Origin: Geosiphon pyriformis uo1
Lineage: Eukaryota; Fungi; Glomeromycota
Assembly: GCA_016748015.1 (NCBI GenBank)
Contig: JAAOMT010000420.1
Coordinates: 124,001-188,000, forward strand
Direction of reading: 5' to 3'
DNA length: 64,000 nucleotides
Part shown: positions 1 to 64,000 of the stretch, in pieces
How positions within the stretch are numbered: the first letter of the stretch is position 1
Layout of the letters: every line of letters starts with the position of its first letter
Notes under the pieces: generated by a model
Database searches by the model: none
What the model saw: only the letters and a program-made list of their open reading frames with translations
Told to the model about the DNA's origin: nothing
Made by a program: the position numbers and the translations under genes

Positions 1-3000
1 TAGCATGGTAATGATATTTCTTACATATCTCATGTCAATTATTCCTCCTCTTATATTTATCCCTCTTTTCACTAGACTACTCCTAAATGCTAATTGAACC
101 ATTGTTGTTGCCAAAATTTTCAGTGCTATTTTCAAATCAATGCAGGTGCATAAATGTGGTTCCAATTTGATGGCATCTTTTCCTAGATACCTCAGATCAA
201 ACCTGGCATTGGTATTATGTGCACATTCTGGTATAATACTTTCATTATTATCATTGAACCATTTAAGTTCCTGTTCCTTAGTGAGGTCAGGAAGTGCAAT
301 ATATTGTTCATAGTTTGGATCGGGGTTTAAATCTGAGTTGGAATTGTTGTTATTGTTTTCGCCATATTGAACGGAACTGGAACCAGTGTTTTTGTTGTCA
401 TTGTTGTTGAAGTTTGAATTGAGATTGAATGGTGATTCCAATTCCAATGCGCAGCTGCTGATTGGTTCTTCCTTTTCTGGGATTGTGTAGATCATGCGTG
501 GTGGTAGATTGTAGATGAGGTCACACTTATTACAATACTCAAAGTCACTGGGGATTAAATAATGGCAACACAGTCTTGTATTTAATTGTTCTAGTTATTG
601 CTCTTGCTTTTTTCTAGTAAGAGCTAATTCTCGGTAGTGTTTGTGAAATTGTTCTGGATCTAGAAGATTTATGACTGGTTCTGGGTCCCAATCAAGTTCT
701 ATGGGTTCTGGTGAGTTGTTTTTAACTGTCCTGATTTCTTCTGGCAACACGCCTTTGATTTTGGCAAGTGTCATTTGCCATATTTTGTCGTCATTGTGTG
801 GACAACTGTCCAATCAATATACAGTTCTTTTCCAAGTGGCTTTAATTGGTGTCCCTTTCCTAATCCAGTCACTAATGAGAATTGTGTATTGGCATGATTC
901 ATCACACATTTTCCCTCTTTCAGGAATGTCATTCCACATTCTTTCGTTGAGAAGAGTTTCTCCACAAGCTAAACATGGTGTATTATCCCATTTTTCCACT
1001 CGTTTTGGTCTTCCAAAGTGTTCAACAAGGCATGTGTGGCAATAGAACTTAGTTGCCATCTGGTATTCCTTATCGTCACTACAGCATGCTCCCATTAATG
1101 ACAATTTCTTACCACAATCAATGCATATTAGCTTTAAATGACAATAGATAGATTGTTGTGGTATAGTGTAGGCATAGGAGTTATGAATGATAGTGGTTAC
1201 TTCTTCTTCCTTTTTCCTTTGTGTTTTCTTCCTCCCATACCCAGCTTGTTGTTGGTTTGCTTTCATCATGGTTGGTCCAGGTCAGATTGTCTGTCTCCCA
1301 GGTAGGTTCTTCTTTTTGTTTACCCTTTCTATTGTCATCCTATAAGAGTATTGGCGGCAGCTTGTTGTGTTCTTTGTTGGCCCATAAGACTTAATACACT
1401 TTCCAGGTAGGTTTTGGTTTTTTTTTTTCGAAGTCAATTAGTGGTACTGTGGTGTTAGTAGCCTTGAAGTAACCACACATTGCTAGTACTCACATGTGTT
1501 GACCATTTTGGTTCAGCTGAAGTTCTTGCATGTTCTAATCTAGTGTTGTATTAGTCTTGGACAGCCAGTCATTCCCAATAAGTGTTTAGTATTGAGTGGC
1601 TTTTATCACCAGAACTTTGATGGATACTACAATGCCATTGACTTTAATTGGGAAGTCATTGGTCTTTCCAATGGGTGTTTTGGTCATTCCATTAGCTGTA
1701 ATAATCCTGGCACTAGCAGCGCGATCAACTCAGCAACCTAATTGATCCATGAGTTGTCGTGTGATGATGCTGCCTGCTAAACCACTGTTAAGAATTAATT
1801 TGATGGAGTGGCTATCAACCTTGGCATCTGTATACAGACAGTGATCGGTTTCTCTTCAAGTACAGTTCCACTGAATAATGGCACATCTGACAGTTTTTCG
1901 AGTTCGAATGGAAAAATGGCATCTAAAGATTCATTTTCAGTGATTGTAGCAGATGGAATATTATTGGTAAGTGGTTGTTGTTGTTTGATTTCCGGATTGC
2001 TAAATGTGGTGTCTTCTGGAGTCACTAGAAGGCTTAAATAGTGTTGGGAATTTGGGTTTTGGGTGAAACTGGTGCCTGAATTCCACTGACAAGATCTTGA
2101 TTGTTGGTGGGAAGAGCTGAGGATTAGTTGATATACAACTATCGCTGATCTCCAGTTTTGGGTGATCCTCAATCTTGGGTTTCCTGATGTCATTTAAGCT
2201 GGGTTTGCTGGTGGTGTTTGAATGATGAGTGTTTGATAGATTGCTGGTCGCTGTGGTTGATATATTACTTGTGGCTCCACCTGATAAATTACTTGTGACA
2301 GCAGTTGATAAACTAGAGTTTGATAAACTGGCAGTTGATAAATTGGTTGGTGCATCATAAGCAGATAAGTGGGTTGGTATTGGTCTTGATTCAGATAATG
2401 GTTTGGAGTTTGGAACTGGCGATTGGGGTTTCTATATTGATTTTCTAATCGTAGATTGCTATAAGTATGGCAGTTGGCTCTGATGTGCCCTTGTTTACCA
2501 CAGTTGTGGCAGATGCACGTTTCTGGCTGTTACGACTAATTGGATGATGACAATAGACATGACTGATTTTGGAAATAATTCGCGTTTCCCTGATTGTTAT
2601 GCCATTGAGGAGGTTGATAAATCATGTGATTGTCAGCTAAGTATCTCTCTAATTTCTGATTAATTAAATCACTGAATTGCTTCAATTTGGAATCCAATTC
2701 AGATAATCTATTCATTGCTAGATTCACAGCTTGGGCGTAATTAGCTTCTAGTTCAGCTGCTTCAAAATCTTTGGCATATGTGACTGTGGTTGAAAGGTCT
2801 ACTGAGTGCATTGGATGTATTCGTTGTAGGATGCTACTGTGCAATCTTCTAATAAATTGATTTAAAATCTGTGGTGCTGTAAAATAATTGGCTTGAATGG
2901 CTTGTATTTGGCATAAATTTCTATAGAAGCATTCTAAGTAAGTAGTAACTGCTTCAGTGTCTCCTTGTCTGATTGTTGTAAAGGTGTTGGCTAATTTGTT

Positions 3001-4245
3001 GATATTATTATTGTTGCTAAAGTACCACAAGAATTCAGTTTTGAATCCATTAAAATTTTGGGATTTAACAGTGAGACTTTGATATCATGCATTAGCGGTA
3101 TCCTGGAGAAAGTAAGAGATCGCTTGCATTGTTCTAGCATTATCCCAATTATTGGCTGTAATGGTTTTGGCCATGTTATTTAACCAGACTTAGGCATCAT
3201 CTTCTTCACCATTGAATTTGTCAAGTTTTGTGATGAGTACGTAAGCCATTTGTTGTTGCTGTGGTGGTAAAAGTTGTTGTTATTGTTGGGGCAGTACTAG
3301 TGGTGGTTGTTGATTTTATTGGTTCAGTGGTTGAATGGGCTGGCCAATTGGTTCAATGGGTGGTTGATTGATGATGATAACTGGAGGTAAGTGTTGATTA
3401 ATTACTTTGAAATTTGGATTGTTCTGATTTGGTGGGGTTTGAATATTCAGAGTGTTATTTTCTGAATTGTCTAAATTGGGCTGGGTTTGAAAGTTTGGGG
3501 TTTCAATTTTCGGGTTTTCTAGGATCAGGTTTTGGTAAGTAAATTCTTGATCCTCAGATTCTTCTTCCTCTTCTATTTCTTGTTTTCCTTTTGATTCAGT
3601 AATTTCCCAAAAACTCACAATTCTGAAATTTGGATGAGATGGTGGTGATCAAAATCCTGATGGTGTTGGCGATCGAGATTTAAATCTTTCAAAATACTCG
3701 CCATATGGTCCTAGTAGATCCTTTTTCCTTTGTTTACTTTGGAATAAGAAACATCCAAATGCTGATGTCACATTTAATGTGGATGCATCTGTTGATGATA
3801 TATTGATAGCACTTCCAAAGGTATAGTGCTAAGATGGGTTGTTTGGGAACTCAACTCTAGTTTTCTTCCAAATAGGTGGTTGTATCCTTTGAGGTGTTAC
3901 TGCTAGTGTTTGTAGTTTTCCTTTGCCTTTACTTGTGTAAGTAATTGGATATCTTTGCTGTATGTGGTGTTTAATTTCTTTGTTGATCTCAGTAATGATA
4001 GATGCAAAATTATGATTTGTGAGTAGGCTGGTGTTTTGATTTAATTTGTTGTAAAAAGTTTCTCTTACTGATTCAATATTCATGGATGTTTCTAATAGAT
4101 AGGCAATTTTTTTGTTGACATAGAAATTGAAAGCTGATTCTGCTGATATGTGATTATGAGTTAATCCCAAATGTTGACAGTAATGTTGAAATAAGGATTT
4201 CACAAATCTTAGATGGTTTGCTCCAATGTTTTCTGATTTTGCCAC
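1..4245 (-). pseudogene. Element A gag-pol (partial): Gag, CCHC knuckle, aspartic protease, Zn-finger region, N-terminal part of dUTPase
   Basis: ORF fragments 3829-4305, 2536-3030, 1795-2193, 814-1269 and 595-813 are colinear with element B, with many stop codons. Confidence 0.9.
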
Positions 4246-4287
4246 TTTTGGATGGGGTTGTTGGTGCTGGTTCTCTGTAGGATTATA

Positions 4288-4304
4288 TCTTACAGAGAGC
4301 ACCA
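4288..4304 (-). promoter_or_regulatory. Primer-binding site of A
   Basis: Reverse complement begins TGGTGCTCTCTGTAAG, 2 nt inside the LTR. Confidence 0.8.
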
Positions 4305-4306
4305 AA

Positions 4307-4571
4307 TATTACAGGTGACTATTTTTGGTGTTGGATTAAATAACAAACCTGTAACTTGGTACTAAAAGTTATTTGCATTGATGTTATTAATCTGAAGGTT
4401 TTGATTTGAGTTTTTTGTATAATAAACAGAAATTCAATAGTGGTTTTATCCATAGCTTCCCAGAATTGCAATTCTGTCAATTTTTTTTTTGGTGTAATGG
4501 CCAGCAATTCTCTGGTAAGTATTCTGTATCTTCTGTACATGTCCTACTCTCTCGCAGAGGTCTTTTACCAG
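4307..4571 (-). repeat. 5' LTR of A, U5 part (interrupted by B)
   Basis: Homologous to the reverse complement of the 3' end of the B LTR. Confidence 0.9.
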
Positions 4572-5458
4572 TGTTACTCATAGAAATATAGAAAATATAT
4601 TAGCATAATTATTAGCCAATCAGAAGTAAGCATAGTAAATGTGGAATTCCAGGATTCCTCTCAGGAATTGCAGGATTCCAGGAATTTCAGGATTCCCGAC
4701 GAGGAATTGCAGGATTCCAGGATTTCAGGATTTCTCTCAAAGGAATCGCAGAATTCCAGAAATTCTAGGATTTCTGTTGTGAAGAATCGAGGAATTGAGG
4801 AATCTCAATTATGTATATATAGCAGTAGTGTTAGAAACAGAAAAGACAGAATTGATACCACAGAATCCTTAGCCTAGAAAACACAATCATCAAATAAATA
4901 ATTATTTCATATCTCAACTCACTCTCCACTATCAACACTTCATGTTGATAATAATTGATACTTAACCATGCTGGAACAATAGCTCTTGATCATGGCTATT
5001 GACGGAATACTAATCTGCAAAATTGCCTTGGCTTATTTCTTTCTTTCTTTATTTTTCTTTTATTTCTTGTTCTTTATTTTATTTTGATTTGTTGTTGTAT
5101 ATTAACTGATTAAAAGGATTAAGTGCTGAGTTATTGATGTCAAGGATAGCCTGGTAAAAGACTCAGAAATAAGGGTAGAATTTTATATATTATCGGATAG
5201 CTTACCAGAAGGGCACGACTGTCAGACTAAATCCGGCCACCATGCTGAGAAAGAAATTGGGAAAACTCTTGAAAAGATACATCTATTATCGACACTATTG
5301 AATCTCTGTCCATTATACAAAGGACTCAACCAAAACCTTTAAACCCATCAAAACCTTCAGATACAACACTTACAGAACATCATTAACAGAAATAGCTTTT
5401 GAGCACCAAGTTATGGGTTTGTTATTTAATTCAACCACAGAAATAATCATCTGTAACA
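4572..5458 (+). repeat. 5' LTR of B
   Basis: Direct repeat of 13884-14770. Confidence 0.97.
4614..4822 (+). promoter_or_regulatory. Putative U3 promoter: CCAAT box (AGCCAATCAG), GGAATTCCA/GGATTCCA repeat array, TATA-like box
   Basis: Same motifs in the same order in every family-1 LTR that retains this region; function inferred. Confidence 0.6.
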
Positions 5459-5460
5459 TT

Positions 5461-5477
5461 TGGTGCTCCCTGTGAAG
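5461..5477 (+). promoter_or_regulatory. Primer-binding site of B
   Basis: TGGTGCTCCCTGTGAAG, complementary to a tRNA 3' end (...GGGAGCACCA). Confidence 0.85.
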
Positions 5478-5520
5478 TATAATCCTACAGAGAACCAGCA
5501 CTGACAACACCAAACCAAAA

Positions 5521-8500
5521 GTGACAGAATCAGAAACTATAGGAGCAAACCATTTAAGATTCGCAAAATCTTTATTTCAACACTATTGTCAATACTTGAG
5601 ATTAAACCACAATCATATATCCGCCAAATCAGCCTTCAATTTCTACATCAACGAAAAGATTTCTTCTTTATTAGAAACACCAGTGAATATTGAATCAGCA
5701 AGGGAAACTTTCTATAGGGAATTAATTCAAAATACCAACCTGCCAACAAATCATAATTTTGCATCCATCATCATTGAGATCAACAAAGAAATTGAACATC
5801 ACACTCAACAAAGATATCCAATTACATATGCTAGTAAAGACAAGGGAAAATTACAAACACCAGCAGTAACACCCAGAAAGATACAGCCACCTGCTTGGAA
5901 AAAAAACAGAGTTGAATTCCCAAGCAACCCATCCTACCACTATACACCTGGAAGTGCCATTAACATATTATTAACAGACATGTTCACATCAACTGCGACA
6001 TTAGCATTTGGACAATTCCCATTCCAAAGTAGACAAAAGAAAACAGAATTGTTAGGACCATATGGCGAGTACTTTGAGGGATTTAATTCGTGATCATTAA
6101 CACCATCAGAACTTCAATCACCACCACCTCCACCAGATTTCAGAATCTCTGATCCATGGGAAGCAGCGGAATCAGAAAAAAAGGAAGAAGAATCAGAGAA
6201 TCAAGAATTCACTTATCAGCACCCGATCACTGAAAACCCAGAAGTTGAAACACCGAACCTTCAAACTCAGCAACAGTTAGAAAATCCGGAAATCAAAACC
6301 CTGAATATTCGAACGCTGCCAAATCAAAGAAATCAAAAACCCGAATTAATTTATCAGCAAAACTTACCTCCAGTAATTGTCATCAATCAACCGCCAATTA
6401 ATCCCTTAGCCGAACCCATACAGCAGTCACTTTAGCTACCACCCCAACAGCCAGAACAACAACAACTGCTTCAACAGCCACCACAACCACCTAACTTAAA
6501 TCCAATGGCCTATGCACCAATTGCAAAACTCGACAACTTTACTGGCGAAGAAGATAACACTCAAATATGGCTGAATGATGTAAAAAAAGCCATTGCAGCC
6601 AACAGATGGAATGACACATGAGCAATGCAAGCCATTCCCTACTTTCTCAAGAATACTGCCAATTCATGGTACCAGAGCTTGATTAATAAACCACAAGATT
6701 TCAATGCCTTCAAAGCAGAATTTCTGAGATACTTCAGCAACAATAATAGTATCAATCGCCTAGTTAATGCATTCACCACCATAAAACAAGGAGAAACTAA
6801 AGCAGTTACCACTTACCTGGGATGCTTCCATCAAAACCTATGCCAAATTCAAGCAATTGACACCAATTATTTCACAGCACCACAGATACTCAATCAGTTT
6901 ATCTGTGGCCTGCACAGCAGCATCTTGCAACATGTACGTCCATTGCATCTTGGCATACTTCAAGATGCAGTCACACGTGCCAGAGATTTTGAATCTGCCG
7001 AGTCAGAGGCTAACCATGTCCAAGCCATTAATCTAGTCATAAATGAATCATCTGAATTGGATTCCAAATTGGAGAAATTCAGTGAATCAATTAATAAGAG
7101 ATTGGAAGGATACTTAGCTGACAATTACATCATTTATTAGCCTCCACAATGACACAATAATCAAGGAAACTCTAATCGTGGCCAAAATCAACCACGCCCA
7201 TCTTCATCAACCAATCAACAGTGGCAACAGGAAACGTGTATCTGCCACTATTGTGGAAAACAAGAACATATCCAAATTGATTGTTGTCAGTGTCTAAATA
7301 ATCAACGATCAGGAAATCAATATTGAAACCCTGATTGCCAGTTTCAAACTCTGAATCATTATCCAAATCAGATTCAAGACCAATATTGAAATAATTACCT
7401 GCCCATGACACAGCAACCAATCTATCACCTGCCAGTATATCAACCTCCAATTCATCAGCCGCAGCCACAAGTAATATATCAACCGCAGCCACAAATTATC
7501 TATCAACCCCAACCAATTCAAACACCAACCCAGAACTCAGCTCAAATGACATTAGGCAACCCTTGATCCAGAGTCACTCAAAACTGGAGATCAGCAATGG
7601 TTGTTCACCAACCAATCCCCAGTTTACTAAACTCACCATCAGGATCACGCACCCGGAAGTTGGATACCAGTCATGTCCAAAACCCAAATTCTCAACATTA
7701 TTTAAGTCTCCTAGTTACCCCAGAAAATGCCATCTCCAACAACACAGAATTCAATCAGCACATACCTACCAACACCATTCCACTGGCAACCATCTCTAGC
7801 AACAAATCCCTAACAGTCATTTTTTCTTTCGAACTTGAAGAAAACACAACAATACCATTATTCAGTGGAGCCACCCTCGAAGAGAAATCCATAACAGCCA
7901 TGTACACAGATGCCAGAGTTGATGATCCCTCCATCAAACTCATTCTAGATAGTGGATCAGCTGGCAGCATAATCACTAGACAACTTATGGATCAATTAGG
8001 TTACCAAGTTGATCGAGCTGTCAGCACCAGAATCATCACAGCCGATGGAGTGACCAAAACTCCAATCAGCAAAATTGATGATTTCCCTTTTGAAGTCAAT
8101 GGTATCATGACTCCCATTAAAGTTCTAGTAATGGAAGCCACTTAATATCAAGCTCTCATTGGTAATGACTGGCTATCCAAAGCCAATGCAACGTTAGACT
8201 AGAACACCCAGGAACTCCAGCTAACGTATCAGGGCCAATACATACGTGTTCCAGCCACATGTGGCCACTTCAAAACTCTTCCAAGAAAGAAACTATTGAT
8301 TGAGCTGGAGGAGAAGAAAAAAAAGCCTACCTGGGAAGCCTACCAAGTATCGTGGGCTGACGAAGAGCACAACAAGCTGCCGCCAATACTCTCCTGGGAT
8401 GACAACTATCAGGAAAAAGGGAAACAAAAGGAAAAACTTACCTGGAAAACCGATGACCTGACATGGACCGACCACGACGAGAGCGAACCGACTTCAAGTT

Positions 8501-11500
8501 GGGAATGGGAAGAAGACAATAAAAATAAAGAGAAGAGAAAAGAAAAAGAGACCACTCAAACCACCACCACTTATAACACCTACACTACATCACAACAATC
8601 TACCTATCGTCGACCCAAGCTTATCTGTGTCGATTGTGGCAAGAAATTGTCATCAATGGGTGCATGCTGTGGGGACAATGAGAAATATTCAATGACAACT
8701 AGGTTCTATTGCCGCCCATATGTCCTTGAACACTTTGGAAGACCAAAATGAGTAGGAAAATGGGACAATCAGCCATGTTTAGCTTGTGGAGAGACTCTTT
8801 TGGATGAAGAAATGTGGCATGACATTCTTGAACATAGAGGAACATGCGATGTATTGTGTCAATACACGATTCTAATAAGTAACTAAGTAAGGAAAAAAAC
8901 CCCAATAGAAGCAGCCTGGAGAAGAGCAGTACAGCAATTGGACAGTTACCCACATAACGACAACAAAATTTGGCAAATGACACTTGCAAAAATTGAAGGG
9001 GTGACACCAGAAGAGATAAAAACGATCAAAGACAACCCCCCAGAACTTTTAGAGCTTGACTGAGATGCAGAACCCATCATAAACCTCTTGGACCCAGAAC
9101 AATTCCATGAACACTATCAAGAATTAGCACCCACAAGGGAAAAACAAGAACAACGGTTAGAGCAGTTGAACACTCGACTATGTCAACACTGCCTAATTCC
9201 CTGTGACTTCTAGTATTGCAATGAGTGTGATCTTATTTACAATCCACCACCACGCATGATCTACACAATCCCGGAAGAGGAAGAACCAATCAGCAGCTGT
9301 GCATTAGAATCAAAATTGCCGATCAATCATGATTCAAACTTCGACAATGACAATGACAACAACAGTTCAAGCTCTGTTCAAAAGGGCAATAACAATAACA
9401 ATGATTCCAACTCAGATACAAACTCCAATGTAAACTATGAACAATACATTGCACTACCAGATCTCTCCAAGGAACAAGAGTTGAAATAGTATAGTGACAA
9501 TGGGGAAGATATTATGCCAGAACGGGCGCATGATACTGATGCAGAGTTTGATCTGAGATATCCAGGAAAAGATGCCATCAAATTGGAACCACATTCACGC
9601 ACCTGCATTAATCTGAAAATAGCACTAGAAATTCCGGCAACAACCATGGTTCAACTAGCATCTAGGAGTAGTTTAGCGAAAAGAGGGATTAATATAAGAG
9701 GAGAAATAATTGACATGGGATATGTAGAAAATATCATCGCTATGCTACAAAATGACTCAGAAAAGACCTATGTAATAGAGCCCAATGAAAAGATAGCACA
9801 GGCAATATTCCTGCCTCTGATTAGAATAGCTCAGTTAGTATCAGTGGGAAAGAGGGAGGAATTAGGAATAATGGTGAGAGGAATACAAAAATTCGGATCC
9901 ACAGGTAGAATAGATGTACCAGTTAACATGGCAGAGGAAGAAATTGTTGGCCAAGGAGAAATTATCTCAACTGGTCAAGCTATTTCTATTCCACCATATA
10001 GCCAGTACATGTTAGCAATAGAAAGGAAGGAAAAGGAACAAGAACAGATGTTTGAAATGGAAGCAACCCTTTGTGAATCGGGAGAGATTGGATTGATCAA
10101 TCTCTACATATCAGCCAAAAGCTATAGCAGCATAAAAATTCTCATCTACAACAATACTGGCAATGTTATCAGCATACCAGAAGGAACTACCATCGGATAT
10201 TTGACCACAGAAATAGAAGACCAACCACCAAACTCCATTCTAGACTTTCCACAACTTTGTGGATATGTTGACATCACATCACAAACAATCTATGGACGAG
10301 ACAAATGTTATTTGCTCCAACCAGAACAATTGGAACAAATGAACATGGGAAACTTAGATCCATTCTAATATATGCAGCTCAAGATGTTACTCAACAATTT
10401 TAATGACATTTTTGCCAGCAAAAATGAGTTTGGCTAAACTGACATCATCCAGCATCAAATCAAGACTGGAGATGCAATGCCAATCAAACAAAGAGCATAC
10501 AGAGTGCCACCAGCCAGCCACGAGATTATTTGTCAAGAGATAAACAGAATGCTTGACAACGGGCTAATTCAACCATCAATGAGTCCATGGTTGTCACTAG
10601 TGGTACTCGTCCATAAGAAAAATAGAAAAATCCAGTTTTGTGTGAACTACAGAAAACTCAATGGTGTAACTCGTGGAGACAGTTATCCAACTCCATAAAT
10701 ACAGGAATTATTCGATGCTTTCGGTGGAAATAAATGGTTCTCCACATTAGATTTGGACAGTGGTTACTGGCAAGTAGCCATGAATTCAGCTGACAAAGAG
10801 AAGACAGTATTTACTACTAGAGAAGAGAATTTCGAATTTGAAGTAATGCCATTCAGCTTAACCAATGTCCCAGTGACTTTCCAACAGCTAATAGAAATTG
10901 TTTATACAGGCTTATTGTGGAAATCAGTAGTTGTATACTTGGATGACACCAATGTATTCTCAAAGACATTTAATGATCATCTTCATTATCTTCAACAAAT
11001 GTTCGAAAGACTAAGAAGAGCAGGACTGAAGCTAAATGCGACAAAGTGCTTCTTTGGCAAGATGGAACTCAAATTCTTGGAACACATAGTTAGCAAAGAC
11101 GGCATCAAAATGGATCCAGAGAAAATAGAGATAATAAAGAACTTTCCAGTACCAACCAATATAACAGAACTGAAATCATTCTTGGGATTTGCCAGCTACT
11201 ATTGTCATTTTATCAAGAACTTTTCCAAGATAGCGCAGCCACTTAATCAACTACAAAACAAAAATGTGAAATATGAATGGACAGAAAGTCAACAAAAAGC
11301 TTTTAATATTCTGAGGAAAAAGCTTATCCAAGCTCCAGTGCTGATCTATCCAGATTACAGCAAACTATTTATCATCACCATTGATGCATCCGGCCAAGCA
11401 TTGGGAGCAGTATTATCTCAGAGAGGACCAGATGGCAGAGAACATCCAGTAGCATATGCCAGCAGAGGTTTAACACCAGCTGAAAAGAACTATAGAACAC

Positions 11501-11739
11501 TGGAACAAGAACACTTAGCAATATACTGGGCCGTCATGAAATGGAAAGAATACTTGAACCAGAAGTTTGAAGTATACACAGATTACAAGGGATTGACATC
11601 ACTCCAAAAACAAGAATTTGGAGATAGAAAACAGTCAAGATGAAAAATGGCACTCGCACCATACAATTATACTATACATTACAAAAAAGGAAAAAACAAT
11701 GGAAATGCTGATGGTTTATCACGAATAAGACAAATCTAA
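5521..11739 (+). pseudogene. Element B single-frame gag-pol: N-terminal extension, capsid (ATG 6505), CCHC (~7240), protease (DSG 7948), Zn-finger region (~8620-9235), dUTPase (9514-9906), dUTPase-like relic, RT (YLDD 10936), RNase H
   Basis: Track ORFs starting at 5521, 6625, 7597, 8296, 9256, 9514, 10477 and 10753 share one frame, broken mostly by CAA/CGA/TGG-type stops; ends ADGLSRIRQI*. Confidence 0.93.
9514..9906 (+). pseudogene. Trimeric-type dUTPase domain within pol of B
   Basis: Motifs (A)GFDL, ASRSS, GIIDxGYxG, EKIAQ and RGxxGFGSTG are recoverable across copies A-E. Confidence 0.93.
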
Positions 11740-11802
11740 GAACATTTCAACCCAAAAATATAATAAAACCAGAACAATACCAATGGAAAAATACAACAAA
11801 AA

Positions 11803-13185
11803 ATGAACATACAAAAATATCAACAATTACAACATTATCTAAATACTTAACAGTTCAAAGAGAATTTATCTTATACGGAACGAAGAAGTATCAAACAACA
11901 ATCAAAATATTTTATCACTTACCAAAATATACTTTATTGGAAAAATAGAAGAGATCCAAATCAACCAACCAGAGTAATCACAGAGCCAGAAAAAGAGACA
12001 ATATTATTCAACATATACTCAAATCCAACAGCAGGACATTTTCATAAAAAAGCAACCATAGAAAGAACCAGAAAAAGATACTATTGGCCATCAATGTATT
12101 CAGATATCATCCAATATGTTCAAAATTGCGATGTCTGTCAGCAAAGAGGAGGTATAAAATCCAGTGAACCGTTAAGATCAATCAAAGTGGGACAACCATT
12201 CGACTGTATTGGAATTGATTTAGTCGGACCATTAACAATCACCAGCAGAGGAAACAGATACATAGCAGTAGCTATAGACTATCTCACTAAATGGCCAGAG
12301 GTGAAAGCAATTCAAAGAGCGGATGCAAAATCTGTTGCTGAATTTATTCATCAGGATTTGATTTGTTGACATGGATGTCCAAAAGAACTATTATCAGACC
12401 AAGGAACTCATTTTGTAAACAGAACATTAACAGAATTGAGCCAAAGATTCGGAATCAAGAGACCATTATCATCACCATACCATCCACAAACCAATGGATT
12501 AGTAGAAAGATTCAACAGAACATTGTGTGAAGCAATAGCCAAGCTCAGCCAAGAAAACCAGAATAATTGGGATTTGTTCATACCATCAGTATTATTTGCT
12601 TATCGGACAATAAAACAAGATACTACACAAGCAACACCATTTGAATTAGTATACGGGAGAATAGCAACATTACCAGTAGAGAGAGAAATTAATACATATC
12701 CAGCTGAACCAATAACAGAGGAAAATTTTCAAGAAACATTGCTAAGAAGAACATATAACTTAATGGAAACATTAGAAAACAAACAAAGAAGAACAGCTGA
12801 TAATATTCAAAAGTCACAAGAAACGCAGAAAAAAAGACATGATAGTCAACTACCAAACAAACCAATTGAATTCAAGATCGGAGACAAAGTATTACTACAT
12901 CATACCAAAGCGGAAAAACAATGGAGTGGAAAATTTGACCCCAAATGGGACGGACCATTTCACATAGAAGAAATTTTAGGAAATGGAGCTTACAAATTAA
13001 GATTGGATAACAAAATTTTAACCAAAGCAGCACATAGAGATCGACTGAAACTATATCACAACATTACATTACCATCTACCAGTAATATTCTACAATTAGG
13101 AGTACAGAGAATACTAGTCCAACCAGATGAAATTTCATGAGATCTGGAACCAATTATCATCATTGACAACAACATGTTAAATTGA
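11803..13185 (+). pseudogene. Stand-alone DDE integrase ORF of B (HHCC, D-D-E core, GPY/F module, no chromodomain)
   Basis: Own ATG (MNIQKYQQL...), AGHF...CDVC, IGIDLVGPL, LSDQGTHF, GLVERFNRTL, KFDPKWDGPF. Confidence 0.9.
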
Positions 13186-13209
13186 TCCATCAAAAGAATA
13201 TATAAAAAC

Positions 13210-13869
13210 ATGGTAGACACAACAGGAAATATCAGAAAAATGAAAATTACAGACAACATTCACTCACTAGCACAACAACTCTTTCAATTAATCCAACACC
13301 AGGAAATGGAGATTACAATCAATCAACAAACCATTCAATATCAAGATACTAGAAAAACATTTCAACTCAGAACACAGAAGAAAACTGAAAATACCATGGA
13401 CAAAATCATGGTGAAAGTAAAATTAGCAATAAAAAAATCGACAAAAGAGTCATTATATCAAGAGTTGACTAAAGAAACTTGGAATTGGTGGATACAACAA
13501 TTTCCACAAAACTATTGTTATTTTTACTTGGGACAACATGTAAATATTCAGAATCTATATACAGATAAAACAAAGCGATTATTCGACAAAAGAATACTAT
13601 AACAATTAAAACATTTTGTGAAAAAAAACAACTTATCCACACAAGCTTGAGCCATATACCAAATACACACAGCATTTCAAGATAAACCAGAAATATTACG
13701 CAACAGAGCAATGGATATGGTTACCAGTAATCAACTGGGGAAAATCACCAATGCTCAATTTGAAGAATTACAGACCCAAATAACACAAGTAATTCTCGAA
13801 AACAAAATCTAGGAAATACTTCAAGAAGGGGAATTACATGAGTTAAATTTCGACGGAGCTCAATATTAA
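13210..13869 (+). pseudogene. ORF3 of B, unknown ~210-220 aa protein between integrase and PPT
   Basis: Track ORF 13210-13602 continues in frame to LNFDGAQY*; homologues in C, D and E. Confidence 0.8.
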
Positions 13870-13883
13870 AAAAGAAGAAATAA
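13868..13883 (+). promoter_or_regulatory. Polypurine tract of B
   Basis: AAAAAAGAAGAAATAA abuts the 3' LTR (D has AAAAAGAGGGAATAA). Confidence 0.8.
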
Positions 13884-14770
13884 TATTACTCATAGAAATA
13901 TAGGAAATATATTAGCATAATTATTAGCCAATCAGAAGTAAGCATAGTAAATGTGGAATTCCAGGATTCCTCTCAGGAATTGCAGGATTCCAGGAATTTC
14001 AGGATTCTCGATGAGGAATTGCAGGATTCCAGGATTCCAGGATTCCTCTCAAAGAAATCGCAGAATTCCAGGAATTCCAGAATTCCTGTTGTGAAGAATT
14101 GAGGAATTGAGGAATCTCAATTATGTATATATAACAGTAGTGTTAGAAACAGAAAAGACAGAATTGATACCACAGAATCTTTAGCCTAGAAAACACAATC
14201 ATCAAATAAATAATTATTTCATATCTCAACTCACTCTCCACTATCAACACTTCATGTTGATAGTAATTGATACTTAACCATGCTGGAACAATAGCTCTTG
14301 ATCACGGCTATTGACGGAATACTAATCTGCAAAATCACCTTGGCTTATTTCTTTCTTTCTTTATTTTTCTTTTATTTCTTGTTCTTTATTTTATTTTGAT
14401 TTGTTGTTGTATACTAACTGATTAAAAGGATTAAGCACTGAGTTATTGACATCAAGAATAGCCTGGTAAAAGACCCAGAAATAAGGGTAGAATTTTATAT
14501 ATTATCGAATAGCTTACTAGAAGAGCACGACTGCCAGACTAAATCTGGCCACCACGCTGAGAAAGAAATTGGGAAAACTCTTGGAAAGATACATTTATTA
14601 TTGACACTATTGAATCTCTGTCCATTATACAAAAGACTCAACCAAAACTTTCAGACCCATCAAAACCTTCAGATACAACACTTACAGAACATCATCAACG
14701 GAAATAGCTTTTGAGCACCAAGTTACGGGTTTGTTATTTAATTCAACTGCAGAAATAATCACCTGTAACA
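13884..14770 (+). repeat. 3' LTR of B
   Basis: Direct repeat of 4572-5458; first TG mutated to TA. Confidence 0.97.
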
Positions 14771-14774
14771 CCAG

Positions 14775-15348
14775 GCAATCCTTGATGTCAGTAATTTAGC
14801 ACTTTATTCACCCAATTAGTGCACAACAATAAAATCAAAATAAAATAAAGAAAAGAAATAAAAGAAAATAAAGAAAGAAAAGAAATAAGCCAAGGCAATT
14901 TGCAAGTTAGTATTCTATCAATAGCCATAATCAAGAGCTATTATTCCAGTGTGGTTAAGTATCAATTACTATCAACATGAAGTGTTGATAGTGGAATTAG
15001 GTTTGAGATACCAAATAGTTATTTATTGTGTTTGGAAAGTTGTTTAGGTAAAATTTAAACTTGGAGGTCTGTCTTTTCAGCTTCTAATTCTACTGCTATA
15101 TATACATATTTGAGATTCCTCAATTTCTCAATTCTTCACAACAGGAATTCTGGAATTCCTGGAATCCTGCAATTCTTTTAAGAAGAATTCTGGAATTCTG
15201 GAATCTTGCAATTCTTTGTGAGAATCCTGTAATTTCTAAAATCCTGCAATTTTTGAGAGAAATCTTGGAATTCCAAATTTTACTAAATCTACTTTTGATT
15301 GGCTAATAACTATGCTAATATATATTCTCTATATTTCTATAAGTAACA
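14775..15348 (-). repeat. 5' LTR of A, U3/R part
   Basis: Reverse-complement LTR with repeat array; ends GTAACA at 15348. Confidence 0.92.
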
Positions 15349-16089
15349 CCAGCTTAGATATCAGCAACTCCAGCTTATGAAACCTCAAAGAATCTCTGGT
15401 GAAAACTCCATTCAAATTCTTGAACCATTTCTTCCTAAATATCCCATTTGCTGAAAGAGTTATTATCTTGCACAAAACATTCCACATAACATCCAAATCC
15501 GAGAGTTGTACAGCAGTAGTGAACTCATTGACAAACATTTCAGCATTGGCTGAAGTGGCATCTTTAAAATTTTTCTATTTATTGTCATTAGTGCTCCTGA
15601 AATCAAACTTCCAATGATCCCTATTAGCCTGCATACAAAGGAAGTTTAACTGAGTATCCAGCAGACCCCCCAGGCCCACAGAAACAGAAACTGCCCAATA
15701 ATCAGTGTTGAAATGTTCACTCACATCCACAACATTGTGATTTACTACTGCATTGACCAAATTAGATGAAACTAGCATGAAATCAATTGTTTTTTTTACA
15801 CCCCTTGAATTTTTCCACATAAGACTTTTTACTACTGGACTATTTAACAAAGAATTGATCAGCCCCAAGTCCAGACATCTTTTAAAACTTGCACTTTTAT
15901 GTGAACCATCCTTATTAAAATCACCATCCAAAATGATGAAAGAAGATTTATTAACAGCTTTAGCAATGAGAGAGTTGACCTTACCAGTCTGAGAAAACCA
16001 AGCCACCGAAGAAGCACCAGCATAAAGCCCCAAAATAGACACAGAAAGTTTATTCTTGAAAAGCAGCTTAATGAACAGGAGCTGGCCAG
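15349..16089 (-). pseudogene. LINE-1 ORF2 fragment (AP-endonuclease C-terminal half) between elements A and C
   Basis: LGLYAGAS...GDFN...KKTIDFMLVS...FNTDY, colinear with LINE-2 ~31630-32370. Confidence 0.92.
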
Positions 16090-16885
16090 TATTACAGGTG
16101 ACTATTTCTGGTATTGGATTAAATAACAAACCCGTAACTTGGTGCTCAAATCTAGTTGCAGTTGATAGTGATCTGAAGGTTTGTGTCTGAAGGTTTGTAT
16201 TCAAAGGGTTTGGTTGAGTTCTTTGTATAATGAACAGAGATTCAATGGTAATAGTTTTATCTGTAGCTTCCCAAAACTGCAGTTTTGTCAATTTCTTTTT
16301 CAGTTTGATGGCCAGTATTCCTCCTGGTAAGCTATCCTCAATCGAGTGTTTTACCCTTATTTCTGGGTCTTTTACCAGTCACATTTATCCTGACGTTAGT
16401 ACCTTATACATTAATCCTCAATAGAGTTAATAAACAACAATAAAATCAAAGCAAGAAAATAAAGAAAAGAAAAGAAAATAAAGAAAAAAAAGAAATAAGC
16501 CAAGGCAATTTGCAAGTTAGTATTCTGTCAATAGCCATAATCAAGAGCTATTGTTTCAGTAGGGTTAAGTATCAATTACTATCAACACTTCATGTTGATA
16601 GTGGCAGCGAGTTTGAGATAACAAACAGTTATTTATTTGTGGTTTGAAAAGTTGTTTAGATGAAATCTAAACTGAGAGGTCTGTCTCTTTCAGCTTCTTA
16701 TATTACTACTATATATACATAATTGAGATTCCTTAATTTCTCAATTCTTTACAACAGAAATCCTGGAATTCCTGGAATTCTGTAATTCCTTTGAGAGGAA
16801 TCCTGGAATTCTGGAATCCTGCAATTCTTTGTGAGAATCCTGTAATTCCTGGAATCCTGCAATTCTTGAGAAGAATTCTGGAATT
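16090..16885 (-). repeat. 3' LTR of C (lacks start of U3)
   Basis: Homologous to 25194-~25990. Confidence 0.92.
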
Positions 16886-17404
16886 ACTGATAACCATATC
16901 CATTGCTTTGTTGAGTAGGATTTCTGGTTGATCCTGAAATGCTGTGTGTATTCGGTATATGGCTTGGACCTGTGTAGATAAGTTGTTTTTTTCCACAAAA
17001 TGTTTTAATTGTTGTAATATTCTTGTGTCAAATAATCACTTTGTTTTATCTGTATATAGATTCTGAATATTCACATATTGTCCCAAGTAAAAATAACAAT
17101 AATTTCTTGGAAATTGTTGTATCCACCAATTCCAAGTTTCTTTAGTCAACTCTTGGTATATTGACTCTTTTAATGACTCTTTTATTGCTAATTTTACTTT
17201 CACAATAATTTTGTCAATGGTATTTTCTGTTTTCTTCTGTATTCTATGTGATGATGTCTTTCTAGTGTCTTGATATCAGATGGTTTGTTGATTAATTGTA
17301 ATTTCCATCTTTTGGTGTTGAATTAATTGAAAAAGTTGTTGTGCTAATGAGTGGATGTTGTCTGTAATTTCCATTTTTCTGATATTTTTTGTCACATCTA
17401 CCAT
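16886..17404 (-). pseudogene. ORF3 of C (3'-truncated)
   Basis: MEITDNIHSLAQQLFQL...KAMDMV, homologous to B ORF3. Confidence 0.8.
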
Positions 17405-17428
17405 GTCTTTATATATTCTTTTGATAGA

Positions 17429-18811
17429 TTAATTTAACATGTTGTTGTCAATGATGATGATTGGTTCCAGATCTCGTGGAATCTCCTTTAGTTGAATTAG
17501 TATCTTCTGTACTCTTAATTGTGGAATATTATTGGTGGATAGTGGTGTGATGTTGTGATATGGTTTCAGTTGATCTCCATATGCTGCTTTGGTTAAGATT
17601 TTGTTATCCAGTCTTAATTTGTAAGCTTCATTCCCTAGAATTTCTTCTATGTGAAATGGTCTATCCCATTTGGGATCAAATTTTCCACTTCATTGTTTTT
17701 CCACTTTGGTACGATGTAAGAGTACTTTGTTTCTAATCTTGAATTCAACTGGTTTGTCTAGTAGTTGATTATCATGTCTTTCTTTTTGTTTCTCTTGTGA
17801 CTTTTGTATGTTATCAGCTGTTCTTCTTTGTTTGTTTTCCAATGTTTCCATTAAGTCATATGTTCTTCTTAACAATATTTCTTGGAAATTTTCTTCTGTT
17901 ATTGGTTCAGTTGAATATGTGTTAACCTCTATCTCAACTGGTAATGTTGCTGTTCTACCGTATATCAATTCAAATGGTGTTGCTTGTGTGATGTCTTACT
18001 TTATTGTCTGATAAGCAAATAATACTGATGGTATGAACAAATCCCATTTGTCCTGGTTTTCTTGGCTGAGTTTTACTATTGTTTCACACAATGTTCTATT
18101 AAATCTTTCAACTAATTTATTGGTTTGTGGATGGTATGATGATAATAATGGTCTCTTAATTCCGAATCTTTGGCTTAGTTCTGCTAATGTTCTATTCAAA
18201 AAATGGGTTCTTTGGTCTGATAATAGTTCTTTTGGACATCCATGTTGACAAATCAGATCTTGATGGACGAATTCGGCAACAAATTCTGCATTTGCTCTTT
18301 GAATTGCTTTGGCTTCTGGCCATTTAGTAAGATAGTTCATGGCTACTGCAATATATCTATTGCCTCTGCTGGTAATTGTCAATGGTCCGACTAAATTAAT
18401 TCTAATACGGTCAAATGATTGTTCTATTTTGATTGTTCTTAATGGTTCACTGGGTCTTGTTTCTCCTCTCCTTTGACAAGCATTACAATTTTGCACATAT
18501 TGAATGATGTCTGGATATATCGATGGCCAATAGTATCTTTTTTTAGTTCTTTTTATGATTGCTTCTTTATGAAAATGTCCTGTAGTTAGATCTGAGTGCA
18601 TGTTGAACAGTATTGTCTCTTTTTCTGGTTTTGTAATTACTCTGGTTGGTTGATCTGAATCTTTTCTATTTTTCTAATAAAGTATATTTTGGTGAGTAAT
18701 AAAATATTTGGATTGTTGTTTGATCTTCTTTTTTTCTGGTTGAGATAATTTTTCCTTGAACTGTTGAGTATCTATATAATATTGAAGTTGTTAATATTTT
18801 TGTGTGTTCAT
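17429..18811 (-). pseudogene. Integrase ORF of C
   Basis: ATG at 18811; track ORFs 17996-18601 and 17690-17968 carry HHCC, DDE and GPF motifs. Confidence 0.9.
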
Positions 18812-18872
18812 CTTTTGTTATATTTTTGTAAGTATTGTTTTGGTTTTGTTATATTTTTGGGTTGAAATATTC

Positions 18873-21800
18873 TTAGATTTGTTTCATTCGTGACAAACTG
18901 TCAGCATTTCTATTGTCTTTTTCTTTTTTATAATATATAGTATAATTATATGGTGTGAGTGCCATTTTCCATCTTGACTGTCTTCCATCTCCAAATTCTT
19001 GTTTTTGGAGTGATGTTAATCTTTTGTAATTTGTGTACACTTCAAACTTCTGGTTTAAGTATTCTTTCTATTTTATAACTGTCCAGTATATTGCTAAGTA
19101 TTCTTGTTCTGGTGTTTCATAGTTTTTTTTGGCTGGTGTTAAGTCTCAGCTAGCAAATGCTACTGGATGTTCTCTTCCATCTGGTCTTCTCTAAGATAGT
19201 ACTGCTTCCAATGCTTGACCTGATGCATCAGTAGTAATAATGAATGGTTTGTTGTGATCTGGATAGATCAATACTGGCACTTGAATAAGCTTTCCTCTTA
19301 AAATGTTAAAAACTTTTTGTTGTGTTTCCATCCATTCATATTTTGCATTCTTGGTTTGTAGATGGTTAAGTGGCTGAGCTATTTTAGAAAAATTTTTGAT
19401 GAAGCGACAATAATAGCTTGCAAATCCCAAGAATGATTTTAGTTTGGTTACATTGGTTGGTACTAGAAAGTTCTTTACTATTTCTATCTTGTCTGGATCT
19501 GTCTTGATATTGTCTTTGCTGACTATATGTCCCAGAAAATTCAGTTCTGTTTTGCCAAAGAAGCACTTGGTAGCATTTAGCTTTAATCCTGCTCGTCACA
19601 GTCTTTTGAATACTTGTTGAAGATGATGGAGATGATCATCAAATGTTCTTGAGAATACATTGGTGTTGTCCAAGTACAACTACTGATTTCTACAATAAGC
19701 CAGTGTACACAATTTCCATTAGTCATTGGAAGGTTGCTGGGACATTGGTTAAGCCGAATAGTATTACTTCAAATTCGAAATTTTTTTCTCTTGTGGTGAA
19801 TGCCATTTTCTCTTTGTTGGCTAGATCTATGGCTACTTGTCAGTAATCACTATCCAAGTCCAATGTTGAAAACCATTTGTTTCCTCCAAAAGTATCAAAT
19901 AACTCTTGAATCCATAGAGTTGGATAGCTGTCTCCATGAGTAACTCCATTGAGTTTTCTGTAGTCTACACAAAATCTGATCTTTCCATTCTTTTTCCAGA
20001 TGAGTACCACTGGTGATGACCATGGGCTCATTAATGGCTGGATTAGCCCATTGTTAAGCATTTGATTAATCTCTTGACAAATGATTTCATGGCTTGCTGG
20101 TGGTATTCTCTATGCTCTTTGTTTGATTGGCATTGCATCTCCAGTTTTGATCTGGTGTTTGATGATATCAGTTCTGCCAAATTCATTTTTGCTGGTGAAA
20201 ATGTCATTGAAATTATTAAGCAACATCTTAAGCTGCATCTGTTGAAATGAATCTAGATTTCTCATGTTCATTTGCTTTAGCTGCTCTGGTTGTAACAAAT
20301 AATATTCATTCCATTCATAAATTGTTTGTAATGTAATATCCACATATCTACACAATTGTGGAAAGTCTGGAATGGTGCTTGGTGGTTGATTCTCAATTTC
20401 AGTGGTCAAATATCCAAGAGTAGTTCCTTTTGGTATCTCCACAACATTTCCCATATTGTTGTATATGGGAATTTTGATATGGTTGTGGTTCTTGGCTGGT
20501 ATGTATAGATTGATAAGTCCAACTTCTCCTGTTTCACAAAGACTTGTTTTCACTTCAAAAATTTGTGCCTGATCCTTCACATTTTTTTCTATTGCTAACA
20601 TGTACTAGCCATATGGTGGAATGGAAATTGTTTGACTGGTTGAAATAATTTCTCCTTGGCCAATAATTTTTTTCTTTACTATGTTGACTGGTACATCTAT
20701 TCTACTCATGGATCTGAATCTTTGTATCCCTCTTGCGGTTATCCCTAATTCTTCCCTATTTTTTACTGAAACTAACTGAGCTATTTTAACCAGAGGCAGG
20801 AATATTGCCTGTGCTATCTTCTCATTTGGCTCTATAATATAGGCTTTTTCAGAGTTATTTTGTAGCATGGCAATGATATTTCCTACATATCCTGCATCAA
20901 TTATTCCTCCTCTGATGTTTATTCCCTTTTTCACTAAACTACTCCTAGATGCTAATTGAATCATTGTTGTTGCTAGAATTTCCAGTATTATTTTCAGATT
21001 AATGCAAGTGTGCAAATGGGGTTCCAATTTAATGGTGTCTTTTCTTGGATATCTTAGATCAAATCCTGCATCAGTATCATACACACATTCTGGCATAATA
21101 CCTTCATCATTATTACTGAACCATTTTAGTTCTTACTCTTTGGTGAGGTCAGGGAGTGCAATATATTGTTTGTAGTTTAAATCAGAGTTTGAATCTAAGT
21201 TGGAATCATTGTTATAGCCATTTTGAACAGAGCTGAAACCATTATTTTTGTTATCATTATTGTCGGAGTTTGAATTGGGATTGAATGGTGATTCTGATTC
21301 CGATGCACAGCTGCTGATTGGTTCTTTTTCTTTGGGGATTGTGTAGATCATGTATGGTGGTGGATTGTAAATGAGGTCACACTTATTACAATACTAAAAG
21401 TCACATGAAATCAAACAGTAATCACATAATCAAGTGTTAATTTCTTTCAAGCATTGTTTTGGCTCTTCTATTGTGGGTGCTAATCACTAGTAATGTTCGT
21501 GAAATTTTTCTGGGTCATCCTCAATGTTGCAAAAGACGTCGAAAGTTTGGATGTATTTGGGTTCAGGAAGAAATAAAGGATTGTTTTTTTATTTCCAGTA
21601 ATTTGTTAGTTGTCATGCCTTCTGCTTTTGCATGTGCCATTCTCCAAAGTTTATGTTCATCGTGAGAATATCCTTCCAATTGTTGTAGTGCTTTTTTCTA
21701 TGCATCGTCAATTGGTGTTCTCTTGCATATCCAGTTGTTTATTAAGATAGTGTACTAGTATGTCTTGTTACATGTTCCTTCCCACCCAGGAATGTTATTC

Positions 21801-24800
21801 CACATTCCTTTGTCAGACAAGATAGTTCCACATGCAAGACATGGTTGATTGTCTCACTTTTCTTGTTATTTTGGTCATCCAAAGTGCTCTATGACACATG
21901 CACGGCAGTAGAATCTGGTGGCCATTGAATATTTCTCATCGTCGCCACAGCATGTGCCTATTGACAACAATTTCTTGCCACAATCAACACATATTAGCTT
22001 TGGTTGATGATAATTAGTTGGTGGTGATGGATATATGTGTGAATTATAAGTAGTGGTGTCGGTAAGTGTTGTTTTTTCTTCCTTCTCTTTTCCCTTCTCT
22101 TTATTGCTTTCTTTGTTTTCTTCCCATTTCCAGTTTGATGTCAGTTTGTCATTATCAGTCCAAGTCAGGTTATCTGTTTTCCAGGTAAATTCTGCTTTTT
22201 GTTTTCCTTTCCCATTGTTATTGTTATCCCAGGAAAGTATTGGTGGCAGTTTGTTATAGTCGACATTGGCCCATAATACTTGATATGCTTCCCACGTTGG
22301 TTTGTTTTCTTTCTTCTCGAATTCAATAAACAGTGTTGTTGTCCTGACATTGCTGGGTTTGAAATGGCCACACGTTGCTGGGACTCACGTGTGTTAGCTA
22401 TTTTGGCTGAGTTGGAGTTTCTGAGTGGTCCAGTCAAGCATTGTGTTGGTTTTGGATAATCAATCATTGCCAACGAGTGCTTAATACTGAGTGGCTTCCA
22501 TTACCAGAACTTTGATGAGTATTGTGATGTCATTGACTTCAATAGGGAAGTTATCTATTTTGCCAATTGGAGTTTTAGTAGCTCTATCAGCAGTGATAAT
22601 TCTTATACTGGCAGCGCAATCAACTCAGCGACCTAATTGGTCCATGAGTTGTCTTGTGATGATGCTGTCAGCTGATCCACTATCTAGGATTAGTTTGATG
22701 GGGTGCCCATTAACTTTTGCATCAGTGTACATCACAGTAATAAGTTTTTCCTCAAGTGCTGCTCCACTAAACAATGATGAGTTAATGGTTTTCTCTAATT
22801 TAAAAGGAAAGATGGTGGCAAGAGTTTCATTTTCAGTGACTGTTGCTGGTAGAATATTGTTGGTAAGTGTTGTTGGTGGTTGATTTGATTCTGGGTTGTT
22901 GGAGGTGGTGTCTTCTGGAGTAACCAGAAGACTTAAATAGTTCTGAGAATTTGGGTTCTGGGTGTGACCAGTGCCCAAATTCCAAGATCACAACCCTAAT
23001 GGTGGGGTTGATGAGCTGGAGATCAGTTGGTAGACAACCATCACCAATCTCCAGTTTTGAGTGATTCTAGATCTTGGGTTTCCTAATATCATTTGAGTGG
23101 AGTTTTGGAGTGGTATTTGAATTGGTTGTTGGGGCTGATAAATTATTTGAGACTGCAGCTAATAAATTACTGGTGGCTGTGGTTGATAAATTGGAGATTG
23201 ATATATTGGTGGTTGATAGATTGGTTGCTGTGTTATTGGCAGGTAAATAGTTTGATATTGGTCTTGATTTGGGTAGTGATTCTGAGTCTAAAATCTGCAA
23301 TCGGAGTTTCGATATTGATTTCTTGATCATGGATTGTTGTTATAAAATTGACAGTCAGCTCTAATGTAACCTTGTTTACCACAGTTGTGGTAGACACACA
23401 TCTTTGGCTGTTGCAACTGATTGGTGTAGGATGATGGCTGCGATTGATTTGGGAAACAATTCATGTTTCCTGAATTATTACGTCATTGTGGCAGTTGATA
23501 AATTGCCTGATTGTTGTTAGCTAAGTATCCCTCTAATATCTGATTAATTGTTTCCCTGAATTTCTCCAATTTGGAATCCAATTCAGATGACTTGTTCATC
23601 ACTAGATTAATGGCTTGGATGTGGTTGGCCTTGAACTCAGCTGATTCGAAATCTCTGGTGTGTATGATTGTGTCTTGAAAGGTGTCAGGATGTAACAGAC
23701 GTACATGTTGCAAGATGCTGCTGCACAGGCCATGGATAAACTGGTTGAAAATCTGTGGTGCTGTGAAATAGTTGACGTCAATTACTTGGATTTGGCGTAG
23801 ATTTCTGTGGAAGCATCCCAAATAAGTGGTGACTGCTTCAGTTTCTCCTTGTTTCATGGTGGTAAAAGTATTGACTAGGCAATTGATACTGTTATTGTTG
23901 CTAAAGTATCTTAAAAATTCCACTTTGAAGGCATTGAAGTCTTGTGGTTTATTAATCAAGCTCTGATACCACGAATCAGTGGTATTTTTGAGAAAGTAAG
24001 GAATGGCTTGCATTACTCAGACATCATTCCATCCATTGGCTGTGATGGCTTTTTCCACGTCATTCAGCCATACCTAAGTGTTGTCCTCTTTGCTGGTGAA
24101 ATTGTCAAGTTTTGCAATTGGTGCATAGGCCATTGGATCTAAGTTGGGTTGTTGTAGTGGCTGTTGAAGTGGTTGTTGTTGCATAGGTTGTTGGGGTGGT
24201 AGTTGAAGTAGCTGCTGTATGAGTTTGGCTATTGGATTAATCGGTGGTTAATCGATGACGATTACTGGAGGTAAGTTTTGTTGATTTATTAAATTGGGGT
24301 TTCAATTATCCTGAATTGGCGGTGTTCTAATATTCAGAGTTTCGATTTTGGGGTTTTTTTGATTTGAATTTCTTGGAGTTTGATTATTCGGGGTTTCAAA
24401 TTCCGGGTTTTCAGGGATCAGATTTTGGTAAGTGAACTCTTGATCCTCAGATTTTTTTTTTCTTCTTCTTCTTGTTCCTCTTCTTTGGATAATTCCAATG
24501 AAGTAGCGGTGCTGAAATCTGGTGGTGGTGGTGGTGATCGGAGTCCTGATGGCATTGATGATCACAAGTTAAATTCTTTAAAATACATGCCGTATGGTCC
24601 TAATAACTCTGCTTTTCTTTGTTTACTTTGAAATGGGAATCATCCAAATGCTGATGTCATGTTTGATGTGGCCATGCTGGTAGATGTAATATTAATGGCA
24701 CTTCCGGATGTATAATGGTATGATGGATTAGTTGAGAACTCAACTCTTGTTTTCTTCCAAGTAGGTGGTTGTATTCTTTTGAGTATTACTGTTGGTGTTT

Positions 24801-25134
24801 GCAGTTTTCTTTTGCCTTTTCTCGCGTAAGTAATGGAATATCTTTGCTGTGTGTGGTGTTCAATTTCTTTGTTGATTTCTGTAATGATAAAGGCAAAATT
24901 GTGATTTATTGGCAGGTTGGTATTTTGAATTAATTCACTGTAAAAGGCTTCTCTTGCTGATTTGATATTTACTGGTGTTCCTAACAAATAGACAATTCTT
25001 TTATTGACATAGAAATTGAAAGCTGATTCCACTAATATGTGGTTGTGATTTAATCCTAAATGTTGACAGTAGTGTTAAAATAAGGATTTCATGAATCCTA
25101 GATAGTTTACTTCTATGTTTTCTGATTCTGCCAC
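18873..25134 (-). pseudogene. gag-pol of C (Gag, PR, Zn fingers, dUTPase, RT, RNase H)
   Basis: Track ORFs 24640-25032, 23483-24013, 22625-22978, 20605-21096, 20110-20601, 19840-20061 and 19191-19430; ends LSRMKQI*. Confidence 0.92.
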
Positions 25135-25174
25135 TTTTAAATTTGTGTTGGTGCTGGTTCTCTGTAGGATTATA

Positions 25175-25191
25175 CCTCACAGAGAGCACCA
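25175..25191 (-). promoter_or_regulatory. Primer-binding site of C
   Basis: Reverse complement is TGGTGCTCTCTGTGAGG. Confidence 0.85.
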
Positions 25192-25193
25192 AA

Positions 25194-26064
25194 TGTTACA
25201 GATAACTATTTCTGGTGTTGAATTAAATAACAAATTTGTAACTTGGTACTCAAATCTAGTTGCAATTGATAGTAATCTAAAAATTTGTGTCTGAAGGTTT
25301 GTATTCAAAGGGTTTGGTTGAGTTCTTTGTATAATGGACAGAGATTCAATGATAATAGTTTTATCTGTAGCTTCCCAAAACTGCAGTTTTGTCAATTTCT
25401 TTCTCAGCTTGATGGCCGGTATTCTTCCTGGTAAGCTATTCTCAATCGAGTGTTCTACCCTTATTTCTGGGTCTTTTACCAGTTACATTTATCTTGACGT
25501 CAGTACCCCATGCATTAATCTTCAATAGAGTTAATAAACAACAATAAAATCAAAGCAAAAAAATAAAGAAAAGAAAAGAAAATAAAGAAAGAAAAGAAAT
25601 AAGCCAAGGCAATTTGCAAATTAGTATTTCATTAATAGCCATGATTAAGAGCTATTGTTTTAGTGGGGTTAAGTATCAATTACTATCAACATGAAATATT
25701 AATAGTGGCAGTAAGTTTGAGATAACAAACAGTTATTTATTTGTGGTTTGGAAAGTTGTTTAGATGAAATCTAAACTGAGAGGTTTGTCTCTTTCAGCTT
25801 TTCATACTACTGTTATATATATATAATTGAGATTTCTCAATTCCTCAATTCTTCACAACAGGAATCCTGCAATTTCTGGAATCCTGCAATTTCTTTAAGA
25901 AGAATCCTGGAATTCTGGAATTCTGCAATTTCTTATGAGAATCCTGTAATTCCTGAAATCTTGCAATTCCTGAGAAGAATTCTGGAATTCCACATTTACT
26001 ATGTCTACTTCTGATTGGCTAATAACTATGCTAATATATATTTCCTATATTTCTATGAATAATA
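25194..26064 (-). repeat. 5' LTR of C
   Basis: Full-length family-1 LTR in reverse orientation. Confidence 0.93.
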
Positions 26065-28420
26065 CCAAGCACTTCAGAAACTTTGCACACATGTCTTACC
26101 AAAGAAATGTTCATGACAATTGCAACACCAGAGCCCATATAACCAGAATCTAACCCAAAGGTAAACACCCAGAAACCATCAAACTTATTCATGATCTATG
26201 GGCAAATTTTGTTCTTTAACTTGGTCTCAGTAACAATAGAAATCAAATTGTTTGACTTCTTATGCTAATAAATTATATCATTCTGTTTTGCAGAATTGTT
26301 TATACCCTGAACATTGCAAGTAGCAATTTTCCAAACTAGACTGATTATTGAGATGGAGGAGGAGCTAACAAACCCAAACCAGAACACAAAGAGTTCAATC
26401 TCTCTAAAACCGAACTGATCGAGATTTCCAGAGCCAACATTTTTGATTCCAAATCACCCATTTTGGTGGTAAGCACCTTTGAACTGCTCAGACTCAGTTT
26501 AAGAGCAGTCTTATTGACCAATGGGACAGAAAAAGAAAAGAGTGATACTACACTATTAACCACCATATCTGAATTTAAAGCTGAATCCAAGGAAGGAGCA
26601 ACAAAAGAGGGGAAAACACAAGACAGCAATGATATTGGCACCAGATTCACAAGATTCAATTTTTTTAAAATATCTGAAACCTAATTTGACAAAAGCTCTA
26701 AGGAGCACTCCAAAGAAGCCAGACGTTTGGCTATACCAGAATCATCAAGAGAGTTGGAAGTCATTACCAAGAGATTCACACTTACAAGTGAGCCAGTACC
26801 AGAGGAAACTAACAAAAACACATGAAAAGGAGAACCACCCATAACTTGAGCCCAAGATTTTCCACTAAAAAACACCAGGTGGGCAACTGGAGCCTGCTTT
26901 TTCTTATAAATATTAGCCAAATAGACCTGATCTTGAGAAGACACCACTCTTCTATGACAAACACCAGAATTCCCACCAACTAAATACACATCAGAGATAT
27001 GACTATATTGTTTATACTTGGCACAGCAAGCCAAAGAAAGACCAGCCCAATGCAAATTCACATCTTTATAAACTGGAACAGAACTAATAGTATCCAATTT
27101 AGATGTTTTACTATCAAAACACACAACTACACATCTATCATAAGCATATAAACCAGGATTATGGCCAATAAAACAAGTTTTTCCACCATAAAAATTCACT
27201 AAATCTGATAAATCATAAGCAGTGATGCCAACTGAAAGCATATACAACAAAGTCTAATGTTGATCTCTGGAAACCCATGTTTGTTTATCACCAATGGCTT
27301 TAGCTACACGAACAAAATTCTTTTCCACAAAGACAGACTATTTAGCTGCAACCAAATCAGCTATCTTAGAAAACTCAAACTTCACTAAGATCTTTTGCCA
27401 CAGACCAATCAATTGCACTTTGATTGAAACAATCTTGCCAAACTTGGAAAAAACAGACTCTATAGCCAATTTGGGAAGATTGACTGGGATTTTCTTGGTG
27501 ATTACCTCCCGATTTGAACAGCTATTTACTTTCCTTAGATCATTATTAACAATAATTTTCTCACAGATTGCCAAATTTTTTGTCTTATTCATACTAAACT
27601 CAAAAGTGAAAGAAACTCTAATAATGTCTGGGAATTTTAAAGAAGTTGACGCCCCCCAAAACCATCAATTTGATAGAAAATTTTTTTGATCACAATTAAC
27701 TTATTACTATTTGTTCTTCCTGGTACAGCAGCCAACTCAACATCCAATGTGAATAATTTGACTGGCTCAAAGCTACATTTCTCTAGGACACATAACCCAA
27801 CAGGCAGCAGCTGATTGGAATCATTGAACTTCAAAGAAGAAAGGCCTAACACACTCTTATCATTACTCATAGTGTCAAATATTAGAGCCTTTGGAGAGTT
27901 GTCCAACATATATGTTCGGGTGTGAGTTTTTCTTGGTGTAGTATCATTCATATTGTTATCCTCATCTGATTCAGCATAGTTCATTTTCTCAGCAACCGTG
28001 TTTGTTATATTTTCAACATTTGAGAGACCACTTATACTACTAGCAACACTTCCAACTTCGCTTCCCCAGAATACTGTAGGCTTATTACCAGAAATACTAA
28101 TATCTTCTAGTGCCAAAAAACCAATAGATGAGTTAACCAAAACACCACCAGCTTTGGATTTTTTTGGCTTTTTATATAACACAACATGAGAGTAGACACT
28201 ATTCACACACTTTTTCTTAGTGTTTGGGCAGATCTCTAAACCAGTTGAACCTGAAGCAGAGCCACCAGCAGAAAAGCCTACTGGTTCTATAATAACAAAA
28301 ACAGGTGTATTAGAAGAAATAACTATGAAAAGGTGAACGGAAAAAGGAAAAAAAAGGGTTGTTAAATCTTCAATAAATTTTCACTCTTATCATGGTCAGG
28401 AAATTGACAAGAGAAAGATT
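26065..28420 (-). mobile_element. LINE-1 5' portion: 5' UTR, ORF1 (26345-28290; two RRM-like domains, decayed CCHC, coiled coil) and start of ORF2
   Basis: Track ORFs 27637-28206, 27338-27592, 26681-27250 and 26345-26659 match LINE-2 ORF1; 5' end matches 29270-29320. Confidence 0.9.
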
Positions 28421-29269
28421 TTTATATATTTTTTAATTGTAATATGTTAAGAATCAAGTTATTAAATTTTTTTAATTATTAATTTTATATTTATCTTTCT
28501 ATTTTTATCTTAAAAATATTTTTTGTTAAATTACAAGTTATTTTTGTAAAGTATTAATTATTTTAGTAAAGCTATTTATAATTTTATAATTTTAATACTT
28601 ATTTTTTTAATTAAATTAATTTTTTAAACAAAACAATAAAACAAATAAATTAAATTAAATTAAAAAAATTAAAGTAAAAATAAAAACTAATATTTTATTA
28701 ATAATTATAATTAAAAATTATTGTTTTAGTCTATTAAATTTTTTAAATATTTGACTTTAATATTAAATATTTTATTAAACAAAGTATTAAGTATAAATAA
28801 TTTAAGTGCAGTAACTGTTAAGATAGATTTATAATGTTGCTTTAATTGGCCCAAGTGGCTGGTTACGTGTAGAAAATACATGATTTGTACCTAGTTTAGA
28901 TCACTTAATTTAATGTATTGTGTTAGATGGCATTTGGACCTCATTCATAAAATAAAAAAATAAAAAAAATAAAAATTTAATAATATAAATAGTAATTTAT
29001 ATATTTTGGTAGTTTTAATTAATAAGTTTATTATAAAAAATTAATTTAATTATTAAATAATTTTTTTTAATAATAATATTATATATATAACTTTTATAAT
29101 ATAAAATATTTTTATATTTTTATATTTTTTCTAAATTATTACTAAAATTTTAATATTATGTTATTTAATTATTTTTAAGATATAATTAACTAATTTATAT
29201 TATATATTAACTATTAATTGTTTTTTTTTGTTTTTTTATAAATAATATTAATTATTACAAAATAAAAAA
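28421..29269. other. Extremely AT-rich spacer between head-to-head LINEs
   Basis: Almost no G/C except in the embedded LINE tail. Confidence 0.85.
28830..28976 (+). mobile_element. Orphan LINE 3' UTR with poly(A) tail
   Basis: Matches 36037-36155 (e.g. cctagtttagatca), followed by an A-rich tail. Confidence 0.85.
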
Positions 29270-29395
29270 ATCTTTTTCTTGTTGATTCTCTGACCATGAC
29301 AAGAATGAAAGATTTTTTGGAGAAATTGCTTTTTTTTCTTCTTTTTCCCTTAGTTTATTCAAGTCATTTCTTTTATTGGACCCTTTTTTGTCATA

Positions 29396-31357
29396 ATAGA
29401 ACTAGTTAGCTCATCTGCTAATGGCTCTGGCTTGACTTTAGCTGGTCTAAAGACCCACATAAATGCTAAAAAGAACTATTTGAATAGTGTGTATTTTCAC
29501 AGTACTTTACAAAAAAAACCAAGAAAGCATGTAGCTAAAAAAAGTGTTATCAATTCATCTGCTGGTCCTTTAAGTCTTAAGGATGTGACAAGCACTGGTG
29601 AGAAGTCTGCTGTATCTTGGAACAGTGAAGTGGGTAGCAAAACTAGTAGTATCAGTGGTCTGTCTGATGTAAAGAACATGAAAAATATGGTCATTAAGAA
29701 AACGAGTTACACAGAGTCTGACAATTTGGTGGTCAATGAGAACATAGACAACACAATGTTATGAAAAACTCACGCCTGAACATACATGCTCAGCCAACTT
29801 TCAAAAGATCTAGTATTTACTTATATGAGCAATATTGACAACAATGACACTATATTGTTTTCATCATCTAAGTTTATTGGTTCTAAGTGTCTCCTATTGG
29901 CTGAGTCATATGTTTCAGAAAAACAGAGCTTCAATTCAACCAAATCTTTTGCTCTTAATATTGAGCTTTTAGCTGTGCCTGGAAAGACTGTTGGTGATAA
30001 GTTAATCTGTGTGAAAAAATTTTTTTATTAAATAGATGGTTTTAGGGGAGCTTTTACTCCTTCAAAATTCTCAGGGATTGTCAAATCTTCATTTACTTCT
30101 AAAGCTAGCATGAATAAAACAAGAGAATTAGCAATTTGTGAGAAAATTGTGGTAAATAATAACCTCAAAAAGGTTAACAATCATTCAGATAAAGAAATTA
30201 TTGTCAAAAAAATTCCAGTTGATCTTTCCAAATCGGCTGTGAAATCTGTTTTTTCCAAATTTGGTAAGGTAGTGTCTATCAAAATGCAATTGATTGGTTT
30301 GTGGCAGAAAGCTTTGATTGAGTTTGACTTGTTAGAGGTGGCTAATTCAGTTGTCTCTAAGTGGTCTGTTCTTATAGGAAAGAATTCTGTGTGGATGGCA
30401 TTAGCTGTTAAGGATAAACAATCTTGGATGCTTAGGGATCAGCATAGAGCCTTGCTTTATACTTTACCAGTTAGTACTACTGCTTATGATTTGTCTGGTT
30501 TGCTTGATTCATATGGTGGGAAGACCTGTTTTATTGGTTGCAATACTAGCTCTTATGTTTATAACAGATGTGTTGTGATTTGTTTCATTGATAAAACATC
30601 CAAGTTGGCTGCAATTAGATCTGTTCCAGTTTTTAAGAGTACAAGTTTGCAATGGGCTGGTTTTTCCCTGACTTGTTGCACCAAATGTAAACAATTTGGT
30701 CACATCTTTGATGCATGTTTGTCTGGTGAGATTTCTGGGATTCGTGGAAAGCAGATGGTGACTGATTAAGATTGGGTCTGTCTGGCTGGTATTTATAAGA
30801 AAAAGCAAGCTCCCATTGCTCATTCAGTTTCTTTTGGTGGTAAAACTTGGGCTCAAGTAGTTGGTAGTTTCTCTTTTTGTGTTGTTCCCTTGGTTTCTTT
30901 TGGTGCTGTCTCATTCTTTGCTGCTAAAAAATTTTTATCCACTCTTGCTCTGCCTGGTACCCATAACTTGTATGGTCGTTTGGCTTCTTTAGAACACTCT
31001 CTAGAACTTTTGGCTGACCAGGTTTCTGGTATTTTGATGAAATTAGGTTTCTTAGAATTGGTGCCCTTGGCAGCTGCATCTGGTGTTTCTCCTTCTGAGG
31101 TTTCTGTAACTGTGGTTCCTGGTTTGGATTTGGATATGGTTTTGAATGGTGAATCAATGATCTTCACTCCTTCTTCTCTGGTTGTCAATGATACAGCTAT
31201 CACCATAAATCCAAGTAGTTCTAAGGTTTTGACTACTAAAGTCGGTGGTTTGGAATCTAAAATGGTGGCTTTGGAAGTTTCGGTTGAGTCTGTTTTGGAA
31301 AAACTGGATCATTTGTGCTCAGATTTGGGTTTTTCAGCTGCTTTTATTTCTCAATGA
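29396..31357 (+). pseudogene. LINE-2 ORF1 (RRM-like x2, CCHC CTKCKQFGHIFDAC, C-terminal coiled coil)
   Basis: Track ORFs starting at 29432, 29786, 30110 and 30890; probable start decayed ATG>ATA. Confidence 0.88.
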
Positions 31358-34300
31358 GTGTTTTAGTTTGGAAGATTGCCACATGTAATATAAGGGACAT
31401 AAACAATTCTGCAAAACAAGATGATATAATTCATTGGTATAAGGAGTCAAACAATTTGATTTCTATTGTTACTGAGACCAAGTTAAGGGCAAAATTCACA
31501 CATGGATCATGAATAAGTTTGATGGTTTCTGGATGTTTATCTCTGGGTTGGATTTTGGTCATATGGGCTCTGGCATTGTAATTGTTATGAACATTTCTTT
31601 GGCAAGACATGTGTGCAAAGTTTCTGAAGTGCCTGGTCAGCTCCTGTTCATTAAGCTGCTTTTCAAGAATAAACTTTCTGTGTCTATTTTGGGGCTTTAT
31701 GCTGGTGCTTCTTTGGTGGCTCGGTTCTCTTAGGCTGGTGAGGTCAACTTTTTCATTGCTAAGACTGTTAATGAATATTCTTTTATCATTTTGGGTGGTA
31801 ATTTCAATAAGGACAGTTTGTGTAAGAGTGCGAGTTTTAAAAGATGTCTAAACTTGGGACTGGTCAATTTTTTGTCAGGTAGCCCAGTAGTAAAAAGTCC
31901 TACATGAAAAAATTTGAGGAGTGTGAAAAAAACAATTGATTTCATGCTAGTTTTGTCTAATTTGGTTAATGCAGTAGTAGATCACAATGTTGTGGATGTG
32001 AGCAAACATTTCAACACTAATCATTGGGCAGTTTCTGTTTCTGTGGACCTGGGCAGTCTGCTGGATACTCAGTTAAACTTCTTTTGTAAGCAGGCTAATA
32101 GGAATTATTGGAGGTTTGATTTCAGAAGTGCTGATGACAGTAAATAAAAAAATTTTAAAGATGCCACTTCAGCCAATGCTGGAATGTTTGCCAATAAGTT
32201 TGCTACCACTATACAACTTTTGGATTTGGATGTCATGTGGAATGTTTTGTGCAAGATAATGACTCTTTCAGCGAATAGGATATTTAGGAAGAAATAGTTT
32301 AAGGATTTTGATGGAGTTTTTACCAGAGATTTTTCAAGGTTTCATAAGCTGGAGTTGCTGATGTCTAAGCTGGTTAAAGCTTCTTGTTTGGTCTCTAGTG
32401 TAGAATTTGCTTCATTGTTGGATACATGGTGTAGGATCAATGCTAATAGTGCATCAGTGGTAAAGTCTTTATTTCTTTCAGGTTCCAATTTTGACATGAT
32501 TCACTTGGCTCTGGCTAAAATGAGGAAATCTTACTGCTTTTCTAAGTTGCTGGAATTCAGGTGTGCTAAGAAAGCATGTATCAAGGCAGCTATTAATAAA
32601 AAAATGGAAAGTTTTAAATCAGACAAGGGTTACACTATTAGGAGTGTTTTGGAGCACCTCTTTCACAAGGTAGTACTGAATTATCTGGTAATAAGTGACA
32701 AATTGGTATTGGAGCCAAGCCTAGTCAAATCTAGGGTGAATGGGATCATGAAAGGTTGGACCAGAAAGCATAGAGTAATGTTTGACATCTCAGATGAATA
32801 GTTCTGCCAATACTGGCCTTTGGAGTATGTTTTTGATGATGCCTTTTTTGGCATAATGTGTTCTGTTGGTGTTGATGAGTTGCTTGGTGTAGTTTTTAAT
32901 CTTCCCAAGGGTAAAGCTGCTGGTCTCTCTGGGATTTCGAATAAACTCTAGAAACATTGTGATAAATCAGTTTTAGATATGCTTTTGGTGCTTTTGAATT
33001 TTTGTTTAATCTGCAAATCAGTACCTAGTGCTTGGAAGGAAACTTGGATCTTGATAATTCCTAAGCCATATGAATGGAATGAAGTTCTTATGAACACCCA
33101 ACCTATTGCCTTGATTGAAACTGCCTGCAAGATTCTTTCCAAAATTCTCTCGAATAAGATTTTGTTAGCATGTAGTACTTTTGATGTTTTGTGTAGGAAC
33201 AATTTTTTGGTCCTAAGAAGTATGACAATACAATCACCCATTTTTGCTGTTGGTTCAGTGGTTAAAAATGTCTTAGAGAAGGGTCGTGAACTCTGATTGG
33301 TCTTGTAGAACATGCGGAAGGCTTATGATTCTGTTGGGTGGGAGCATCTTCAAAACAGTTTGGTTAGAATAAAGATGTATAGCAGATTCATTAGATTTTT
33401 TGGTAATATTCATAATGATTGTATTAATAGGGTTATGACAGATTTTGGTTTAATAGATGGATACAGAGTGCATGATGGCTTGGACTAGGAGGAGATGTTT
33501 TCATCACTCTTTTAGTGCATATTTTATGATCCTCTTCTGTGTAAAGTCAAGAGACAGGCAGATGGGTGTGAATATAGGTTGAATTCTTATTTTATTTCTG
33601 GATGTGGTCATGCTAAATCTTGGGCTGGTCTCTCCTCTTTTTTCACTGCGGGTGCCTTTGTTGATGATACTATATAGGTTGGCAGTAGTCGAAGTGCTAC
33701 ACAGCACATTCTCAATGTTGCTAGTAAATTTTTTGATATCAATGATATTTCAATTAATAATAATAAGACTGTGGTCATTCCCATCAATTACAAGGTTGCA
33801 GATTCTTCTCTGTTGATTAGTGGGTCACCTATTTCTATTGCCAAAAGAGGAGAATCACATCACTATTTAGGGATCTATCTGTCAACTAAGGGTTTTTCCA
33901 AACCTAGCTTGGCCAAAACACATTCTAATGTCTGGTTTTTTGCTAATCTGGTCCTCAAGAAGGCAGTATCTGATAAGCAGTTTTCATATTTGGTTTCAGC
34001 AGTCCTCTTTCCTATTATTGGTTATAGAACACAATTCAGTTATGTTCTTGTTAGTGTTTGTGAAAAGTAGAACACTCTGATTCATAAGGACTTGAAATCT
34101 AAGTCTGGCCTGCCATATGACTTTCCTAGTAATGTGATTCATCATCTTGCTCTGTATGGTTTAAAGACTTTTAAGCAGATTCAGGCTGAAAATAAGTCAG
34201 CCTTGGTCATTTCTGTTGCAAACTCTATTGGTATTTTGGGTCATCTATTCTCTCACTGGTTATATAATCTTCAGATCCTCTGCTGACATCCATTTTATCC

Positions 34301-36041
34301 TTTACAGTATCTGGTTCATGTCAAAGTCAATCTTTTGAATAATTTTCTGGCTGGTATGGTGCTCATTTTCTCTGGAAGTAATTTGTTCTTGGGTGGCTCT
34401 CTGACCAATGCTTTTTGTTATCAGAATAAAACCCCTATGTCTTGTGTTCTTGGTGAAACAACTTATTTTAAGTTTTTTTCTTTGCTTTGGCATTATGGAA
34501 TTGCCTTTGTAGACCAGCTGCTTGACCGAAGTGAGACTATTTTTGATTGAAAAACCTTCAAGTGGTGGAAGCAGTTGGACCTATGTGGTCCAGTTCTTGC
34601 CTAGTTTGAGTTTTCTGTTCAATTTCTTGGTGGTGCATCCTCTTTTTCTGTCTATTCCTTGTCTTTGGATGATAGCAGCTCTTCAAATATTCTTTGTTCT
34701 AGTGGGTTTAATGCTATTAGAACCAATTTGCTGTGTTTTGATGTTGATTGCCTTTCTGTTTATATGGATGGATTTTTGAGTGGCTTGGGGTCTGTTGATA
34801 TGAAAGCTGGGACTGCTGTTTTCTTTGAGAACATTGGTATAGGTTTGGGTGTAGAAGTTTCTGGTTTGATGTCTTCTACCTTGACAGAGTTGCAAGCCAT
34901 TGCTCTAGCTCTCAAGTATATCTCTCCTTTTTGCTCGATCAACTTGTTCTTGGACAGTTAAATGGCTTTGGATGCTTGCAAGTTGGAGCTAGATTTGGTT
35001 CACCCAGATTTTAGAAATCAGTGTTGGATTGAACGTTGCCACATTGTAAACGTCATTCATCGTAAGAATTTGAATATTAATTGGTATAAAGTCAAAGGTC
35101 ATTTGGGTGTTTTGGGCAATGAGTGTACAGATAAGTTGGCCAGAGCTGTGGCTCTTTCTAGCTGAAATTTGCCCTATTCTATCAATAAACACTATTTTAA
35201 GGTTGGTGGTGCTGCTATTTCTGGTAATTCTAAACATTTTGTTTAGGATGTTTTTTGATCAGTCTATCGTGCACATTGGGAAATTGGTTTTGGTTTGCAG
35301 GTGATGGTGAATAGTCTGTGTATGGATATTGATTGGTTTAAATCATTGCTGATATGGCATCTGGACTCTCACATGGCTGCTGGCTTCACTAGCAAGTGAA
35401 CTGCTGGTTTCCAGACATATTTTATGAAGGCATTACATCTTCAGCTTCCTGTTGCCATGTGTAAACAGTTTTATGATAAAAGTTACCCTAGTGTGATGCA
35501 TTTGTTTTGTGATGATGTTGAAGTCTTGGATCATGCTTTTTTTTGTTTATTTGATGCCAATAATCATGCTCATTTGTTGGACTTTCATGCATCAGCTTGG
35601 GGAGTGTGATCCAGTCTGGGTTGTTCTTTCTCAGTTGTCTCACAGCTGTTGCTCACTTGTTCATCTGACATTTTGGTCAGCATTGCTCTGTGCAAAAGTT
35701 TTGTTTTCAAGAATTGGTTTCATGAGTCTGTTTCTGTTTTCAAGGATTCCAAAGTAGTGAGTCAAAACATTGTGACCTTTGTGTGTGAGTTTAGTCATGC
35801 TTTTTGGGAAGACATTTGGTTGGTTCGTGCCAAACACCATGCTTTTATGGAAAAAAATGGACTTATTCCACATGATAGATCTGTTCCTGTCTTGATTTCT
35901 GGGCTTTTTTCAGTGCTGTCAGTGAGTGTGATTGGATTGCTGGATATTGCTAAGACAATTGGTATTGGTTTCAGTTTTCATAAGTCTTGTTTGTTTTTTT
36001 TAGGCATAAGTGATTAAGTTTCTGTTCATATAGATGTATAG
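31354..36041 (+). pseudogene. LINE-2 ORF2: AP endonuclease, RT (AFVDDT), RNase H, C-terminal CCHC-like motif
   Basis: WKIATCNIR/ETKL (EN); MRKAYDSVGW, AFVDDT, YLGIYL (RT); VYMDG...TELQAIALAL...KVKGH...GNECTDKLA (RNase H). Confidence 0.93.
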
Positions 36042-36155
36042 TGTTGTCTTGATTGGTCCGAGTAACTGGTCATGTGTAGAAAGTGCATGATTCACACCTA
36101 GTTTAGATCATTTGTATGATGTATTGCACTAGGCAGTGTTTGGATTTCACTCATT

Positions 36156-38310
36156 AAATAATTTAATTATTATTTAACATATTAAAATTTATAAAATAAT
36201 TATGAAAAAAACAAGTTACATAAAACTTGTTAATTTTATTAAAAAATTAGTTTATAACTAAAAAAAATTATTACAATTTTAAAAACAAAATATTTTATTA
36301 TTTTTATTATTATTATTATTATTATAAAATTTTAAAATATTAAAAAAAAATTATAGAAATTGTAACAAAATTAACAAAAACAAAATAATCAACACTATTT
36401 TTTATATTAATAACAATTATTTTACTATTTATTGTTATTTTCAAATTATTATTTACCAAAAGCATAATATTAAAACAATTATTAATTAATATATTAATAT
36501 TATAAATCTTAGTTTAAATTATAATTGATTTTTTGTAAATTTTTTAATTTAGATTACTTAATATTATTGTAATTATAATATAAGATTTTTTTTAAATTGT
36601 ACAGTAATTTTTATTTTTATTTTTTGTTGTATTGTTTATATAATGTATTTTTTTAAAAAAATTAATTTTGAATTTTATTTATTATCAAAATTTTTTTTAA
36701 AACTAATTTTATATTTGTTTAAAGTATTTTTTTAATTAAAACCATAAAATATTGAAAAAATTTTTAGCATTTTTATTAATTAATAATAATATAAATAATT
36801 TTATCTAAATATTATTTGTTTAGAATCTTAATAAATAGATAATAGTTTATTTAAATTAAAAATATGAATAATTTTATATTAATAAATCGTTTTTTATAAA
36901 ATTAATTTTTTATTAATTTTTTAATTATTATTAAGTTATTAAATATTAAATTTGAATTTTTAATTTTTTTTTAATATTAAATTACTATATATATATATAT
37001 AATTTTACTTTTTAAGATAATATATTATAATATATTATTTTTGTATTTTAAAGTAATATTTATTATTTTTATTAATTAATATTTGTTGTTATGTAAATTT
37101 TTTTCTTTTTAAAATTATTTATTATGTTATTTTATAATTGATTAATTTATTATAACTATTTATAATTTTGCTAATTTTTAATTAATAATACTAATTAACA
37201 AAAATAATTTTAACAATTAATTAATTTAATTATATAGTATTGTCTTAATTGATTAGGTAACTAATTATATATAAAAAACATATAATTATATTTAATTTAG
37301 AATTTTAGATAATTGTATTATATTAAATAATATATAAACTTTATTTATAAAAAAAATTATATAACAATAATTATTATAAAAAATATTTTTTTGTAATAAA
37401 TATTATAGTATAATAATAACAAAAACTATTTAAAAATATTAAAAAAATTATCTTTTATATTTATTATTTTTTAGTATTATTAAAGATTTTAATTATTTTT
37501 TAAGATATTATTAATATTATTTTGTTATTAATTTTATTATTAATAAAACTTAATAAACTTTTAATAAGCTAATTTATTTTTAAAATATTTTTTTATATTT
37601 TGAATTATTGTTGTTATTGAATTTATAACAAAATAGCCAATTTTATGTTAATTATTTATATAGTTATTTTGTAATAAAAGTTAATTTTTTTATAAAAATT
37701 TTTGTCTATAAACTTTTTAATAATATGTAATTATTTTACTGTGAAAGTTAATTTTTTACAAAAAATTTTGATTATAAACTATTTAGTAATATAAAAAAAT
37801 TTAAATAAAAAAAATTGTAAAAAAAATATTTTTAATTGAAATTAACCAAATAATTATAAAAAAAGTTTTTTGTTTTTAAAATAAATTTTATTTAATTATA
37901 TTTGTTATAATTAAATTAATTGGTTTAAACTAAAATATATTTTTCAAAAAAAATGTTTTTTTTTTATATAATATTATTTTATAATTTAAAACTTATTTTT
38001 TGCTAATATTTTAATAAATTAAAGATATATTTTAATAAATTAAAAGTTATTTATATAAATCATTAATTTTTTTAATAACTGTTAAATATTTTATTAAGTT
38101 TTTAAATATTTTGGTGAATTTTTAAATATAATATAATTATTAATTAAATAATAATATTTTATAATTTGATAAAATACTAAGTAATAAATTAAAATAATAA
38201 TATATGTTAATTAATAATAAAAATTATAAAAATAATTTTATGCTAATTAATAATTCAAATTTTTATTAGTAATATTAGTTTTTATTTTTATTTTTTAATT
38301 TTATTTAATT
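36156..38310. other. Extremely AT-rich spacer between tail-to-tail LINEs
   Basis: About 2.1 kb nearly devoid of G/C, with no ORFs in the track. Confidence 0.85.
37233..37356 (+). mobile_element. Fossil, AT-eroded LINE 3' UTR with A tail
   Basis: tatagtattgtcttaattgatt...tttaatttag aligns to tatagtgttgtcttgattggtc...cctagtttag with mostly C>T/G>A changes. Confidence 0.7.
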
Positions 38311-41300
38311 TAACGAATGAGATCCAAATGTGACTTAATACTATACATTATTTAAATGATCTAAACTAGGAGTGAATCATGCACTTTCTACACATGACCA
38401 GCCACTCAGGCCAGTTAAGACAACACTACATGCCTATATGCACAGAGACCATATCCCCAACATCTGAAAAAAATAAACAAGACCAATGAAACCCAAAACT
38501 AACTCTAAAAGTTTTAGTCACACCCAGCAACCTAATCATACCAGTCGAGAATCTCATAGACAAACCAGAGATTGGCACAAGAATAGAACCATCACAAGAA
38601 ATCAAACCACACTTTTCCATAAAGGACTAATGCTTAACACGGACCAATTAGACATCCTCCCAAAATGTGAGACAAAAGCCACACACAAAATCCACAATTT
38701 TTTTAGCCCTAATCTTAGGATCATTAAAAACTGAGACAGACTCATAACACCAATTATGAAAAACAAAGTCCTTACACAGAGCAACGCCAACCCCTACCTT
38801 GAAGACACAAGAAGCTAACAACTGCAAAACACATAAAAAAGAGCAAGACAAACCAGAAAGAGCCTTCTAAGCCAAAGCATGAGAGGTCAACAAATGAGCA
38901 CAAACATCGAAGTCATGAGAACAAGAAAAGACATGGTCTGAGATCTCAACATTATCACAGTATAAACACACCACACTGGGGTAACTTCTATCATACAAAT
39001 GCTTGTGCACAGCAACCGGGAGCTGATGATGGAGGGCTTTCATAAAGTATGTATAAGAGCCAGTCATATGTATACTAGTAAAACCAGTGGCCAAATAAAA
39101 ATTAGGGTGTCACACCAGAGAGGACTTGTACCAATCAATGTCAGCATGCAAACTATCCACCACAACCTGAGATCCAGACCCAACTTCCCATCGAGCACAA
39201 TGAACAGAACAGAAAATGTCATGTACAAAGTATCTAGAATTTCCAGAAACCGTGATATCATCAGCATTCAGAAAGCATTCATTGACCAAATAAGACAAAT
39301 CTCAGGCAGAGGCAGCAGCATCCTTGGCAAGTGCATCAGCACACACATTGCTTGAGATGTCTGAATGACCCTTAACTTTAATCCAATTTACATCCAAATT
39401 TTTTCGATAAATGACATTAACAATATGATAATGCTTAATTCAGCAATAGTTCCTAAAATCCGAACAAACCAGCAAAGACTCTGACATGCATGTATTCAAA
39501 GCCATTTGGCTGTCAGAGAACAAGTCAACTAAATGAAAAGAAGGAACACACTCAAGAGCCAAAGCAATGGTTTGCAATTCTGTCAAAGTAGAAGAAACCA
39601 AACCAAACATCTCTATACTTAAACTCATGTCAATGTCCTCAAAAAAAATGGCAGCACCTGCTTTCATGTCAACAGTGCCCAGACCACACAGAGACTCATC
39701 CATATACACAGAAAGGCGAGTGGCATCAACTGTTAGCAGAGTGTCATAAACCATACCAAAACCATGAGATTGACAAACATTAGAATCAGCTTAATTATTC
39801 AAAACTAAAGAATTGATAGAAGGAGGAGCAACTTTACCAAGAAAGTGAATGGATAGATCAAACCAGAAGGGGACTGGGCCATGAGAGTCTAGCCTCTTCC
39901 AATGCTTGAAGGTACCCCAATTGAAAATATTACCATGATGGTCACAAAGCTGTTCCATGAAAGCAATTCCATAATGCTTAAGCAAAGAGACATACTTAAA
40001 AAAAAGAGGTTTACCAAGAACAAGAGACATAGGAGTACCATCCTGACAGCAAAACACACACATCAGAGAGCCACTCAAAGATAAACCACACCCAGAAAAA
40101 ATGCAAACCACACCTGTCAAAAAATTATTTGAGAGGCTAACACCAACACGAGCCAGAAACAATAAAGAATAATAAGGCTGCCAGCTGAGAACCTGAAGAT
40201 TATGAGACCTATAAAAAAATAAGTGGCCCAAAATGCCAACAGAATTTGCAAAAGCAACAACGGAAGCTGATTTGTCCTTAGCTTGAACCTGTTTAAAAGT
40301 TTTTAAATTGTACAAATAAAGATGATAAAGTGCATCATTGGAGAAGTCATGTAGTAGACCAGACTTTGACTTCAAGACCTTGTGTACAAGAGCATTCCAT
40401 TTATTACACACTAAGAGGAACAAAACTGAACTGAGTTCTGTAGCTGATAATAAGAAAAAGAACCACAGATACCAAATATGCACACTGTTTGTCTAAAATC
40501 GCCTTCCTTAAAACCAGATTTACAAAAAACCATACATTCAACTGAGTTTTAGCCAAGCTAGGCTTTGAAAGACCCTCAGAAAACAAAAAAATACCCAGAT
40601 AGTGATGAGATTCTCTTTTTTTGACAATGGAAATAGACAAGCCACTAATAGTCAAAAAAGATGTGGCAACCCAGCAGTTGATAGGAATGGCCACAGTCTT
40701 ATTATTGTTGATTGAAATGTTATTTAACCTGAAAAATTCACTAGCAACATTGAGAATATGTTGTGTAGCAGCCTGGCTGCTACCTACTCATATAGTATCA
40801 TTTACAAAAGCACCAGCAATAAAAAAAAAAAAAAGTCCGGTCTGAGATTCAATGCGACTGCTCTCAAAAACAAAATGGGAAATGAGTCTGTATCCATACA
40901 CACTTTCTTGGTGCTTAACTTCACACAAAAGAGAATCATAAAATATGTGCCACAGAAGAGAAAAAAAAACTTCACTTTGGTCCAGTTCATCATGCACCTG
41001 ATAACTATTGGTCAAACCAAAATCTGTCATAACTCAGTTGGTCTGGTCCTTGTGAATGCTACCAAAAAAATAAACAAATTTGCCACACATCTTGATTTTC
41101 AAAAGGCACTTCTCAAAATGCTCCCAGCCAACCAAATCATATGCTTTCTGCATGTTCTGCAGAACAAGTCAGAGTTCCCAGTCCTTTTCCAAAGCATCCT
41201 TGATTACCAAGCCAATCACAAAAATAGGCGACTGAGTCATTGTACCTCTTAAAACCAAAAAGTTGTCACTATGTAAAACATCATGAGTACTGCAAGCCAG

Positions 41301-43734
41301 TGAAATCCTATCCGAAAAAATCTTGGAGAGAATCTTGCAAGCCATTTTGATCAAGGCAATAGGACAAGTGTTCATTAGAACACTTTCCCACTCATAAGAC
41401 TTGGGAATCATTAAGACCCAAGTCTTCTTTCAAGGGCTAGGCACAAATTCAACAAACAAGTAAGAATTCAAAAACACTAAAAGCATATTAAGAACCGAAA
41501 TGTCACAATTTTTCCATAATTTGTTTGAAATACCCAAGAGACCAGCAGCTTTGCCATTAGGCAAGTCAGAGACAACCTTAAACAATTCATTATAATCAAT
41601 CAAGTCTATCATGCCAAAAAAAGCATCATCATACACATAATTCAAAGGTTGATACTGTCAAGACCAGTCGTTAGGAACATCAAGAACCACTCTGCACTTT
41701 CTAGTTCAGCCCTCTATTATCTCATCCACCTTAGATCTCACTGGAGCTGGTTCCAAAATCAGCTTATTATCAACCACTAAATAATCCAAAACAACCTTGT
41801 AAAAAAGACGCTCCAAAACACTCTAAATAGTATGGCTCTTGTCCAACTCAAAGCTTTCTATCCTCTTGTCAATTGCCATTTTGATCTGGGACTCTTGAAT
41901 ACGGTTTGATTCTAAGAGTTTAGATAAACGATATAATTTCCTAATCTTGGCCAAGACTGAATGGATGGTATCAAAATGAGAACCCGAAAGAAACAAAGAC
42001 TTAATGACAAAGGCATTGACAGAGTCAAGACCACACCACACATCAAGCAAAGACACAAATTTTTCGTGAGCAACCAGACAAGAGGTCTTAACAATCTTTG
42101 ACACCAAAAGTTCCAATTTGTGAAACCTGGAAGACACTTTATTGAAGACTTCATCATAGCCCTTGAACTATTTCTTCTTGAAAACAGACTCAGCTGACAA
42201 ACACATCACTTGGCAAAAAGCATATCACATTGCGTCCAAATCTGAACCTTCCACAGCAGCAAAAAACTCATCACTAAACATGACAGCATTCATCACTGTT
42301 TCCTCCCTAAACTTAATTCATTTAGTATCATCAACACCCCTGTAATTGTACTTCCAATGATTCTTATTTGCTTGCTTGTGCAGTGAGAACAAGTGAATAT
42401 CCAAAAGACTCCTAACACCCATGGAAACAGAAACAGCCCTATGATCAGTATCAAAATAATCCCCAACATCGACCACTCCACAATCCAATATTACATTGAC
42501 CAGATTTGAAGAGATGAACACATAGTCAATAGTCTTAGAAACACCTCGAGAATTGTTTTATATTGCTTTCTTCCCAGACGCACTTCCACTCAAGGAATTG
42601 ACCAAACCAAGATTGAAACATTTTTTGAAGCTAGCACACTTGTGAGAGCCATCTTCATTAAAATCTCCACCCAAGATAGTGAAAGAGAATTCATTCACAG
42701 CCTTTGCAATCATAGAATTAATATTGCTTGTCTGAGAAAAATGTATTGCCAGAGATGCTCTAGTATACAGCCCCAAAATCGATACAGAAAGTTTATTTTT
42801 GAAGAGTAACTTGATAGAAAGAAGCTGGCCAAGAATGTCCAAAACTTTACACACATGCTAAGCCAAAGAATTGTTCATGATAATCGCAACCCCAGAATCC
42901 AAGTAACCAGCATCCATATCTGAAGTGAAAACTTGGACACTGCCAAACTTGTTTATGATCCACAGACGGGTTTTACCTTTTAGTTTAGTTTTAGTAACAA
43001 TTATAACCAAATTGTCTATCTTTCTATGCCAATGAACAATATCATCCTGTTTTGCAGGATTGTTCATGTCTCTAATATTACAAGTAGCAATTTTCCAAAT
43101 AAAACCATTCATTGGGAAGGAAGTTGTGGAAACATACCACCAGTCAGAACCAAACTGTCAAAACAAGCAGACAAGCTCAGCACTAAAGCAGCAAGACCTT
43201 CCAACATATTTTTTAACTTAGCAACATAGGGAAACACAGACAAGTCCTTTATTGAAGCAGTAACAGTCCTATCACTGGTGGTTTCACTCGAACCCACTCT
43301 CATCACTATATCCTCCCCTTGATTCTGCAATGGGGGGGTCACTAGCAGCTGACATTCAAGGCTAGGCTGGGGAACTGCTGGCACAAGTGAATCCAACTTC
43401 TTAGCCAACTCATTAATTTGTTCTGCAAGATTGATGAGACTGCTCTCAATATTCACCAAATGTGTATCCAAATCCTTCGCAACAGGAAAGAGAGGTTTAC
43501 CAACTTTGTTGAAACCAAGAAGCAAAGCAGTCCCATGAGGATTGTGTACAGAAGGAACACCAACTACTGACATCCAAGTCTTACTACTGAAGGCCAATGG
43601 ATGAGAAATGAGCACAGATTTTTTTGCATAGATAGTTGCCAATCTGACTTGATCCTGAGCAGAAAGAGGAGTTTTTCTGCCCTTTGGGGTTGAACCAATC
43701 TTAACTAAAACACAATTGAAAGATATATGACCAG
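38311..43734 (-). mobile_element. LINE-3: 3' UTR, ORF2 (38426-43112) and 3' part of ORF1 (43109-43734), interrupted by element D
   Basis: EN (MNGFIWKIATCN, GGDFNE), RT (AFVNDT) and RNase H fragments in the track; D inserts in the ORF1 zinc knuckle. Confidence 0.93.
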
Positions 43735-44502
43735 TGTTACTTATAGAATATAGGAAGTATAGTATTATTAGTCAGTAGATATTAGCCAATCAGAAGTAAA
43801 CACAGTAAATATGGAATTCCAGGATTCCTCTCATCAAGAATTGCAGGATTCCAGGAATTCCAGAATTTCTGTTACAAGGAATTGAAGAATTGAGGAATCT
43901 CAAATATGTATATATAATAGTAGTATTAGAAGCAGAAAAGACAGAATCAATATGACAGAATCCTTAGCCTAGAAACACAATCATCTAATAAATAATTATT
44001 TTATACTACCAAACCTCTTTCTATTATTAACATCTTATGTTGATAATCATCCATACTTAACCCCACTAGAATAATAGCTCTTGATCATGGCTATTGACGG
44101 GATACTAATCTACCAATCACCTTGGCTTATTTCTTTATATTTCTTTATTTTTTTTATTTTCTGTGATTTTGTTATTGTGTACTAACCAATTGATTAAAAG
44201 TGCTGATTACTAACATCAAGGATTGTCTGGTAAAAGACCCCTGCAAGTGAGTAAAACACATATAGAAGATATGGATTACTTACCAGAAGATTGCTGGCCA
44301 CTAAGCCGAGAAAAAAATTGACAGACTTATGAATCTGAGAAGCTACAGATAAACAACTATTGAATCTCTGTCCATTATACAAAGAACTCAATTGGAAAAC
44401 CTTCAAATAAAATACCTTCAGATTATTATCTTCACCAATTACCTTGAGCACCAAGTTACAGATTTGTTATTTTATCAACACTCCAAATAATCACCTGTAA
44501 TA
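43735..44502 (+). repeat. 5' LTR of D
   Basis: Family-1 LTR followed by PBS TGGTGCTCCTTGTGAGG at 44505. Confidence 0.93.
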
Positions 44503-44567
44503 TTTGGTGCTCCTTGTGAGGTATAATCCTACAGAGAATCAACACCAGCAATAAACCATCTGAAACA

Positions 44568-46982
44568 GTGGCAGAATCAGAAAAAACAGAAACAAACCAC
44601 TTAAGATTTGCAAAATCTCTATTTCAACATTACAAAAACCATCTGGAATTAACAGATAATAATTGGCCAACAGAATCAGTTTTCAATTGTTACGTCAACA
44701 AAAGAATCACATAATACCTAGGAGAACAAGAAGATCCAGAATCCGCATTCAACAATTTCTTCAATGAATTACTTTAGAATACCACCTTTCCACAGAACTA
44801 CTTTTTTGCACCACTAATCACTGAAATAAATAAGGAAATTGAAAAATACCAAACAAAAATTCCTTATCACATTTGCAGACAAAGGAAAAAAAAAATTACA
44901 GACACTAGCAGAAACACCAAAACAAATACAATCACCTACTTGAAAGAAACCAAGAGTCAATTCACCAATCAACCCATCATACTACCATACACCTGGGAGT
45001 ATTAATATAGCATCAGCTGGCATGTCCACGTTCAATGCAAGAACACCACTAGCCAGAGTTCTATTCCAAAATAAACAAGAGAAAACTAAACTGCTAGGGA
45101 CCTATGGCGCCTATTTTGAGGGATTCAATTCACATCCAAATATGCCATCAGAATGCCGATTACCATTGTCTCAACCCAATTTCAGAGTTACCAGTCCTTG
45201 GGAAATCACCAAATCTGAGGAAGAAGAAAACAGTGATTAGGAATTAAATAATAAGGATCTGATCCAAGGAAATCTCGTAAATTAGACTCCAATTGTTCAG
45301 GCTCAGCAAAACCTGAACAATCCAAATCCTGCCTCTATTATTCAACAGAACTTACCTCCTGAGATCGCAATCAATCCGGTACCAGTTGCTCCAATAGTAG
45401 TCCAGCAATTACTACAACCACCACATCAACAGCAGCCAATCATAGCACCAATGGCCTATGCACTCATCACCAAATTAGAAAAATTCACTGGCAAAGAGGA
45501 TAATGCCCAAGCTTGGATCAATAACGTTGCCAAAGCAATCACAGCAAATAATTGGGATGATGCAAAAGCCCTTCAAGCGATCCCCTACTTTCTCCAGGAT
45601 ACTGCCGATTCGTGATATCAGAGTCTAGCCACACAACCACAAACATTTCAGGAATTTAAGATGGAATTCCTGAGGTACTTTAGCAATAATAATAGCATCA
45701 ACTGCTTAGCAAATACCTTTATGACTATTAAACAAAGAGAAACTGAGGCAGTCACTACCTACCTAGGATGCTTCCATCGAAATCTGCACCAGATCCAAGC
45801 TATTGACGCCAATTATTTTACAGTGGCCCAAATATTAAATCAGTTTATTCATGGGCTACGCAGCAGCATTCTGCAATACATATAGCCATTACATCCAGCC
45901 ACCCTTTAAGACGCAGTCACCCATGCCAGAGATTTCAATTCTGCAGAATTAGAAGCTAATCACATTCAAGCTGTAAATCTAGTGATGAACAAATCATCTG
46001 ACTTGAATTCCAAATTGAAGCAATTTAGTGATTCAATCAATCAAAAATTGGAAGGATACTTAGCTGACAATCATGCCATTTATCAGCCCCCACAATGACG
46101 TAGTAATCAAGGAACCTCTTATTGATCTCTGAATCAGACATGCCCATTCTCATTAACCGATTAATGATGGCAACAAGAGATATGTAATTGCCACTACTGT
46201 GGTAGACAAGGACACTTACAAGCCAATTGTCGCCAATGCTTAAATACCCAGTAATTGGGAAATCAATATAGAAACCCTGATTGGCAGAATCAAACCCCAA
46301 ATTATTACAACAATCAGGAACAATATCAACCAACTTACCTGCCCTTGATGCAATTATTAATTTATCAACCATCAGTATATTAACCTCCAGTTTATCCACC
46401 GCAGCCATAGGTGATTTATCAGCTGCAGCCTCAGGTAATTTATCAGTCCCAAATCCAAACACCATCCCAAAACTCAGCTACTATGACATCAGAAAACCCA
46501 AGACCCAGAATTACACAAAACTGGAGATTGGCAATAGTTGTTCACCAGCTGATCCCCAATACAACAGCCCAACAATCAGGATCTTGCCAGTGGAATTTGG
46601 GTACCAGTCACACCCAAAACCTGAATTCCCAACACTATTTAAGTTTCCTGGTTACTTCAGAAGACACCATCTCCAACAATTCAGGACCCAACCAACAACA
46701 AACACTTACCAGCAACATTCCACCAGCAACAATCTCCAATGACAAATCACTAGCAGCCATATTTTTTTTCAAGCTCGAAGAAGCCACGCCAGTCCCATTA
46801 TTCAGTGGAGCCACTCTTGACACTAAGCCAATCACTGCCATGTACATTGATGCCAAAGTTGATAGTCACTTCATCAAACTGATTCTAGACAGTGGTTTAG
46901 CAGGCAGCATCATTACATGACAACTCATGGATCAATTAGGTCACCAAGTTGACTGAGCTGCCAGTGCCAGAATTATTACCAC
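44568..46982 (+). pseudogene. D gag and N-terminal half of protease
   Basis: Track ORFs starting at 45022, 45661 and 46411 (…LILDSGLAGSII). Confidence 0.9.
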
Positions 46983-47963
46983 TGTTATCGGAGGTTTTTG
47001 GTCTCTTCGTAGCTCTTGTATATTTGTTGTAATGCTATTAATTCATGACTATAGGAAGTGTTTGAACCTCTGATAACTGAATTTTTATCTTCAAATTATC
47101 TCCTATAATTTGAACTGCTGGGCTTATAAGTAGAATGGCCAATTCTATGCCAGTTACTTTGTATAGTTACGTTGTAGTAAATGTCAACTTTTTCTCAGGA
47201 ATTGCTCGTCTAGAAGCTCACTAAAAATGTGTAGTTACTTTGCTGTAAAAGTCAACTCTTCTACAGGAATCTTGTCTGTAGGCTACCTTAATAATTGTAA
47301 TAAGAAAAAAAAAGAAAAATAAAAGAAATGTAAAAGAAATAGAATTCTGTCAAGGGAAACGTTTTCTATCCAGGTCTGGAGTCACTAACAGTTTACTAAA
47401 ATTGGTAGCTAATCAATTTCGAAATGTTAGTTGGGTTTTGGGGATTTTCCAAGTACAATAATTAAAAAATTTGGTTTTTTAAATTATTTGATATTTATTT
47501 CTTTTTGTGTGTATAAGAACAGTTTTTAAGAGATAAATCTAAAGTAAGATACATTTTCTCAAAGAAAGAAGCTCTTCTTTTATACAACTTGTTGTAACAC
47601 TATTCTATGAACTTGAACTTTGCTCTTTTCTACAATTTTGCTAAACTAAAGATACATTTCAGTAAACTACAAGTTGTTTCTGCAAACTTATTAGATATTT
47701 CAGTGAACTATCAATTATTTCGGCAAATTTCTACAAATCTCAAACTTTTGAATATTACATATTTCAGGGTATTGCATGATTGATTATCGCACTTAGGTTA
47801 TGTTTGTGTTATGTACAAATTGGGTTATTAATTAATTGGTAATATTTGATAATTTAATTGAATACTAATTGATGATTTTGAAACGATAATATATGCTAAT
47901 TAATGATAAGAATTATAAGAGTAATTTCATGTTAATTAATATCTCAAATTTCAGTTGGTAACA
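46983..47963 (-). repeat. 3' LTR of E
   Basis: Direct repeat of 56794-57777. Confidence 0.96.
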
Positions 47964-48651
47964 TAACCTCCTCCTCAAGACTAAGCTCCGTTGAAGTCCA
48001 AGTACTGTCTGTAATTTCCAGATAGTAATCCAAGATTATTGAAGAAATTTGGTCTGAGAATTTTTGAAATTCCAGTTCTGTGAGCTTTTCAATGTATTGA
48101 ATCTTTAAGGGTTGTAAAATTGGGTTTTGTAGGACATTTTCACAAGTGTGAAATAGGTCATAAAGCCTAAGAGCAGCTCTTAGTTTATAGTGACTGTTTG
48201 TAGGTCCAGCTGTTGTTTTGAATTCGTTGTGGATTTGTTTCTGAATAGCTTCTTTTGTGAGATTTGCTGCTGTAAGCTCTTGTTTTCATTCGTGAAGTGT
48301 TTTTCTAATGTAAAAATATCTATATATTGGGGGGTATTTGCTGTTTTCTTTATTAAGACACAGTTGAAGTTTTTGTTGAATAGTAGCATTTGGTGGAATA
48401 CTAATAGGGGTGAGCAATAAGTTTTCCCTTAAAGCAAGCTTCAAAAGTTCTGGTAAATGAATTTCAGAATAACTTCTTGTGTTCTTTTTGTAGGGGTAAT
48501 AATTTCGTGAATTTGGGGCTAAATTGGCAATTATTTCTGTTTGGGTATAATTAATGTGTTTTCCTGTAATAGTAATAAATAATTTGGGTATTGTCTTTAG
48601 AGCTAGCATTAATTTTTGAGATATTTGTTGAATATTTTGAGGAATAGTCAT
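47944..48651 (-). pseudogene. ORF3 of E (runs through the PPT into the LTR)
   Basis: Track ORF 48286-48651 continues past one stop to ...LRAALRLYDLF...EEEVMLPTEI*. Confidence 0.78.
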
Positions 48652-48800
48652 TATAAAAATTTGAGTGAGAGAAGAATAGATTGAAAATATTTTTTGGTAT
48701 GTGGGGTTTTTTTTTTTTTATGTTATTTTTGTCTTTTCAGTGTGTTTTGTTTTGTGAAATTATTTTTAATTTATGAGGGAATAACTATAGTAAATTTAAA

Positions 48801-50186
48801 TTAAGTGTTCAAGTTAGGAGGTTGTTCAATAACAACTCTTGGTTCTAAATTTTGGGGAATATTTTCGGACTTAATTAAAGAGGAATGTGTACCAATTTGT
48901 GGAATTAATGGTTCAGGATTGTTTCTGAAATGATAATGTTTCAGTTGATCTCTATGTGCAACTTTTGCTAGGATTTTGTTATCAAGTCTTAACTTGTATA
49001 ATCCATTTTCTAAGATTTCATGAATGAAAAATGGTCCATCTCATTTATTTTCAAATTTTCCACTCCATTGTTTTTTAGCTTTAGTTCTGTGTAAGAGAAC
49101 TTTGTTTCCGACTTTAAATTCATTGGTGACTGGTGGCAATTTGTTGTCATGCCATTCTTTTTGTTGAGCTTAGGAGTATTCAATATGGGTGGCTGCTATT
49201 TGTCGTTTTCCTTCTAATGTGCTGAGAAAAGTGTAGGCTTTTTGTTGGAGTGTTTCTTGAAAGTTTTCTTTGTTAATTGGTTGCACTAGATATGATTCCA
49301 TGGTGAAATTAATTGGTAACATTGCTGTCCTTCTATAGATTAAGTCAAATGGTGTGTGTTTTGTGGTATCTTGTTTTAGTGTTCTATATGCTAGTAACAC
49401 TGATAAAATAAAGATATTCCATTTCTGTTCAAAATCAGTTGAGACTTTGGCTAATGATTCACACAGTGTCCTATTGAAATGTTCTACAAGTCTATTTGTT
49501 TGTGGATGGTAGGGTGAAGACAAAGGTCTTTTGACATTGAATTGTTCACAAATTTCTTATATTAAGTTGTTCACAAAATGTGTTCCTTGGTTGGACAAAA
49601 GTTCAATTAGACAACCATATTTACAAATAATGTCTTTGTAAATAAAATTTGCTACTGATTTCACATCTGTTCATTGAATGACTTTGGCTTCAGGCCATTT
49701 GGTGAGATAATCTACAGCTACTACAATATAATGGTTTCCTTGGTTTGTAATAGGTAGTGGTCCGACTAAATCAATACCAACTCAGTCAAAAGACTGTCCA
49801 ACTTTGATTGGATTTAAAGGTTCTGTAGGGCGAGTTCCTTCTCTTTTTTGATAAATATCACAAAATTTAACGTATTCATGAATGTCTTTTCTCATTTGTG
49901 GCCAAAAATAGTGTTCTAATGTTCTTTGGGTGGTGCTATCTTTTCCTAGATGTGCTGATGAAGGGTCTGAATACATGTTGTATAAGATAGTTTCTTTCTT
50001 ATTTTCTTGTATTAATCTGAGTGATTTGTCTGGATTTCTGAAGTTTCGATAATAAATAGTTTTGTTGTGTAGAAAATATTGTTTGGCTTTTTGTTGTAAT
50101 CGGTGTTTTTCATCTGAAGACCAATCTGTTGGGATTGTTAGTGTCTCCAAATATTGTTTGAAATTGTTGTAGTTTTTAGGGTTCAT
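48801..50186 (-). pseudogene. Stand-alone integrase ORF of E
   Basis: MNPKNYNNFKQYLE...; track ORFs 49782-50186 and 49170-49523. Confidence 0.9.
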
Positions 50187-50236
50187 TGTTTGTTGTTTTT
50201 GTTACTGCTAATTCAAATGGGTGTTGGTTTTGTGTT

Positions 50237-53200
50237 CTAATCTTGCCTCATTCTTGAGAGACAATCAATGTTGGTGTGGAGCTTTCCTGGTTTGTGATGT
50301 ACAATGTATTGGTAGTTGGCTAAAAATCCTGTTCATCAGGTTTGTTTGGCGTTCAGCTGAGTGTTTTTGTTCTGAAGCCATTTGAGTCCAATATTATTAG
50401 TAATAATATCGAATTTTTTAGGCCTGAGATAAATGTTGAAGTGGTATAGGGCCCAAATTATGGCTGCTGTCTCTAATTCTGTGGCAGGGTAGTTTTTCTC
50501 AGCTGGTTTTAATGTTCTGTTAGCATAAGTGATTACTCACTCATTTCCGTTGTCATCTAATTGTGATAAGATGGCACCAAAGGCAGTGTAAGAAACGTTT
50601 ATAGCTAGTTGGAATCGGTTACTGAAGTTTGGGTAGGTGAGAATTGGAGCTGTTGTCAGCTTTTCCTTGAGGATTTCAAAAGCTTTTTGGTGTTCTTTTA
50701 TCCATTTGTATTTGACGTTTTTAGTAGTGAGCTGGTTGAAAGGTTTTGCAATTTCTGAGAATCCTTTGATGAATTTTCAGTAATAGGAAGCTAATCCAAT
50801 AAATCCTCTCAATTCTGTGGTATTTCGTGGAGTCTTGAAGTTCTTGACAGCACTGATTTTTTCTGGATCTGGTTTGACTTCTTTTTCACTAACTATGTGG
50901 CCAAAAAAGGCCAAACTTGTTTTTCCAAAATGACATTTTTTGATGTTTAATTTTAATCCTGCTTTTTGTAATCATTGAAAAACTTCTCACAGGTGTTTTA
51001 AGTATAATTTGAATGATAGAGAATAAACATCAGTATTGTCAAGATAAATGACTACTGACTTCTAAAGGAGTCTTTTGTACACAATATTCATTAATCTCTG
51101 AAATGTTGCTGGTGCATTGCATAATCCAAAAGGCATTACATTGAATTCGTAGTTTCCTCCTTGGGTTGTGAAGGCTGTTTTGGGATGATCTTTGGGGTTC
51201 ATAGCAACTTGTCAGTATTTGCTTTCTAGATCTAATGTTGAAAAGTATTTGGACTTTCCAAGGGCATCTAACATGTCATCAATTCGGAGAAGAGAGTAGG
51301 CATTTCTAATAGTAACACTGTTGAATTGTCAATAATCAACACAAAATTGTATCTTTCCATTTTTCTTTTTAACTAAGACCACAGGTGAAGCCCATAGACT
51401 CATTGATGATTGAATAAGCCCATTGTTAAGCATCCATTGTACTTCTTCTCTAATAAATTGGTGGCTTTCCAGAGCAACTTGGTAGGCTTGTTGTTACCTT
51501 AGTTTGGCATCCCCTGTATAGATTTGGTGTTAAACTAAATCAGTTCTTCCTAAGTCATTGTTGTTTTTGGCAAAGATATCAGCAAATTCTGCAATTAGCT
51601 CTTTGAGCTGGTTCTGTTGTTGTGATTTAAGTTGTCCCATGTTGATTCAAGATAGTTTTTCCATGACAACATGGTAGTTTTCAGAGCTGGGGTTTGGGTT
51701 GATTTTTGGTAGTGAATGTCCAATAATTTCAGAGAAATCGGGGACTGTTTGGGGTAATTCTTATTGAAAAATATTACTGTGAATAACTCCAATTTTTAAG
51801 TTATTTAATAAAACTATGAGATAATTGTTGGGATTGTAAAAAGTAACTCGGACTTTCTTTGTTCCTTCTGAAATATAAATGTTTGAAATTGAGATATTAT
51901 ATTCCAAGCAGATTTGTTTATTAGACTCAAAAATTTGTTGTATGGTCATTGGCTTTAGGCAGGTGTAGATTTCCAGATGTTCTCCAAAGGGTGAAATAGT
52001 AATTGGTTGTGGAAGTCATAGAATCTGGTGAGATTCACTTTGTTCATTAAGAGCTATGTTTACTGGAACTATGAATCGTCCAGTTGAACCAAAACTATTG
52101 GTTTCTCTTTCACTTTTTCCCAATTGTTCTCTTTGACTGACTAATTGTAAACCCGAAATATTAATTAAGAGTAAATAAATGGCTTGGGCAATTTTCTCAG
52201 TATGTTCAATCTTAAATGGCTTGTCAGTTTTGTTTTGGAGTATTATTGTTATGTCACCAATATATCCAGCATCAATAATTCCTCCTCTAACATTGATTCC
52301 TTTGCTTGCCAAAGAGGACCAGTGTTACCAAACAAAATTAGAGATATTGTTTAGCATAAAATTACCCTTATAAATCTCATCATTAATTAGCATATATTAT
52401 CGTTCAAATTATTACTTATTACATTAGCAAAATATCCAAAATTGTCATTTAATTAATAACTCAATTTGTACATAACACAAATGTAACCTAATTGTGATGA
52501 TCAATTATGCAATACCCCGAACTATGTAACATTCAAAAAGTTCGCCAAAATTTGTAAGAAATTTGCTGAAATATCTAATAGTTCGCAGAAATAACTTGTA
52601 GTTTGCTGAAATGTATCTTTAGTTCAGCAAAATTATAGAAAATAGCAAAGTTCAAGTTCATAGAATAGTGTTATAACAAGTTGTATAAAAGAAGAGCTTC
52701 TCTCTTTGAGGAAAGGTATCTTACTTTAGATTTATCACTTAGAACCATTCCTATACACACAAAAAGAAATAAATATCAAATAATTTGAAAAACCAAATTC
52801 TTTAATTATTGCACTTGGAAAATCCCCAAAACCCAAATAACGTTTTGAAATTGATTAGATACCAATTTCAGTAAACTGTTAGTGACTCCAGGCCTGGATA
52901 GAAAACGTTTTCCTTGATAAAATCCTATTTTTTTTACATTTTTTTTATTTTTCTTTTATTTTCTTATTACAATCATTAGGATAGCCTACAGACAAGATTT
53001 CTGTAGAAGAGTTGACTTTCACAGCAAAGTAACTACACATTTTAGTGAGCTTCCAGATGAGCAATTCCTGAAAAAGAGTTGACGTTTACTACAATGTAAC
53101 TACATAAAGTAACTGGCAAGGAATTGGCCATTCCACTTATAAGCCCAGTAGTTCAAATTATAGGAGATAATTTGAAGATAAATTTAGTTACTGGAGGTTT

Positions 53201-56200
53201 AACCACATCCAAGAAACGTAAATTCACAGCAAACAGGCATCAACAACATTGAAAAAAAGAGACCAAAAATTTCTGGTAACACCGGGAGGTAATTTAAACT
53301 ATTGCTTCTGGTGAGATTTCAAGAGCAATTTTGAGGTTGATTTTTGTAAGAGATTTGGGTTTGAGAACAAGAGTATCCTTGTCTGGATATCTTAGGTCAT
53401 ATCCAGCATCAATTTCATGTGCTTTCTCAGGTTTTATTCCTTGTTTATTGTTGTTGAAATATTTGAGTTGTAAGGCAGGCTGATTTTCGATGAGATAGAT
53501 GGGTGTTGTTCCAATTTCTTCTGTTGCTTTAGGTTCTCCAAATTCAATTTCATTTTCATCATTTTCACTGGGCAGAGAAATGCTAAGAACATAGTATTTA
53601 GGACACTATTTTTTATTACAAGGCATAATGCATTTTTCACATAGCCTAATGTTTATTTGCTCTAATTGTTGAATTTGAGCTTCTTGGGTTGGGTAGATGT
53701 GACTTGCAATTTGGTGGTAAACTTCTACTTTATCTTTGTAATCAAATCCAGCTAATTCTATGGTGTATTCAATGTATTTTGTTTCCTTCATTTGACAGAC
53801 ATCTTCTCTGGTAGCTTCATTAATTAATGTCATTGCTAGGTCGAAAATCATCTCAGCATCATGGAGGTAGTAATAAAGTTTGTTAAGAGCACTGTTGTAT
53901 GCCACATTAAAGGGTGTTTCTCTTTTTACTTTTTCTGAAATTGATAAAGCATATTGGCAAGTCTGATCGCAGACTCCTCCTCTCATTGCTACATTAATCC
54001 AATTGCATTCTTCTGGTAGCATATCTCCACAAGTCAAACAAGGGGTGTTGTCCCATTTTCCGCTTCTTTTTATTAGATGGCCCCATCATTCTCTGTGGCA
54101 AGCCTTGCAGTAATAACAAGTATGATTTTCATATTCTTCTTCAGGTAAAATACAGGCTCTCATTGAGAAGAGTTTCTTGTGGCAGTCCTTGCATTTGAGT
54201 GGAATGTAGGGGCATTGTTTTTGTGGTTCTGGTTTTGAATAGGAGACATTCCATTTGGTTGTTATTGGTTCTTTTGTTTCAAAAGAATCATTTGTTGAAA
54301 AGTACTGTTGTTCAGTTTTATCAGCCCAATTGGAGGTTGACCCAAATGCCATAAATGTTTCAATGATGGGCTTTTCTTCTTCCGGTTTAAATTCAAAAGC
54401 CAGGGCTTTTTTAGAGCATTTGTTGAATGTACCACAAGTGACAAGTACTCAGATATGTTGTCCTTGGTAAGAGATTTGTAGCTCTTGGGTTTCCCAGTCT
54501 AATTTTGCATTGGCTTTTTGAAGCCAGTTGTTTCCAACAAGGGCTTGATACTGGGGAGCATCCATTACAAGAACTTTGACTGGAATGGTGATTCCATCGA
54601 GAGTGGTCGGTCGACATTTCTCTTTAACTGTTGCATCAATTGGTAAGTAATAATACTCCCAGCAGATCCACTATCTAAGATTAATCGAATTGGCTTTCTT
54701 TCTACCTCAGCTTCTGTGTATATTGCAGTTATGGCTTTTTGCTCATTGGCTGCTGCATTGCTAAGCAAGAATGGTAATTCATTTGCTTCAAATTCGAAAG
54801 AGAATATATCTGAAAGGTTGGCATTTTTAGCAATTCTGGCTGGTGAGATTGTGGTAGGAGTATAGGAAGAGTTTTGTTGTTGTGCTGCAGCTCTACCTTT
54901 TGAGAGTGCAGTATGGCAAAAATTCTGTTCTTCTGGCATCATAAGATAACTAGATTGAGTATGATAGTGGTTGGATCTTGGTTGAGCTGAATTCTGGGGA
55001 ACCAATTGGTTGTTCGAATTGAATCTATTGTTGTTTACTTGGTATCAGCTTTGTGGTGTGAATTGATTTTACAGAATTAATCTTTGATAATGTTGTGTAG
55101 GTGGTTGTTGGTATTGCTGCTGAATTGGCTGTGGGTTAGATTGATAATAGTTATCTTGATATTGGGGTCTTGGTGGATAGTAAGCTGGTGGTGATGGTTG
55201 ATAATAAGATTGCTGTGGTGGAGAATAACGTTGATTACTCCTATTTTGTTGGTCTTGTTGTAGCTTTCTGCAATCTTTTTTCCAGTGGCCAGGAATTCTA
55301 CAGTAATGGCAATTCTAAGGCTGGTTATTAGAGGGTAATGTAAAGTTGTTTTGATTCCGTCTTTGGAGTGATTGATATCTTTGGGACTGCTGTTGTTGTT
55401 GGTTGGTGAAATAGTTTTTGACTTTTTTTGTGAGTTGGTCAATTTTCTCTTCAGCTGCTGAGCTGGTCTCTCCAATAGCTAAGTTCACAAGTTTTGTATG
55501 ATTGGCTTCTTCCATGGCCATTTCATATCTTTTTGCATACTGAATGGCAGAGTTTAGATCTTCTGGAGCATGTGGGTGAATCTTTTTAATCAGTTTATCC
55601 TTTAAACCAGCAATAAATTGATCCAAGATTTGAGCATCAGAATAATAATCATTAGTTTCAAGTTGGCGAATTTGTCTGAGAAGTTTGTTGAATTTCCCAA
55701 TATAAGTTATAACAGATTCAGAAAGTTCTTGTTTGATATTGCGAAAACAATTTCGAAGTGTGATTGAGGTGTTGTTATTGGTGAATTGTTCTAAGAAGAC
55801 AGTTTTGAAAGCTGTCTAGTCATTAAAAGGGGTGGTCAGGTTTTTGAACTATTCATCTGCTGTTCCTTTGAGAAAGTAGGGAATTGTTCTTAACATTCTG
55901 GCAGCATTCCATCCATTTGTGTCTCCAGCTTTAGTAACTTGGTCAAGCCATTCTTGGGGACTGGTTTCAATGTCTTCTCCATTAAATTCAGAGATTTTTG
56001 CGATGTATGCTGTCATTTTGTCTTCTTTATTTTCACTGTCTATTAATTCTTCTTCAGATATTTCAGAGTCATTTTCTTCATTTACTGCTGTCTCAGAGTG
56101 TTCACTTCAGTTTTCAGCTAAAAAGTCAAGGAGATTGGAACTAGTTTGAAGGGATTCTTGTTGTCTGGTAGGACTTCTGGGTGATGTAAAATCTTTTAGT

Positions 56201-56748
56201 CTTGCAAATCGATTTAAGAGTGAATTAAGTGTTTGTGTTTGTGCAATTGAAGCTGGAAAAGATGTGATAGTAAGTGGAAGTTTTGAACTGGTTTCTTGTT
56301 CAGGTGTTTGTAAGTGTTTGGCAGTTGTTTTTGGTAGTATTGGAGTATTTGGGGTGGTTTTTGCATATTGCTTCAATTTTTGTTTACTTTTGTTGCTTGT
56401 TTCTGGCTCTAATTCAAAATCAATAGAGTATTGAGACTGTACTGGATATGTTTCTTCACAGTACTTGATAATATTAAAATTAAGTTCTTGAAAGTAGGTG
56501 GCAAGTGTTTTACTGTTAAGGTCTTCAGTTTCCAACTGTGAATAGTGTACTAAATTATTGTAAAGATTGCTTCTAACTTTTGAGATATTGTAATTTCCAA
56601 AAAGATAATTGTTGATGCAGTTTTTAATGTATTGGTATACTGATTTCTTGACAACTTTAATTCCGTCTGGAATGTTGAATCTTTGCTTGCAGTGGGTGTA
56701 AATTGACTGGTAATACTCTAGAGTTGTTGCATCTGGTGTGGTTGCCAC
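50237..56748 (-). pseudogene. gag-pol of E (Gag, CCHC, PR, Zn fingers, dUTPase split by F, RT, RNase H)
   Basis: Track ORFs 56107-56748, 55315-55626, 54565-55005 (LILDSGSAG), 54086-54352, 53606-54037 and 52016-52312; ends DCLSRMRQD*. Confidence 0.92.
52323..53281 (+). mobile_element. Solo LTR F (family 2 variant) in the dUTPase SRSS motif of E; TSD CCAG/CCGG
   Basis: TGTTACC...GGTAACA; reverse-complement homologue of the E LTRs; flanks at 52319-52322 and 53282-53285. Confidence 0.94.
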
Positions 56749-56793
56749 TTTGAAGTTGGTTTTGCTGTGTTGTTTCCGTGGGAGAGCACTAAA

Positions 56794-57777
56794 TGTTACC
56801 GGAGGTTTTTGGTTTCTTCGTAGCTCTTGTATGTTTGTTGTAATGCTATTAATTTATGACTATAGAAAGTGTTTGAACCTCCGATAACTGAATTTTTATC
56901 TTCAAATTATCTCCTATAATTTGAACTGCTGGGCTTATAAGTGGAATGGCCAATTCCATGCCAGTTACTTTGTATAGTTACATTGTAGTAAATGTCAACT
57001 CTTTCCCAGGAATTGCTCGTCTGGAAGCTCACTAAAAATGTGTAGTTACTTTGCTGTGAAAGTCAACTCTTCTACAGGAATTTTGTCTGTAGGCTACCCT
57101 AATAATTGTAATAAGAAAAAAAAAGAAAAATAAAAGAAATGTAAAAGAAATAGAATTCTGTCAAGGAAAACGTTTTCTATCCAGGTCTGGAGTCACTAAC
57201 AGTTTACTAAAATTGGTAGCTAATCAATTTCGAAATGTTAGTTGGGTTTTGGGGATTTTCCAAGTACAATAATTAAAAAATTTGGTTTTTTAAATTATTT
57301 GATATTTATTTCTTTTTGTGTGTATAAGAACAGTTTTTAAGAGATAAATCTAAAGTAAGATACATTTTCTCAAAGAGAGAAGCTTTTCTTTTATACAACT
57401 TGTTGTAACACTATTCTATGAACTTGAACTTTGCTCTTTTCTACAATTTTGCTAAACTAAAGATACATTTCAGTAAACTACAAGTTATTTCTACAAACTT
57501 ATTAGATATTTCAGTGAACTATCAATTATTTCGGCAAATTTCTACAAATTTTGGCAAACTTTTGAATGTTACATATTTTGGGGTATTGCATGATTGAATA
57601 TTGTACTTAGGTTACATTTGTGTTATGTACAAATTGGGTTATTAATTGATTGGTGATATTTGATAATTTGATTGAATACTAATTGATGATTTTGAAATGA
57701 TAATATATGCTAATTAATGATAGGAATTATAAAGGTAATTTCATGTTAATTAATATCTCAAATTTTGGTTGGTAACA
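56794..57777 (-). repeat. 5' LTR of E
   Basis: Direct repeat of 46983-47963. Confidence 0.96.
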
Positions 57778-60700
57778 CTGCTGATGGAGCAACCAAAACT
57801 CCAATTGGCAAAATTGACGACTTCTTTATTGAAGTCAACAGCATCAAGATACCAATCAAAGTTTTGATCATAGAAGCCACCCAGTACTAAGCACTCATTG
57901 GTAATGACTGGTTATCCAAAACCAACACCATTCTCAATTGGAACATGCAAAAACTCCAGTTGACATTTAAAGACTGACAAGTACAAATGCCAGCTACCTG
58001 CGGTCACTTCAAAGCTCATTCAAGAGAGCAATCATTGATTGAGCTGGAAGAAGAAAAGGCCAAACCTACTTGGGAAGCATATCAGGTCTCATGGGCCGAC
58101 AACGACCACAACAAATTGCCACCAATACTTTCATAAGACAAAAACAACAATGGAAAAGAAAAACAACAAGAAAAACTTACCTGAAATCTCAACCAAGTAT
58201 GGAAAATTAACAACAACCAGGGAGAGCCATCTACTGGGAAGTGGCAAGTGAATGATAAGGAAAAAAGAAAAGGAAAAGAAGAAGAAAACAAACTGGAAGA
58301 AGCCACTGCCAATGAAAGCAACAGTGGCTGGACCAATTTATACTCTGTCCACGAGCCACTGTCACAACTGCCATATATACCCTTCAAATGCAAAGACTGT
58401 AGAAAGAAACTTTCTTCCATGGGAGCCTGGATTATGCCAGATAAAGACCACTAGACCAGAACCCACTATTACTGCAAGCCATGCCATTGAGAATGCTATG
58501 GCTACCCAAAATGACAAGGAAAGTGGAACAACAAACCATGTCTTGCTTATAGAGAAACACTACTCAATGAAGAAATGTGGAATGACATTTCTGGTCAAAG
58601 AGGAACATGCAACACTTCATGCCAGTACATGATCCTTATTTGCGACTGGGTGAGCCATGGTACGCCCATAACAGCAATCTGGCACAGAGCAATTAATTGT
58701 TTGAATGGTTACCCACATGACAAGGACAAAATCTGACAGATGGCAAATGCCAAAATTAAAGAAGCCACGCCTGGTAAAATCCTGGAAATCAAAAACAATC
58801 CGCCTGAATAGGTTGACATCATTTTGATCCCCAACCCAGATGCTTTCCCTGACATTGAAACCAACCCAGAAGATTTCCATGAACATTATCAAAATTTAGC
58901 ACCTACCAGAGAGGAACAAGAAGAGCATTTAGCACAGCTAAACACTTGACTATGTGACTACTGTTTGATCCCATGTGACTTCCAATATTGCAATAATTGT
59001 GATCTCATTTATAATCCACCACCACACATGATTTACACAATCCCAGAAGAAATTGAACTAATTAGTAGTTGCACATTGGAATCAGAATCAAATTTCAATC
59101 CCAATTTAAACTCCGATGACAACGAAAACCACGGTTCCAGTTCCATACAAAAGGGCAACAAAAATTCAAACTTCGAGTCAGACTCCAATTCAAATCCCAA
59201 AACATTTATCGCACTGCCTGACCTCATGAAAGAGCAGAAACTCAAATGGTTCAGCGATAATGATGAAGGTATTATGCCAGAACGCATGCATGATACCAAT
59301 GCAGGGTTTGATCTGAGATATCTTGGAAAAGAAGCCATCAAATTGGAACCAAATTCATGTACTTGCATTGATTTCAAAATAGCACTAGAAATCCCAGTAA
59401 CAACAATGGTTCAACTAGCATTTAGGAGTAGCTTAGCAAAAAAAGAAATCAACATCAGAGGAGAAATAATTGATGCAGGATATGTAAGAAATATTATTGC
59501 TATGCTACAAAATGATTCAGAAAAAACTTATACAATTGAACCCAATGAAAAGATAGCACAGGCAATATTCCTACCTCTGATTAAAGTAGCTTAGTTAATA
59601 TCAGTGGAAAATAGGGAAGAATTAAGAATAACAGCTAGAGAAATACAGGGATTTGGATCAACGGGTAGAATAAATGTACCAGTCAATATGGCAGAAAAAG
59701 AAATTGTTGGCCAAGGGGAAATTATCTCAACAGGTCAAACAATTTCCATTCCACCATATGACCAGTACATAGTAACAATAGAGAGAAAGGTGAAAAATTG
59801 AGCACAGATTTTTGAAGCAGAAGCAAGCCTTTGTAAAACAGAAGACATTGGACTTATCAATATACACATACCAGCAAAAAATTACAACCATATCAAAATT
59901 CCCATTTATAACAACACTGGAAATGTCATAGAAATACCAGAAGAGACCACTCTCGGACATCTGACTACTGAAATTGAGGACCAACCATCAAGCATCATTC
60001 CAGACTTTCCATAATTGTGTGGATATGTGAATATCACATCACAAACAATTTACGGATGAGATGAATGCTATTTGCTCCAACCAGAACAATTGGAACAAAT
60101 AAACATAGGAAATTTAGATCCACTTCAACGTATGCAACTCAAGATGTTACTCAACAATTTCAATGACATCTTTGCCAGCAAAAATAAATTCGGCAGAACT
60201 GACATCATCTAACACCAGATCAAGACTGGAGATGCAATGCCAATCAAACAATGAGCATACAGAGTACCACCAGCCAGCCATGAGATCATTTGTCAAGAGA
60301 TCAATCGAATGCTTGACAACAGGCTAATTCAGCCATCAATGAGCCCATGGTCATCACCAGTAGTACTTGTCCAGAAGAAGAATGGAAAGATATGCTTTGT
60401 ATAGATTACCGGAAATTGAATGGTGTAACTCGTGGAGACAGCTATCCAACTCCACAAATACAGGAATTATTCAATGCTTTTGGTGGGAACAAATGGTTCT
60501 CAACATTAAACTTGGACAGTGGTTACTGACAAGTAGCCATGAATCTAGCTGACAAAGAAAAGATGGCATTCACTACTAGAGAAAAAAATTTCAAATTTGA
60601 AGTGATGCCATTTGGCTTAACCAATGCTCCAGCCACCTTCCAACGGCTAATAGAAATTGTTTATACTGGCTTATTGTAAAAATCAGTAGTTGTATACTTA

Positions 60701-61498
60701 AATGACACCAATGTATTTTCAAAAATGTTTAATGATCATTTTTATTATCTTCAACAAGTGTTTGAAAGACTAAGAAGAGCAGAACTAAAGTTAAATGCAA
60801 CAAAGTGCTTCTTCAGCAAGACAGAATTAAAATTCTTGGGACACATAATCAGCAAAGACAGCATCAAAATGGATCCAGAGAAAATAGAGATAGTAAAGAA
60901 CTTTCCAGTGCTGACCAATATGACAGAACTGAAATCATTCTTGGGATTCACCAGCTACTATCGATGTTTTATCAAGAACTTTTCCAAGATAGCACAGCCA
61001 CTCAACCAACTGCAAACCAAGAATACAAAATATGAATGGACAGAAAGTCAACAAGAAGCTTTCGATATTCTGAAAAGAAAGTTCATTCAAGCTTCAGTAC
61101 TGATCTATCCAGATCACAGCAAACCATTTATCATCACCACCGATGCATTCAGCCAAGCATTAGGAGCAGTACTATCTCAGAGAGAACCAAACGGCAAAGA
61201 ACATCCAGTAGCATATGCCAGCTGAGGTCTAACACCAGCCGAAAAGAACTATGGAACACCAGAACAAGAACACTTAGCAATTTATTGAGCAGTCATGAAG
61301 TGGAACAAATACTTGAGCCAAAAGTTTGATATATACACAGATCATAAAAGATTAACATCACTTCAAAAACAAGAATGTGATGATGGCCACTAATCTAGAT
61401 GGAAAATGGCACTCTCACGATATACTTATACTATACACTATAAAAAAGGAAAAGACAATGGAAATGCTGATGGTTTGTTACAAATAAGACAAATCTAA
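57778..61498 (+). pseudogene. D pol continuation: PR C-half, Zn fingers, dUTPase, RT, RNase H
   Basis: Track ORFs starting at 58248, 58965, 59604 and 60725; ends ...QIRQI* at 61496-61498. Confidence 0.92.
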
Positions 61499-61549
61499 AA
61501 ACATTTCAAACCCAAAAATATAACAATACCAATGAAAATACAACAAAAA

Positions 61550-62925
61550 ATGAACATACAAAAATATCAACAATTGCAACATTATCTGAACACTCAACAG
61601 TTCAAGGAGAATTTATTTCAAATGGAATAAAAGAGTATCAAACAACAATCAAAATATTTTATTACTTACCAAAATATACTTTATCAGAAAAATAGAAGAG
61701 ATCCAGATCAACCAACCAGAATAATTACAGAGCCAGAAAAAGAGACAATATTATTTAACATGCACTCAAATCCAACAGCAGGACATTTTCACAAAGAAGC
61801 AATCATAGAAAGAACCAGAAAGAGATACTATTGGCCATTAATGTATTCAGACATCATTCAATATGTTCAAAATTTTGATGCTTGTCAGCGAAGAGGAAGA
61901 ACAAGACCCAGTAAACTATTAAGACCAATCAAAGTGGGACAACCATTTGACTATATTGGAATTGATTTAATCAGACAATTAACAATCACCAGCAGAGGAA
62001 ACAGATACATAGCAGTAGTTATGGACTATTTCACTAAATGGCCAGAGGCAAAAGCAATTCAAAGAGCAGATGCAGAATCTATTGCCAAATTCGTTCATCA
62101 GGATTTGATTTGTCGACATAGATGTCCAAAAGAATTATTATCAGACCAAGGAACTCATTTTGTGAACAGAACATTAATAGAATTGAGCCAAAGATTCGGA
62201 ATTAAGAGACCATTATCATCACATATCATCCACAAACCAACGAATTAATTAAAAGATTCAACAGAACATTGTGCGAAGCAATAGCTAAGCTCAGCCAAGA
62301 AAACCAGAATGATTGAGATTTGTTCATACCATCAGTACTACTTGCTTATTGGACAATGAAACAAGATACTACACAAACAACACCATTTGAATTAGTGTAT
62401 AGAAGAACAGCAATGTTACCAGTAGAAAGAGAAATTAATACATATTCAGCTGAACCAATAACAGAAGAGAATTTTCAAGAAACATTGCTGAGAAGAACAT
62501 ATGACTTAATGGAAACATTGGAAAACAAACAAAGAAGAGCAGCTGATAATATTCAAAAGTCACAAAAAAAACAGAAAGAAAGACATGATAATCAACTACC
62601 AGACAAACCAGTTGAATTCAAGATTGGAGACAAAGTACTCTTACATTATACCAAAGTGGAAAAACAATGGAATGGAAAATTTGACCCCAAATGGGATAGA
62701 CCATTTCACATAGAAGAAATTCTAAGAAATGGAGCTTACAAATTAAGACTGGATAACAAAATCTTAACCAAAGCAGTACATGGAGATTGACTGAAACCAT
62801 ACTACAATACCACACCACCCTCCACCAGTAATATTCCACAATTAAGAGTACAGAGAATACTAGTCCAACCAGATGAAATTCCACAAGATCTGGAACCAAT
62901 TATTATTATTGACAACAACATGTAA
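61550..62925 (+). pseudogene. Integrase ORF of D
   Basis: ATG at 61550; track ORFs 61760-62248 and 62320-62790. Confidence 0.9.
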
Positions 62926-62955
62926 AAGTGATCCATCAAAAGAATATATAAAGAT

Positions 62956-63615
62956 ATGGTTGATGCGACAAAAGATACCAGAAAAATGGAGATTACCGAC
63001 AACATCCATTCATTAGCACAACAAATTTTTCAATTAATCCAATACCAGGAGATGGAAATTACAATCAATTAACAAACCATTTGATACAAAAGTACTACAA
63101 GGAGATCACAACACAAAGCACAGAGAAAACTCAAAAATGTTGTTAACAGGATTATAATCAAGGTAAAATTGGCCATAAAAGAACAACAAATAGTCGGATT
63201 ACACCAAGAACTTACCAAAGAAACTTGGACTTGGTGAATGCAACAATTTCTGAAAAACTATTGCCATTTCCACTTGGGACAACATGTAAATATCCAAAAT
63301 TTGTACACCAATAAAACAAAATGGTTATTTGATACAACAATACTGAGACAACTAGAACAATTTGTGGGAAAGAACAATCTAACCACACAAGCTCGAGCCA
63401 TTTATTAGCTATACATGGGATTTTAAGACCAACCAGAAATCTTACTCAACACAGCAATAGATACACTTACGAGTAATCAATTGGGAAAAATGACCAATGC
63501 CCAATTTGAAGAACTACAAATTCAAATAACACAAGTAATACTCAAAAAAGAAGTTCAAAAAATAATTTAAGAGGAAGAATTAAAGGAATTAGATTTTGAC
63601 AGAGCTCAATATTAA
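62956..63615 (+). pseudogene. ORF3 of D
   Basis: MEITDNIHSLAQQIFQL...LDFDRAQY*. Confidence 0.8.
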
Positions 63616-63628
63616 AAAGAGGGAATAA

Positions 63629-64000
63629 TGTTACTTATAGAATATAGGAAGTATAGTATTATTAGTCAGTAGATATTAGCCAATTAGAAGTAGACACAGT
63701 AAATATGGAATTCCAAGATTCCTTTCAGAAAAATTGCAGAATTCCAGGAATTTCAGGATTCTCTGGCAAGGAATCACAGGATTCCAGAATTGCAGGATTC
63801 CTCTCATCAGGAATTGCAGGATTCCAGAAATTCCAGGATTTCTGTCACAAGGAATTGAATCTCAAATATGTATATATAATAGTAGTGTTAGAAGTAGAAA
63901 AGACAGAATTGATACAACAGAATTCTTAGCCTAGAAACACAATCATCTAATAAATAATTATTCCATATTACCAAACCTCTTTTCATTATCAACATCTCAT
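63629..64000 (+). repeat. 3' LTR of D (partial)
   Basis: Follows the PPT at 63614-63628; matches 43735 onward. Confidence 0.93.

Follow-up and report, generated by a model that had tools for sequence, protein, structure and literature searches.

LTR elements normally bring integrase to the particle as part of Pol, and the locus shown above raises the question of whether one lineage carries the enzyme in a reading frame of its own, how such an integrase might be made, and to which known elements it is related. In the textbook Ty3/Gypsy layout, as given in the available text of PMC3248453, the integrase lies inside the Pol polyprotein.

Self-comparison and end inspection showed that the window, the whole 64,000-nucleotide stretch of DNA that was analysed, is a nest of decayed LTR retrotransposons, resolved as the family-1 elements A, B, C and D and a family-2 element E with an internal solo LTR. 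Their LTRs are direct, with TG...CA ends accompanied by a PBS and PPT, and Pfam domains occur in Gypsy order (gag, protease, dUTPase, RT, RNase H, integrase). Named homologues were found in Rhizophagus irregularis, where intact copies are numerous, R. clarus and Cetraspora pellucida, so that a fungus of Glomeromycotina type is the likely host. Element A (1..4571, minus strand) is truncated ahead of RNase H by the start of the window, and its LTR continues at 14771-15349, with the outer flank CTGG. Inside this LTR lies element B (4572..14770, plus strand), a full-length, decayed family-1 LTR retrotransposon with LTRs at 4572-5458 and 13884-14770, flanks CCAG/CCAG and a PBS-like TGGTGCTC at 5461. 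Fragments of gag (Retrotrans_gag, Ty3 capsid) and aspartic protease were assigned by Pfam to 6625..8145, and a dUTPase-reverse transcriptase-RNase H region with private stops to 9514..11736 by Pfam and a B/C/D codon alignment. The TAA that closes RNase H is followed by a 63-nt unstructured spacer (11740..11802), a stand-alone integrase at 11803..13185 (YPYY-type N-terminus, H2C2 zinc finger, rve core and GPF/SH3 end, interrupted by three private stops) and, 24 nt after the integrase stop, an ORF3 of ~219 codons without a Pfam family (13210..13869), all on the plus strand.

Element C (16090..26064, minus strand, flanks TTGG/CTGG) is inserted in a LINE and carries deletions at the start of its 3' LTR and the end of ORF3. 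Element D (43735..64000, plus strand, left flank CCAG) is cut by the window end, has its 3' LTR from 63629 and contains element E (46983..57777, minus strand), whose LTRs lie at 57777-56794 and 47963-46983 with flanks CCAC/CTGC on the plus strand. The integrase of E (50186-48801) is followed by a 149-nt spacer and by ORF3 from 48651, on the minus strand, and a family-2 solo LTR lies within E (52323..53281, plus strand, flanks CCAG/CCGG). The LTR insertions of the window are mostly at CCGG-like sites. Two diverged LINE-like non-LTR copies with RT and RNase H matches were also observed at 31348-43118, inverted tail to tail around a 10% GC stretch (36000-38300) and with an RRM in ORF1 at 30110-30769; more LINE fragments, at 15348-16089 and 26065-28727, are separated by element C.

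The initial annotation had described a stop codon five codons past the RNase H 'LSR' motif in all four copies that span this region. The stop stands at that position in 4/4 copies, but element D has LLQ rather than LSR. The spacers of 63, 61, 51 and 50 nt and the integrase ATG starting Met-Asn were likewise found in 4/4 copies, in B (TAA 11737-11739, ATG 11803) and D (TAA 61496-61498, ATG 61550) on the plus strand and in C (TAA 18875-18873, ATG 18811) and E (TAG 50239-50237, ATG 50186) on the minus strand, with spacer lengths in the order B, C, D, E; for the two minus-strand copies, the stop coordinates given earlier were those of the last base of the codon. All four spacers are A/C-rich and G-poor with no predicted fold, that of D is in frame without a second stop, and those of B and D each contain an additional ATG. 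The spacer is also enriched in indels, taking 2/5 internal indel events in ~2% of the aligned length. The presence of a stop and a separate integrase ORF in all four copies is thereby confirmed.

Stops are common in these copies through C>T decay, because the LTR pairs differ almost only by transitions (transitions/transversions 43/0, 70/4 and 37/1) and CpG is at 0.23 of expectation. With copies so heavily hit by transitions, an origin of the stop by CAA>TAA could still be proposed from the three family-1 copies alone. Across 946 aligned codons of RT-RNase H-integrase in B, C and D, a stop was present in at least one copy at 31 positions, and only that at 11737 was a stop in all three; the expectation for such triple stops from 76 stop-prone sites, assuming independence, is 0.05. 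In the contigs of X1, a run perhaps made from the source sample, the private stops of B at 11641 and 11848 were reverted in 83% and 61% of depth, and no change at 11737 occurred among the 40 of 124 variant rows listed, which were ranked by an unstated rule. Taken with the stand-alone homologues and split metagenome loci described below, the sole B/C/D triple stop shows that the shared RNase H stop is not a product of decay.

The distribution of the split was studied in homologous proteins and in metagenome loci. The best 120 of 1782 near-length homologues of the integrase, from a search that was unable to show fused forms, were all integrase-only proteins of 392-453 aa with 45-52% identity, and 119 of them had a Met start. 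Among the best 120 of 689 longer homologues, fused forms were no more than 39% identical, except for four fungal gene models. Three of these (P0121, P0122 and P0124) lack the end of RNase H as well as the N-terminus of integrase, a gap of the kind that a predicted intron would cause; in the fourth (P0125), RNase H is followed by a long insert. A single protein called in prokaryote style, P0127, is truly fused, 38% identical, and nests among the split rows in both integrase and RT trees.

Among 80 metagenome loci surveyed, 34 contained both RNase H and integrase (the remaining 46 were too short, started in the Pol extension or lacked a match to RNase H), and these comprised 25 split loci, 8 fused loci and 1 of a frameshifted fused type. 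The fused loci that were put in trees (L049, L067, L074, L075) were placed outside the split group; the split rows did not form one supported clade, and L050 and L057 strayed. The 25 split junctions ranged from overlaps to spacers (-14 to 727 nt) and used all three frames: 7 were overlaps of -1 to -14, ATGA and TAATG included, 11 were spacers of 24-93 nt and 7 were spacers of 156-727 nt. The integrase start fell in one alignment column for 30/30 split rows. Locus L001, placed with B and E by the RT tree (SH-aLRT 90), has its stop 3 codons past LSR and a 24-nt G-free, CA-rich spacer, and L029 has two chained ATGA-type overlaps. An extra ORF encoding a restriction-endonuclease-like domain (Mrr_cat_2, E 5e-9) was observed in the latter directly before integrase (L029:521-1234), with ATGA-type overlaps on both sides. 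Locus L034 represents a complete element: its two LTRs are 96.8% identical, and the frames for Gag-PR, RT-RH, integrase and ORF3 are all intact. In viral contigs, only 3 distant integrases were found.

These stand-alone homologues, the 25/34 split loci, the intact L034 and the varied junctions indicate that the split is old and functional and that the junction is variable. The tri-cistronic layout proposed earlier, Gag-PR-RT-RH / integrase / ORF3, thus holds as a lineage trait with intact relatives, L034 included, as does the proposal that integrase requires its own initiation, since intact relatives show it in a separate frame. The window elements are a Ty3/Gypsy variant belonging to a fungal lineage with a separate integrase ORF.

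The ORF3 of B is homologous to that of L001 (E 1e-11), as is the ORF3 of E (E 2e-17). In the main clade, ORF3 encodes ~140-150 aa and is represented by 443 clusters (L019:6633-7061 and relatives); its model is a confidently folded all-helical domain (pLDDT 95.5) for which PDB (best Z 5.1), BFVD, Pfam and Atlas offered no clear match, a result from which neither novelty nor a function follows. The window ORF3 gave no match to the main-clade ORF3 profile and reaches it through L001 only (L001 to profile: E 0.001, probability 19%). Homology between the two would accordingly be a weak proposal, because the link runs via L001 alone.

In a sister subclade, that with a Pol C-terminal extension, a ~40-nt covarying stem with an invariant purine-rich internal loop lies 0-35 nt upstream of the integrase ATG. 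A covariance model detected one copy in each of 15/81 loci (L010:4464-4500, L013, L015, L017, L019, L020, L023, L025, L027, L028, L037, L038, L039, L044 and L048), 14 of which had served to train it, with L013 and L010 nearly identical; a 16th, weak copy was seen in L014. Two-sided changes were seen at 7/12 pairs, 98.8% of cells pair, and 0/500 shuffles reached this covariation, in controls that ignore relatedness. The stem was absent from the window in the model search, had 0 matches in viral contigs and, for 16 loci submitted, had no match in Rfam. One match in genome contigs (CM 14.7 bits), on a bacterial contig without integrase, was taken as chance. The stem points to possible RNA-level control of integrase synthesis. 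Two further features were observed in the survey. A second shared short word lies upstream of the integrase ATG in L052:1-50, L055:30-78, L059:95-142 and L034:7370-7432, with no common fold found among the four, and an acidic extension of 236-315 aa that follows RNase H, contains a conserved Cys/His cluster and belongs to no Pfam family is present at L010:3503-4438, L019:4351-5163, L023 and L028.

How the integrase might be translated was weighed on the form of these junctions. Stop-restart translation is favoured because overlaps and short unstructured spacers fit termination-reinitiation, and for this family the chances that it is correct appear about evenly balanced. Ribosomes that terminate at the RT-RNase H stop would traverse the short, unstructured spacer and initiate again at the integrase ATG on the full-length RNA, and ORF3 would be reached by a second restart or the same trick. 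Integrase output would then be lower than that of Gag-RT, and the free enzyme would be taken into the particle through contacts with Gag, RT, RNA or cDNA ends and not via a polyprotein. Other subclades would probably use additional cis signals, for example a structured RNA element. In the available text of PMC5972666, restart is proposed across a 63-nt spacer for LINE-1 ORF2 and likewise at the SART1 overlap junction, and that of PMC3542737 describes restart at AUGA or UAAUG overlaps in victoriviruses, together with the statement that reinitiation downstream of a long ORF is uncommon and dependent on special signals. No such signals were identified at the junctions examined, and the TURBS motif UGGGA occurred within 100 nt before the stop in 0/29 cases. 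A stop between protease and RT in read-through-type contexts (TGA-CTA, TAG-CAA-TTA) was also observed at L008:870, L024:3290, L033:1585, L034:3358 and L040:929. In these five loci RT itself lies behind such a stop, so very little integrase would be left by restart, which counts against this reading.

Restart would also have difficulty with the long spacers, which hold as many as 12 upstream ATGs in L034 and 7 in L008, and the additional ATG in the spacers of B and D speaks against it as well. These ATG-filled leaders (7/25 loci) would suit an integrase made from its own shorter RNA, produced by an internal promoter, processing or splicing in the manner of retroviral env or foamy-virus pol. A separate RNA would also uncouple integrase from the PR/RT read-through of the five loci, the integrase start has a good context, which counts for restart as well (purine at -3 in 21/24 examined), and ORF3 raises the same problem again. 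However, a YAG acceptor after the last upstream ATG is absent in B, C and D and in 9/24 junctions overall, and stop/start overlaps (7/25) would be pointless on a separate RNA; a shorter RNA is therefore regarded as rather unlikely. Internal ribosome entry before integrase, independent of upstream translation, would call for an unstructured A-rich leader here and a folded element in the sister subclade. The covarying stem right before the integrase ATG is consistent with it, but the stem is missing from the window and limited to one subclade, and could equally serve to hold restarting ribosomes in place, as a binding site for Gag or integrase, or as the marker of an RNA end. The 'CAA-leader IRES' put forward in the initial annotation does not generalize, as relatives have overlaps, U-rich spacers or a structured element, and internal entry is judged an unlikely route.

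One further interpretation is that integrase belongs to an ordinary polyprotein, the stop being read through or a shared decay mutation, or an intron joining RNase H to integrase. In-frame spacers in D (51), B (63), L001 (24) and L006 (63), the rampant C>T decay, the fungal gene models that join the domains via predicted introns and the fused P0127 are all compatible with this, and, were two stops discounted as the result of decay, the reading frame before the 50-nt spacer of E would extend to an ATGA overlap. Yet the spacers are spread over all three frames and differ in frame even where loci are closely related (L006 63 versus L045 64), ORFs are intact on either side of the junction in many loci, and the X1 contigs revert private stops of B, with no change at 11737 among the rows listed. 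Moreover, the PR/RT stops have known read-through contexts, according to the available text of PMC3542737, whereas C follows only 1/25 RNase H stops. Read-through of the RNase H stop is thus unlikely, since frames differ between close relatives and the contexts seen at PR/RT are missing there, and the polyprotein reading as a whole is very improbable.

The initial annotation had further suggested a Gypsy-to-Ginger1 intermediate. In the available text of Bao et al. 2010 (PMC2836005), Ginger1 is defined by TIRs, CCGG/CCGT duplications, YPYY and GPY/F motifs and Ulp1/OTU tails, with CCGG as the target in 75%; the same text grouped no Gypsy lineage with Ginger1 and assigned the YPYY motif to several Gypsy groups whose integrase is fused. 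Athila/Tat, Cer1, Gypsy-1-I_RO and DGLT-A are among the YPYY bearers that it lists. The resemblance stands at the level of traits, namely the YPYY-type N-terminus, TGT...ACA ends and, less clearly, CCGG-like 4-bp sites, but not as a supported tree grouping. The YPYY-type motif, aligned by eye, precedes the zinc finger and its second position is often not Pro, and the start Met of 30/30 split rows shares a column with that of 6/13 Ginger1-like rows. CCAG, CTGG or CCGG was present on at least one side of 5/6 insertions (background 0.9% per site), one flank being literally CCGG, and 5/6 sites are CCGG-like once CpG decay is allowed.

Integrase trees were built on the zinc finger-core-GPF region with 90 rows (quick) and with 60 rows after removal of 30 near-redundant ones, the Ginger1 rows being labelled from Pfam domains and similarity and not from TIRs or Repbase references. 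The backbone gave no supported order of Ginger1-like, plant Tat/Athila-like and split integrases, and the split rows need 4-5 changes on the tree. Forcing Ginger1-like and split rows into one clade cost 22 log-likelihood units (p-AU 0.07), so that such a clade was neither rejected nor demonstrated, and chromodomain- and SCAN-bearing rows formed a separate group (96/99). Among the 12 loci checked, inverted repeats flanking integrase were found in none, and no integrase-only element was found. Seven loci without RNase H upstream (L013, L015, L017, L020, L025, L039 and L044) were rejected as integrase-only elements, as they have the Pol C-terminal extension. The element is not a Ginger1 member; that it is a relative is plausible but unproven, and an intermediate position is not supported, with the tree order unsupported and no integrase-only element found. 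The fullest form of the idea, a large polycistronic fungal Gypsy lineage with a new RNA element for integrase start, non-polyprotein packaging and a role as the living source of Ginger1 (hence GIN1/GIN2), is considered unlikely. If it were true, inverted ends would have been all that a free, Met-initiated, CCGG-targeting integrase lacked to turn into a DNA transposon, and a missing step in the origin of the Ginger1 superfamily would be supplied.

A widespread, recently active lineage with integrase outside Pol implies an unusual mode of eukaryotic translation for the second and third cistrons and a different route for loading integrase, and its overlaps, short spacers and structured leaders provide natural test cases for restart after a long ORF. 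Annotation pipelines may label such integrases DNA transposases, or fuse them to RT through false introns. No description of a separate Gypsy integrase ORF was found in the literature covered, outside which lay Repbase and most subscription journals; none is given in the available portions of PMC3248453, PMC3383448, PMC13468544, PMC5751038, PMC6839031, PMC11952901 and PMC10275272, or of bioRxiv 10.1101/2021.03.30.436303 and 10.1101/2021.09.26.461848.

Among known systems, LINE-1 ORF2, SART1 and the victoriviruses share a second cistron after a long ORF, reached across a 63-nt spacer (LINE-1) or an AUGA/UAAUG overlap, as described in the available text of PMC5972666, PMC3542737 and PMC10275272. 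Those systems are non-LTR elements or dsRNA viruses in which the downstream protein is the polymerase, and restart there was put to the test, whereas here it is proposed from sequence. Chromovirus and Gmr1-like elements differ in that the integrase here has no chromodomain and does not precede RT (Pfam). The YPYY Gypsy groups have the same N-terminal motif, and in the integrase tree the plant Tat/Athila-like rows lie, with weak support, on the side of the split rows, but the plant rows compared are fused polyproteins; Cer1, Gypsy-1-I_RO and DGLT-A enter the comparison through their published description. With Ginger1 and GIN1/GIN2, as described in the available text of PMC2836005, the window elements share an integrase of ~400 aa with a YPYY-type start, H2C2, DDE and GPY/F, together with TGT ends and, less clearly, a 4-bp CCGG-like target, but they have LTRs, Gag and RT and have neither TIRs nor a Ulp1/OTU/PHD tail. 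The likeness to Ty3/Gypsy (Metaviridae, for example yeast Ty3) extends to TG...CA LTRs, PBS, PPT, Gag and the order PR-RT-RH-IN, and to an integrase with H2C2, a DDE core and GPY/F (WDGPF in translation), for which Ty3 Gag-Pol (7q5b) was the best solved-structure match of the profile (E 1e-46). Unlike Ty3/Gypsy, these elements have a dUTPase between PR and RT and an extra ORF3 without a known family, and their integrase lies outside the Pol frame; it is because the integrase is not within the Pol polyprotein that they are filed as a Ty3/Gypsy variant.
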